A stretch of DNA of 63,420 nucleotides, filler included, from Craspedostauros australis (Eukaryota): assembly GCA_030167865.1 (NCBI GenBank). It is 12 parts of 12 records of this genome, joined end to end, with 100 filler letters (N's around TTAATTAATTAA, not from the genome) between each part and the next. Parts side by side here need not be neighbours in the genome. Positions count along the whole stretch, not along the records: positions 1 to 5,859 come from JALAGF010006683.1; 11 more parts are not named here. One strand, written 5' to 3'. This document shows, in pieces, positions 1-63,420 of the stretch. The position numbers were made by a program, and so were the translations under genes. The notes below the pieces were generated by a model that did no database searches, was not told the origin of the DNA, and worked only from the letters and a program-made list of their open reading frames with translations. How positions within the stretch are numbered: the stretch's first letter is position 1; the number at the start of each line of letters is the position of its first letter.

Positions 1-940
1 TGTGTAGATCGCTGTAAGACGTTTACGTAAGTCCCGAACCAAAAAATGCCAAGAACAGCATCAACCAAAGCCAAACTCTCCGGACTTAGCTCGTGTGAGT
101 GTTCCTGCACTCATCTTTCCATTGTAGCATCATATGGAATTTATATATACAATAATGAAGTTTAGTGGCTGTTCCTCTCTTGCTCAGTGAGCACTGATAT
201 GATCCGTCAAGCACCCCATCATTCACGGACGTTTCTGGCTTGTGTTTGGCAGGTCTTCTTGTCCTGGCTGTTCCAAACAACTGATCCAACTGTCTATGAC
301 GTCACGATGACGCAAGCGTTTAAACAGAATTCCCTGAACTTGCCACCGAAATTGGTGATCCGAGTGGTCAGATATCACTCCGTCTGGCAAAGGAGCACCA
401 AACGCAAGCATACCAACACACCATCGAACCCAAACATAACATATACCATATGGTTGTGACCAACTCGGCGAGAGGATTCTGAAATGAATTTATTGTGCAG
501 ATTGAGCCAAACACCGCTAAGTCCGGAGACTTCAAAGATGGAGAGTCGATTTCCTCGAAAAAAGAGGCAAGATCCTACTGACCTCCTGTAGAATCCTTTG
601 TGTGGCTAACTGTAGGCAATGGAAACCCGGTCCGTCCTTCGTCCGTCGGAAAACCATACCAATGGGTCAACAAACACATCAAGATCGACGAGATGGTAGT
701 AACAACAAGGTAATGTTATCACTTGCCAGGATAGCCCTGGTTGTTAAGCTTACGTAGATATGAAGAGATGTTGGATTGAGTGTCTACAACTTCAAGTCTG
801 AGTTTGGGGAAAACGGGTCCAAAATCTGTAGCCAACTGTAGCCAAAAATCGCCATTTTTTGGTCTGCTTGTTTGAGGCAATAGGTCTATCTGTGTGCAAA
901 GTTTCAGATAGGTCAAAACAGTCATTACAGCTCATACACA
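1..940. mobile_element. Putative non-autonomous DNA element with imperfect terminal inverted repeats
   Basis: Start TGTGTAGATCGCTGTAAGACGTTT resembles the reverse complement of 915-940 (TGTGTATGAGCTGTAATGACTGTTTT). No credible internal ORF. The left flank is outside the window, so no TSD can be checked. Confidence 0.35.
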
Positions 941-1812
941 CTCTTCCTGGAGCAACCATTGGCAAACCAATGGTTGCCAAAAAATCTGGCCTCCCCTCGA
1001 GCCAAAAGACACCGGTCGCAGTCAAGCGAGAGGCATGCGAACAAATCGGAATCCACACATGGAGATCCATCACAAATACGCACATCTCTGGCAGAACACA
1101 ACACAAACAGCAGCACCATCGACATCGACAGATCCGCACACCACAGACCATTGACATCGATTCCATTTGGACCCATCACATAGTCAAAACCATTCATCCT
1201 GGCATAGTATTCTACCGTAGTTCGTAAAAACCGTATTCCATCCATACGAGGAGAGAGGACTCGACCCTTCTCGATACCCATATTTGTACCTCGCACAGTC
1301 ATCGCTGTCCAAGCCTCAACAACAAAGAGCAGATCGTTGCGAGTACGGATTGTCGTCGACGCAGCATGGATCCCTCCTTGTCACAATCTTCCAGCTCATG
1401 GAGCGGCTCGTCTTTGTTCACTTCCGAGGAAATATACATGTGAGTGCACTAATTGTACGGGCGCTTGCTCTTTGCTGGCGTCTACCGAAGTGGATGCGTG
1501 CATATATCCACACATGAAACTTGGTGGCTGCGTGGCTGCGGGGATGGTGGCATCCTCACTTGCATGAACAACTTGGTGTCTACCTTCCCGTCTGTGAATC
1601 AGTACTACCACATGTTCCCCTGCCTCTTGATCGCACGTGTGTGCATTTGTGCTCGTACGTGTGAGCTCGCAGGCTGAGCGCACATGATGCTGCCATCGAC
1701 TTCTACTTGCCATACACTCACGTTGACGCAACCCACCCTCTCTTCCTCTCTCTTCCATCCGACTCTGAATGTATCCGCTGGGGTACATTCTCTACTGTAC
1801 GATGCAATCAAA

Positions 1813-3718
1813 ATGAAACTGGAATGGAAACAGTGATGACATCAATGACACATGGCTTGTGCGATTGTACGGCGCGTGTAATAGGAACGACTTGGCATTG
1901 GTTCAGGTCTTGGTCGAGTCATGCGAGGAGGGCACGCTTTGCGATATTGTGCACGAAGTTGGAGATACACCACTCCATCGTGCTTCCTATCATGGAAACA
2001 TGGCCATTGTGAAGTACTTGGTGGAATCTGATCGAATCAAGGTGGATGTCAACCTCCAGGATCGCTTTGGAAGGACAGCACTCCATCGTGCTTGTGAAGA
2101 TGGACGCAGGGCTATCGTGGAGTACCTGATGGAATCCGACCGTGTTCAAGTGGATTTCAACATTCCAGACAGGGACGGCAATACGCCAATGCACATTGTG
2201 TCCGAGTGCGGATACAGAGATGCCATTCGGTACTTCATGCAATCTGGCCGAAGCGATGTGGATGTCAACGCCCAAAACAACAAAGGGCAGACATTGCTCC
2301 ATCTTGCTTGCAGGAGCGGAAACAGAGATCTTGTTGAGTACTTGATGGAATCTGATCGAATCCACTTCATTATGGAAGATACTGATGGCAACAGCTTACT
2401 CCACCATGCCTGCAAAAAAGGACAAATCGATGTGCTGAAGTACTTGGTGCAATGCCCCCAAGTTGATGCTGCTGCCAACATCAACAAGCAGAACAACAAA
2501 GGCGACACACCTTTGCATGCAGCATGTCAGAAGAAGAGAATCAGCTGCCTTCGATACCTGGTGGAATCAGATGATATCAGTGACAATGTCAATCTCAACA
2601 TTTGCAACAACAATGGTGATACACTTCTCCACCTGGCTTGTTACCCAAACTGGTTTCATTGTCCGGATATGATTGCGTATCTGGTCCATTGTGACAAAAT
2701 TGACGCAGACAACCAGATTCGCACCCAAAACAATGACGGCGACACACCATTGCATCGCCTTTGCTTTTACGGTAACTCTGACTTCTTACCTTGCTTGAAG
2801 TTGCTGCTGGAAGAGTGCCAACCCAACAGTGACAACAACGAAGACAACAGCAACAGCGAGTTGAGTATCGATGAATTATTCAAGATTCAAAACAGGCACG
2901 GGAATACGCCTCTCCATGTTGCATGCGAGCATCAGAAACGCGACGCCATGAATTACCTTCTTCAGTCGTCCAAGACCGACGGCAGCTTCAACATCCAGAA
3001 CAGCCACAGGAATACGCCTCTCCATGTTGCATGCTGGAATCAGGAACGCGACGTCATTGAGTCCATGCTCCAATCGTCGAAGACCAACGGCAGCTTCAAC
3101 ATCCAAAACCATGATGGTGACACACCTGTGCACATCGCCTTCCGCAGAGGATTTTTCATTCCGTTGGATGACACCACCGGACTCACCCACCTCTTCGAGT
3201 TCATCCAACAGCAACTCATCGCCGCCACCAACCTCAGCGATCTCTCCCATCTCAACAATTGTGTGGGAGATACAGTCATCACCAAACGATTGATAGAAGA
3301 GGCCAAACCAATTGCAAACATCCAGAATCGTACTGGCAACACGCTTCTCCATCTTGCATGCATGAACAAGGAGAGTGAAATGTCCACCCTTCGACAGTTG
3401 GTGGGACATGACTCAGTGGATGCAACACTTCAGAATAGTGATGGTGATACTCCATTGCATTGCATCTGCTGTGCCGACACTGGTGACGGAAGCGATACCG
3501 AAAGCGACGCCAACCACCATGATGACTGTCTGGAGAAGATCAACCTGCTGATTGAATCGAGCAACGTGAAGGTGGATGTGAACATGATGAACAATGACGG
3601 AGACACGGTCCTTCACTGTGCGGTCAAGAATGATCTGGTGATGGTGGTCGAGTATCTGATGACGTTGGAAGAGATTGATGTTCATGTGCAGAACAAAGCT
3701 GGCAATACGGCATTCTAA
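1813..3718 (+). pseudogene. Ankyrin-repeat protein, probably disrupted (frameshift after likely ATG, 3' end cut by LTR insertion)
   Basis: More than 12 G-[DN]-T-[PAL]-LH-x-AC ankyrin motifs in the 1859-3718 frame. ATG at 1813 is one base out of frame with NWNGNSDD. The last repeat stops at AGNTAF*, where the putative LTR begins. Confidence 0.8.
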
Positions 3719-4394
3719 TGTGCACAGGAGGCAGGTCATGATGCGAAGGTCTCGGCCCGCTTGGATCGAGACCAGTAATAGAGCTAAACTAGCAGTTAGG
3801 CTAAGGAAGGATTTCCTGGAACACATGACTCGTTTTCCCACGAATCGATCTGAACCACGTTTCGGACATAACCATGTTTGGAGCAGGCACAAGTCTTCGA
3901 AGAAACTCTTTGAAATCCAGGACTCATGGAAAAAGGGTCCCAATGACTGTGTCATCGGAACCCCTCCCCACCGAAAACTTGATGCCGATACAAGACTGCT
4001 GGATCCACGGTACAGTTCCACGTGGGAATACATGCAAGATGACCTTCGCCCAGCTTCCAACTTGATGGAGGGAAACTTTCCCCTGGTACTAGGGCTACGC
4101 AAACCCTACGCCCTTTTCTGACAGCAACCCAACAAAAGGGCCCCCTCCTGTGGTACTTGGGCTACGCAAACCCTACAACCCTTTTCCAGGGCAACCCACA
4201 CAGGGTGTCACACGAACAAGAATAATTGCACTAATCTCATAATCCGCACGTTTCTTCACCATCTACCAGTATTCTAANNNNNNNNNNNNNNNNNNNNNNN
4301 NNNNNNNNNNNNNNNNNNNNNNNNNNNNNNNNNNNNNNNNNNNNNNNNNNNNNNNNNNNNNNNAGACAACAGCCATTACGTTTGGGCTCTATTA
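3716..4394 (+). mobile_element. Putative 5' LTR of a retrotransposon (contains N gap)
   Basis: Begins where the ankyrin repeat is truncated and ends immediately before a tRNA-complementary PBS and a long ORF. Contains a duplicated TGGTACTWGGGCTACGCAAACCCTAC motif at about 4084 and 4151. Confidence 0.6.
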
Positions 4395-4408
4395 GATTAA
4401 CAGTCGCA
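4395..4408 (+). promoter_or_regulatory. Primer-binding site complementary to tRNA-Asn(GUU) anticodon arm
   Basis: GATTAACAGTCGCA. Its reverse complement TGCGA-CTGTTAA-TC reads as a 5' stem strand, a 7-nt loop with anticodon GTT and the first two pairing bases. Confidence 0.75.
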
Positions 4409-4439
4409 AAAGATTGTCAAGCTCTTAGACCTCTGCAAG

Positions 4440-5859
4440 ATGACCGTCACCCAACGCCTTCAGGTCTCCAACCGGCCACCTCCCAAGAGGAGCCCAGGAG
4501 ACAGGACCCTCGCCTTCGAGACCGTCCCCGCGGACCCGAAGGACCCAAGCCTCTCTGCCATCCTTGATGGCACGCCAGGCTACCCAACGGCCGGCCCATC
4601 TTTGCTCTCCTTCGAGGAGATCGGAGTCAACTTCATCGAGGTCACCTTCCGACACCCCATCATCGTGGATGCATGGAACCGAAAGGANNNNNNNNNNNNN
4701 NNNNNNNNNNNNNNNNNNNNNNNNNNNNNNNNNNNNNGCGGACCTGAAGGACCCAAGCCTCTCTGCCATCCTTGATGGCACGCCAGGCTACCCAACGGCC
4801 GGGCCATCTTCGCTCTCCTTCGAGGAGATTGGAGTCAACTTCATCGAGGTCACCTTCCGACACCCCATCATCGTGGATGCATGGAACCGAAAGGAAAGAA
4901 CCAACGAAACCGAAGTCATGCGCCACGTCCATAAGACTACCTGGGACGCGTTCACGGAACTCAAACAGGAGTTTCGAATCAGCATCGAAACCGCCATGAT
5001 CCTTGATCTCTTCCCAGCCAAGACCCTCGCAGAAGAGAAGACCATCTCCCAACTGCTGATCACCATCCATGAAGAAGCCACCGACATGAACCCGGCATTA
5101 ATCATGTTCAACCTCAAGCACCCGGACGACGTTGCAAGGAACTACAAGACAGGACTCCTCATCTACCACATCGGAGAATGGGTCAGATCCATCGAAGTTG
5201 AAGAGGAATCCACTCTTGAATCCACCCTTGATGCGATGTTCGCCGACACGGACACCACTGCCAAAGCCATGGCAGACTTCTGCCGTTCCGAACGATGCGG
5301 CAAACGCTACCACAACCAAGCTTGGTTGAATGCCATTGGGGAACACAAGAAAGCACTCTCCAACGCATCCGCGACCAGCATCTCATCTGGGTCAGAAGCA
5401 TCTACCCATAGAACCGGACGCGACAACGACAGCCACCNNNNNNNNNNNNNNNNNNNNNNNNNNNNNNNNNNNGGTGGGAACACCCCGCACCGTACACCAC
5501 CCAACTTCCAGAACGAAACCCAACTCTCCAGCATCGCCAAGCAAGGATCACAGAACACGTCACCAGTGATCATCGACGACCGTGGGACCACCCCGCCCAA
5601 CGAAGGCACAGAACCAGGCACCAACTACGACCAACACCCTGGTAACGACGATACCGTAGACGTATCCGACAACCGCGGCCCCACAGGACGGAACCGACTC
5701 TTCCCCAATGTAGACCCCGCGACGATCGGCGACTACAACCGCAACCCAACCGGCGCCAAGGTAGTAACCTTCGCCCCCGAAACAACCGCCAAAGGTCCAG
5801 GAGGGACCAACGCACCCCGGATGAACTACCCAGAGAACGACGGGAATCATCCACCCCAC
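4440..5859 (+). CDS. Putative Gag-like ORF of the LTR element (partial, gapped)
   Basis: ATG 32 nt after the PBS opens a long frame with a helical N-terminal part and a Pro/Asn/Gly-rich tail. The Gag assignment is positional; no diagnostic motif is seen. Confidence 0.55.
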
Positions 5860-5903
5860 NNNNNNNNNNNNNNNNNNNNNNNNNNNNNNNNNNNNNNNNN
5901 NNN

Positions 5904-5915
5904 TTAATTAATTAA
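5904..5915. other. Artificial scaffold-joining spacer TTAATTAATTAA within Ns (also 11075, 14450, 21931, 25262, 35409, 46279, 49013, 54061, 58770, 61530)
   Basis: The identical 12-mer, giving stops in all six frames, is always flanked by about 44 Ns on each side. Confidence 0.97.
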
Positions 5916-5959
5916 NNNNNNNNNNNNNNNNNNNNNNNNNNNNNNNNNNNNNNNNNNNN

Positions 5960-7954
5960 CCTCAAGTCAGGGCGATAGTATGCGATGAGTTGATCGCATT
6001 TGTCAACTCCAAGCATCCAATGATTGTAGTCGTCAATCATCTTCGGGATTCGGATGTGAGCAGAGTACTTGCTCCCCCAGACCATCTCCAAGTGCCCTGC
6101 ATTCACCTTGTTCTTTCTTGGCTTGTGGCGATTGCAAAGGACTGACTCGTTCCCATGGTGCACCGTACTGACCATCAACACCACATTGTTGTCAATCCAC
6201 CTGGTCACCACGTACTGATTGTTCTCGATCCAGACATAGAGCGAGTTGAAGCGCATGTCATCGACCTCCTTCACCTCTGTGCTGGGGAAGCCGTTCCTCC
6301 TCCTTGCAGTGCCAACAACTCCGATGCCCATCTCTCTTGACTTNGCCATGACCGTCTTGGTTGTGAAGAGGTTGTCCATTGCAACGACATGGTGATTCGA
6401 TGGGACCAATGTCTTCATGAGTTCCTCCACAGTGTTGTTGATCTTTGTTGTAGTATCCAGGCGTCCTGCAGGCAGTACATGATATCCAAATCCAGTCTTC
6501 GAACAGCACAAAGCATAGAATTTGTACCCCTCTTTGATGGGTTTCTGCTTCATCCGAGTGGTCTGCCTGGACCTGCCCTTGAATCTCACCATCATCTCAT
6601 CNNNNNNNNNNNNNNNNNNNNNNTTGATGCAGATACTCTTCGACACCTGGTTGACGTGGTCAAGCAGTGGTTGGATCTTGTGATACCAGCTTCTGTTGCT
6701 GTCAACAATCGGTGTAGGAGGAATGTGGGGCTGCGTGTACAGGGTTTGGTTGCTGCCTGTGGATGCAGAGAGGCTCGAAGTTGCAGATCGAATTGAGGGC
6801 GAGCTGCTGATGGTTGCACTTGTGAGAGAATCGTATCGGCTCTGGACGAGATCGTCTTCGCTGTCACTGACATCCTCGTCATCTGAGTCAGTGGCCTTCT
6901 TTGTGNCAGCAGNAATTGTGCCCCTCACAGCTGTGAAGTGAATGTGGTTCCACACAACTTCGTATCTTGCCCGTGTCATGTACTTTGTCAGCAAGTGGGA
7001 TGGTACGCCAATGGAAGGGGCACGCCAATAATCTCGCTTGGCCGGTGCCTTGAAGACTCCCATGTAGTAGTAGATTGCAAGGAAGAGGTAGATCTCCTTC
7101 ACTGAAACGAAGCTGGCCGTGGATCCACTGTTGAAGATATGGTTGTTGGTGTGGACTTGAATGGATTCAATGAGTTGCCGTGAGAAGTAAACCTCCAGGA
7201 TGGTATCAACTGATGGGTTGACACCTCCAACTGACCGGAAGAGTGGNGNGTGGGAACTGATGGGAAGTGGTGCATAGGCAACATTTTTGTCGGCTCCATG
7301 CACAGGAATGGTTGTGCCATCAGCACCAGTTGCATTGTCATTTGCAATTCCGTTGTTGTCCATGATTGTGCCATTTGTAGCAGTTGCTCTGTCAGTAGCC
7401 ATGGCAGCACCAATGAAAGTGGTGTGATCTGCACCCATTGATCCATCATTGCTGGGTGTGCCATCGTTGCTGGGCGTGCCATTGTTGCTTGGTGTGCCAT
7501 CGTGGCTGGGCATGCCATCGTGGCTGGGCATGCCATCGTGGCTGGGCGTGCCATCGTGGCTGGGCGTGCCATCATTGGTGTCATTGGCTGCGATTGTGCC
7601 GCTTCTCTCATGATGGCTTTTTTGCCTCAACGCAAGTTTGCGTTTGAGGCGGTTGAGGATGCGACTGCTGCGCCTGTTGCTTTCGATTCTGCTTGCGGTG
7701 CTGCTGATGGTGGTGGTACCAGCCACGCTGATGCAGGCACTGTTGCCATTGCATACTCCCTTGCTGCTCACAGTTGGTGCTCCTGCAGAGCGGTTTCCTG
7801 TCGCTCCATTAGTAGCATGAAGCAATTCTTTCCGATTGCCATTGAGGAATACCACAAAGGGTTCGGCACAATTGTAGCTTGCCGCGCCAATTGGGGGAGG
7901 CTTGGATGCTTTGACGTGCTTGGATGTGGGAGAGGACGGAGATGATGTGGGCAT
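5960..7954 (-). CDS. piggyBac-family transposase (3' end lost at scaffold edge)
   Basis: Catalytic motifs DEMMVRFKGR, AMDNLFT and YNHWMLGVDKCDQ, plus KPIKEGYKFYALC and MTRARYE. The frame is open from MPTSS at 7954. Confidence 0.93.
7443..7575. repeat. 18-bp coding minisatellite (about 7 copies, DG[TM]PS[HN])
   Basis: Tandem CCATCGTGGCTGGGCRTG units in the transposase N-terminus. Confidence 0.9.
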
Positions 7955-8627
7955 GGCCGCAGGTGGACGAGATCTGCTGTGCTTGTGTCGTGATGGGCGA
8001 TCGATGATGTGGCATCGTTGGAATTGTGATTTCAATTTTGTGATCAACAATCGTGACGATCTCTTCGACGGTGAGAAGAAACAATCAAGGAGATTGAGCA
8101 CAACGAAGAATNNNNNNNNNNNNNNNNNNNNNNNNNNNNNNNNNNGAAGCCATGTGCTGGGAGGCATCCATGGAGCTGTATGAACACGCATGCCAAGTGA
8201 TGCATGCGAAAACGGCGATCGAGTTGAGAGACGTGAGCGATGTGAGCACCGAAAAAATCGTTGATGTGTCGCGAAAATCAGCGATGATGGCCTCGCTGAT
8301 GAGTTTTCCCGTCAGTCCCGTCGCTGAAAAAACGATTCACGAGTACTTCGGAGGCCGATGGCGACCCGACCGCAGTAAGAAGACCCCTGATTCAGGAAGA
8401 TCAGAAGAAGCGCCAACTCCCAAGGATTCCGTTGGTACANNNNNNNNNNNNNNNNNNNNNNNNNNNNNNNNNNNNNNNNNNNNNNNNNNNNNNNNNNNNN
8501 NNNNNNNNNNNNNNNNNNNNNNNNNNNNNNNNNNNNNNGTAAAAGTTGCGGTCAAAAACGGAATGGGGTGAGAATGAAATTTATATTGGATCGAAGTAAT
8601 CCCCTAGGTCACGAAGGGATACTTCAT

Positions 8628-11011
8628 CACCTTCCATGGTATATACCCCAATGGTCTTTGCAGACATGGACTCTACACGAGCTGCAGATCCGCTTGACCC
8701 TCTTGGGAGTGTTTTCTTCTAGGCCAGTAATTTTTGTGGCCTTCAAGTAGCAGCAATATTGGCAAAGTCATTGCTTTCTATCGTTGTCAATTTTCTGTCC
8801 ATGGTCTTTATACACACCCATGAACCTATCCTCGCTCAACACTGGTTGGGTATTGTTCATCCCTGTCCTTGTTCTTATCTCCTTTGGGATTCTCCTTGCC
8901 CTCCTTGTGCCACAGACTTTGCAGGTCCTCGCTTTCCACACCAGTGCTTCCACCAATGCCAAGCCATATGATTTGTGATCCATTCAATCCTCCTCCTCCA
9001 CAAGGCGACTGTGCGCGATCCATGAGTTCACCCTCAGTATGTCAAGTAGGTGAAACATGATTGGCATCCATACCCTTCAACACCCCAGATTTGGTTGATA
9101 GTATGCAATAAGCTGATCACACCAATCCACCCCTCCCATCCAATGATTGTAGTCATTGATCATTCTTGGGATCCTGTTTGCAGCATTCCAGTCATCACCC
9201 CAGACAGTNNNNNNNNNNNNNNNNNNNNNNNNNNNNNNNNNNNNNNNNNNNNNNNNNNATGATTGTAGTCATTGATCATTCTTGGGATCCTGTTTGCAGC
9301 ATTCCAGTCATCACCCCAGACAGTCTTCAGATGGTTCTTGTTCGTTGTGGTCTGCTGTGGTCGATGTCGATTCTTTGTGACTGCCTCGTTTGCATAATGG
9401 ACTGTACTCACCATGGGCACCACATTGTTATCCACCCATCAAGTAATGACACACTTGTCACTCTCTGTCCAGATGTACAGAGTTGAAGCGATCATCTTCG
9501 ATGTCCTTCATTTCCTTGGGAGGGAATCCACAACGATACCTTGCAGTTCCACAATGCCCACTCCCATCTCCCTCAACTTCTCAATGACAGTCTTTGTAGT
9601 GAATAGATTGTCCATGGCNACAACATGCTTGTCAACAGGATTGAGTTTGGCAAGCAGCTCTGCGACAGTGTTGTTGATCCTGGTGGTTTTGTCCAGGCAC
9701 CCCGATGGCAGCACATGGAACATGAACCCCGAGGCTGAGCAGCAAAGTGAATAGAATTTGTAGCCTTCCTTGATTGGCTTCTGCTGCATGCAATGCATTT
9801 GTGCAGATCTTCCCTTGAATTGAACCATCATCTCATCTATGGCGCAAGCATAGTCAGGTTTCAGACACAGCCGCTTCGACACACTGTTGGTGTGGTTGAG
9901 AAGGGGCTGAACCTTGCCATACCACAACCGATCGGTCTGGAGCACTGGATGATACTTGGCGGATTGTTTCTGCTGTGATTGTGTGGATGCTCTTGCCTCC
10001 CTGCTTGGACTGTGAGGGCTACCAGCATGATGCTCCTCAGCTTCTGGTGGCAACCCTTCTGACACTCCTGATACATTCAGTTCCCAAGCTGAAACAAAGT
10101 CCATGGGGGTTCATGTCATCCTCAGCTTCTGGTGGTTCAGCTGCAGTCTCCACCGACAATTCAGACATTTTGTTCAAGGTTGGCAATGCAATGAAGTGCA
10201 TAGGCTTCCATACCATTTCATATCTTGATCTGGACATGTGTGTCATGAGTAGATGCGTTGGAACAGAGATTGAGGCAGCTCTCCAGTAGTTAATTGTTGC
10301 TGGAGCTCAGAAGAATTCCATTTAGTAGTACATGGCAAAGAAGATGTACAGCTCAGGGACGGTGATGGCAGTTGCCATCAATTTGGTGTTGCAAAGATGG
10401 CTGTTGGTGTAGAATTGGATCTTCTCCAGTAGTGAAACTGGAAAGAAGATTTCCAGGATAGTGTCACTGTTCATTTCCACATTGTGGATGGGCTGGACGT
10501 GCAGTTGTGTGCACTCACAGGTAGTGGCACATACTGAAGTGCTGGCTTTGTCTCATGTTGATGTTGAGATGCAGATGCAGCCCCTTGGGAAGCAGATGCA
10601 GCAGATGCATTGTCATCTGCGCTTCTATCAATGGTTGATTGCAACAGAGATGGGCTGGCAAACTTGGGTGGGCTGCTTGCTGATGCTTGATCCGAACAGA
10701 GCTGGACTGGCACTGAATGAAGGATCTCTCCTGGCTGAGGCAAAGTGCCTTGCCATTGATGATTGATCCATGTGGCGAATAGTTGGCTTGATCCATGTTG
10801 AGCAGTTGCATTCGATGCTCCTGTTGCTCGACCTGGAGGAAAGTGCTGTGCATCGTTGGCTCATGGAATCGGTGTGGTCAGATGGAGAAGTCTGCTGGGG
10901 TGGATTTGATGAGCTGTTGTAGGAAGACCACACATCCCTGTTGACACTACCTCATAGATTGGTGGGGCTGTTGGGTGGACCACTCTCCAAGAAATCACAG
11001 TAGGTGGGCAT
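8628..11011 (-). pseudogene. Degenerate second piggyBac transposase with C-terminal Cys-rich domain
   Basis: IDEMMVQFKGR, KPIKEGYKFYSLCC, AMDNLFT and DNNVVPMVSTVH lie in separate frames. The terminal CQYC...CSSCRVHVCKDHWGIYH domain is at about 8630-8765. Multiple stops and frameshifts. Confidence 0.9.
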
Positions 11012-11160
11012 TGGTGGCAGATGTGCTGTTNNNNNNNNNNNNNNNNNNNNNNNNNNNNNNNNNNNNNNNNNNNNTTAATTAATTAANNNNNNNNNNNNNN
11101 NNNNNNNNNNNNNNNNNNNNNNNNNNNNNNGACGAACATCATTCAAGAGCAGCAGGCTGA

Positions 11161-14100
11161 ATGAGCGAGGAAGAGGAATTGAGAGACATCCCTCTGTCCA
11201 ACCTGACTATCAAGCCAGAAGAAGGTGCGAGTGAGACTCCACCACGAGAAGAGAAGGAAGTAGCAGCGGCTACTGTCCTATCAGGCGAAGACGCAAGCGC
11301 GATCGACGAGACCGAAGAGGAACGGTCTGCAAGGCAACATCGCGAGAAGGAGAGGATCCTCAAGGCGATCAAGCAAGAGGAGACTGGTGTGACGNNNNNN
11401 NNNNNNNNNNNNNNNNNNNNNNNNNNNNNNNNNNNNNNNNNNNNNNNNNNNNNNNNNNNNNNNNNNNNNNNNNNNNNNNNNNNNNNNNNNNNNNNNNNNN
11501 NNNNNNNNNNNNNNNNNNNGGAAATCAAGGGCGCGAGCGCACCAACAACGAAACAACGAATCAACATGGCGACATCAGCCAACATGAACAAGCGACGTAT
11601 CAAGGCGCCGATGTTCAGTGGTGAACAGGAAGACTACAGCGCATGGGAGTCCCAAGCGAAAGCATACGCTCGTGCACAGAAGACGAGAGACGTGATGTTG
11701 GGCAAAACCAAAGTGCCAACAGTGAGCGAGATCGCGGCAGCCGCCAGTGAAGCCAAGGAAGCGATGGAGGAGATCTACGAGCTGGGATGCGACTGCTTCA
11801 GCGATCTGATCCTCATGATGGATGCAGAGAAAGGAAAGGGCAAGCAGGCCATCCAGTACATCAACCAATGCATCTCCGACGATTATCCCGAAGGAGATCC
11901 ACACGCAGCGTGGAACGTTCTCGCAGAGAAGTTTCGACCATCCGACGCTGCGACGAAAATCAAACTCAAGCGCCAATTCAACAACGAAAAGATGAAGAGA
12001 GACTCGGACCCCGACATCTACATCACGCGACTCGAGAGTCTACGATCGCGTCTCCACGATGTCAAGTACGAGATCACAGACGAAGAGATGATCATGCAAA
12101 TCCTCAGCACGGTGAGCAATGAATACAAAACTCACATCGTGAACTTCCAACACCAACTCACGTTCAATCCGGAACTGATTACCATCAACACGATCAGAGG
12201 AGTACTTCGCACTGCATACGCCACTCATCAAGGAGGCAAGGCGTACGTCGACGACTTCCAAGACAGTAACACGAAGAGCAACGACACTGGCTTCACGAGC
12301 ACCGGTAAATTCAAGGGTACTTGTCACAACTGTGGTGTGTATGGTCACAGATCCGCCGATTGCCCAGAACGCAAGAAATCGAACAACAAGAAAAACAACA
12401 ACAACAAGATGAACGGAAAGCGCAACAACTACCGCAACAAGGGAAGCGGCTTCAACGGCAAGTGCAACTATTGCGGCATCTTCGGACATCGCGAGGCAGA
12501 GTGCCGAAAGAAGAAGTTCAACGAAAAGAAGAAGGCCGACGAGCAGGTCAACGCAGCAACGGAAGGACACGACAAGAGCGGGCACGAGATGGTACTCTCG
12601 GCAAAGGACATGCCGCTCTGCATGTTGGTGTCCAACGACTACATCGAAGACTCCTTCTTCGATAACTTTGAGTGCGTCGGAAGTGACGACGAAGTGCAGG
12701 ACGATGAGATCGTCCCGGAGTGGCTCAGCGAGGAGCCAATCATCCACGAGGTGGATCCAAGACGCGAAGTGAGCTACGAATGCTGCTTCAACGCGCACGA
12801 CCTGATCGGTCCATACAGCGACGCAGCCGAGATGGACAGCGAGGCCAACGATAGCGACATCGAAGAGGCAATGAGCGAAGACAACGAAGACGCCGACGAG
12901 AACGGCTCAGACGAAGACGCCGACGAGGACGGNNNNNNNNNNNNNNNNNNNNNNNNNNNNNNNNNNNNNNNNNNNNNNNNNNCGAGGCGCCGCCTCCCGC
13001 AGCAATGCGAAACGAGAGAACGGGCATCTTCGATGAAGAGGACAGCGACGAAGCTGAGGACCGTCCAAGCGATGCATTCAATCCCTACGAAGCTGTCGTC
13101 TACCCAATTCGAATCCAATTCCCACTGGAGCCGAATCCCAGAAGAGTCGACGACATCTACCGACTCCAGACCTTCCCAGAACCAACGGTCACTGCAAAAC
13201 GAATGCAGAAGCAGCTCATCTACGACGCGGTCCTAACAGCTGCATTACCGATGTTCCCAGGGTTCGTGAACGAACCATTGCGATACATTTGGGTGAGCAT
13301 GGTAAGCACCATCTTATCCGATAACTTCAAATCGATTGAAGAGATCCTCGCAAACGCAGCCATCCTCAACCGACTACTGCAAGCAAACGAAGAGGAGGAA
13401 CTCTCCAAACTGGACTTGCACTACGTGCTCGGAGGGTGCATGCAGGTGCTCCTGCGCGAGCGACCACGCGTCACACCGTATGACACGGTCACCGGAGTTC
13501 ATTGAAACAGCACAGTACCAGCGCACTTCGCTGAACTACCAAGCGATGACGAAACGGATGAGAACCACAATCCATACAACAAAGATGGAGTGCATGAAGA
13601 TGAAGAGGCAGACAGCCTCATGGATGAGATGGCCACAGCAGCCGTGGAGCAGCTCCACAAGCTAAGCACTCGATACAAGGACAAGGTCAACAAGGACACC
13701 TGGCTCGCCGACAGCGGAGCTTCGTGTCACATCGTCAATTCGGACGCCGCTCTCTTCAACGTGCGGCACATCAAGTCATTCGTCCAAGTGGGAGACAGCA
13801 CAAAGCTGGACTCTCCCAAAATGGGATCCATTCGCTTGAAAGTCAAGCAACGAGACAACACTGGCCACATCATCCGGCTCAACGATGTGAAGTACACACC
13901 GAAAATGGTGGTGAACCTTTTCTCCACAAACAAGGCTCTGTACAACGGTTACCAGCTTGGTAACAACGGCATTCTAATGGACATCATCAACGGATCCAGA
14001 ACGAAGATCGTATTCGACCAAGTCTTCCCCACAGCCAACGGATTCATCACAGGAGTGCAGATGCATCCCATCATGCCAACGAACGACGACAAGGCTTGCA

Positions 14101-14405
14101 CAGCCATCATCAAGAATCCATCCAAGGAGATCAGCGCGGTGAACTTGCATCGAATGCTCGGCCACGCGCCACTCGAAACCATGAAGCGGACAGCCGCCCA
14201 ATACGGATGGAAGATTATCGGCGAGATGCCGGTATGTCGCGACTGCGTGATCGCAAATGCGAGAGTAAAGAACATTCCGAAGGCAACGATTCCAAGAGCA
14301 ACTCGCCGCGGCGAACGTCTGTTCATTGACATTAGTTACACTAAACACATAAGCTTCGGAGATAAACGCTACTGGACCCTGATCGTGGACGACTGCACGG
14401 ATCAC
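11161..14405 (+). mobile_element. Ty1/copia gag-pol fragment, family A (Gag, two CCHC knuckles, extra module, protease, integrase start)
   Basis: FSGEQEDYSAW; CHNCGVYGHRSADC and CNYCGIFGHREAEC; WLADSGASCH; HRMLGH...CRDC; RLFIDI...LIVDD. In-frame TGA at 13503 where sister copies have Arg. Confidence 0.95.
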
Positions 14406-14505
14406 NNNNNNNNNNNNNNNNNNNNNNNNNNNNNNNNNNNNNNNNNNNNTTAATTAATTAANNNNNNNNNNNNNNNNNNNNNNNNNNNNNNNNNNNNNNN
14501 NNNNN

Positions 14506-14675
14506 GCTGTGCGAAATGGGAATACCAGTGGACGGCCCAAGCTGGCTCTTTGGTGACAACCAGAGCGTAGTCACATCCTCCACCATCCCTACCAGTGTAC
14601 TATCCAAGAGACACAACGCACTGGCCTACCACCGAGTCCGATCGGCCATCGCCGCTGGGACGATGTACTTCATCA
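14506..14675 (+). mobile_element. Ty1/copia RNase H C-terminal fragment
   Basis: MGIPVDGPSWLFGDNQSVV...LSKRHNALAYHRVR. Confidence 0.9.
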
Positions 14676-15956
14676 ANNNNNNNNNNNNNNNNNNNNNNNN
14701 NNNNNNNNNNNNNNNNNNNNNNNNNNNNNNNNNNNNNNNNNNNNNNNNNNNNNNNNNNNNNNNNNNNNNNNNNNNNNNNNNNNNNNNNNNNNNNNNNNNN
14801 NNNNNNNNNNNNNNNNNNNNNNNNNNNNNNNNNNNNNNNNNNNNNNNNNNNNNNNNNNNNNNNNNNNNNNNNNNNNNNNNNGTGCTGAAACGATGCTTTA
14901 CTCCGACACATGATTTTCGGCATAAGAGGGACACACTAGAGAGAACATCAGAGATTCGGTCTGGCCATTGCCCGGCAAACATGTGATGTCCAATCCGACC
15001 TGATATGACCCACTTGAGTGAACGAAGGTGCAGTCGCGCCTAGTCGTGACTCAGATTTTCGTATAATTTAAAATGACATATAAAAACAAAATCTAGACCA
15101 CCGTGCGATCTTATCCATATAAAAATGGCCTTCATCCGACCTTTGCTTCAAAAGTTATACGCCCCTATCTACCACGCACAACGCCGTGTTATTTTTCCTC
15201 CTCAAATTTCGGAAATGGGTCTTGGTTGTTCGTGACTTANTATTTTCGATGGTGTCTTTTCGGTTAATTACGGTTATATTTTGGCGANATGCNCCTCGTC
15301 AGCNTTTCTTNCNATCGCAACGTCACTATCTTGATGTTTTCATGATGGGCATTTCATTGCGNTATTCTCTGGTTTCTGCGCTTGGTTGTCTTGATTCTCC
15401 TGCAGCTTCTTGTGCATGCGAATTGACTTGTTCGTCACATGCTACGTGGTCCTCGTCGTAATCCCGTTTGTCAACAACCCTCCATTGGTATCATCCATGC
15501 CATCGACAAAAAAATAATCAGGGCGATCTATCCAATTCAACTATCATCTGCGTTTTTCAACTTGTTCATGAAGATCTACATCAACCATTCCATTTTTGAC
15601 GACGGCTACCCCAGACTGCACACAAAGGTACTACTCCTATTTCATGACGGACATGGCATTATCCGCCATGCATTCGATGGCCACAATGATGCTGACAGCG
15701 ACGGTGGTGTTGATTGGGGCAGCATTGACATAGACAGCCATGATGATGCCCAGGATAGCATTGTCAGTGGCTATGGTCGCCGCCATGGCAACAAAGGTGG
15801 TGGTGCTACCCACAGCGATGCTGTTGTCAAGGACGATGCTGGTGATGGCAACAAAGATGAGGATGGGGAAGCAACCTGAATGATTCCGTCACAGAAGGCA
15901 ATGGTGATGGCAATGAAGGTGGTGTTGGCAAGAGAAGCAATGGTGATGATGGCAGG

Positions 15957-16118
15957 TGACAGCTTTCTCTGTACTTTTTACCTCTTTACAAATCATATGA
16001 GTCAAAATACTGGTCGGAGATTGTCCTCGAACAACTCACAATAAAAAAACAAGAGCTCCGACCAGGGCACGCAACAACGGGCCAATACGTCTCCAGGAGT
16101 TACTTGTGCACTTTGACA
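15957..16118 (+). repeat. 5' LTR (162 bp)
   Basis: Direct repeat of 21631-21793 with TG...CA ends. Confidence 0.95.
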
Positions 16119-16132
16119 GATTAAGAGTCATG
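16119..16132 (+). promoter_or_regulatory. Primer-binding site complementary to tRNA-Lys(CUU) anticodon arm
   Basis: GATTAAGAGTCATG directly abuts the LTR. Its reverse complement CATGA-CTCTTAA-TC is an anticodon arm with CTT. Confidence 0.8.
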
Positions 16133-19100
16133 GTTTACCAACAAGAATATCACCTTTGCAACATCAACCACCATGGCAAGACCAATCAACAACCAAGCTT
16201 TGACAGCCATAATCAAGGAACTTGCTGACCTCGATGACAAAGAAATGGAGTTCATCAACAAGCAACTCAGAAGGATCGAACGCGCCATCAAGAGTCCAGA
16301 CAAAAACACCATCCAAACGCTGGCTCTCTCACCAACACTCACCTCGATCAACATTGAGAACATCCTTCACATCTTCGCTTTTGTGAAAGAACGGCAAATC
16401 GACCAAGCAACCGATTGGGCGGCCATCAACAAGTTCACTACAACGACCGGGTATGAGGTACCAACCATCAAGACTCCTGTCGCCAGCAAGGCAACCCAAA
16501 TGCGATTGGAACTCGTGACGAAGGAAGCCGCCAATCGTGAACTCGCCAAGGCAACGAGCTGTGAGGTTGTGGTACACTCACCAAGGCGCCCATTGGAAGT
16601 ACACCGATCGCCATCAATGCCAACCAGATGGAAGTATGACAAGTCGCCCTGCTAGAGGCGGAGCCATTCAGCGGACTCAACATCGAATGGTACCAGTGGA
16701 AGACCAACTTCCACCGCCAGCTGGTCACAACCAGATACGCAGACTATATGCAAAAGACACGCCAGGCCCACTCCTGCAAGAACGTCGACACCCAGTTCTA
16801 CGCAGTGCTCAACTTGAAAACGTGCAAAGGACACACTAACTACATGGTCCTCTCGGAAAGAGACAGCGGTCACGCAGCCTTCCAGGCCCTCATCCGCACA
16901 TACGAATCCACTGAGAACAGGGCCGACATTGTGGCAACAGAGGAAGGCAAACTGTCCAAACTCGTCTACAATGGATCTGGACCGTTCAGCACGTTCGTCA
17001 ATGACTTCTCCATATCTGTTCAGCCAATAGAAGACAACAGAAAGGCAATGCGCGACAAGCAGAAGATTGCAAGAGTCTTCTGCAACATTCATGATGAGCG
17101 ATTCACCAGTACGGTCTCTCGCCTCCAAGAGACGGACGAGTCCTTCAATTGGGTCTGCAAAACTCTCATGAAGCACAACAAGGTCCTCTCCAACGCGGAG
17201 ATCGACAGATCTCCACGGCGCAATCAACGCGCGCACCAGAAGGACGGNNNNNNNNNNNNNNNNNNNNNNNNNNNNNNNNNNNNNNNNNNNNNNNNNNNNN
17301 NNNNNNNNNNNNNNNNNNNNNNNNNNNNNNNNNNNNNNNNNNNNNNNNNNNNNNNNNNNNNNNNNNNNNNNNNNNNNNNNNNNNNNNNNNNNNNNNNNNN
17401 NNNNNNNNNNNNNNNNNNNNNNNNNNNNNNNNNNNNNNNNNNNNNNNNNNNNNNNNNNNNNNNNNNNNNNNNNNNNNNNNNNNNNNNNNNNNNNNNNNNN
17501 GGCAACAAGACCGATCGAACCAAGAAGTACAGACCATGTGACAACAGCTCCTGAAAACCAACAACAGGCGCTTCGCGCCGGCAGTTGGAGGTCATCACAT
17601 GCATCAAGGACCAAGACAGTGTGGACTTGATGCACAAAGCCGCGGAGAGCGGGCCAGGGCATACAACCCCGGATACGCTACGAGAGTCGCGTCCAAGAAG
17701 CGCTGACTCGCATATAGAGCACACAATTCGACGGGCAAGAGTAACAAATAGTAGGCATGGCTATATCATTCTAGACTCAGGCACGGACGGTGACATTGTT
17801 CATGAGTCTGGATGGGTGGTAGCCCAAAATCACCAGCAGCAGTTCCACCCCGAGGGGCGACAGTGGACTTGCAGATCGAGATGTTTCCAATGGTTGACGT
17901 GGTGGCAGCGTACAAGCCGCCAGAAGGTGGAGTGATCTTCATCAAGGCACATTATGTGGCTCTCGACAAGCATCCATGGCAGATGGAGTCGCTGTTCAAT
18001 ACACACCACATGCGCACGTCCGACATCAGCGTCTGCGATTGGCTTCGACAACACGATGGGCAGCAACGGATAACGTCTGGCGACATCAGCATCCCGCTGG
18101 CCAATCACGACAGCAATACCCTGTGCATCCCAATTCGTAAACCGACAGCTTGCGAGCTAACTCAAACTGAGAATATTACTATATGCGACAGACACAGACG
18201 CCTTCGGAGATCCCACACCAGTGGTGACTTCAACGAGGTCTTCCGGCATCTCCCACAACAGGTGGTCGAGAAAACGAAAGCAGCATCGACCCAACTGGCC
18301 GATACTCCCATCGATGCGGAGTCAAGACTCATCCCAAGGCAGTACTGTGCGCAGCAAGCGGGCGCGCTACAGCCACACCAAATCAAGGGAAGAGTGGAAA
18401 CTGATCCATTCTTCTCCATGGTCCCATCGATTTGACACCACAAGTGCTTCCAGCTCTTTGCACACAGCGAATCTAAATTCATCTGGGCAAAGCCGCTCTG
18501 ACAAGAGGCGATGGCGCCAGGGGCGCTCACCGATTTCATTGTGCAGGTCAGGGCACCTGACCTACTCTTCTTGGACTACTCACAGGTCCAAGCCATCAAA
18601 GAATGGAAGGCTGTGACAATGTGGTACATGATCGAGCACTCCTTCACTGCTCCCATGAATCAGAATCAGAACCGAGCGGAGCGGCCGATCGGCGACATCA
18701 AGCGACATGCATACAAATTGCTTTGGGCGGAGTCCATGCCACTCACCTTCTGGTGCTACGCGGTACAACATGCCATCGATGTATGGAACTACATGGCAAA
18801 GGAGAGCATCCAACGGAAGAATTCCATCGAACTGCTCCACAGGAACACTCTGGACATCTTCATGTTCAGGTTCACGTTCTTTCAACAGGTCTGGTATTTC
18901 GAGCCAATGACAAAGTTTCCACATCACCCATTCAAACCAGGATACTTCTTGGGAATCGCATGGGACCATGGAGACCCTTTCACATACAACATATGGTTGC
19001 CACGGGGCGACGACGAAACCAATGGCACTGCCCTGGTACAGAACATTGTGGAACCACGAATCGTGGAAGACGCAAGCGCTCCGCAAATCACCGACGAGGA

Positions 19101-21630
19101 AGTTCAGCGCATCGCACGCCTCGATCTCATACACACTACTACCAGAGGCAACTTGGGGCAACGAGCACGCGCCAAGACGATGCCAGCACAGCTCGCCCGA
19201 CAGGTCCGTGAGGCCATCGACGCGATTCCCGTGCGGTCGGTGGCGGCTGCTCGCATTCCTGAGGAGGGACCACTGGAGGTCAGGGGCGTCGTGGTCAACG
19301 AAAATGCTATTCCGCATGACAACTGATGGTTCGGTCAGCAGAACGTCATCATTGATGACAACGACAACCACAACAGCAGGCCTACGAGCATGATATCCTA
19401 TGGCAAAGGGGAAGACAAGCTCTCAACTGCGGACATCTCGAGAGAATCTGATGACTATGAAGCAGTGAGGATTCCAGATCCTCCCCAGCAGCGGATTCAG
19501 GGGCGTATCGACACTCTGGCTGAGCGCGAGCATGATTAGATGTTCCAAAATCAGATCGCAAAAGACAATACGAGCGAACCAGAAATTACATCCATAGCAG
19601 GCCACTCATTCCGAGACTGACATCTCCATCTCAATGTGAAATGGGACAACAATGAAACTCAATAGTTCCGACACAATATCCTGAGGGCAGACCATCCCGA
19701 GCTCGTGGCGCGATACATCATCGCCAACGAGCCAAAACGGCACGACAGGCACAATCGACAGTCAACAACAATACTAAAACGGGCAAAGCACGCTGTTCGT
19801 GCGATACACAGACGCATGCGACGAATCGAGCGCACGCACATCTTCACAGTTGACAACAATGACAGCATTGCCATCCTGAGGCGCATACGACCAGGAAAGA
19901 AGAAGCCGAACAAGGACTTATTCGCTACAGTATTCCAATACAGTGTAGAAGTGCCATGCAACATGCGACACGCACTCCAACGTGACGAAGCCAATGGCAA
20001 CACATTGTGGAAGCATGCAGCAAAGAAAGAGATCGACGCTCTGATCGACCTCAATTGCTTTGAATTCCATCCATCCACTCACCGACCTTCATCGTACTAC
20101 CAGAGCACCAAGCTCTGGCTCATCTTCGCTGGGAAACAGGATCTGTGGCGCAAGGGGTGGCTGGTAGCCGGTGGTCACCTCATCGAACTCGCTGACAATA
20201 TCAGAGTATACTCATCCACGATCAATTCAACCAGTGCACGGATACTCAATGTCATCGCGGACGCAAACAAGCTGAAGCAACTCTGCGACAACATGGGGAA
20301 TGCAGTTGTCAATGCCTACACCAACGAGAAGATGTACGCGAGGGCAGGAAAAGAGTTCGATCACAGAGAGGGTCAGACAATCGTACTCAGGCAGGCGTTG
20401 TATGGACTCCGATCGAGCACGCAAAGATTCCATGCTCACTTCGCAAATACACTCTCATCCATGGGGTTCTCTCCATCACGGCATGACCAGGACGTGTGGA
20501 TCAAGTGGAGGGACAACACTGGGTATGACTATATATGCATGCATGTCGATGACTTCAAGATTGTGGCAAATGAACCGGACCAATACATGAAGGCCATCCA
20601 GCAAGTCTACACCATCAAAGACATAGGACCACCCAAATACTATCTGGGCAATGACGATTCCAGGAATGCGAAAGACAAATGGAGCGTTGGATGTGACAAA
20701 TACATCGCAAACGCGATGGATAAAGTCAAGAAGCAGCATGCAACACTCCATGACCAGCATGTGTCCATGTGGAACAAGGACCATCCGGAAACAGATGACT
20801 CCGAACTACTCACACCAAACGAACACCAACAGTTCCAGCAGCTCATCGGCATGCTGAACTGGGTCGTTCAACTTGGACGTTTCAATGTCGCCTTTGCAAC
20901 TTCTTCACTCTCTTAATTCACTGCATCATCTCGGAAAGGGCATCTAGCAAGAGCACTCAAGGTATGGGGCTATCTCAAGAGCAAGTCCACACTCAGAACG
21001 CAAATTGACTCCAGACCCATGATATTCGACAACTTCAACTCGACGCCGTCCAACCCAGAATTGGTGGTGCAAATGAAGGAAGAATACCCTGAGGCACAGG
21101 AGGACGTCGACGACCGGTCACCGAAGCCAATCTATCCAGAGCCGCCGATGTATGCATTCGTCGATGCTGACCATGCGCACGATCTTGTCACATGCCAATC
21201 AAACACCGGGATCCTCCTTTTCCTCGGCAGGACGCCTGTGTACTTCTCGAGCAAGCGGCAGACATCAGTCACAACGTCTACATACGGAGTAGAATTCAAC
21301 GCGATGCAATCAGTGACGGAAGAAATCATTGCACTCCGATATGCACTCCGATCACCGAGAGTCCGCGTCCAATCACCAACGGTCACATTCTGCGACAACG
21401 ATGTGGTGATCTTGAAAACGACGATCGCAGACAACCTATTGCAAAAGAAGCATGTGGCAATATCATTTCACCGAGTCCGTGAGGCTGTGGGAGCTGGGAC
21501 ACTGGTTCCAGTCCACGTCCCATCGGCTCAGAACTTCGCTGACATCCTCACCAAGGCATTGGTGAGGCCAACACTAACACTTCTTGCCACAACCCTGTTC
21601 TACGGGGGTCCACCTTGAGATCAAGGGGCG

Positions 21631-21793
21631 TGACAGCTTTCTCTGTACCTTTTACCTCTCTACGAATCATATTAGTCAAAATACTGGTTGGGGGATTGTC
21701 TTCGGACAACTCACAATAAAAGAACAAGAGCTCCAATCAGGGCACACAACAACGGGCAAATACGTCTTCAGTAGATACTTGTGCACTTTGACA
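21631..21793 (+). repeat. 3' LTR (163 bp)
   Basis: Direct repeat of the 5' LTR with about 16 substitutions and 1 indel by manual count. Confidence 0.95.
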
Positions 21794-21986
21794 GCAGGGA
21801 TCGCAATGGTGACAAGGCAACAGGTGATGGCGACGGCGATGGAAGGGATGGCGATCATCTTGAAAGCCCTGCGATTTGGAGACATCNNNNNNNNNNNNNN
21901 NNNNNNNNNNNNNNNNNNNNNNNNNNNNNNTTAATTAATTAANNNNNNNNNNNNNNNNNNNNNNNNNNNNNNNNNNNNNNNNNNNN

Positions 21987-24900
21987 TTGGACCAAGCCAC
22001 TCCGACGGGAGGCGATGGCGCCAGGGGCGCTGACCGACTTCATCCTCAACGTTGGAGCACCAGACCTACTTATTTCCGACAATTCACAAGTGCAATCGGG
22101 CAAGGCATGGAAGGCGGTAACATCCAAGCACATGATCAAGCATTCGTTCACAACGCCAATGAACCAGAATCAGAACCGAGCGGAACGCGCTATCGGAGAC
22201 ATCAAGCGGCATGCGTATCAACTCATTTGGGCGGCATCTGCGCCACTCGAATTCTGGTGCTACGCTGTTCAGCACGCTGTCGACGTTTGGAACTTCACGG
22301 CCAAGGCAAGCATCCAATGGAAGACGCCGATCGAACTTGCTCGGGGCAACACACCTGACATCTCTATGTTTCGTTTCACTTTCTTCCAGCCGGTGTGGTT
22401 CTTCGAACCGATGACGAAGTTCCCGGCTCATCCCTTCAAGCCAGGATATTTCCTGGGAATCGCATGGGATCATGGCGATCCATTTACATACCACATCTGG
22501 TCGCCGAAGGCCGACGACATCAAGAAAGGCACAGCACTCGTCCGGAATATCGTGAAACCGCGAATTTTGGAGAATGCAGAGGTGCCACGGATCACTGACG
22601 AGGAAATACAACGGATCGCTCGACTCGACCTCATACACTACAAGACCAGGGGCGCTTCGGGGGACAGGGCGCGCACCAAGACGATGCCAGCTGAGCTCGC
22701 TCGACAGGTCCGCGAGGCCATCGACGCGATTGCTGTGCGGTCAGGGGCGGCGGCTTGCATTCCGGAACCTGGACCCGAACGGGTCAGGGGCGTCGAGGTC
22801 GACGCAAATACTACTCCATCGGAGGATCAATGGTTTGGGCGGCCGAACATCGTACCAGACGACGATGGCATGCGCGGACAGAACGCCGCTGGCATGATAT
22901 CGGATGACGACGACGACGGCGACGACATTCCAGACGATGACATCTCAGTGGAGTCCGACGGCTCGGCGGCGGAACCTATGCCGGATCCACCGGAGCAGCG
23001 GGCTCAGGGGCGTCAAAGCTCTCTTGCAGAGCGCGAACACGATGAAATGTTCCAGAATCAGGTCGACAAGGTCGATCCAAATGAACCAGACATCACCAGC
23101 ATCATCGGACACAGCTTCCGAGACGGACATCTACACCTCCACGCGAGGTGGGCAAGCGATGACACACAATGGTTTCGATATGATATCCTACGGGCGGATC
23201 ATCCAGAGCTCGTGGCTCGCTACATTGTCGCGAACAAGCCTACTCGACACGGACGGCACAATCGTCAATCGCAAACGATGTTGAAATGGGCAACCCATGC
23301 ACTACGAGCGATCAGACGGCGCATCCAACGAATAGAGCGCACGCATCAATTCTCGATCGACGGCAACGACAACGTGACAATCATACGACGGGTCCGGCCA
23401 GGAAAGAAGAAGCAGAAGAAAGACTTCTTCGCAACTGTATTTCAATACGGAGTCGAGGTTCCACGCAACATGAAACACGCTTTGCAACTCGATCAGGCCA
23501 ACAACAACGACATGTGGAAGGCAGCAGCCAAGAAGGAGATCGATGCACTCATCGACCTCGACTGCTTCGAATTCCATCCGTCAACACATCGACCATCATC
23601 CGAATACCAGAGCACAAAGCTCAGACTCATCTTCGCAGTCAAGCAGGACCTGAGACGCAAGGCACGACTCGTGGCGGGAGGACACCTCATCGAGCTGGCA
23701 GATAACATNCGTGTCTACTCATCGACAGTCAAGTCGACCAGCGTGAGAATACTCGACGTCATNGCCGACGCGAACAAACTGGACCAGCTCTGCGGCGATG
23801 TCGGCAACGCATTCGTCAACGCATATACCAACGAGAAGATATACGCAACAGCAGGCAAGGAATTCGATCACCGGGAAGGCCAGACAATCGTGCTCAAGAA
23901 AGCATTGTACGGGCTCAGATCCAGCGCACAACGATTCCACGCACACTTTGCGAATACGCTATCCTCGATGGGATTCAAGCCATCACGACATGACCAGGAC
24001 GTCTGGATCAGACTTCGTGACGAGTCCGGATATGACTACATCTGCACACATGTGGACGACTTCAAGATCGTGGCAAAGGACCCACAGAAATATATGAAGT
24101 CCATNNNNNNNNNNNNNNNNNNNNNNNNNATCGGACCTCCCAAGTACTACCTTGGGAACGACTATTCCAGGAATGCCAAGGGCAAATGGAGCGTTGGATG
24201 TGACAAGTACATCGCCAACGCACTGGACAAAGTCGAGCGCCAGCACGGGCAGCTACACAACCAGCATGTTCCTATGCGGAACAAGGATCATCCCGAAACG
24301 GACGATACCGAACTACTAACACCTGACGAGCAACAGCAGTTCCAGCAGCTCATTGGCATGCTGAACTGGGTCGTTCAGCTCGGACGTTTCGACGTCGCAT
24401 TTGCAACTTCTTCACTTTCACGTTTCACTGCATCACCANNNNNNNNNNNNNNNNNNNNNNNNNNNNNNNNNNNNNNNNNNNNNNNNNNGGCAAGGAATTC
24501 GATCACCGGGAAGGCCAGACAATTGTGCTCAAGAAAGCATTGTACGGGCTCAGATCCAGTGCACAACGATTCCACGCACACTTTGCGAACACACTATCCT
24601 CGATGGGATTCAAGCCATCACGACATGACCAGGACGTCTGGATCAGACTTCGCGACGAGTCCGGATATGACTACATCTGCACACATGTGGACGACTTCAA
24701 GATCGTGGCAAAGGACCCACAGAAATATATGAAGTCCATNNNNNNNNNNNNNNNNNNNNNNNNNNNNNNNNNNNNNNNNNNNNNNNNNNNNNNNNNNNNN
24801 NNNNNNNNNNNNNNNNNNNNNNNNNNNNNNNNNNNNNNNNNNNNNNNNNNNNNNNNNCTGGACAAAGTCGAGCGCCAACACGGGCAGCTACACAACCAGC

Positions 24901-25217
24901 ACGTTCCTATGCGGAACAAGGATCATCCAGAGACGGACGATACCGAACTACTAACACCTGACGAGCAACAGCAGTTCCAGCAGCTCATCGGCATGCTGAA
25001 CTGGGTCGTTCAGCTCGGACGTTTCGACGTCGCATTTGCAACTTCTTCACTTTCACGTTTCACTGCATCACCACGCAAGGGACACCTCGTGCGAGCGCTC
25101 AAGATATGGGGCTATCTCAAGCACAAGGCCACTCTCCGCACACAGATCGACTCCAAGCCAATGATATTCGACAACTTCCCATCGACTCCATCCAATCCGA
25201 AATTGGTGGCGCAAATG
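21987..25217 (+). mobile_element. Ty1/copia pol fragment, better-preserved relative of family B (integrase, chromo-like module, RT)
   Basis: Open frame with ISDNS, NQNRAER, KARLVAGGH, GDVGNAFV, KKALYGLRSS and YICTHVDDF. Colinear with about 18480-21075. Part of RT is repeated across an N gap. Confidence 0.95.
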
Positions 25218-26899
25218 NNNNNNNNNNNNNNNNNNNNNNNNNNNNNNNNNNNNNNNNNNNNTTAATTAATTAANNNNNNNNNNNNNNNNNNNNNNNNNNN
25301 NNNNNNNNNNNNNNNNNCCAAAAGAGAGAGCACGGGGCAACGAGCCCGAAATCGCTGGTGGACCAGGGAACGTTGCCAGGAGGTATTCACATGCGCAAAG
25401 CAAAGATCGCACCTGGCTGTCCCCGAAAATCTGCCTCAAAGCAAGCTCTGAAGCAGATTAGATGTGGACGCCAACAAACGTTGAATGGCGTCTTCAAGCG
25501 ACTTGTCCCAACCCAACGATGTACTTTCGCAGATGTGCCGCGCACTCGCTCTCGCGAGCCTTGCGGAATCAGACGATGGGGTCGAACAGCAGTACAAGCT
25601 ATTGAACTAGCGCACAAGGCGGCGTGAACGACTACCGAATTGCAGAGCGATGCCGCGCCATTTCATCGTTGATTGACACGTCGCGCGGCTGCTTTGTGCG
25701 TGGAGATGTCTTGATCCCACTACCCAAAGCAGGCCCTCCGGTGCCATCGCTGCTGATGCTGTCGCTGTCGCAGCCGATGATGTGTTCTGCGCAACCCCAA
25801 CAAGCAGGTTGCATACGCGGGATCGCGTTGTGGTTGTGATCAGCGTCCACTTCGTCAAGGACCAGTTCGTAAGATTAGGCAGGGTGATCGTGGTGATAGC
25901 AGTGATAGTTCTTCAGCGAACAAGTTGTTGGTAGCGGGCGGCAGGGTGACAGATGTGTCTTGCCATTCCTTTCGTGGGCGCGAAACAAGGAAATGAGCTT
26001 CGATTTTATTGGAATGACACCGCACGATCTAACTTCCAATGCCAACTAGTCGTCAACTCCCCATGTTCCTGAATACTTGGATGGCCCTGGAGCACTTGTA
26101 TTCGTGGAGTGCGCGCACGTACTACTTGCATTGAAGCGGATAGTTGACAACAGGAAGCACTCGCCCAACGCACAAGAACAGTGTGCACCTGTGGCGCCTC
26201 CAAAGGCTGATCATCCTTGGTTGATGTTGTATCAGTGTTGCCGGAGCTGTCCATGACACAACGTTCTGGATCGGCTGTCGCCTCCGGTCTGTGGAGATTG
26301 TGCAAGCGAAGAACGAGCGGAGCACATGTGTGGGAGGAGCATTTATACCATCCATCACCACAGCCCCTTCATCTCGTCACTTGTGGCTCGCATGCATGCC
26401 CCTTTGGCTTCTTCTCTATCCCAAAGGTGTGGTTTGTGCCAGGGAGGTGGAGGCTCCGCCATTGTTCCATCGTTCCCTGGCGAATCGTGTAGTTGTGGTT
26501 GGCAGATTGCAACACCCATGGTGACAGAAACACTTGTGGCGATGTCGACATTTTTGTCCCAACACGACCAATGATGGATCCCAATCTGTCCGTGGTGTTT
26601 CTGTGGTGGCCATAATGTCCTTTCGTGACCGCGTGTCCCACAAATCGGACCATTTTTGCGGCAGGCTCGTTCTCTCATTGTACGATTAAATAAATACGCC
26701 ACTTACGCTTCCTCGTTGTACTTATATCAAAATCATTTATTCTCTATCATATTTAGTTCTATCTGAAAATCGATCAGGACAGGCCACTGTGGCGACAGTG
26801 GGTCTTTGGAGTCCCATGCATCATTTCTGTTGCTTCCGTCAGGCTGTCTGCGGTGCGCCGCTGGGAGTTGCCTTCATTCCTTTCGAGGCCGTGAGCAAC

Positions 26900-29224
26900 T
26901 CAGTCAAAGTTATACACAGCACCCTCGAAAAATCCTCCGTGCAACCCAGCATTCGGCAGGAACTCCGGCAAGCGCAGGCGGCAGACTGGACCCCTCTCCA
27001 ACGCACCCTCTCCCTCAACGTCCATGATCGCGATGTCTGTTGTTCCCGTCGACACCTTCGATACCGTGGTCATCACGTAGCACGCATCCTCCTTGTCCGG
27101 ATCTGCGCCCTGCTTGCGGACCATGGTCGGCTCGCCAACGAACTCGTCTGAATCGAACGCCCATGCCTCGTACTTGCCAGGTGTGGTGGCGTCGATCTTC
27201 GTGATGGCGCTCTGGGCACCCCACATTGGCTTGGACAGGAAGGATGGGGTCTTCTTGCGAGACGCCGTGGTGTAGGTGTATCGGTGCGGTCTGGATGAGA
27301 TGTGCTTTGGGACGACGGGGAACTCTGGACACTGATCGCAAAGGATGATGGGATCCTGCTGGAGTTGCTTGGCGTCTAGGTTGACGGTGTACCGAGCCAT
27401 GTCTCCGACTTCGACGTCCGGTGCTTGGAGTGTCTCCCACACTGGCTTGTTGCTGTCGGTGGATGAATGGATGGCGAAATCGAAGTCCTTGTCTTCGCTG
27501 GTCCGGATCATGTCGAAGGTGAGGTGGCGATCGCCGTCATCGCCGTCAGCTTCGTAGGCATTTCCGAAGTGGAAGTTGAAGCAGAACGGGAGCTCGATGC
27601 GGGTGATCCTGTCATCGGCAAGGGCGTCGATGCAGATGTCGCCATCCTTGTCGGCCTTCGCACCTTCGTGGGCGGAGGCGGACATCAACGATCGTGGAAC
27701 GACGAGGAGTGTGGTTTCGCTGTCTTGAGGGATGGTGAGGGAGTCGCTGATAGCACCGAATCCAAGCAGCGCCTTCATGGTGCGGAGAGGATCGAGTGCT
27801 GCCTTCACCCAGGTGAAGACGACGTAGTTCTCGGTCAAGATGAAGTCATGCATCATCGCTCTTCCGGGCAGCGTGATGCATACTCTTGGGTCGCTGTCGT
27901 CAGCGGCGTTGTCGTCTGCTGCCTTTGGTTGGTAGGTGTTGGCATCGTACTCGTAGAGATGAATCTTGTTCTCATCCTTGCCCATGCCGGGCAATGTGGT
28001 GCCGAATGTGACGTACGTATTCTTGATGGGATCGTAGCGGTAGTGACCGGAGATGCTGTCATCCTCGTTCAAGATACCACCCATATCGACCTCATCCTCT
28101 TGCTTCATGTCGAGCGTGACAGGATCGAGAGCGTATGGCTTGCCACCTTCCCACAATGCGTAGAGAGTGTTGGTTCCGGGTGCGAGGACGCAGTTGGTGT
28201 TGGCCACGTTGGCGATGTCCATGTTGCCGATGTTGGCAAGGAAGCCGCCGCTCTTCTGAGTTCCGAAGATGCCGCGCATGCTGACAGTGCCAGTGCGCTG
28301 GTCTTGGTTGAACTTCTGAGTCTTGACGAACTTGTTGCGGAATGTGATGCGAGACTGTTGATGATCAGTCTGTATCTGCTCCTCGTTGGTGTCATCACCG
28401 TTGCTGCTGTTGCTGTTGGGGTTGTTGCTGTTGCTGTTATTGGTTTTGTCGAATGTGACACCCATGATCATGCCATCACCATCGAATGGATGAGCCACAC
28501 GCTGTCCATCAGCGGCGGAAAATCGACCGGCACCATTACGGAACCACGTGCCTGATGGGAAGTCTTCTGGGAGATCGGCGGAGAGAGCGGCTTCGAGTGA
28601 TGCCGTATCCTGATCAGCAGCGGCCTTGTTGGTCGAAAGCCATGGCTTGCTGGATCCAGGCAGAGTGATCTTCGATGGATCGAAGAGGTTGGGGACGAGG
28701 TACTCATCCATCCATGATTTGGTGGAGTACCTCAACGCTCCCAGTGATTCCAGGGTTGGAGGTTGGAAGGTTCGTGGGAACAGCTGCTTGGCCATGGCTT
28801 GGACCATGGATGTCATCATGTTCCCGATGATGGCATGGATGTCGAATTCGCTTGACTTGTTGGATCGTGAGTTTAGGTCTGAATTGTCCGTGCCACCACT
28901 GTTGGGGGAAGCGACGAATTGGAGCGTGGTTGGTGTCGCAGTTTCTTGGCCGTTGACGAAGGAGTGTCGCCATGCCGCCATGTCGCAACCAACCTCGTTG
29001 ATCTCAGGTCGGTGGTTGAGGATGTTTGGAAGCTGCGATGCGTGGACGGCTGTTGCTGACTGTTGTTGCTCTGTGCCTGTGAATATCGATGGCATGGCCT
29101 CCATTGCTGTGTTCCCGTTGGCCCGAATTGGCATTCTCTGCGGGGTGCTGACTTGGAAAGCTGTACCAGTGGCAGCGAACACATGGAGGAGCGCAAGTGA
29201 TAATAGCGTTTGCGAGGTCATCAT
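26900..29224 (-). CDS. Carotenoid cleavage dioxygenase / RPE65-family protein, probably plastid-targeted
   Basis: GTWFRNG, HPFDGDGM, NVANT, ALWEGG, EFP and GEP motifs, and four Fe-ligand histidines (SGHY, MMHDF, FHFGNAYE, GLHG). Hydrophobic signal peptide followed by TA-FQV. Intact 774-aa frame. Confidence 0.93.
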   Translation of the reverse strand: MMTSQTLLSLALLHVFAATGTAFQVSTPQRMPIRANGNTAMEAMPSIFTGTEQQQSATAVHASQLPNILNHRPEINEVGCDMAAWRHSFVNGQETATPTTLQFVASPNSGGTDNSDLNSRSNKSSEFDIHAIIGNMMTSMVQAMAKQLFPRTFQPPTLESLGALRYSTKSWMDEYLVPNLFDPSKITLPGSSKPWLSTNKAAADQDTASLEAALSADLPEDFPSGTWFRNGAGRFSAADGQRVAHPFDGDGMIMGVTFDKTNNSNSNNPNSNSSNGDDTNEEQIQTDHQQSRITFRNKFVKTQKFNQDQRTGTVSMRGIFGTQKSGGFLANIGNMDIANVANTNCVLAPGTNTLYALWEGGKPYALDPVTLDMKQEDEVDMGGILNEDDSISGHYRYDPIKNTYVTFGTTLPGMGKDENKIHLYEYDANTYQPKAADDNAADDSDPRVCITLPGRAMMHDFILTENYVVFTWVKAALDPLRTMKALLGFGAISDSLTIPQDSETTLLVVPRSLMSASAHEGAKADKDGDICIDALADDRITRIELPFCFNFHFGNAYEADGDDGDRHLTFDMIRTSEDKDFDFAIHSSTDSNKPVWETLQAPDVEVGDMARYTVNLDAKQLQQDPIILCDQCPEFPVVPKHISSRPHRYTYTTASRKKTPSFLSKPMWGAQSAITKIDATTPGKYEAWAFDSDEFVGEPTMVRKQGADPDKEDACYVMTTVSKVSTGTTDIAIMDVEGEGALERGPVCRLRLPEFLPNAGLHGGFFEGAVYNFD

Positions 29225-30000
29225 GATTACCTTGTGATATTATAGGAGGAAAGCTGTTGTTAGCTGTGTGTGTGTGATGCAATCCAGCACTGGTTGTGGC
29301 GATTTGCTTTGGTTGGTGTGGGTGTGGGTGTTTGTCTTGTGTTGGTGATGATTTTATGAGAGGAGGGTGTTGCGAAATGTCGTGAAATGTTGTGAAATGG
29401 TTTGGAATGTTGGTGATGATTGTTCTTGTTGGCTCGTGTTTGAGCCACACGATTTTCGTGTTGAAACTGGTGGCGATACGTTGTCTGTGTTTTTACCTTG
29501 TATGGCCCCATTCAGCGAAGTCGAGTATTATTCTGCGGATTTGAGATACTGAAACGTGATATTTTTAGACATCAGTTTTTCGTGTTGTCCATTAGGGTTA
29601 GATATATTTAGCTAGCTTCTACGACACAAATACATGGCTGGCTTGTCCTCACCGTGGACGAGAATGGTGACATCATTGACGGTCGATGCCAGACTGAAAT
29701 GGTATCCAGCGGCCTCGATGGTGATGTTGTGAAAGGTTCGGTGTCACGTTCATTCCTTGCGTTGTCGATGGTTTGGCTCTGGTGTGCGTTACCTCCTTTG
29801 TGCGTGGAATGTCAAACAGCACGGTGTTGGTGGCGGCGTCCCTACACGTCCACTTCCACGTTCACGGCAATAGCAACACTTGCGAATATGACACAGCATA
29901 ATATTATATCATATAGTANNNNNNNNNNNNNNNNNNNNNNNNNNNNNNNNNNNNNNNNNNNNNNNNNNNNNNNNNNNNNNNNNNNNNNNNNNNNNNCAAA

Positions 30001-33000
30001 ATGAATGCAAACACCGAAACAGCACCGACGTCAATGGGTGTCAACTGTAGAAAAGATACAGAAGTGAGGCCAACAGCAGCAACAATGGCAGGCAAAGCAA
30101 TGGTAAATCATAAGGAGACTGCCAACGGCATACATGGAGGAGGACAGTCACAAACAAGGGCTGTCAAGACCATGCCAAGGAAGGCTGGGAGCAAGAAACG
30201 GGATAAGATGCTGACACTTGTGGAAGGAGAAAACAAGGCAGGAGTCTCCATTGCATGTAAGACAATGACAAGCATGTGGAAATCTCTGCCAGGAGAAATC
30301 CACAAGGTAGCTGTTTCATTCTCCTACCGTGAAGTGATGGCAGAGGAAGGCAGGTCGATCCATATCCTGGCGAAAGGGATGATGAATCAACGATAAAGGT
30401 GGACCGGGAAGGCGACTGCGAAAACAGGACACACCATCCCAGTGCAGGAAGTGCAGGTGTTCATCAGCATGGTCATCAATGGAAGAAATAATTCGGTGTA
30501 GCGCAAGTGCCCAAAACAGACGAATGACGACAGCAGATCCAACAACTTGCTGCTGACTTGAGCATGACAGATCCNAACATGATGCTGAAAGACATGATGA
30601 TTCCCAATTCAGGAGGGCTCCTGAGGAAGACTGAGATCACCATTGCGCGGANAGCGGCTGTGAATGTGTTGGGGTCATGGTACCCAGACATCACGTTCGT
30701 TCCCCAAGGCAAAGATGCAGTAATGGGGGAAACCGAAAGCAGCATGATGAGCACAACCACAGAAGGGAGCGGAAAGAAGGGAAAGATGGGAGATAGCGAC
30801 ATCGTCCAACCAAGAAACCTCAAGCAGAAGAAAATCAAATTCATGACCAGCACACCAACCGCGATAGAGGTGGAGGGACAGCATTTGGCAAAGGCGATGG
30901 AGCACAACACAAGTAGTGAGAGTGAAGAGTCTGACAAAGATGAGGAGTCATGCAAGAGTGAAGGGAGCACAAGAAGTGCGAAAACGGATGAAGACAATGA
31001 TAGCGATGCATCCGTGGAGAGCAAGACCACGCATACGCTGAAGGAAGGCATGGTAGCGAAGAGATTTGACATGACAGTACTGGTCAAATCAGGCGGCAAT
31101 CCAGTGAAGAGGTATCTGAAGCCACTTAAAAATGGCTAGGGGCGCTCAAGGATCACGGCGACATGATCTTCCTCATGGTGTGGAAGGTGCAAGACACCAC
31201 CGAGGTGATCGGCAAAGCCAACCAATTTCCAACAACTGAGAAGGAGCTGATGATGTACGTGAGCAGGATGAAGGCAACATTGAATGGTCGAACAGTGGCG
31301 GCACAAGTGCGTATTGCTATGACATGTGATCCAAAGGACATCATGTCAAAGTCAGGATCGCAGCTGAGTTTCTTCTACCAGTCAACTGGACAGACTCTGT
31401 ACAAGAGACTGCTGGATGAAGCGGAGTACACAAAGCAAATTGGAATGCTCACCTACATGGGGAACTTTTCCAATGGACCTGCTATATGCGCCATCATCAA
31501 CAAGCATCTGAAGGCTGCAGGAGTCAAAGGCGAAGTTGAGGGAAGAGTCAGGGCGGACAGAATGATCAGCCAGGAATGGCAAGATGCTCATAAAGCTATG
31601 GGGAGGATTTTCAAGGTGCAACCTTGGCAAGCTCTCAGGCTTGAAGCTGACAGCCGCTTCCATGTGAGAATCGCCGAAATCCTCTGTGAGATGTTCAATG
31701 ACATCTCCAAGATTGGGCCAGGAGAACTCTGCAACAGATTCATCCCCCATCCAATGGCAATGACGTTGGGCCCAGATGGAGTGGCAGCCATGAAAAAGAT
31801 GCTACAGAAACACAAAGTGGTAATGGGAAGGATGGTGGAAGTGCAAATCAGAGGGGTCGAAGACCTTGATGAGCTGGACACGATGGATTCAAGGAACCAC
31901 TGAGATCGAACCTTGCCAATCAGGTGCATCTGATCACAAAGAGGCCGGTGTTTATCCACGTTGACAAGAAGGAGGTGCCCTGGAATGGGAAGACCGACAT
32001 CGTCTACGCATACATGCTCCCAGAGCATCTGGTGAGGGCAGAGGCGATCGTACACACCCTGGCAGCGAGGTGCACATGGGAAGTGGGAGCCACCAGCGCG
32101 AATTGGTTCACTCTGACTGAGCAAGCCAAGGTGCATCAGGTGCAGTATGACAAGGAGACTGGGAAGTATGTGGTGCTCCAGATCGAATCGAATCGATGTT
32201 GATGGTGGCAGATGAATTTCCGGATGTCGAGATCAAAGGACTCGAAGTGGTGGAAGGATCGTCATTTTGACTGTTGGCGCTTGACGACAAAAATGCAGAC
32301 TCGTTCACAACGCACACCAGTCAAAAAGGGACGGCGCTCGGCAAGCCTATCAAGTTGGTCATGAAGCGATGCATGGTGGAGGCTCCTGCGAGCATCCTAC
32401 CAGGCCGTGGCGACAAGTGCAGGTATGATGCGAATCTTCCAGGCGGTAGGAAGCAAGNGGTCAATGGTGGTTCCACAGTCGTGGTGGGCAAGTGTGACCA
32501 AATAAGCATCTGCAGCACAGCTGGAAGTGCGAACGGTGGAGGATCTGATACAACCGAGGAGGCAGGGTGATCGCCCAATAATGGAAGCCATTGCAGAGCT
32601 GTGCAACAGGGAGGAAATGCGACAAGTGAATCTGTGTCGAAGGTCAATGAAGTTGTTCTGGATGTCTGAGATCGTTATGGCGGACGGAACAGGCATTCTG
32701 AAGGCGGTCCTTGAAGATGATGGAGCGATGGTGGAAGCCAGTGAAGTGAACGTGCCTACAGTNNNNNNNNNNNNNNNNNNNNNNNNNNNNNNNNNNNNNN
32801 NNNNNNNNNNNNNNNNNNNNNNNNNNNNNNNNNNNNNNNNNNNNNNNNNNNNNNNNNNNNNNNNNNCAGTGCGGCCTCCATGAGGTAGAATGAGCAAACT
32901 GGGAGGCTTCAGGTCCATGGCGATGGATGGATGGGATGGATGGAATGGAGAGAGGGAGGTTCCGATGAAGTCAAGAAGGAAGCTGTTTTGGCAAGTGCTG

Positions 33001-34925
33001 GGAGTGGTGGGAAATGGAGAAGGGTCCCCGTGGATGGCTACAAGCAAGGAGATGGCATACTGATGCTGACAGTTGGCGAATGGGATGATACCNNNNNNNN
33101 NNNNNNNNNNNNNNNNNNNNNNNNNNNNNNNNNNNNNNNNNNNNNNNNNNNNNNNNNNNNNNNNNNNNNNNNNNNNNNNNNNNNNNNNNNNNNNNNNNNN
33201 NNNNNNNTACGAGAAGAGACGGCGGTTGGCAGAAGTGACGGGTCTGCCAGAAATGGCAAGGGAATGGCGGCATGGGCGATGGCCACTGATGAGAGTCTGG
33301 AGGTGATGGTGTTTGGAACCTTTGAGGCTTCGTGGAGGGAGGGCCTGACATCGTCCCAGCGAGCGGAGTTGGCGGGAATCTACAGTGCGCCGATGACGGT
33401 TTGGGAAATGGAGGAGAGGTTTGGAATACAAGGCAGACGGGGGCGCTGAAGCTGTGACAACCTGTAAGCCCTGAAGGTGCTGGAGTGGGTACATGAACCG
33501 GATCTGGCGAGTCCTGGTCATGACATGATGGTGGCTGCCATGAGGGGCCGAAGCCAGCTGAGTACAACGTTTGTGGGATGACACGTGCGTGGGCATCAGG
33601 ACGAGCACAAGAAGCCTGACGAACTTGATGTGTGGGAGCATATGAATGTCATTACGGACCGGATCGCAGTACAGCAATGACGAATGCTCGAAGAGGGCGA
33701 TGCGTGAAGCTCTCACCAGAACACAGGGACGTGATCGTGGCACATTGCAAGACAAGGCGTTCGCAGGTCGAGCATCACATATGCCAGTGTCGTTGGAGAT
33801 GTGGTGGAGGCGGACATGGCGAGGGTCAGGTGGGAGCGAGGCATGAAGGTGATTGGTGGTGATGCCAACAAAAGCGTGCAACAACGGGTGGCGGGCAAGC
33901 TCACCAATACACAGAGAGTGCTCACCATGGAGCTCACAATACAGGAGGTGGCTGTGGGAATGCAGATGGTTTGGTAGAAGGCAAGGACGAGTGACAGCTG
34001 CCCCAGGTGTGGCAAGATGGAAACTTATGGCCACCTCTGGGTCTGCTGCTCACTGGAATCGATGGCATTTTGGAAAGTGCAGCGGAAACGGCTGAGGATC
34101 ACGATGTGGAAGATGCCGACTCATCCTGCCATTGCGAAAATACGGTTGAGCAATGTCAAGCAAGTGTTGAGAGGGCTGGGACCTGTTGGACGCATATGCG
34201 CAAACTGGGCTGAGGCAAAGCTGATGGACAATCAACAGGAGGCAGGATGGGATTGGCTGGTCACGGGCGTGATCGTGGGGTCATGGACCGAGTTACAGGA
34301 GCAGTACTACGCGCAAATCGGTCACAGGCTGTCCACAGCAAGGTGGGCGGCATGGATCGTGCACAAGCTCTGGAAGGTGGCATGGGAGCATTGGCACCAA
34401 CGCAATCAGGCGATGCATCGCACTGATGAGGGGCCAGGGGCTCACATGAGGCAGGTGGTGCGAGACTACAGCTCAACTCTGCAAGACGCAGTGCAACTAT
34501 GAGGGGCAAGCATGGCTATGTGGGCCCAACTACAGCTGTCAGGCAAAGGAGCCACAGCTATGGGAATGGTCGAAATATGGTTTGGACAAGTGCACCGAGT
34601 GCTGCAGATACCAGGCAATGAAGTTCCCGTTGAAGTCCGAACTTGGCTCCGCCGATGGCGGTAACTGGCCATCGTGAACGAGGCTGTCCCTGGATTTCCC
34701 TGCATGAGTACACAAATACATACACCTTACAGATATTACCAGAGAGCCACGAATAGTGGAGAGCAGGATAGGTGGAGGCCGTCATGATCCCCTGAGCGTG
34801 CATACATATTGACTTGATAGCCGTTCTGCCTCGTGCCCTACACGAGATAAAAGCGGGTGGCATAAAAAAGTCTACGGCGCAGGCTGGGCACACACAAATA
34901 AGCTTAATCCATGGGTTATATATAT
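30001..34925 (+). mobile_element. Degenerate non-LTR retrotransposon (LINE): ORF1 remnant plus ORF2 C-terminal part with RNase H and CCHC finger
   Basis: RNase H motifs SDGS, SQRAELAGI, CDN and HVRGHQD...MNVITDRIA (about 33230-33670). CPRCGKMETYGHLWVC at about 34000 and LWKVAWEHWHQRN. Upstream broken ORFs at 30001-32520 are ORF1-like by position. Boundaries approximate. Confidence 0.8.
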
Positions 34926-35514
34926 AGTGCAATGAAGCACAGTGACTTATCCTTTGGTATGTAAAATGTATTTTATTGAACACTTAGGTTTGTTTGTAAA
35001 TACAAAGTCCTACTGAACCTGCTTTGCTCCCATGGACATGGGATGCCATGGCCATCTACTGAGCCGTTGGCATGGTGTGAAAAGAGACTGGTGGCGGCAG
35101 TGGTTTTACTTGTTGTTTCTGGTGTTGTGATGTGAGTGCTTGCAGGTTCACTGACACTGAAACAAGAAGTTGAGAGGAGAGCANATGAACAACAGCCAGA
35201 AGCCAACAATGACTGTTCGCGACGACCAGCAGAGAGGAGGTCCAAGCACACAGGCAGGGAATAGACCTGAAGCAAGGACCAGGCTGTACAATTGAGTGGG
35301 TACATGGAGGGAAGGCAATGTGTGCTGAATGGGACATGGACGAAGCTCAACCTGTTGGGCCATGNNNNNNNNNNNNNNNNNNNNNNNNNNNNNNNNNNNN
35401 NNNNNNNNTTAATTAATTAANNNNNNNNNNNNNNNNNNNNNNNNNNNNNNNNNNNNNNNNNNNNACACCCAATCAACATCACTCCACCACGCCCGGGCAG
35501 TTCACCACAGCACA

Positions 35515-36705
35515 ATGCCATCGGCCAAACTGATGCCGCTGGAGTCGTTGTTCCGCCAATGGTTCCTGACGCAATGGAGCGAAGGAGACGGTGACAGCCG
35601 CAGAAGCTACCGCATCGTCTTCCAACGTCCGCTCGCGTCCTTTCCTGTCCGTACCGCATCCGCGCACGCATTCCTGGAGGAGAAGCAGCTGTACCGTCGT
35701 GCTGGGTTGCGCACGCCCGGCGAGAATGCGACGAAGGATATGCTGGGGAGTTCCCTTTGGCTGCACGAGTTGCTGCGGCTCATCCTGAAGGCATCGTCGG
35801 TCAAGGATCATTCTGGGCAGGATGCGAGCGATGATATGGAGAACAAGCATGGAAGGAGCTTGATTTGGATCCCAACGTCTTCCGCATCCACAATCACCAA
35901 CCTGCCAGACGATATCACCAGCCATGATGCATTCGGTACCGTTCCCACAAGTTGCATACCATCAGGATGGGACGACAACGACGACGAAGGTGGCGACAAT
36001 GCTCTTCCATCATTGGATGATTTGGATAGCATCCTGCAGGCCATCGAGCGGCAACTTGCCAACGACACAACAAGGAAGATGTGCATCGTCTTCGAGTCAC
36101 TCTCCCCCATCCTTGTGCGACATGGATTCGCTCGCACGATGCACTTCCTTCAGAAGATCCCGCCTTGCATGATGATACTGCCAGTCCAGCACGATAGCAT
36201 GACGCCCAAGCAGCACGCCTTCCTCGAGGACGTCTGCCAGGCCCTGCTGTGTCTGCGGCAAGGCGACATGACCATGGTGCGTCAGGGCGTCCGCGAATCC
36301 GGCAACATTGTGCGCGCGGCGGTGCCTTTCCGAATCGAATCGCGTACATGGGGATACGAGCTGCTCCAGGCGGGGTCTCAGTCAGATAAGGACGATAACA
36401 AAGGGAACAGCAGCCATGCAGCATCCGCGCCGGCCGTCAGCGCGCGCACATCGGGGCAAGTGGATGGAAATGATAACCGATCGCAGGTCTCCAGTCTTCG
36501 TGGCGCCAATTCCAAGGCGAAGAAGATATCACTGAAACTGGAGGAAGATGCGGAAGATAATATTCATCATGGCAATGCCGGCAGCAAAGAGCAGAGCAAT
36601 CCGTCAGCGCCGGTCGTCGTCAAGCCAAGGATTTTCATGCAAGACGATGATCCGGAATTCGACGATTTCGACGAAGAAGATCCTGATGATGATTTGGATC
36701 TGTAA
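35515..36705 (+). CDS. ELP5: Elongator complex subunit 5-like protein
   Basis: Acidic C-terminus IFMQDDDPEFDDFDEEDPDDDLDL characteristic of ELP5, and a RecA-like IVFESLSPIL strand motif. Intact frame. Confidence 0.7.
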   Translation: MPSAKLMPLESLFRQWFLTQWSEGDGDSRRSYRIVFQRPLASFPVRTASAHAFLEEKQLYRRAGLRTPGENATKDMLGSSLWLHELLRLILKASSVKDHSGQDASDDMENKHGRSLIWIPTSSASTITNLPDDITSHDAFGTVPTSCIPSGWDDNDDEGGDNALPSLDDLDSILQAIERQLANDTTRKMCIVFESLSPILVRHGFARTMHFLQKIPPCMMILPVQHDSMTPKQHAFLEDVCQALLCLRQGDMTMVRQGVRESGNIVRAAVPFRIESRTWGYELLQAGSQSDKDDNKGNSSHAASAPAVSARTSGQVDGNDNRSQVSSLRGANSKAKKISLKLEEDAEDNIHHGNAGSKEQSNPSAPVVVKPRIFMQDDDPEFDDFDEEDPDDDLDL

Positions 36706-36940
36706 ACACATGGGAACGCCACACTCATCGAGTGCAAGTAGAGGGCAATTCTAATACTAATTGAAGAGTAGAATAGAGAAGCCCCATCGTCCAATGGTTT
36801 GCCAGTCGCTCATTGTTTCAGGTCACGCCAAGGGTCGATGCGCCATCAGAATCCAAAAGGCGAGATCCTTGCAACGGCTCCAACGCATAACTAATTCATT
36901 TATCCATACCTTGAGTGCGACGCCAGGATGCCGCAGCTCG

Positions 36941-37945
36941 TCAGCACTTTAAGATCTCTTCAACGATCGACCAGCCGTTGCTTCGTTTTTTGCTCTGCCA
37001 CTCCATCACGCATTCTTTGGCGGTGCGTCGGGAGGACATGTGCGGCCCATTCTCATCGCCAATCCCGCCGCCATGAGGATCGATGCTATTGATGTAGCGG
37101 ACACCGCTGCCAACAGCACCACCGTCGACAACTCCATCCTTACATCCATTCGACTCGTCCTGTAATCCATCGTAGGAATCGAACAGCCTTTGAGCGAGAA
37201 TCTGTTTTCGGAACAATTCTTTAGACGTATGCGCGAAGATGCGCTCGCAGTGGCTTAGGCGCAATCGGTAGTTGGCCGCGCTGCCAGGCGGAGCTTCGGT
37301 GTTGCCATAGCTTCCATCATCCATAAATGCGGCGCTTTCCATCTCGAAGCTCATCCATTCATCCAACCGGCGACCCATGGCATCCTGAATCTGCGATAAT
37401 GAGCTCATCTGGCTACGTAGCAGCGTGACCATTCGCTCATGACGTCGCAGATCCGCGTTGTACGCCATGCTCACATCATCTTCAGTCAACGCGGTTGGGG
37501 AGATGTCATTCGTTGTGGGCCGCTGCGGAGTTGACGACATAACTGCCATGGCGTTGGCTTGAAGGAACCCGTGACACGGCGGCGTTTCGTTCGTTCTCGT
37601 CCCTGCCACTACTTCTGCTGGAAGTTGTTGCGCTGCCGTGGACATCAAGTTTTGCACCCGCAGCTGTTTGAGCTGCTGTTGCTCCCATGCCAACCTCGTC
37701 CTCAGGTTGTGAATTGATTGAAGGATGTCGAACATTTGATCATCGAGCTGCGTCCATTCCTCCAACCTGCCGACGAATGCCTTGAATACCGACCCCGTTT
37801 GCTTCTGGTTGCGCTTGCGTTGTTGTTGTTGGCGATTTGCCGAGGAAGAAGGACTTGGCAGCGACGTGGATACTGCAGGTGGTGATCCTGGTGCCGACGA
37901 ACGGCCCAGCATGAAATCTTGGAAGGATTGTTGATAGTCTGCCAT
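36941..37945 (-). CDS. Hypothetical helical/coiled-coil protein
   Basis: Open 334-aa frame from MADYQQ with amphipathic segments (LEEWTQLDDQMFDILQSIHNLRTRL). Convergent with the ELP5-like gene. Confidence 0.7.
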   Translation of the reverse strand: MADYQQSFQDFMLGRSSAPGSPPAVSTSLPSPSSSANRQQQQRKRNQKQTGSVFKAFVGRLEEWTQLDDQMFDILQSIHNLRTRLAWEQQQLKQLRVQNLMSTAAQQLPAEVVAGTRTNETPPCHGFLQANAMAVMSSTPQRPTTNDISPTALTEDDVSMAYNADLRRHERMVTLLRSQMSSLSQIQDAMGRRLDEWMSFEMESAAFMDDGSYGNTEAPPGSAANYRLRLSHCERIFAHTSKELFRKQILAQRLFDSYDGLQDESNGCKDGVVDGGAVGSGVRYINSIDPHGGGIGDENGPHMSSRRTAKECVMEWQSKKRSNGWSIVEEILKC

Positions 37946-38328
37946 GTTGGATACTGTGTGTGTGTAATCAATGAAGACGGTGTCATCGAGGACAAGCAGA
38001 GTGTTAATGTAGAGTGTTGATACAGAGTGGCTCGAATGCTCGATGTGCCAGCGCTTCACCCTGTTGCTGCGCATGCACCTACAATCACGAATGCACTCGT
38101 CCGAATGGTACAATAACATCATGACGACGATGGGCGGCATACAGGAGGAAGCATAACATGGTAAGAACAGAAGCGAAGAGGCAATGGCAGTTTATGCTGT
38201 GAGAAATGTTTGTGGCTATATTGGCGCAATCGGAGGTGTTGCTGTGGGCGTGCAATCGCTCCTTGACGATGCAGCAATTCAACGGCGATGCCACGGAAAA
38301 TAGAAAGACCGTACTGCTTCGCGGCACC

Positions 38329-38580
38329 TCATTTTGTATCCGTCTTGAATTTATCCAGCTCGTCCTGATCTCTCTCCAGTTGCGCCCGGCGTTCCTTGAT
38401 GAGACGTCTGTACTCCTTGCGCTTCGCCTCCTGCGCTTCTCGGATGGCCTCTGGCTTTTCGGAGCTGAACAGATCATGACCAGGCCGGGTGTTAATGGAG
38501 TACACGGGGTAAGCACATGCGCCGATGAGGCTGATGCTGCCGACGGCAACCCAAACCTGCTGCGGCACCTTGGAGACGAC
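38329..38580 (-). CDS. Small single-transmembrane protein, probable last exon
   Basis: VWVAVGSISLIGACAYPVY followed by a charged helix. There is no in-frame ATG, and candidate AG acceptors lie just upstream. Confidence 0.45.
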   Translation of the reverse strand, partial: VVSKVPQQVWVAVGSISLIGACAYPVYSINTRPGHDLFSSEKPEAIREAQEAKRKEYRRLIKERRAQLERDQDELDKFKTDTK

Positions 38581-39569
38581 TGGGGGTATCGCAGTGTCGT
38601 CGTCAACGCGTTCGTCATCGCCAATGCCATCATCGTGGTGAAGAATATCGTGCCGGAAATTGCAGGCACGGTGGTGTGTATTGCAGAACGGAGCGAGATG
38701 ATCGCGTTCGGCGGCGTACGGACGGGCGGTAGATTAGCAGCAAGAGCAGAACATGGTATGGAATGAGATGGCGTGCGGTCGTGATGTGCGAGCACTCGTA
38801 GAAGACAAGTTGGATGGCTCGGAATGTCTCAGAAACGAAGCTCATGTGCTTGATGCAGCAATGCTCTGTGGTGCCAAGCGCACCAAGTGAACTCGAATCG
38901 AGTGATGCCGCAAGTCAGGCAAAGATCCAAGTATTCTCGTGATCCACCATGAGCGTGCATTCTCATGGGACGCGAGTAGAGAGCGGGCGGTTTCGATTTA
39001 TTCGGTGCGTATGATGGATTCGTTGGCTCTGGAGAGAGAACGCGTTGGCAGTTGCCACACTCACTTGATTGGATCATGGTGCGTGTGGATCTTCTGAATG
39101 ATCTTTTGATCGGGTCTCTCTCTCTCTCTGGAGTATTAGAGTATGGGTAGCCCGCACTGGTGCTGTTGTGTTCGCTGGTTGTCAATTGAGAGGCGGATGA
39201 GTCGGTGGGTTGATGGATGTGTGGATCGATTGAGGGATGACTTCAAATAGTGCAGTGAGAGTAGATGTTGGTATGGCCAGTTCCGTAGATAGAACAACTC
39301 ACGTTTGATTGCCGACAGGATGTTGTGTTGTCTTCGTGCTCCTTGAGTGAGGATGCTTTCTGATCGATGTGTTGTGATCCGAAACGAGGGAGTGTTTGTG
39401 CACGTGTGTGCACGTTGATGTTGGAGGGATGAGGTGGTTGGTGTTGTTCCTTGTCGGTCAAACCGAAGGATGATGTGTTGTTGTTGTTTCTTGTTACGGA
39501 GACGCTATCGGAGTACCTGGCTTCTGCTTTTTCGGAGACTGCTTTCTGGTTCCATCAGGCAGAGGAACC

Positions 39570-39800
39570 AATGTAAGAATTCAAAATCGTGACGGTGATA
39601 CACCATTCCATGTGGTGAGTAGGAATGCTGAGAAGGGGGTGGTGGTGATACTGCTCAACAGTTGGAGTGTGACGATCGATTTGGATATCAAGAACAACGC
39701 TGGCGAAACTGCGCTGGACGTTGTGAAACAGAGGGGGCTGGGAGACATTGTGCAGTTGTTGGATGGAGGACATGAGAAGGAGCGCATCAAGATGAAGTGA
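39570..39800 (+). pseudogene. Isolated ankyrin-repeat C-terminal fragment
   Basis: QNRDGDTPFHVVSR...DIKNNAGETALDVV...DIVQLL, with no evident upstream coding region. Confidence 0.65.
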
Positions 39801-40919
39801 CGTGCGTGATATTGTGTCCAGATGTCAGCACAGTGAGACCGACGTGTGCAGTGGTGAGATCGTGGGCTCTGGCTTGGAGGTAATTGTAATCGTTAGTTGT
39901 TGATTAGTTGGTTGTAGAGTTGATTGAACTCGCGAATTATGAGCTGATGATGAGGTGTTATTCTGTCAGATTGCAAGTTGCAGGGTCAGCAGCATCTCCC
40001 GTGTAATTCGTCCTCATCATCATTCTCATTCGACTTGGATCATCGCAATACACTGTGTTATACTTCATTTGGTCTTGGGTTGCGATGGCACCCCGAGGTC
40101 GTGCTCGGTTGGTGGATAGTTATCCAGATCCGCGATCGATTCAGATTGCTCGCCATGTTTGGTTCAAACACGACACACAAGAAACATTGTTGAAAATATG
40201 GCGCGCAGCGTTCCCAGGCTCGTGACTGATTTGATTTCGGAGCAAAATTCATTCACGACAAGGTTTGAGCACTTTCATGGTCACGGGGTATGCGGGTCAT
40301 TGGAATATTCCCACAGCGCGCCATTGTTGTTCTTGTTTGGTCGTGTCCAAATGAGTCCCTAGCTTCCACGACCGAAGTGTGTGATCCATTCAAATGAGTC
40401 GATAAAAGTAACCACAAAGATCCGTCACACCCACCAAACCGCGTCTCCAACTCCTCTCTCTTGTGCACATCTCGTCCGAGCAACATCATTGAACCACTGG
40501 ATGAAGCAGGTCCGAAGGCATCCATCAAACTGAAGTATTATGCGCTATCAATACAGCAAGCGAGGCAGCATCCAGCTTCGAACCAAAGGTTGCAACGATG
40601 GAGTTGAGTTGAGTTGAGTGCTCCTTCGTGTTCGTAGAATTGGCCAAACCGGAATGGTGTCAAATCAGGATCTCTGCTGTCCCCATGAGCGCGGTGGACG
40701 CATCGACCATCATCATCCACACGCTCATGGTATTCTATTGTTTGGTAATCTATTGTAGGGTATTCTATTGTATTATATGTTTGTGTATGGTGAAAATTGT
40801 GTGCGTCTGTATGCAGACGGGCAGTGTAGGTACTGCAGATGACATTCATGGTTGCGTACTCGTTCGGCGATTGGCTGCAATCGCATCTGCGACTTCAAGT
40901 CTAAGCGCAGGAAAGCAAG

Positions 40920-42215
40920 TTACTGAACCATCATGGCTGGCAGCACCTTGTGCAGAACAGGACTGAACCATTGCTGGACGATGTCCTTCGATCCGTACCA
41001 TCTCGATTCCGAGGCTTCAGATGTGAGAGATGTGTGTTGATCGTGCTCATGTTGATGCTGATGCTGGTTCTGCAGCATGGAGGTGTGGTACACGTTGTCC
41101 AACGTAATCTGGAGATTGGAACCCTCCAGGTGCGCAAGCGGCACAGGGACGATGCCATCACCGTCCTGGTGTCCTTGACCAGACAGCAACTTGTACGATT
41201 GGTACGCAAGCATGTGATCAGCATCTGGCTGTGAGGTGATGGTGTTTGGGGAAGGGATGTGCGCTTGCTGCTGCTCGACATTCAATGCAGATCCGGCAGC
41301 AGACACGTAGAAGAGACGGTCATTGAAGAAGGCACCTGGGAAGGTGTCGTGAACGATGCGGAGTGCACCGCCGGTGATATCGACGGATCCCTTGGGGCAT
41401 GGGATATGGGGAGACCCGAGCGTGACGATTCCCAGAATGCTGTCGATGTCAATCTGCAGATCCTTGCCGTTGGTTTCATCCATTCCGTATCCGACAGCGG
41501 CTCTGTTTATTGGAAGGAAGCGAATGATGAATGGTGAATGTGATGATGCATGGAGGGAGAACGCGAGTGTTGATAGTGTGAGTGAAACGAGTGGAGTAGA
41601 GCAGAGCAAAGCACTGAAGCATGCACAGGAGCAGTCGCACAGGAGCAAAGCCGCACCAAACTCACCTTGCGAGCCAGCCACCGGCGGAGTGTCCCNNNNN
41701 NNNNNNNNNNNNNNNNNNNNNNNNNNNNNNNNNNNNNNNNNNNNNNNNNNNNNNNNNNNNNNNNNNNNNNNNNNNNNNNNNNNNNNNNNNNNNNNNNNNN
41801 NNNNNNNNNNNNNNNNNNNNNNNNNNNNNNNNNNNNNNGTCTGTGCCCAATCATGTCGCTGGAGTGGCAGGACGTGGATGTGATCCATTGCGTTGGTCAT
41901 GTCGTTGTTGCTGTTGCTGTTGTCGTTGCCCCACCATCCAGCGTCGATGGCTTGCTGTGCGATGTTGGGAACAAGGTCATCGACGTAGTCGCTGGCTGCG
42001 GTTGCGAAGCCTGGAAGAACGAGGACGTGCGTTTGCTGTGGATTGATGTGAGTTGCCATGGCGGCTGGTGGCGGTCCTTGTCGTGTGTGTGTGGTTGATG
42101 TTTTTGACGCCGATGGTGTGTTGTGTGTCACCCACGCTTGGCAGTTTGTGATGGAGTTGCACAGACACAGCAGCGTGAGTGTGATGAGTGCTGTCGTGTT
42201 GTTGTATGCTGTCAT
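40920..42215 (-). CDS. Alpha/beta-hydrolase (PGAP1/lipase-like) with targeting peptide; one intron at 41503-41665
   Basis: VLPGF, GHSAGGWLAR nucleophile elbow, IVTLGSPH, DGDGIVP and NVYH. A GTGAGT...AACAG intron joins WLA-R-AAVGY. Signal peptide followed by QA-WV. An N gap lies inside. Confidence 0.85.
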   Translation of the reverse strand: MTAYNNTTALITLTLLCLCNSITNCQAWVTHNTPSASKTSTTHTRQGPPPAAMATHINPQQTHVLVLPGFATAASDYVDDLVPNIAQQAIDAGWWGNDNSNSNNDMTNAMDHIHVLPLQRHDWAQXXXXXXXXXXXXXXXXXXXXXXXXXXXXXXXXXXXXXXXXXXXXXXXXXDTPPVAGSQGEFGAALLLCDCSCACFSALLCSTPLVSLTLSTLAFSLHASSHSPFIIRFLPINRAAVGYGMDETNGKDLQIDIDSILGIVTLGSPHIPCPKGSVDITGGALRIVHDTFPGAFFNDRLFYVSAAGSALNVEQQQAHIPSPNTITSQPDADHMLAYQSYKLLSGQGHQDGDGIVPVPLAHLEGSNLQITLDNVYHTSMLQNQHQHQHEHDQHTSLTSEASESRWYGSKDIVQQWFSPVLHKVLPAMMVQ

Positions 42216-42228
42216 TGCGGTTGCTGTT

Positions 42229-42229
<1 letters not shown>

Positions 42230-42282
<53 letters not shown>

Positions 42283-42283
42283 G
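42230..42283. repeat. (GTT)n/(AAC)n microsatellite upstream of the hydrolase ATG
   Basis: About 17 trinucleotide units. A similar ACA-rich tract precedes the divergent gene at about 44020-44075. Confidence 0.95.
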
Positions 42284-44103
42284 CGGTTTGTGGAGTGGAT
42301 GGATTTGTATTTTGTGAGAGGAAGGTCGAGCTGTTTTGTTTTGCTTCGCTTCCCACAGAGAGGACGAAGGTACCAGCTTGCCGACCCAAGAGCGGCAACC
42401 TCCGCAATCTGTCATACAGGTTCCAGTCATGGAGTGCAGAGAACACAACGCCCTGGAGCAGTCTCAACCACACTTCCATCCCCAAGCATTAGTCTTGTTC
42501 GGCACACAGGAAATACACGTGGGTCCACAAGCAGCGAGCACCCGCAAAACACACGAAGTTGTGGTGTTGTGTGGTGAAAGTGAGCTTGGTGCAAACGTGT
42601 GGAAACATGAACACCGGTTTGTCATGAATTCGTTGCCACGTCCATCCTTGATGGCCAATCAGAAGCCTCTATCAGTCTTTCGTCAACACGGCTTCAATGA
42701 TCTCACACCCAACCACGAACAACACGTTACGAAAGACAACATCCCTTCTCCCCACACAAAGAACAACAACAACCCGAGATGCATAGTTGGGCGTGTTGGT
42801 CGTGAATGACTTATCCTGTCCATACTAACTGTTAATTGGTTCTCGGAGAAACCCCCATAAATCCACAAACATCATCATCATTGGGCTAGAAGTACTCAAG
42901 AGAACAACCACAACAAGAACAACAAGACAACAGGTCCTTCACGACTCAACCAGTTCACATTTTCACCAAACAAGATGGAGCAAACTGGTTGCAGAGCAAC
43001 TGCAGAGAGGAGGATGGATGGTCTGCATGGTATGCATGGCGAAGATGATGTTGGTTCGTATGATTGGGTCTGTATCACCATGATGATGATGATCAGAAGC
43101 ACGCGAGACGTCGCATTGCCAGCAGTCTATCACTGTGTACGGGTCTCTGTTCTCGCATTTGCAGCTGCGGATGCTTCCACAGTCGCCCGCCACAACTGTA
43201 CGTCATACTCAAACTCAAATAACGAAGCAAATAGAGTAGCTGGTCTTCAAGTGTCGCACGATTGGTGATGGTGCTCAAGCTGCTGTTCCCTGCCAATGCT
43301 CCCTCATCACGAAAGCTGCTGGACTACTGGGTTGCATGTACATGCTTCGACCATGTGTAGGTCGCCTGTGTGGATGATGAGACGTGCGCATCTGTCGGAG
43401 TATGAATACATGGTGAGAGAGAAGAGGAGGAAGGATGGCACGATCAGGAGGATGTCCATGGTTCGGACTTACAGCGCGCGAGTATCCCTAATGATTTTGG
43501 CCTGGTACTGGCCTACGTAGCTTGCGTCCCGACGCAAATTGGAGGTGCAGTTTGCGTCCCCACTCTGCCGTTGCTTGGACCAAAGTATGTGGTATGTGGT
43601 ATGTGATTTGATTTGGGATTCGGATCACCGCACAAGACCAACCTCTCCACATCCACCGGTGTTGTTGCATCATTGCTCTTGCCTTGTTCGGGCCTGGTTG
43701 AGTGTTTGTGTGTGGGCACCAATTGTTCGCCGCTGGCATGAACTGATGGATGACGTGTTTCGGCAACCAACCAGATCACTCCTTCACATTTCGGGATTGG
43801 CGATTGGGTTTCGTGGGGATCGGTCAAACTGGTGACGTTGCTGTGAATGGCGATTCTGCATGGAGTATCATGACTCCAACACCCACGTGTTGTTCTTCTC
43901 CCTCTGTACAGTCTTCTCCACTGTGGTTGTGTTTGTGGATGTGCACGACTGCCTGTTGGCGTGGATTCTTCCGATGTCCATCCTCTCCTCACAAAATCAA
44001 AAGCGACACAAACACAACAGCCACAACATCCACAACAACAACAACATCCACAACAACAACAACAACAACAAATAATAACACACAATACACACACAATACA
44101 ATC

Positions 44104-44991
44104 ATGATCATGAACAGCAACAGCAAGCCAACCACATCCAGCGTCAAGCTCTCCCTTTTCCTTGCACTCCTCGTCCTCGCAGCACCATGCGCCAACAACC
44201 AAGCACAGGCATTCACCACAAGACAACCAACATCAACCAACACCCAGCTCTTCGCCACCATGTTTGAGTCCGAGCAACCATCGGCATCCCGTTTCGCATT
44301 CCTTCAAAACGCCAGACAAGCCATCGCATCCAACGTGCCACAACAACCTTTCCAGGATGCAGCCACACCTGCCGATCCTCTCTGGAGCACTGCCGCCAAC
44401 ACTGACGCCACTCCATCCCTGCCATCAACGTCGACATCCCGACGTGCATGGATGCATTCCATGGCCGCCTTGGCCGTCGCCGCCACATGTACAACGGAAC
44501 AGAAGCAGCTCAACCTGTCGGACGAGCAACTGGCACAGATCATCATCAGCGACATCGTCAACAAGAAGTCGCTCGTCACNGCCGATGTCACCAANTCCAT
44601 CTACGATGAGCAGGCCACCTTCAAGGACGGATCCGACCTCGATGGCAAGTACTACCGCGAGCAATGGGTCCGCGGCTGCCGAATGCTCTTCGACGCAGCT
44701 GAATGCGAGTCGCGACTCATCGAGGACACCCTTTCGGTGACCAAGCATGCCGTGACCTTCCGCTTCGAGGAGGACTTGACATTCCGCGGTCCATTCTCGC
44801 CCAAGTGCTTCCTGAGTGGAACCGTCGTCATGAAGCGCTGCCCAGTGTCCGGACTGATCAAGTCTTACGAGGAGATCTGGGACAAGGATGTGTCAAGCAT
44901 CGTGAAGTCTGCGAAGCTTCAGGGTGGCAACAGCATGACTGACCTCTTCATGGCTCGTCTTCAGTCTTCGGATGACAGCGTCATGGCATAA
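44104..44991 (+). CDS. Probable plastid-targeted NTF2/SnoaL-like (DUF2358-type) protein
   Basis: Signal peptide LSLFLALLVLAA then QA-FTT, an SRRAW transit-like motif, and an IYDEQATFKD...GLIKSYEEIWD domain pattern. Confidence 0.7.
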   Translation: MIMNSNSKPTTSSVKLSLFLALLVLAAPCANNQAQAFTTRQPTSTNTQLFATMFESEQPSASRFAFLQNARQAIASNVPQQPFQDAATPADPLWSTAANTDATPSLPSTSTSRRAWMHSMAALAVAATCTTEQKQLNLSDEQLAQIIISDIVNKKSLVXADVTXSIYDEQATFKDGSDLDGKYYREQWVRGCRMLFDAAECESRLIEDTLSVTKHAVTFRFEEDLTFRGPFSPKCFLSGTVVMKRCPVSGLIKSYEEIWDKDVSSIVKSAKLQGGNSMTDLFMARLQSSDDSVMA

Positions 44992-46334
44992 ACAAATGTG
45001 CTACAACACCACGAGGCTTGTTGTGAAGCCTCACGCATCCCCGTGCACATTCTCGCACATCTCCACACACACACACAATTTTTCACGCAAGGAAGTGAAT
45101 CTCATCACGACCGAGCATCAACGCCAATACAGCAACCATACAGCAACCATACAGCACCCAATACACCATAGAACATAGAATACAATAGAATACACGCAAT
45201 AGAATAGAATACAACAAGAATACAATACACAATCGATCACTCGACAAACATCATCTTGTACTCGTGGAGCGTTGAGCAGTGTACTCCCTGGCTTGATGTC
45301 AAAACTACGCTCACTACTCGCTTTCGGCACATCCTGTCAAACATCAAGGGACTTCGCGAGGAGATCAACGCCTGCAGCAACGACGATGAGGCCGCCGTCT
45401 TCGAGTCTGCCCTTCGCATGGAGACTGCTGCCATGGACAAGCTGAACCAGGACGAGGAGAACGGCAGTGCCGCCGAGAGCGACGAGGAGATGGGTGTGCA
45501 GAAGTGAGCACGTTGCCACTTGGCGCATTGAGGCGCAACCACAGCGCGTCGCATCGACACACCAGCGCACCAACGCACCCGCACATGTATCACGCCGCCG
45601 ATGGCATCTTTGAGATGCATCGTGAATCTCAGACCATGGCGCCACTTGCCTCCAATAGATGCAAAGCGCATTCGCATGCCATACATACCTGTCACAGCAC
45701 AACACATCGCAACACATCACAATGCATGGGCTAGACAGAGGTACCATGGCCTTGCAACACAAAGCGACGTTGAGCGCAGAACAGCGTACCATCCTCTCAT
45801 ATTTCAATAATTGTAGCCCACTAAACAATAGTACAGTAACGGCTGATTTACGTCGACGATGGATGTTAAGCACTTGGCAGCTGCTAAGAGAGACTACTTT
45901 GACGGGTGGGTGGTTGGTTCTTATTAGCGCACGCTAAATCTCTAACAATAGCGACACCCGTCGACCAATCAGAAATATCCACTTTTCTTACCTTTTCCGT
46001 TCCGAACGGAAATTTTGGTCGAAAATCCGTTGTGTCAGATTTGTGTCGCATTTCGCGTCGCAAGAATCGTTTTCCCTCAATCACAGATCCAAAAATGTCG
46101 TGGAAATTGATTTCTTGCCAAGATGAGCCAATCTGCCCAATCAGGACAGTCTTGGATCTTGGGTGTGACACGTGCGAATCTTGCCCTGACCTTCTCAAGT
46201 GAATACGATCAATCGTGTGATCGTACTACTAGCANNNNNNNNNNNNNNNNNNNNNNNNNNNNNNNNNNNNNNNNNNNNTTAATTAATTAANNNNNNNNNN
46301 NNNNNNNNNNNNNNNNNNNNNNNNNNNNNNNNNN

Positions 46335-46596
46335 CGGCCTCCTCTTTAGGAGTCATGGCACTTGGCTTCTTGGCTTCTTCGTCGTCCTTCTTCTTGCCTT
46401 TCACAGGGAGGGAAGCAAAGGAGGGGACGAAAGGTTCTTCTTTCACAACCACATCACCCATGTCCTTGAGATACAAGTCTCCATAGCCCTTTCGATTGGC
46501 GCGGGCCAGGAACTTCGCACTCCAAGCTTTCCAGCTGGACCGCTTGCCGTCGAACATGATCATGTAACGATCAGTCTTACCTANGAAGGATGTCAT
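46335..46596 (-). CDS. Ty1/copia Gag N-terminus, family C (partial)
   Basis: FDGKRSSWKAWSAKFLARANRKGY, a typical copia Gag N-terminal motif, downstream of a leader and LTR. Confidence 0.85.
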
Positions 46597-46720
46597 GGTG
46601 ATGATGATGATGANAGGATGTTTGTTGCTGTGTTGATGGTGGTAGAAACGTAGGATTTCAATCGTAACGTTTCGAAACGTGTTGGAAATCCGGGGTTATA
46701 GTTAGTACTAAGTCCTAATC

Positions 46721-47401
46721 TGCTGTTAGAAACTGTACCGTTTTAGAACTGTGAGCACAATCTCACTTTCTCTTCCGATTTCGTCTTCATGGCAGGCATC
46801 TGTCGCGGTGGCGACACGGGGCATCCTGTTGTCTCTTAGGTGCTTCCCTCTTCATTCATCATGCTCTGTTCTTGCTCCCTTGTCTCTGCATCGTCGTAGC
46901 TGTCTACGCTTGCATGGTAGGGATCTGCAGTCTTGAGTTCTTGCCTATCTCATGTTTCCGTCGTTGATCTCGCGACACCATCGTCTCATGGTTGATGTCA
47001 CCTTTGGTGATGTTCCAAACCTGCGGTTGTTCTGATCCTTTCTGATGTTCCAAACCTGCGGATGTTCTTGTCCGCAGGAGGGGCGTGCGCTGTCCTCTGA
47101 AGAAGGTGCGTCACTTGCCCATGGACATGCTGTTCTGATCGACGTCGTCGTCTGGGTGATTGCCATGGTTGGCGTGGTATCGGGACCTCCTGATCCGCCG
47201 TGGGTGTCGTCCTTATGTTACTGGAGGACAGGCTACCCTCCTCGCGGTTATATAGGTATCAATCGCGTCCGTATGCTTAGTCATAGTCATAATGACATGG
47301 CATGTAAAGGTGTGACAAATAGTCTCAGAACAAGTGACGAATAATATTCAAAGTTGTGATGAACAATGTTGGGAGGTTCGGCAATCATGGGTATTCCGAC
47401 A
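46721..47401 (-). mobile_element. Putative 5' LTR of family C (about 681 bp)
   Basis: Minus strand reads TGTCGGAAT...AACAGCA, followed by GATTAGGA, the leader and gag. The outer end coincides with an abrupt start of host coding sequence. Confidence 0.65.
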
Positions 47402-48968
47402 AAGTCGTACCCTCAATTCCTAACAAGAGCTGTCCGAAGTAAGCTCATCGCCAACTGAGCCGCCGACTGCTAGTCCAACTACCACCAGTCCAGCAGATCC
47501 CCCCACCTCGTCCCCCACAGATGACATGACCGGACCGCCAACGGGCCCTCCAGCTGAGATTCCCTCAATGCCGCCTGCCACCCAGCCGTCGGCTGCTCCA
47601 GCCATCGTCGATTCCACCATCGAGGTCGTTTGCAAGCCAGATGGTACCACCATCCTCACGCCACAAGAGGCAAGCGCCAAGACAATCATTTGCGATGGAA
47701 ACAAGCCCTCCTGCCGCGAAGCTATCACCGCCGTCAAGGGGTCCAAGCAACTGCAGAACTTTTTCGGATGCGCAGGAGACCTTGGCGAAGATGCCGCACG
47801 CAAGCTCTTCAACAAGTACTCGTCAAACGACGTGCTCTCAGGACAATTGTCCCTGATCGCTGTCGCCAACGCGATCCTTGTCACCGAGCGAGCAGATGCC
47901 ATGGACACAGCATGCGCAGCCATCGCGGCGATGCAATCGCCTCCCGTCCCCACCCCATGCTGCCAAGGACCCTCGGGATGCACCTCAGTCACCGGTTCCG
48001 CCTCCAACTCCCCTCCATTCATGACCGTCACCGTCACAGCATGCACCGGCGACAGCGCATGCAAGGATATGGGCCCCAATCCCCTCATCCTCGATTCCTC
48101 CTGCACTGGAGACAGCGCATGTGAGTTGATGAATGAGAACGAGATCAACCCGTCTATCACAGGAGTCACCTTCGTCGGTGAGATGGCATGCACCACCCCT
48201 CAATCTTGTGAGGGAGTGGGACGTCGTTCTCATGGTGATGTCACCATCCAGACCGGCGCATGCATCGGATCAGACGCATGCAATGCAGCTGGCCGTCGTG
48301 TGGAGCAATCAGCGCCATCCTTTCGCTTCCGCAGCCACATCGATATTGGCCCGAATGCGTGTGTTGGTAGCAATGCCTGCAAGGACGCCCATTCAACCGT
48401 CAACCATGGCACTGGTGGCAAGTATGCAGGCAGCCTGACCATTGGTGCAGGTGGTTGCGCCGCCGATGGGTCATGTGAGAAGATTGGCTTCAGTGACAGG
48501 ATGAGAACCGACCTCGTCGTCCCTCCTGGTGAATGTGGCAGCGTTGATAGCTGCAGAGGATGCATGACAAAGACAGAGTGCGACTCCGACGAGGTCTACA
48601 TCATCATTGATGTCGATGGGGCCTGTCCAAAGGGAGGCAACGATAGCAATATGAATCCCACTGGTGACAAGGTGGAGGAGTACTGCATTGGCAAGGACAC
48701 CTTGCCCACAGACTCTCCGACCTTTTCTCCCACTCCTTTCCCCACACCTCTCACGTCAGCTCCCACATCAGCCCCAACAGCTCCGACAGCAGCTCCAACA
48801 TCAGCTCCCACATCGGCTCCGACGTCAGCCCCAACAGCTCCGACAGCAGCTCCTACATCAGCTCCCACATCGGCTCCCACATCGGCTCCGACGTCAGCCC
48901 CAACTTCAGCTCCAACTTCAGCTCCGACATCAACTCCCACATCGGCTCCCACATCGGCTCCGACGTCA
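47402..48968 (+). pseudogene. Cys-rich, PTSA-repeat (mucin-like/cell-surface) protein, 5'-interrupted
   Basis: Repeated AC-x-G-x-x-AC motifs and Pro/Thr/Ser tracts. Coding-like sequence extends upstream of ATG 47526 to the LTR edge with one TAA at 47421. No signal peptide is present. Confidence 0.65.
48755..48968. repeat. 12-bp-based coding repeat (APTS)n
   Basis: Tandem TCAGCTCCCACA-like units running into the scaffold end. Confidence 0.9.
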
Positions 48969-49084
48969 NNNNNNNNNNNNNNNNNNNNNNNNNNNNNNNN
49001 NNNNNNNNNNNNTTAATTAATTAANNNNNNNNNNNNNNNNNNNNNNNNNNNNNNNNNNNNNNNNNNNNGACTACGATGAGATAC

Positions 49085-50075
49085 TGGAGAAAGAGAGAAA
49101 GAGAGGACCCGTCCGCCTTCAGCACTGAACCTCTGAAGGTCAGTGCAGAGCCACACCATTCAGACCGACTATCGTTTCTTCATCCTACATCTCAAACTGA
49201 TCAACTCACAATGCAGACTATTCAAATAACTAATAGCACAACTCAAGATCAGCACTACAACACTAATCTACTCCATTGTCACATACTACTAATCTCAAGA
49301 CGGTCGCCACACGTTGACTTCACCATCAGATTCCTAGAATCTGGCAGTCAGCTAGGCCATCCCTTCCGGATCGTGTCACAACAGCACACGAAAATCCAAC
49401 TCTCATTATTACTTTTTTTGTTGTTCTTGATGGCAAATGATGAGACCAAGATTTCCATTTTGTTCCACGATCTTCTTTCTCCATTTTTGAAGTCGGTTGA
49501 GGTTCATCAAAGAATCGACTACTTCCCTATAGAGTGTCCTGTGTCGTCGCTTGAAATTGCTTTTTGCGCGTAATCGTCCAAACCCGACGACTGCCAGACC
49601 TTTCCTTGTTCTCCCCTCTTTTGAGTCACGAACCATTCCCGATCCCTATGCTACGGTCCGTCTAAACCAACCAACGCATGTGGGAACTATATGCTCCCCG
49701 GATCTTACCAGATCGACCCACCTGGATCCCCTTCTGCTGCCACGGCGTCCGCTGGCTATGCCAGCTTCGCCACGCGCAATCCACGCTGCTTCAACCACAG
49801 CAATGGAATCTTGATACAGGTCCAAGCTGCTGACTCCGGCTGCATAGCTCCCGTTGCTTCAACACCTGCTGAAGCCACAAGACCTCCTGCATGACATCGC
49901 CAGCAATCGAGAGGAGAAGGATAAAGGGGAAAGTACAGTCTCTCCTCAGCACCGAACCATGAGGATCAGTGCAGAGCCGTTCCAACGCAACGAATATCGT
50001 TTCTTCATCCTGTCTAAAGCAACACTAACTCATAATAACACAAGTTCAGATTAGTGCAACACTTCTACTCTATTC
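49085..50075. repeat. Diverged direct repeat pair (about 49085-49275 and 49905-50075)
   Basis: Shared blocks in the same order: TCAGCACYGAACC, TCAGTGCAGAGCC, TATCGTTTCTTCATCCT, CAACACT...CTACTC. Confidence 0.7.
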
Positions 50076-50598
50076 ATCGTATCAAGTTCTAACAGTCAAC
50101 TACGTTCAGGCCCGTGAGCTGCATCAATCGGTCTTCATCAGAAGCCGGCAGTCCACAAGGCCTACTCTGGTTCGTCTGCAAACGCACACGAACTCTAACT
50201 AAGTCATACTTTGCATTCTGTGTTTCACTCGCACAATTCTCTTCACCGGGTGTGCCACTGGAATGTTGCTGATCTTCATGCGGTGTGCCACTGACTTGTT
50301 GTTGCTCTTGATGCAGCTTGAGAGTATCTGTGATTCCTAACATACGACCTGCAGATCGCAAAAAAAATCCTCTCGATAACACTTGTTTGTATTGTTTTGG
50401 TGCCTTTTGAACGCTGGATTGCTCCGTATTGGTTTCTGTTGGGAGAATAGGCGATTCCGTACATAGAGTAGCTATTTCGTGTTTTCTCTCTCCGATCCGT
50501 CTTCTACGTCACACAGAATTCTTCATGGAGTACGTTGTGAAACACCAATCACAACACAACGTGGAGCATCACCAGCTGTGTGTTGTTGTGGTGAAATA

Positions 50599-52015
50599 GG
50601 GAGATATCGCATGTAAAATGAAGCCACCCCTGGAACCTGTCGTGGTGACAACCAGTGGGGAGCTCTCCCCAAATGTTCGCGTTCGCGTTGGATCTTGGAG
50701 GGACTGAAATAATCAAATTAATCATACGATGACGTCATCAATACTGTCTAGCCTTATCTATGCTGTTGAGTAGCCTTCCTCGGTGGAAGAATATGACAAC
50801 AGGAAGTTCCTTCCTCTCCACTTGTTGTTTCCATTCACAGCAAACAAAAATGAATGCTGAACGCTTCCACATGCATGTTCGTGCTTGTTGGTATCACTGC
50901 CTACTGTTCCGTTTCGGTGTTTCTGTCATACAGGTCATATGTAGCACTTGCCTTGTATGTGTTCCCACTCTAGATTTCCCCAAAGCACAGCCCTAACCCT
51001 CCTCCATCCCCAGACTGCTGCCGGCCCATCCACTGGCAGGCAGAGGTGATCCACGAGCTATGGCACATGATGCTGCAACAACGGTCTAGTCGGAACCACG
51101 CGCTTCACGAGGAAGGAGAGCGCGATGTGATGTCCCAGCGCATGGGATTTTACTTCCAAACACTCCAAGAGCTGCCATCATGGCCCATCCCCACCCACCT
51201 TTGCCAGCTCGCCCAGCAGGTCCCAACGTCGGAGCCACGACAGGCAGAATGGCTGTTCACTCTGCTACATGCTATGTCCCACATCGCAGCTACCGTTCCC
51301 CAGCGCAAAAAGCGTGGATGTGTCGCCGCATCTCCCAGCCTGAGAGCTGGAGCCCCGAAGCTGACCGCGTGGGCGCCGCCCCGTCTCCTGCCGTTGACGT
51401 CCAGTGACGCTTAGAGTAACATGCATGCTCTATCTACACCTACACTATCTAATGCACGCTATCTAATGCACACAATCAAATACACCACAAGGACAGCAGC
51501 TTCTCCAACATCATCCGTTCCTGCCGGATGACTCATGCAGAAAAACGCGGCGACACAAAGCGCCTACGGCGCATAGTTAATGACTATAATCTATGTGGTA
51601 AACAACAACTACGACTTCTCCAAAGCATGTCTCGACATGTGTGGAATTGGTTGCCTGAGGACAAGGCCTGCGCAGAGGCAAGGATCAGCTTCGTGCATGC
51701 TGCAACATGGCTGACTCGAACCGTTCACATCAACGTTAGTCTAGGAAAGAAACAAGGCAATTCAAGAACAATGAAGATGCGAACCGAAGAAACACATACG
51801 CTTCTGATTGGATAAAAAATTGTCAATTTATTTTGCTTCCGCGTGGAGTTCGTATTTGGCGGGACTCTTCAAATTACATGCCATGTCAAACGAAACTTTC
51901 GTTTGACATGGCATGTAATTTGAAGAAGCGAAATTCTCATCCACCCCCCAAAATATATGTCTCTATCAGGTTATTTTGGACCCTGGGACTCATCAAATTA
52001 CATGCGATATCTCCC
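50599..52015. mobile_element. Non-autonomous TIR DNA transposon (1417 bp)
   Basis: Perfect 18-bp TIR GGGAGATATCGCATGTAA (50599-50616) / TTACATGCGATATCTCCC (51998-52015), flanked by TA on both sides. No transposase. Confidence 0.88.
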
Positions 52016-52199
52016 TAATGTGTGAGAGTCTGTGTTAGATGGAGAAACATAAATTATGAGATTGTTCTGTTGTTGTGGAGAGGGCAGACACATCTGTGCC
52101 AGACTGACGTCGGCCAGACTATGACCAACCCCAACCCCCACGGTCGCTGGATGCAACACCCAGTGACCGGAACAACGTGATTAAATGTGCTATGTAAAG

Positions 52200-53283
52200 C
52201 TAAGTCGCAGGCCCAGCAGCAGACCAAAGGGGCACAAGGGCGCCAGAGACGTTGCCCCAATGACGGAAGAATGTAGGTGGCGCAGTCTGCTTGGTGCCCA
52301 TGTCGGCAGCATTGACGGCCGTACCGATATCCGCAAACGCAATGAGTTCGTTCTCCACCCACTGCTGCACAGCGAAATGGCAAATTTCAACATGGCGCGT
52401 GCGCCGGGATGACTGGCCTGCATTGGCGATCATGAGAGCGCCTTGATTGTCCTCGTATAGAATAGTGGCACTAAGCTGTGAGACGCCGAGCTCCTCGAGC
52501 GTGCACCGTAGGCAAAGAGCCATATGGCCGGCATCCGAGGCGCACAACAGTTCAGCCTCAGTGCTGGACATGACCACTGTAGGCTGTACCCGAGCCTTCC
52601 ATGCGACCGCGGCACCTGCCAGCTTGAAAACGATGCTGGACACAGATCGTCGGTGACGCGTATCCGTGGCCCAATCGCTGTCCGCGTACCCGTATAAGAC
52701 AGAGGGAGTCTCACCCGGATGCCGATGGAAAACGCCGTCCTGTACTGCAACTGCGAGTGGTAGTGGAGCATCCGGCAGACCCACGACACGTTTGGTCCGA
52801 TGATACGTGACCCCATGATCCAAAGTGCCATGAAGGTATCGAAAAATTCGTTTGACCGTTGTGAAGTGCAGTGCAGCAGGTCTCGCTGAGAACTGTGAGA
52901 GCTTGACCACAGGAAAAGCAATGTCAGGCCGACAGGTCACCATGGGCCAGATAAGCTCACCAATAGCCTGCCGATACGACCCGAATTTGGCTTGAATCTT
53001 TCGTAGTACGTCAGAATCAAGTGCCTCCGCGTCATCCAGGGCTCGCACGTGAGCGTTGCTGGCCGCCATGGGAAGTTCAGTGGTGTGCATGTCATCCCAG
53101 TTATGGCGTCGAAATACCTTGGCCAAGTATGTGGCATTGTGCATGGTGATGTGAGTGGACGTTTGAACAATGTCGGCCCCATTGAAATGTTGAAGCAGCC
53201 CAAAGCGCTTCATGGGAACAAAAAGGAATGCGTCGAGCTCGTCGCAGATTTTTCCAAACGTGTTGGCGCTGGCGCACGCGATG
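52200..53283 (-). mobile_element. Ty1/copia RT C-terminus and RNase H, family D (second copy at 53334-54016)
   Basis: YRQAIGELIW, CRPDIAF, GYADSDWA, SSTEAE, LYEDNQGA, RTRHVEI and NAADMGTK. A downstream G-rich PPT-like tract at about 52128-52140 is followed by TG. Confidence 0.92.
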
Positions 53284-54116
53284 NNNNNNNNNNNNNNNNN
53301 NNNNNNNNNNNNNNNNNNNNNNNNNNNNNNNNNCATGCGACCGCGGCACCTGCCAGCTTGAAAACGATGCTGGACACAGATCGTCGGTGACGCGTATCCG
53401 TGGCCCAATCGCTGTCCACGTACCCGTATAAGACAGAGGGTGTCAGGAATCGGGTGTTGTGAAACACCGAATTGCCGCACCTCTCAAGAGTGTGGAGTTG
53501 AGCATCGTGGAATGCTACATTACCGCACCTCCCAATAAGTCAAGAGCCAGGAGTCGAATGTCATGAAGGTATCGAAAAATTCGTTTGACCGTTGTGAAGT
53601 GCAGTGCAGCAGGTCTCGCTGAGAACTGTGAGAGCTTGACCACAGGAAAAGCAATGTCAGGCCGACAGGTCACCATGGGCCAGATAAGCTCACCAATAGC
53701 CTGCCGATACGACCCGAATTTGGCTTGAATCTTTCGTAGTACGTCAGAATCAAGTGCCTCCGCGTCATCCAGGGCTCGCACGTGAGCGTTGCTGGCCGCC
53801 ATGGGAAGTTCAGTGGTGTGCATGTCATCCCAGTTATGGCGTCGAAATACCTTGGCCAAGTATGTGGCATTGTGCATGGTGATGTGAGTGGACGTTTGAA
53901 CAATGTCGGCCCCATTGAAATGTTGAAGCAGCCCAAAGCGCTTCATGGGAACAAAAAGGAATGCGTCGAGCTCGTCGCAGATTTTTCCAAACGTGTTGGC
54001 GCTGGCGCACGCGATGNNNNNNNNNNNNNNNNNNNNNNNNNNNNNNNNNNNNNNNNNNNNTTAATTAATTAANNNNNNNNNNNNNNNNNNNNNNNNNNNN
54101 NNNNNNNNNNNNNNNN

Positions 54117-57100
54117 CGGTGCCAAGCCGCGTATCATCCGTGGCATCCTCGCCACTGGTCTCATGGGATAGTACTCGAGGTCCGTGCCTTCAGCAGCTTG
54201 TCTCCGAGTCACTTGTACTTCGTCCCTTTCGCTCGTCAGGATCCACATGATCCTGGCATTCCTCAGGCGCATATAGACTCGGCATCATTCCAGTGTTGAT
54301 GTGTTCGAATCTCTCTCGCCGTCGCGTTCGGTCTCAACATCCTGACTTGCAGCGATGAAGTCGATCACTCTCATCCTCCATTGGATAGCATCGATCCTCA
54401 TGCCTGCGACGTCCTTGTTGATGATTGACCCGTCTTGTTCGAAGTTGGGTCCGTCTGTTGCCACTGGAGCAGTCATTGTCTCCTGTGTAGTTGCGTAGCC
54501 ATCGTCATCTCCTGATTCTGATGCTTCGTTCGTCACCCTCATTGGGTATTGGTATATTGTGGTCAGCTGCCAGCTCTGTTGTCGTGTTGCCTTGCAACCG
54601 CGTTGTCGATCGCCTTCATCCTCGTCTGGATAGCATCGATTCATCATGCTGCAGCTTCTTCGTCGTGGGAGTTGTTGGTGGCCTCCTGCCATTCATTCTC
54701 CATTCATCTGAGGTTCCTCCCTTCTGGCTCTGTCATTCGATTCTTCATCCGACATGCCTGCGCCTCTCTCATTGATCGTATATCGATGCGTCTTGGCTCA
54801 CTGTATCTGGAATCCGTCCTTCATGGCTCCCGCTCTCATAGCTGTATCCTTTCCAGATTCGAGTCTCTCTCTCATCAATCTCATTCTCATCGCACATCGA
54901 TTTCATATCTGTGCTCGTAGTATCTCGCCGATCATTCGGCATCCGGTTCTTCTTGATCATCTGCCATGCTCATGCCATGGCTATATCACTGAACCGTACC
55001 ATCGTGGCCTCCCGCCATTCATTTCTCTTCTCGGGATCCACATGACCCCGTCATTCATCAATTGTGGTTGGATCCAGCATCATTGCGACATTTGCTTGCT
55101 CAGATCCCTCTCTGTTCTGTTGATAGCTTTATGCTAGGTTCGCAGTGATGAAGTCACCCAGGCTCATCCTCCCATGAGTGGTGTCAATCGTCATGCCTGC
55201 AATATCTCTGTTGAATCTTGACCCTTCTGTGTGAAAGTTGGATCCTCCTGTCGCCGGTAGTGTGGTAGTCATCTCTCGAGTGGTCTCATACCCCTCATCA
55301 TTCTCTGCTTCTGATTCTCCACTTGATCCGAGTTCTTGCTCCTCCTTTGGATGGGTGTATTGTTGCATCCCACGAGAGCACTCAGCATCCTCGGCATGTG
55401 CACGACAGGTTCTGCGATTGGGACTGTGTTTGGTGCGTTCTCGACCAAATCGTCTTGTCCCGTCTCATCGTCCCTTCCGGATTCATCGTCGTCGTCATCG
55501 TACGATTCATTGTCCCCTTGGATAGGGAGCAAGTCATCTTGCCCTCGAGCAGCGTCTTCTGTATCTGTATCGTCTCCGGCTCTTCTGCTCTGATCAGCGT
55601 CGTCGGTCTCCATACTTCGGATGGTGTCCGCACGTCGCTCCCAAGTCACTCTTCTATCTGGGGTACTCATCCCTGAAGTAGAGTCGTCATCTCCCAGGTC
55701 TGTCAGTACTGACCTGTTGGCATTCTCCATACTCTCGAATTGCTCACATGACGTATCCATCCATGTCACGTTCATCGTGATTAGGATCCTGGTCATCACC
55801 AGGTTCACTGTGCGGTCCATACCGCTTGCATGCGACTTCTGTATCCAATCAGCATCTGTTGGATTGGAGTGAAGTTGCTGTTCTCCAGCACGTCGTTGAT
55901 TGCGTACACATTGCGAGCCACGTCGAGTGCGCTCCGCACGCCAATCTCATGCATCATGTAGTGCTTATGCATCATGTAGTGCAACCCGCATGGGTGCACT
56001 CATCTGCACAGTCGNNNNNNNNNNNNNNNNNNNNNNNNNNNNNNNNNNATCGAAAGCTCGACGCGCACATCGGTGGCAGACGCCATGCTGCTCAACGAGT
56101 ATCGAGCCAAGAGGCAGATCGGACCTGCATTCATGTGCAGTCCTCTGCGCTCTTCATCACTCGTTTCGCCTTCGTTGTAGTTGGCGTTGCCGTCTTCCTC
56201 TTCATTCTCGGATGAAAAGGGTTGTCTGTTGATCCACTCCATCGTGATCTTTCGTAGACCCGTAGTAGCTATACACTCCTGGAGTGTACTCAGCTATCTC
56301 CTCCCTGGTCCACTCGTAGTCGTTGACTGGTGTTNNNNNNNNNNNNNNNNNNNNNNNNNNNNNNNNNNNNNNNNNNNNNNNNNNATCTCATGCATCATGT
56401 AGTGCTTATGCATCATGTAGTGCAACCCGCATGGGTGCACTCATCTGCACAGTCGACTCTCGAATTCGCCGATCGCGTCGTCGCAGATTATCGAAAGCTC
56501 GACGCGCACATCGGTGGCAGACGCCATGCTGCTCAACGAGTATCGAGCCAAGAGGCAGATCGGACCTGCATTCATGTGCAGTCCTCTGCGCTCTTCATCA
56601 CTCGTTTCGCCTTCGTTGTAGTTGGCGTTGCCGTCTTCCTCTTCATTCTCGGATGAAAAGGGTTGTCTGTTGATCCACTCCATCGTGATCNTTCGTAGAC
56701 CCGTAGTAGCTATACACTCCTGGAGTGTACTCAGCTATCTCCTCCCTGGTCCACTCNTAGTCGTTGACTGGTGTTCCGCTGTCGAAGTCGGAAACCCCAT
56801 CATTGTTGATTGTTACGAGTGCCATGTTGTTCGTGATCGCGTTGTCGTCGCGCATCATCGTGTGGTTTCTCATGGTCACATTTTTGGTCGTTGTTCGCGA
56901 TTTCGGTGATGGCCTCAAATTTCGCGTTGGTCACATTTTTGATGCCGACCACATTTTCGTTGATGGGCATAGACATCGGCTCGTCGGTTGTGATGAGAGC
57001 GATGTCATCCATCCCTTCCATCCTGTCTATCGCGACCTTGGCCGACCCGGCTTCCTTCATCTCACTCTCTCACTGCCATTGCCTCGTGCGCACTTATAAC

Positions 57101-58232
57101 CGTGTTTGATACGGTGGCGGTCGTAGATGAGGTTCATGGCTCTGCGGATGTCTGGAATCATCGTCTTCTCCGATGGCGAGGACACCTCTTGTTCCTCGTC
57201 TTTCGTATTGAGCCTGGGATCGAAGCGTGGAAGGACCTCCCGTCCAGCTTGTTCCAGCGCTTTCCCTTCTCGTCGAAGCACACACTTCCTGTGTTGCTGT
57301 TCTTGGCCTGGTAGGTTGCATCCTTACCATCTCGATCATCTCACAGTAGGGATCGCAGCCAGCACTCGAGCATGTATCACTCGATGGCAGTCGGTGCCGC
57401 ATGATCATCTCGATGCTTTCCATTGCTGCTCCTCGCGTTACCCTTTGATGTGATCGCGACCGTGGGCCATGCCCATCTCTGTGTAGATCTTGATTGCTCT
57501 TCATCTTATCATCCCTGCCTGCATGCTCGATTGCGTCGCGCGCGCCATGCGCACAGACGTTCAGCATCAGCGGTCCGTGTTGCTCCTCGTCCATTCTCGG
57601 CTTCCATATCGACCGAGTGCTGATGAGGCAGCTCCATTCTTGCAGGGTAGGTTGGAAGCTCTCATTGCTTCCTCAATTGCATCTCGTTGAGCTCCGTCAG
57701 CTGTCTCGCCCTCATGGCGCAGTCTGCTGAATCCGATGCATCCGAGAGCGTGGCCTGCTGCTTCCAAATCTCTTCTTGCGTGCAGCTTGCTCTCGTACTC
57801 CAACATAGCCGTGAAGGTCTATATGCCTTCCTCGACTTCATGGTCCCATGACCATGGACAGTTCTTCCAATGCGTGTGTCGAGCGCCCTCCTTGCTTCCG
57901 GCAATACATGTAGTGTCTGTACTTGCCTCAGCTGCGGTCTCCACTCTGCTGGTGGACTCGCGGTGGTGCTCGACTCGATCATCATCATCGTCTTGACATC
58001 GTCGTTCGTGTGGGGGTTACCATGCCGATCTTGGCATCCATTGGCAAGGAGCGTCATGCTCCAGAGCGGCTTGCTCTTCTCTCTCTCTCTCTTCACACAG
58101 GGGACCATTACTCGCGATGGTCTTGAGTGTAAGTGGTGGTCATGTCGATGATGGTGATGTTGGCTAGTGTTGGTGGTGGTGGAAACGTTGGATTTCAATC
58201 ATAACGTTTCGAAACGTGTTGGAAATCCGGGG
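54117..58232 (-). mobile_element. Heavily degenerated copia derivative sharing the family C leader
   Basis: 58175-58232 is nearly identical to 46638-46695. Colinear relic motifs: WSMTLLANG (Gag), IPDIRRAMNLIY...HGY (post-protease) and GVYSYYGST...MEWIN (integrase C-terminus). No RT or RNase H motifs seen. Confidence 0.65.
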
Positions 58233-58667
58233 NNNNNNNNNNNNNNNNNNNNNNNNNNNNNNNNNNNNNNNNNNNNNNNNNNNNNNNNNNNNNNNNNNNN
58301 NNNNNNNNNNNNNNNNNNNNNNNNNNNNNNNNNNNNNNNNNNNNNNNNNNNNNNNNNNNNNNNNNNNNNNNNNNNNNNCAGTGCTGTCCTCCTGCTTCAT
58401 CATGTCATGCAGCATGTACTCCATGTACATCTCATCTTGCAGTATTGGTTCATCTCATCATGCATCTCATCATGCATCTCATCATACATCTCAGATATTC
58501 CATCTCCTGCCCTCTACCAATAGTTTCGTTAGCGTAGACATCACTGAGTCGTAGGCATCACACAAATCGGCTCATTCGATCAGATCAGGGTTTCCCATTC
58601 GTCACGGGAACACCTTGGTTGGGAGCTCATTCAGCTCCTCGACCATCCCACATCTCCGATCGACTCC

Positions 58668-58723
58668 GATCGTTTCTCTCCAATCGTTTCTCTCCGATCG
58701 TTTCTCTCCAATCGTTTCTCTCC
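58668..58723. repeat. 14-bp tandem repeat RATCGTTTCTCTCC x4
   Basis: Directly visible. A CATCTCATCATR x3 array also lies at about 58451-58490. Confidence 0.9.
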
Positions 58724-58825
58724 GANNNNNNNNNNNNNNNNNNNNNNNNNNNNNNNNNNNNNNNNNNNNTTAATTAATTAANNNNNNNNNNNNNNNNNNN
58801 NNNNNNNNNNNNNNNNNNNNNNNNN

Positions 58826-61485
58826 CTAGCTATGTCACGCTTGCTTGGTTTGCTCGGTGGAGGTCTGGATGGTGTGTCATGTGTAGACCTCGCTGGTGTA
58901 TTCGGAGGGCTGACATCTGTCTCATCATCGGCTTCGTCGCCGGAGGGTAGGATTTCGTCATCCTCATGATTGGATTCGCTCCGATCTTCCTCGTCATTCT
59001 GGATTAGTTGAGTCANNNNNNNNNNNNNNNNNNNNNNNNNNNNNNNNNNNNNNNNNNNNNNNNNNNNNCTGTTGCTGTCAGCGAAAGATACTCTCTTCGC
59101 TTCCGATGTTTGACGCGTTGCCGTCTTTGGCGTTGCTCCCTTCCGTCCGATGGTTGTGAAGCCGTCTGCGTCCGTGGTTCCTATTTCGTTGGATATGTTC
59201 GATGCTGGTGCCCAGCCACGGAACTGTCCGTATGATTGGTTGAGCCATTTGATGTCTCGTGAACAGATGAGTGACTTGGTTGATGCTCTGTACATGTTGT
59301 AGACCCCTGATGCATGTTGGTGTGCATATCCGATGAACACCATCTCTTCTCCTCTATTCTTGAGTTTGGCGGTAATCCCGCCGTAGGTGGTCTTCACGAC
59401 ACCCACCTCTCCGAAAGTGCGGAGTGCATCCGCATATGGTGGATCGTTGTCGAAGAATTGTCGATGTGGTGACTCCTTCTGATTCTTCGCTACAGTGATA
59501 TTGGCGATGGCGGTGGCAGTGCTAGCAGCTGCTGCCCACAGGCCATGTCTATACTCTTCGTCGAGTTGTGCTCCGTTGAGCATGGAGCGGATCTTGGTGT
59601 AGAGGTACGCGAACTTGCGCTCCACTCTGCCGTTCTGTTGCGGCGTGTTTGATGCCGTGAATTCGAATTTCACATTGAGTCCTGCATCGATGAGAATATC
59701 CTGCGTGGATTTGTTCTCTCCGCTGTTGTCACCTCGGAAGATGATCTGTTGGTCACCAGTCTGTGATTTGATCGTTGGAACGAATTGTTTGATGTACCCT
59801 GGTTGATCACTCTTGTTCTTGAGGAAGAAACTCCAGCAGTGATCCGTGCAGTCGTCCACGATCAGGGTCCAGTAGCGTTTATCTCCAAAGCTTATGTGTT
59901 TAGTGTAACTAATGTCAATGAAGAGCCGTTCGCCGCAGCGAGTTGCTCTTGGAATGGTTGCCTTCGGGATGTTCTTCACTCTTGCGTTCGCGACCGCGCA
60001 GTCGCGACATACCAGCATCTCGCCGATGATCTTCCATCCGTACTGGGCGGCTGTCCGCTTCATGGTTTCGAGTGGCGCGTGCCCGAGCATTCGATGCAAG
60101 TTCACCGCGCTGATCTCCTTGGATGGATTCTTGANNNNNNNNNNNNNNNNNNNNNNNNNNNNNNNNNNNNNNNNNNNNNNNNNNNNNNNNNNNNNNNNNN
60201 NNNNNNNNNNNNNNNNNNNNNNNNNNNNNNNNNNNNNNNNNNNNNNNGATCCGTTGATGATGTCCATCAGAATGCCGTTGTTACCAAGCTGGTAACCGTT
60301 GTACAGAGCCTTGTTCGTGGAGAAAAGGTTCATCGCCATCTTGGGTGTGTACTTCACATCATCGAGCCGGATGATGTGGCCAGTGTTGTCTCGTTGCTTG
60401 ACCTTCAAGCGAATGGANNNNNNNNNNNNNNNNNNNNNNNNNNNNNNNNNNNNNNNNNNNNNNNNNNTGAAGAGAGCGGCGTCCGAATTGACGATGTGAC
60501 ACGAAGCTCCGCTGTCGGCGAGCCAGGTGTCCTTGTTGACCTTGTCCTTGTGTTTAGTGCTCAGCTCATGGAGCTGCTCCACGGCTGCTGTAGCCATCTC
60601 GTCCATGAGGCCGTCTGCCTCTTCATCTTCATGCACTCCATCTTCGTTGTATGGATTGTGATCCTCGTCAGCTTCGTCGTCGCTTGGTAGTTCAGCGAAG
60701 CTCGCTGGGACGGTGCTGTTACGATGAAATCCAGTGACCGTGTCATACGGTGTGACGCGTGGTCGCTCGCGCAGGAGCACCTGCATGCATCCTCCGAGCA
60801 CGTAGTGTAAGTCCAGTTCAGAGAGTTCCTCCTCTTCGTTTGCTTGCAATAGTCGGTTGAGGATGGCTGCGTTTGCGAGGATCTCTTCAAACGATTTGAA
60901 GTTATCGGATAGGATGGTGCTTACCATGTTCACCCAAATGTATCGCAATGGCTCGTTCACGAACCCTGGGAACATCGGTAATGCAGCTGTTAGAACCGCG
61001 TCGTAGATGAGCTGCTTCTGCATTCGTTTTGCAGTGACCGTTGGTTCCGGGAAGGTCTGGAGTCGGTAGATGTCGTCGACTCTTCTGGGATTTGGTTCCG
61101 ATGGGAATTGGATTCGGATTGGATAGACGACGTGTTCATATGGATTGAACGCATCGNTTGGACGGTCCTCAGCTTCGTCGCTGTCCTCTTCATCGAAGAT
61201 GCCCGTTCTCTCGTTTCGCATTGCTGGAGGATGCGGCGCCTCGGCGCGGTTCGCTCCATCTCTGATGGTGTCGTCGTCGTCTCCATCTGCGCCATCCTCG
61301 TCGGCGTCTTCGTCGGCGTCTTCGTCGTCTTCGCTCATTGCCTCTTCGATGTCGCTATCGATGGCCTCGCTGTCCATCTCGGCTCCGTCGCCGTATGAAC
61401 TGATCAGGTCGTGCGCGTTGAAGCAGCATTCGTAGCTTACTTCGCGTCTTGGATCCACCTCGTGGATGATTGGCTCCTCGCTGAG
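58826..61485 (-). mobile_element. Ty1/copia family A fragment (extra module, protease, complete integrase core)
   Basis: Near-identical to 12722-14405, then RGDNSGE, TPQQNGRVER and FIGYA. The frame is open apart from gaps. Confidence 0.95.
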
Positions 61486-61585
61486 NNNNNNNNNNNNNNN
61501 NNNNNNNNNNNNNNNNNNNNNNNNNNNNNTTAATTAATTAANNNNNNNNNNNNNNNNNNNNNNNNNNNNNNNNNNNNNNNNNNNN

Positions 61586-63420
61586 GAAGAACAACGAACA
61601 AGCCAACGCGGCTACGGAAGGACACGACAAGAGCGGGCACGAGATGGTACTCTCAGCAAAAGACATGCCACTCTGCATGTTGGTGTCCGACGACTACATC
61701 GAAGACTCCTTATTTGATAACTTCGAATACGTCGGGAGTGACGACGAAGTGCAGGATGATGAGATCATCCCGGAGTGGCTCAGCGAGGAGCCAATCATCC
61801 ANNNNNNNNNNNNNNNNNNNNNNNNNNNNNNNNNNNNNNNNNNNNNNNNNNNNNNNNNNNNNNNNNNNNNNNNNNNNNNNNNNNNNNNNNNNNNNNNNNN
61901 NNNNNNNNNNGACATCGAAGAGGCCATGAGCGATGACGACGACGACGCCGACGAGGACGGCGCAGATGAAGACGATGAGGCGGACCGCGGCGCGGCGCCT
62001 CCTCCCCCACCGGGGGGGAACAACAGATCGGGCATCTTCGACGAGGATGACAGCGACGAATCCGAGGACGGCAATCATCCAGACGACAGCTTCAATCCAA
62101 ACGAGCNNNNNNNNNNNNNNNNNNNNNNNNNNNNNNNNNNNNNNNNNNNNNNNNNNNNNNNNNNNNNNNNNNNNNNNNNNNNNNNNNNNNNNNNNNNNNN
62201 NNNNNNNNNNNNNNNNNNNNNNNNNNNNNNNNNNNNNNNNNNNNNNNNNNNNNNNNNNNNNNNNNNNNNNNNNNNNNNNNNNNNNNNNNNNNNNNNNNNN
62301 NNNNNNNNNNNNNNNNNNNNNNNNNNNNNNNNNNNNNNNNNNNNNNNNATCGAAGAGATTCTCGCCAATTCGGTTGTGATCAATCGCATACTGGAAGCAG
62401 CCGAGACAGAGACGATCCCAGAGACAGATCTTCATTACATTCTTGGAGGATGTATGCGCGTACTCTTACGCGAACGACCACGCGTCCACCCATATGATCC
62501 TGTTACAGGATCACATCGAAACAGCACCATTCCATCGGACTACGCGCAACTACCCGACGACATGGATGACGGAGACCATCATCATCCATACAACGAAGAT
62601 GGAGTCCACGAAGACGACGACGACGGCAGCTTCGACGACGAGATAGCTGCGGCAGCCGTGGAGCAACTCCACGAGCTGAGCACCAGATACAAGGACACTT
62701 GGCTCGCCGACAGCGGAGCTTCGTGTCACATCGTCAATTCAGACACCGCTCTCTTCAATGTGCGGCACATCAAGTCCTTCGTCCAAGTGGGAGACAGCAT
62801 GAAGCTGGATTCTCCCAAGATGGGATCCATTCGCTTGAAAGTCAAGCAGCGAAACAACACTGGCCACATCATCCGGCTCGATGANNNNNNNNNNNNNNNN
62901 NNNNNNNNNNNNNNNNNNNNNNNNNNNNNNNNNNGTCCACGAAGACGACGACGACGGCAGCTTCGACGACGAGATAGCTGCGGCAGCCGTGGAACAGCTC
63001 CACGAGCTGAGCACCAGAGACAAGGACAAAGTCAACAAGGACACCTGGCTTGCCGATAGCGGAGCTTCGTGTCACATTGTCAACTCGGACGCCGCTCTCT
63101 TCAACGTGCGGCACATCAAGTCCTTCGTCCAAGTGGGAGACAGCACGAAGCTGGATTCTCCCAAGATGGGATCCATTCGCTTGAANNNNNNNNNNNNNNN
63201 NNNNNNNNNNNNNNTCATCCGGCTCGATGACGTGAAGTACACACCGAAAATGGCGGTGAACCTTTTCTCCACGAACAAGGCTCTGTACAACGGTTACCAG
63301 CTTGGCAACAATGGCATTCTGATGGACATCATCAACGGATCCGGAATGAAGATCGTATTCGACCGAGTCTTCCCCACATCCAACGGATTCATCACGGGAG
63401 TGCAGATGCATCCCATCATG
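61586..63420 (+). mobile_element. Ty1/copia family A fragment with variant extra module
   Basis: EMVLSAKDMPLC and WLADSGASCH regions match family A. The central module is diverged. The protease segment is repeated across an N gap. Confidence 0.93.

Follow-up and report, generated by a model that had tools for sequence, protein, structure and literature searches.

A 14-mer at positions 4395–4408 of the DNA analysed here (GATTAACAGTCGCA, + strand) is identical, as a complement, to part of the anticodon arm of real tRNA-Asn(GUU) genes and has a close parallel at a verified long terminal repeat (LTR) junction elsewhere in the same DNA. We consider it probable, at roughly 65% and judging from sequence, that this motif belongs to an LTR element, assembled only in part, and constitutes its half-tRNA-Asn(GUU) primer site. 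Specifically, it would constitute the minus-strand primer-binding site (PBS) of a retrotransposon in a diatom-like genome, most likely a Copia-like one.

According to this reading, most of the 5′ LTR, with its last base at 4394, would fall within an N gap (4278–4363); the PBS at 4395 would open the internal region, and a Gag-like open reading frame (ORF) would follow, beginning at 4440 and still open where the contig stops (5859). The primer would be a 5′ fragment of tRNA-Asn(GUU), and not the 3′ CCA end of the tRNA. This fragment would have its 3′ end at position 40, the second base on the 3′ side of the anticodon stem, and would be base-paired with the element RNA across positions 27–40, which implies that the nuclear tRNA-Asn(GUU) genes of the host would carry TGCGACTGTTAATC.

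Both the mechanism and a tRNA-Asn primer are already in print, as sequence inference. Among diatom-like genomes, the site at 4395 may be the first such case to be noted, because a non-exhaustive search of the literature returned no description of PBS types for diatom Copia elements.

Sequence Context and Assembly

The window, i.e., the whole stretch of DNA analysed (63,420 bases), is a chain of twelve short contigs, the joints of which are eleven N44-TTAATTAATTAA-N44 linkers. These linkers give stops in all six frames, and features are not readable across the joints; many more N gaps are found inside the contigs. The linkers are located as follows:

5860–5959, 11031–11130, 14406–14505, 21887–21986, 25218–25317, 35365–35464
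46235–46334, 48969–49068, 54017–54116, 58726–58825, 61486–61585

Duplicates of 97–100% identity flank N gaps at 4530–4687/4738–4895, 52826–53125/53559–53858, and 56049–56334/56490–56775, and are probably unresolved assembly overlaps rather than biological tandem repeats.

The 14-mer is situated in the first contig (1–5859), which also contains an intron-less ankyrin-repeat gene (1817–3718) and a 720-nt spacer that includes an 86-N gap, after which comes the motif. While positions 1–4277 are free of gaps, N gaps begin just at the motif region, and one of the overlap duplicates (4530–4687/4738–4895, 97%) follows close downstream. Gaps and duplicate near 4395 are compatible with a multi-copy repeat, at which they may hint. 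The features on which the proposed reading draws are:

4278..4363, unstranded: assembly gap of 86 N, which would hide most of any short LTR
4364..4394, + strand: 31 known upstream bases, putative 3′ end (U5) of the 5′ LTR, with the end TATTA, not CA
4395..4408, + strand: candidate primer-binding site GATTAACAGTCGCA, complementary to tRNA-Asn(GUU) positions 27–40; the primer 3′ end would be position 40
4440..5859, + strand: ORF, candidate Gag-like, family unassigned, starting 31 nt after the motif and reaching the contig end

Other parts of the window contain further mobile elements and genes. Two piggyBac-type transposase ORFs are found on one contig (5912–8311 and 9511–10110, both on the − strand; DDE_Tnp_1_7, E = 1.5e-38 and 3.5e-13), with a mutual DNA identity of ~68–75%. 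A second Copia family, present at 11161–14453 and 61586–63420, encodes Gag (Retrotran_gag_2 plus zf-CCHC) and Pol_BBD; its copies are 77–91% identical, and their contigs start too near gag to show a PBS. At 26903–29239 (− strand), there is an intron-less carotenoid-oxygenase gene of the RPE65 family, the best named relatives of which are diatom proteins with 36–40% identity; the designation of the host as diatom-like is founded on this gene.

The 14-mer and Its Match to tRNA-Asn(GUU)

The motif that the first-pass annotation had placed at 4395–4408 is present there on the + strand; the window contains no second occurrence, even when two mismatches are permitted. Its reverse complement, TGCGA-CTGTTAA-TC, does possess the anticodon-arm shape described earlier, consisting of five stem bases, the loop CTGTTAA, and two closing bases. 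Arm architecture per se is, however, at chance level; since 916 of the 117,810 14-mers of the window (0.78%) satisfy it, arm shape alone is uninformative, and the evidential weight is carried by the identity with real tRNA-Asn arms.

For this comparison, the stem of the 14-mer was completed to the 17-mer arm TGCGACTGTTAATCGCA, which was then scanned against metagenome contigs, yielding at least 119 matches in at least 117 loci. Among the matches listed, 104 of 119 are inside tRNA-Asn(gtt) genes, as called by ARAGORN, and the other 15 are either within ~25 nt of a locus end (eight) or internal with no tRNA call (seven). The CCA is not encoded in 81 of the 104 listed genes, and TTTT is found within 15 nt downstream in 31 of these 81; a T-run just downstream is a trait of eukaryotic nuclear tRNA genes. 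The arm is found in eukaryote-type tRNA-Asn genes from metagenomes, none of them assignable to diatoms. All 14 bases of the motif are complementary to the anticodon arm—and not to the 3′ CCA end—as is characteristic of half-tRNA priming, and complementarity ends exactly at positions 27 and 40 versus all 69 distinct tRNA-Asn sequences fetched. The earlier assignment to the tRNA-Asn(GUU) anticodon arm is thereby corroborated. As to a bipartite PBS, a search of 4364–4687 for a second stretch complementary to tRNA-Asn yielded scattered 8–9-mers at most.

The only other CTGTTAA in the window, at 42824–42837 (+ strand; ACTAA-CTGTTAA-TT, with two closing pairs), has 9 nt in common with the 14-mer and no LTR context, and was dismissed as a chance occurrence.

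Because real tRNA-Asn genes contain this exact 14-base stretch, the motif might also be what is left, on the minus strand, of such a gene or of a SINE derived from a tRNA. This origin is extremely improbable, because ARAGORN calls no tRNA in the window and, when the flanks were compared with the 69 tRNA-Asn sequences, they matched neither the D-arm nor the T-arm nor the 3′ strand of the anticodon stem in any of them; nearby, other complementary words do not exceed 8–9 nt and are scattered.

Alternatively, the match may have arisen by chance, no retrotransposon being involved: the ORF at 4440, downstream of the ankyrin gene, would be a lineage-specific orphan gene of the host, and the 14-mer would belong to its promoter or 5′ UTR. 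The high frequency of arm architecture among the 14-mers and the fact that the whole 63-kb window was searched post hoc are points in its favour, but an exact canonical tRNA arm in register is rare: by our own arithmetic, ~4e-4 occurrences are expected per specific 14-mer in the window, and ~0.02 over some 50 tRNA arms. The onset of the assembly gaps at the motif likewise speaks against coincidence. On the evidence given here and in the following sections, we regard this explanation as unlikely.

The Putative LTR in Front of the Motif

The 31 bases before the motif terminate in ...CTCTATTA, without the usual CA. Concerning the TG...CA termini of an LTR, the upstream end thus reads TATTA, and the LTR start would be hidden by the gap at 4278–4363. 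The TA end at 4394 need not be disqualifying, because the LTR of the Puccinia element Helenus-2_PGr ends in ...caata directly before its PBS, as given in PMC10886601. In an end-anchored comparison, the 31 upstream bases agree at 16 positions with the terminal 31 nt (16088–16118) of the verified LTR described in the next section, and 70 of the 57,884 31-mers of the window reach an equally good match; this likeness weakly suggests an LTR.

Self-BLAST revealed no second copy of 3600–4700 anywhere in the window, and the two direct repeats expected of an LTR element were not found for 4395; the contig ends at 5859, and the 3′ LTR could lie beyond. Neither a target-site duplication nor a polypurine tract was detected for this element within the window, the only LTR pair of which (15956–16119/21630–21794) is on another contig. 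The missing LTR pair is consistent with a chance match of the 14-mer.

In the first-pass annotation, it had been stated that no TGG follows the LTR. TGG is indeed absent between 4395 and the ATG at 4440, with none within 45 nt, but the LTR itself was assumed, its second copy not being found in the window.

A possible 5′ tip of the LTR was considered as well:

3776..3784, + strand: TAATAGAGC, exact inverted complement of 4386–4394, possible 5′ tip of a 619-bp LTR (3776–4394)

Of 15 pairs in 1.2 kb, three are exact 9-nt inverted pairs, this one included; its interpretation as LTR tips is speculative, not being above chance, and was rejected.

A Complete Copia-Type Element with a Primer-Binding Site in the Same Register

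A complete, old LTR retrotransposon is present at 15952–21798 (duplications included) of the contig 14506–21886. Its features are:

15957..16118, + strand: 5′ LTR, 162 bp, TG...CA, with the duplication GCAGG at 15952–15956
16119..16133, + strand: PBS GATTAAGAGTCATGG, adjoining the 5′ LTR; complement of the tRNA-Lys(CUU) anticodon arm, in the same register as at 4395
19666..21618, + strand: Copia-type reverse transcriptase (RT; RVT_2, E = 1.8e-9) and RNase H-like C-terminus ...FADILTKAL..., with the stop codon at 21616–21618
21631..21793, + strand: 3′ LTR, 163 bp, with the purine run AAGGGG (21623–21628) before it and GCAGG (21794–21798) after it

The two LTRs are identical at 148 of 165 aligned positions (~90%), and the reading frames of the element are broken. 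Neither Pfam (E ≤ 1) nor a tblastn search with the window's other Copia pol as query revealed an integrase in 15957–21793; the label "Copia-type" is based on RVT_2, the 5-bp duplication, and motifs which, by recognition, we take to be RNase H-like. Concerning the PBS, 95 of 124 matches of ATGACTCTTAATCAT, the core of the Lys arm, in prokaryote genomes are inside tRNA-Lys(ctt) genes. A TGG occurs 12 nt after the 5′ LTR and is not adjacent to it, whereas a CCA-end PBS would adjoin the LTR.

Two further pol sequences are connected with this element. A relative of its pol (18484–21075) is found on a third contig, at 21988–25217, with 73–81% DNA identity and an intact 929-codon ORF. At the very start of the contig 14506–21886, positions 14507–14677 presumably encode, by motif recognition, the C-terminus of a different Copia-like pol (...GDNQS...KRHNALAYHRVR...), suggesting nested or adjacent elements.

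The motifs at 4395 and 16119 have 10 of their first 11 bases in common, GATTAA[C/G]AGTC. On both strands of the window, the pattern GATTAA.AGTC occurs at these two sites only, versus an expectation of ~0.11 (117,810/4^10, own arithmetic). The two sites agree in the register of the PBS, in strand relative to the ORF, and approximately in the distance to the ATG of the long same-strand ORF, which is located 31 nt past the motif at 4395 and 39 nt past the PBS at 16119. They differ in that the site at 16119 is complementary to tRNA-Lys(CUU) and belongs to an element with a proven LTR pair, a target-site duplication, and an RT. The single recurrence of the 10-base pattern, at a verified LTR junction, argues against a chance match, as do the fitting strand and distance to the ORF start, and the Copia-type element favours the interpretation of 4395 as a PBS. 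The initial proposal of a PBS for a 3′-truncated tRNA-Asn(GUU) appears plausible and is strengthened by this verified element and by a parallel in Puccinia (see below), although the LTR that it presupposed was an assumption.

The same resemblance might be explained by decay, the 14-mer being a dead or derived relative of the tRNA-Lys(CUU)-type PBS at 16119 with an incidental likeness to Asn, i.e., a relic that is no longer Asn-primed. The bases common to both motifs would agree with such a descent, as would the non-canonical LTR end at 4394 and the old age of the sole verified element of the window, with its diverged LTRs and broken frames. Yet all of the differing bases (positions 7, 12, 13, and 14) yield exactly the widespread tRNA-Asn arm, which random decay would seldom produce, and the ORF at 4440 has remained open, with a GC3 of coding type; we therefore judge decay to be very unlikely.

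The Downstream ORF

Returning to the putative half-tRNA-Asn primer site, the ORF that starts at 4440 stays open over 470 codons or more, with changes of frame at the N gaps 4688–4737 and 5438–5472. Its GC3 of 0.67–0.77 is like that of known genes of the window, a coding-type pattern. The full coding capacity of an LTR retrotransposon, i.e., Gag plus Pol (PR, INT, RT, RH), was not found at 4395; because the ORF is assembled over 1.4 kb only, pol would sit past the contig end.

Database searches assigned no family to this ORF. Pfam detected no gag, protease, integrase, or RT domain in the contig 1–5859, and, at E ≤ 10, no family for the ORF pieces of 4440–5859, with two meaningless weak matches. 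The residues encoded by 4738–5436 gave 0 matches at E ≤ 0.001 among 1.84 billion representatives, and tblastn of the other Copia proteins of the window against the contig 1–5859 returned nothing at E < 1; there is also no similarity between the ORF and the ORF or proteins of the verified element 15957–21793. A contig with no retroelement domain and an ORF with no relatives are what would be expected of an orphan host gene next to a chance match.

The AlphaFold2 model of the ORF, computed with no alignment, has a pLDDT of 34.5 and is unusable. In a protein atlas, the nearest cluster to the ORF is an unnamed diatom hypothetical (0.94), and the named neighbours include zf-CCHC, TYA, and Retrotran_gag_2 clusters at 0.83–0.88, i.e., below the lead threshold of 0.9, so that these Gag-like neighbours are a mere lead to the family of the ORF. 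A candidate paralogue at 37925–38179 (weak tblastn match, E = 0.035) was rejected, since an unrelated ORF is located there.

Implications for Diatom Retrotransposons

No new mechanism is revealed by the site at 4395. If it is real, tRNA-Asn(GUU) and, at 16119, tRNA-Lys(CUU) would join the primers of retrotransposons from diatom-like algae. The site would support the notion of a wide distribution of anticodon-arm priming within the Copia superfamily and of easy primer switching between similar tRNA arms.

As a tentative extension, which we hold to be possible rather than probable, the Copia-like retrotransposons of diatoms (stramenopiles) might collectively use 5′ tRNA fragments, cleaved behind position 40, as their primers, having switched between the near-identical arms of Lys-CUU (16119) and Asn-GUU (4395) by few PBS substitutions. 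Were this true, half-tRNA priming, so far described from animals, fungi, and plants, would gain a fourth major lineage, an ancestral role of the mechanism in Copia would be suggested, and the elements would be connected to the unexplained D-loop/anticodon tRNA fragments in diatom small-RNA libraries. The small RNAs of P. tricornutum include D-loop/anticodon fragments of 9 tRNAs (PMC4247016); the one supplement file of that study searched as text contains no Asn entry. The text of Maumus 2009 (PMC2806351) comprises no PBS analysis.

If the site is real, a rule for annotation would be that LTR finders seeking CCA-end PBSs only will miss or misjudge elements in genomes of this kind.

Comparison with Known Half-tRNA Priming Systems

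Priming by tRNA fragments has been recognised in different hosts. Candida Tca2 uses a tRNA-Arg fragment as primer, and for the tRNA-iMet half priming of copia and Ty5, the primary papers are reportedly Kikuchi 1986 and Ke 1999.

A tRNA-iMet half serves as primer in Drosophila copia and yeast Ty5 (PMC5371799), while among plant elements, 1/2 tRNA-Met is listed for Osser, Bryco, and Gymco-II, and 1/2 tRNA-Ile for Bianca (PMC6317226). In all of these elements, the primer tRNA is cut in the anticodon arm, as proposed for 4395, and the PBS abuts the 5′ LTR (PMC5371799, PMC6317226, PMC10886601). They differ from the present case in the tRNA species used; moreover, priming of copia and Ty5 has been shown by experiment, whereas the element at 4395 is known from its sequence alone.

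For Lys, Ile, Tyr, and iMet, PBSs directed against the anticodon arm have already been published (PMC5445492, PMC6317226). The fungal Copia clade FunCo1 possesses the PBS ATTAAGAGTCT, which, like that at 4395, is directed against the internal region (anticodon arm) of an ANN-decoding tRNA; in contrast to 4395, this tRNA is tRNA-Lys and not tRNA-Asn, and the host is fungal (PMC5445492).

The closest counterpart is provided by the Helenus elements of rust fungi. According to Kojima 2024, most fungal Helenus TRIMs and their Copia partners take the tRNA anticodon loop as primer, and tRNA-Asn-GTT is inferred for the rust-fungus elements (PMC10886601), so that the novelty suggested in the first-pass annotation, to which no described tRNA-Asn primer for this mechanism was known, has to be abandoned. 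In section 3.6 of that paper, one paragraph names tRNA-Asp and another tRNA-Asn-GTT; Asn seems to be meant, judging by the consensus sequences, which carry the GTT complement. In these consensus sequences (Data S1), the iMet-type PBS GGTTATGAGCC occurs 50 times and starts two bases past the loop, in the register seen at 4395. ATTAACAGTCGA occurs 8 times, and the three contexts examined are the first bases of internal regions: those of Puccinia Helenus-3_PGr, Helenus-2B_PSt, and LTR-2_PSt open with c-GATTAACAGTCGA or ca-ATTAACAGTCGA, Helenus-3_PGr-I and Helenus-2B_PSt-I starting with cGATTAACAGTCGA, and LTR-2_PSt-I with caATTAACAGTCGA (PMC10886601). A search for GATTAACAGTCGCA itself as a text string in the literature returned no paper.

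As far as the consensus sequences in that source go, Puccinia Helenus and the element at 4395 differ in host (rust fungus versus diatom-like alga), in the distal stem (GA versus GCA here), and in that Helenus has defined LTRs and many copies, whereas one copy with a putative LTR is available at 4395. In both, the PBS complements the anticodon arm and not the CCA end, and the internal region of Helenus starts with (c)GATTAACAGTCG, i.e., with 12 bases identical to those at 4395, and with the same primer end at position 40.

Follow-up and report, generated by a model that had tools for sequence, protein, structure and literature searches.

A probable half-tRNA primer-binding site for tRNA-Lys(CUU) in a decayed copia-type retrotransposon of Craspedostauros australis

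The question raised by this locus is whether the 14 bases that directly follow an LTR in Craspedostauros australis are a primer-binding site (PBS) and, if so, which part of which tRNA they would bind. The window, that is, the whole stretch of 63,420 nucleotides that was analysed, is a pseudo-scaffold in which 12 pieces are joined by eleven N44-TTAATTAATTAA-N44 linkers, with TTAATTAATTAA providing stop codons in six of six frames. As the window consists of joined pieces, features that stand on either side of a linker are possibly not neighbours in the genome. The target element lies entirely within a single piece (14506-21886). The block at 16119-16132 is very probably the minus-strand PBS of an old, defective 5.8-kb LTR retrotransposon of the Ty1/copia type, which would have been primed in the Hemivirus style via tRNA-Lys(CUU).

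The element and its primer-binding site

The target element is bounded by two LTRs and a short duplication (Table 1). In self-BLAST, the LTR pair spans 15956-16119 and 21630-21794, with 89.7% identity over 165 nt. An earlier note, made from the DNA alone, had placed the site against a rigorously defined LTR end; this is correct, as the second LTR copy and the GCAGG duplication together fix the junction. The spacer between the 5' LTR and GATTAAGAGTCATG is zero, so that the PBS begins at the first base past the LTR. The internal region encodes a copia-type RT (Pfam RVT_2, E 1.8e-09, about 19666-20916) and, N-terminal of it, a D(35)E integrase-like motif that is read from the consensus of the pol alignment, for which there are few database relatives. 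Pfam rve had no match in the window ORFs of the target and reached E 0.052 only, in the relative P0004. A gag or zinc-knuckle Pfam match was not found in 16125-17248 of the target, where the ORFs have weak similarity to the corresponding region of three relatives (L008, L011 and L012). A profile search of the structure bank with the pol alignment returned 0 matches. Because the LTRs are approximately 10% diverged and the reading frames are broken, the target is an old, dead copy of the Ty1/copia type.

Table 1. Coordinates of the features discussed; positions are those of the window, except for the Ile-type sites, for which the loci of the relatives are given.
Feature	Position	Strand	Basis or status
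Second half-tRNA PBS, GATTAACAGTCGCA, complement of tRNA-Asn(GUU) positions 27-40	4395..4408	+	arm matches
Target-site duplication, 5' copy, GCAGG	15952..15956	.	same 5 nt beside both LTRs
5' LTR, 162 nt, TG...CA	15957..16118	+	self-BLAST, alignment; ends set by duplication
PBS, GATTAAGAGTCATG, complement of tRNA-Lys(CUU) positions 27-40	16119..16132	+	adjoins LTR
Decayed internal region (leader, gag-like ORFs, frameshifted pol)	16133..21622	+	broken ORFs, RVT_2
N gap in the internal region of the target	17248-17500		
Purine-rich tract, AAGGGGCG, candidate plus-strand primer site adjoining the 3' LTR	21623..21630	+	sequence reading; putative function
3' LTR, TG...CA	21631..21793	+	self-BLAST, alignment, flanks
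Target-site duplication, 3' copy, GCAGG	21794..21798	.	same 5 nt beside both LTRs
Claimed third junction, GATTAGGACTTAGTAC	46705..46720	-	unsupported as half-tRNA PBS
Linker cores	5904, 11075, 14450, 21931, 25262, 35409, 46279, 49013, 54061, 58770, 61530		
Ile-type sites, GTTTATCAG(ACCCA), at the LTR/leader junction of relatives	L008, L011, L012, L025, L028, L029, L031, L034, L038, L041, L043, L044, L046, L047, L052, L054, L055, L061, L069, L071, L074, L077, L079, L080		

The PBS was proposed to match the tRNA-Lys(CUU) anticodon arm, and this is borne out: in tRNA-Lys(ctt) genes on viral contigs, which stand in here for the tRNA of the host, positions 27-40 are complementary to it at 14 of 14 bases. 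Within GATTAAGAGTCATG, the GA of bases 1-2 complements the TC of bases 10-11, as expected from the pairing of tRNA positions 39-40 with 31-30. The stem-closed reverse complement of GATTAAGAGTCATG matched 17 viral contigs. For six of these matches, ARAGORN calls a tRNA-Lys(ctt) in which the matched stretch is the anticodon arm, and two of the six lie in giant-virus MAGs; the other 11 are without a tRNA gene and belong mostly to one conserved phage coding stretch. Taken alone, the Lys-arm pattern is tRNA-unspecific. The phage coding stretch, which was matched by a 17-nt form of the pattern, is found in L081, L082, L084, L089, L091, L093, L094 and L096 with near-identical flanks.

Priming of the target can be envisaged as follows. 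The 14 bases at 16119-16132 would anneal to nucleotides 27-40 of the cytoplasmic tRNA-Lys(CUU), a span that takes in the whole seven-base anticodon loop, together with the complete 5' side of its stem and the first two bases on the 3' side. The primer would be a 5' fragment of this tRNA ending at C40 with a 3'-OH, which the RT of the element would extend into the adjoining U5/R to produce minus-strand strong-stop DNA. The host's own tRNA-Lys(CUU) presumably carries the matching arm, a cleaved fragment would have been the primer, and the target copy itself would at some time have been primed in this way. Counting against annealing, A37 of ANN-decoding tRNAs bears t6A, and base pairing through the loop should be weaker as a result. 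As for the cut, an RNase P-type cleavage was reportedly proposed for the copia primer by Kikuchi et al. in 1990.

The earlier note had gone further and linked priming to stress, with the primer being a stress-induced tRNA half released by anticodon nucleases, so that stress would be coupled to retrotransposition. This is very unlikely. Some diatom copia elements are stress-activated (PMC2806351), and nothing in the sequence itself speaks for such a coupling. Stress nucleases of the RNase A and T2 families cleave within open loops, and their products end in a 2',3'-cyclic phosphate (PMC6315542), whereas the PBS needs a fragment that ends at nucleotide 40, in the stem, with a free 3'-OH. The known nucleases, as described in that source, would thus give the wrong position and an end that is not extendable.

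Self-priming of the Tf1 kind would dispense with a tRNA altogether; here, the transcript folds back so that its 5' end meets the PBS and is then cut to form the primer. Self-priming exists in some copia lineages, the plant TAR lineage being the precedent (PMC6317226). In the target, however, the LTR contains no stretch longer than 5 nt that is complementary to the 30 nt beginning at 16119. For 500 shuffled LTRs the longest complement was 5 nt in 204, 6 nt in 198 and at least 7 nt in 89. A self-match of the PBS to the LTR, which had been named at the outset as evidence against a tRNA primer, is therefore no better than that of shuffled sequence, and self-priming of the target is extremely unlikely.

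Primer types among metagenomic relatives

The relatives of the target considered here are 80 metagenomic loci, the top-ranking ones among 329 that a profile search with the INT-RT region confirmed. A 14-nt half-tRNA block is present in 38 of the 80: 24 are of the Ile(IAU-type), nine Asn(GUU), two Lys(CUU), two Ser(GCU) and one elongator Met. In every type the block is 14 nt long (positions 27-40) and ends at tRNA position 40, while the flanks are unalignable. The idea that different elements use different tRNA arms is therefore supported, with five tRNAs among the relatives and all of the blocks ending at nucleotide 40. The cut site two bases 3' of the anticodon loop, which the earlier note took to be conserved, is likewise where all types end, but it is the nucleotide-40 rule and not new. 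ARAGORN found no tRNA genes in the 80 loci, and neither ARAGORN nor Rfam found any within the window.

Two of these loci, L040 and L059, carry the Lys type. In both, GATTAAGAGTCGTG stands immediately after the LTR end, with flanks that cannot be aligned, and the stem-closed arm for GATTAAGAGTCGTG is a tRNA-Lys(ctt) in three of three viral matches. PBS base 12 is A in the target and G in L040 and L059; the target site is a relic and could bear a substitution. In addition, a G directly 3' of the 14-nt PBS is common to all three Lys-type sites (window 16133; L040:126; L059:102), a sample of three sites only. Since position 26 is G or A in nine viral-contig tRNA-Lys(ctt) genes, and is thus unpaired with that G, its conservation is unexplained by pairing.

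Ile is the commonest primer type among the 80 relatives. GTTTATCAG occurs in 24 loci, on the coding strand in 24 cases and on the opposite strand in 0, and the exact 14-mer GTTTATCAGACCCA is found in 21 of the 24. The Ile-type site is complementary to the arm of a tRNA-Ile and places a C against position 34 (inosine); the arm is a tRNA-Ile in three of 15 viral matches, of which one (aat) is in a giant-virus MAG and the other two are gat. The remaining types are represented by GATTAACAGT-type sites in nine loci (Asn), GATTAGCAGT in two loci, one of which is doubtful (Ser), and GATTATGAGACTGA in one locus (elongator Met). The Ser arm is a tRNA-Ser(gct) in 22 of 47 viral matches. For the Met arm, a 15-nt pattern is a tRNA-Met(cat) in 27 of 111 viral matches, and a 19-nt pattern gave 0 viral matches.

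A strand bias is also seen with GATTANNAGTC: the 80 relatives have it 13 times on the coding strand vs once on the opposite strand, approximately 1.5 per strand being expected from length. Two of the 13, those of L012 and L044, are in or at the coding sequence of pol and were left out of the PBS count. The sole occurrence on the opposite strand, in L048, resembles the PBS of an oppositely oriented element. The same junction of an LTR end with an Asn-type PBS is found in opposite orientations relative to identical RTs at L048:561-571 (-) and L049:6583 (+), an arrangement suggestive of one family having inserted in nested or head-to-head fashion.

None of the 38 typed sites falls within the INT-RT match; 16 are 2.3-5.1 kb upstream of it and 22 are 1.3-3.3 kb downstream. 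The target's own PBS is 2.4 kb upstream of its INT-RT match. The 22 downstream sites, for which the PBS is assumed to be of the same family as the RT, are as expected from circular or tandem assembly of the element. The 42 untyped loci are mostly without the relevant region, and a relaxed anticodon-arm search of them revealed no further recurrent primer types. A recurrent candidate in L004 and L015 was rejected; it has no canonical loop fit and is probably within coding sequence.

Could the 14 bases after the LTR resemble an anticodon-arm complement by chance? The stretch is only 14 nt long, the comparison was made with tRNAs of viral contigs and not of the host, and, as described above, most of the viral matches to the arm pattern are no tRNA gene. 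Against this, two distant relatives with unalignable flanks have this block at the equivalent junction, and 36 further loci carry comparable 14-nt blocks that correspond to four other tRNAs, with the strand biases of 24 vs 0 and 13 vs 1. Furthermore, the site conforms to the internal rule that position 30 pairs with 40 and position 31 with 39. Coincidence is, on these grounds, very improbable.

The three Lys-type sites also bear on ordinary priming, in which the 3' CCA end of a full-length tRNA would bind at the TGG at 16131-16133, 12 nt past the LTR. The TGG at 16131 is common to all three. However, the sequence past it is wholly different among them, in contrast to the conserved 14-mer, and the TGG itself simply complements stem positions 26-28. 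No TGG stands at this place in the Asn, Ile, Ser and Met types, and a spacer of 12 nt between LTR and PBS would be unusual. CCA-end priming thus has very little probability.

Primer switching, ANN-decoding tRNAs and known systems

Mapping primer type on an RT tree, which the earlier note had proposed as a check, shows with the 80 metagenomic relatives that type tracks the tree and switches repeatedly. The RT-core tree holds 80 of 82 rows, as L022 and L072 were dropped (<180 aa), and was midpoint-rooted. PBS type changes eight times over 39 typed rows vs a shuffled mean of 14, and 0 of 200 shuffles were as low, a test that is inflated by kinship. The Ile type fills large clades, and the Lys type has at least two origins. 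The target falls in a 13-row clade (support 99/94) together with Asn (L006), Ser (L003) and Met (L002) types. Since there are eight changes vs 14 after shuffling and the types are mixed in the clade of the target, primer type is, on the tree, a lineage trait that switches repeatedly.

All of the half-tRNA types found here read ANN codons (Lys-CUU, Asn-GUU, Ser-GCU, Met-CAU and Ile-IAU), as do the published types (iMet, Arg-UCU, Ile and Lys). U36-A37-A38 and C40 are common to all types, here and in print, and every typed PBS, both in the window (4395 and 16119) and in the 38 loci, begins with G (C40). The primer has switched at least eight times in this radiation, always within the ANN set. A statement of the ANN-only pattern was not found in the literature searched. 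Mutational nearness may explain part of it, because the Lys and Asn arms are one base apart within positions 30-40.

A bolder explanation, tentative and in our judgement somewhat doubtful, is that half-tRNA priming at nucleotide 40 is open only to ANN-reading tRNAs, among which elements could hop by a few point changes in the 14-nt site. If this is true, the primer-making nuclease or the RT initiation complex would recognise a feature shared by these anticodon arms and not the identity of the tRNA. Candidate features would be the t6A37-type loop, as ANN-decoding tRNAs bear t6A37, and the G30-C40 pair. The ANN pattern is a testable clue, and would in that case give a concrete handle on the long-standing question of how half-tRNA primers are produced.

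Half-tRNA priming as such is well established. In the genus Hemivirus, cDNA is initiated from the 3'-OH of tRNA nucleotide 40 (PMC1181622), and according to the ICTV, half-tRNA priming separates Hemivirus from Pseudovirus (PMC8515867). As in Hemivirus-type elements (Drosophila copia, 1731, yeast Ty5 and Volvox Osser), the PBS of the target lies against the 5' LTR and has an anticodon stem-loop as its pairing partner; unlike theirs, which binds initiator tRNA-Met, it uses tRNA-Lys(CUU), and the likeness is one of priming. A Lys arm is also on record, as the PBS of the fungal copia element FunCo1, ATTAAGAGTCT, matches an internal tRNA-Lys region (PMC5445492). FunCo1, from filamentous ascomycetes, is likened to the target by its Lys anticodon-arm PBS alone and differs in its fungal host and in the last stem base of the motif, which is T in FunCo1 and A in the target. 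The target site is a real PBS, of an already known half-tRNA kind. The suggestion of an under-described system does not hold, as priming from nucleotide 40 defines Hemivirus (PMC1181622, PMC8515867) and the Lys arm is published (PMC5445492).

Other known systems differ from the target more widely. In plants, 1/2tRNA-Met and 1/2tRNA-Ile primers are reported for Ty1/copia only and as a lineage trait, with Bianca using Ile, and Osser, Bryco and Gymco-II using Met (PMC6317226). Unlike these lineages, with two reported tRNA species, the relatives of the target use five. The Bianca PBS has a C opposite position 34, where A34 is edited to inosine (PMC6317226), and the same C opposite inosine-34 is present in the 24 GTTTATCAGACCCA-type sites of the target's relatives. 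Candida elements have internal-region PBSs for tRNA-Arg(UCU) and iMet (PMC4139406); the C. albicans copia families (gamma/Tca2-like and zeta) differ from the target in their tRNAs and in having a yeast host. Tf1/Sushi elements share with the target an unconventional primer and a PBS beside the LTR, but their primer is their own transcript, whereas the target LTR is without a PBS complement beyond 5 nt. Diatom CoDi copia elements have LTRs of 153-844 bp (PMC2806351), with which the short LTR of the target is compatible, the likeness being one of LTR length alone. The main text of that paper mentions neither a tRNA nor a primer-binding site (PMC2806351).

Half-tRNA PBSs for Asn(GUU), Ser(GCU) and elongator Met were not found in the article main texts searched. 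Searches with the literal PBS strings returned unrelated primer matches only, among the matches listed. The annotation of the window is settled to the extent that the 16119 site is a genuine half-tRNA-type PBS of a dead copia element. The most useful by-product is the breadth of primer switching among its relatives, an unusually broad repertoire for one copia radiation, with five tRNA species all cut at position 40. In practical terms, PBS finders that are limited to tRNA 3' ends miss such sites and label the elements 'PBS-less'.

Other junctions and neighbouring features of the window

A second half-tRNA PBS lies at 4395, and as the earlier note had it, the 16119 site is in register with this Asn-type site, both being complementary to tRNA positions 27-40. 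The stem-closed arm of the 4395 site is tRNA-Asn(gtt) in at least 108 of the 119 viral matches listed; of the remaining matches among those listed, one is called tRNA-Tyr and 10 are without a call. In the window, GATTANNAGTC occurs twice vs 0.35 expected, and two or more occurrences were obtained in three of 100 shuffles. The element at 4395 is truncated by the end of its piece at 5859, and the LTR before the PBS is almost wholly masked by an N run (4278-4363). A second copy of this LTR was not found in the window, where the 22-mer preceding the PBS is unique.

A third junction had been claimed on the minus strand at 46720, where the element is likewise truncated by a piece end: the piece starts at 46335 and ends the element after approximately 390 nt. 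As a half-tRNA PBS this site was rejected. Self-BLAST of the window revealed no LTR pair for it, the rules of the anticodon arm are broken (position 32 would be G, and positions 30 and 40 would be unpaired), and its 16-mer is a tRNA in 0 of four viral-contig matches. The ORFs of the 46720 element, most of which are on a different piece, have no similarity to other elements, and in a related copy at 58 kb, aligned with it, the PBS region is lost in an N gap. Of the three junctions said to start with GATTA, those at 4395 and 16119 stand, while 46720 is unsupported as a PBS junction. Nor is GATTA a universal start, as the commonest type among the relatives starts with GTTTA.

Further mobile elements are present on other pieces. 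The copia element at 21988-25217, on a separate piece, has 74% DNA identity (self-BLAST) and 81% RT-core identity to the target. A second, conventional copia family is found at 11521-14405 (+) and 59071-63420, with Pfam matches to Retrotran_gag_2, zf-CCHC, Pol_BBD and rve; its copies are on several pieces with 80-96% identity, and its PBS is masked by N runs. Fragments of a piggyBac-like transposase lie on a separate piece at 5960-8110 (-) and 9511-10110 (-), with matches to Pfam DDE_Tnp_1_7 (E 3e-26, 1e-09 and 3.5e-13). Two host genes were also noted: a long ORF of ankyrin repeats, with a period of 108 nt, at 1817-3715 (+), and an ORF of the RPE65/carotenoid-oxygenase family (E 1.8e-81) at 26903-29239 (-).
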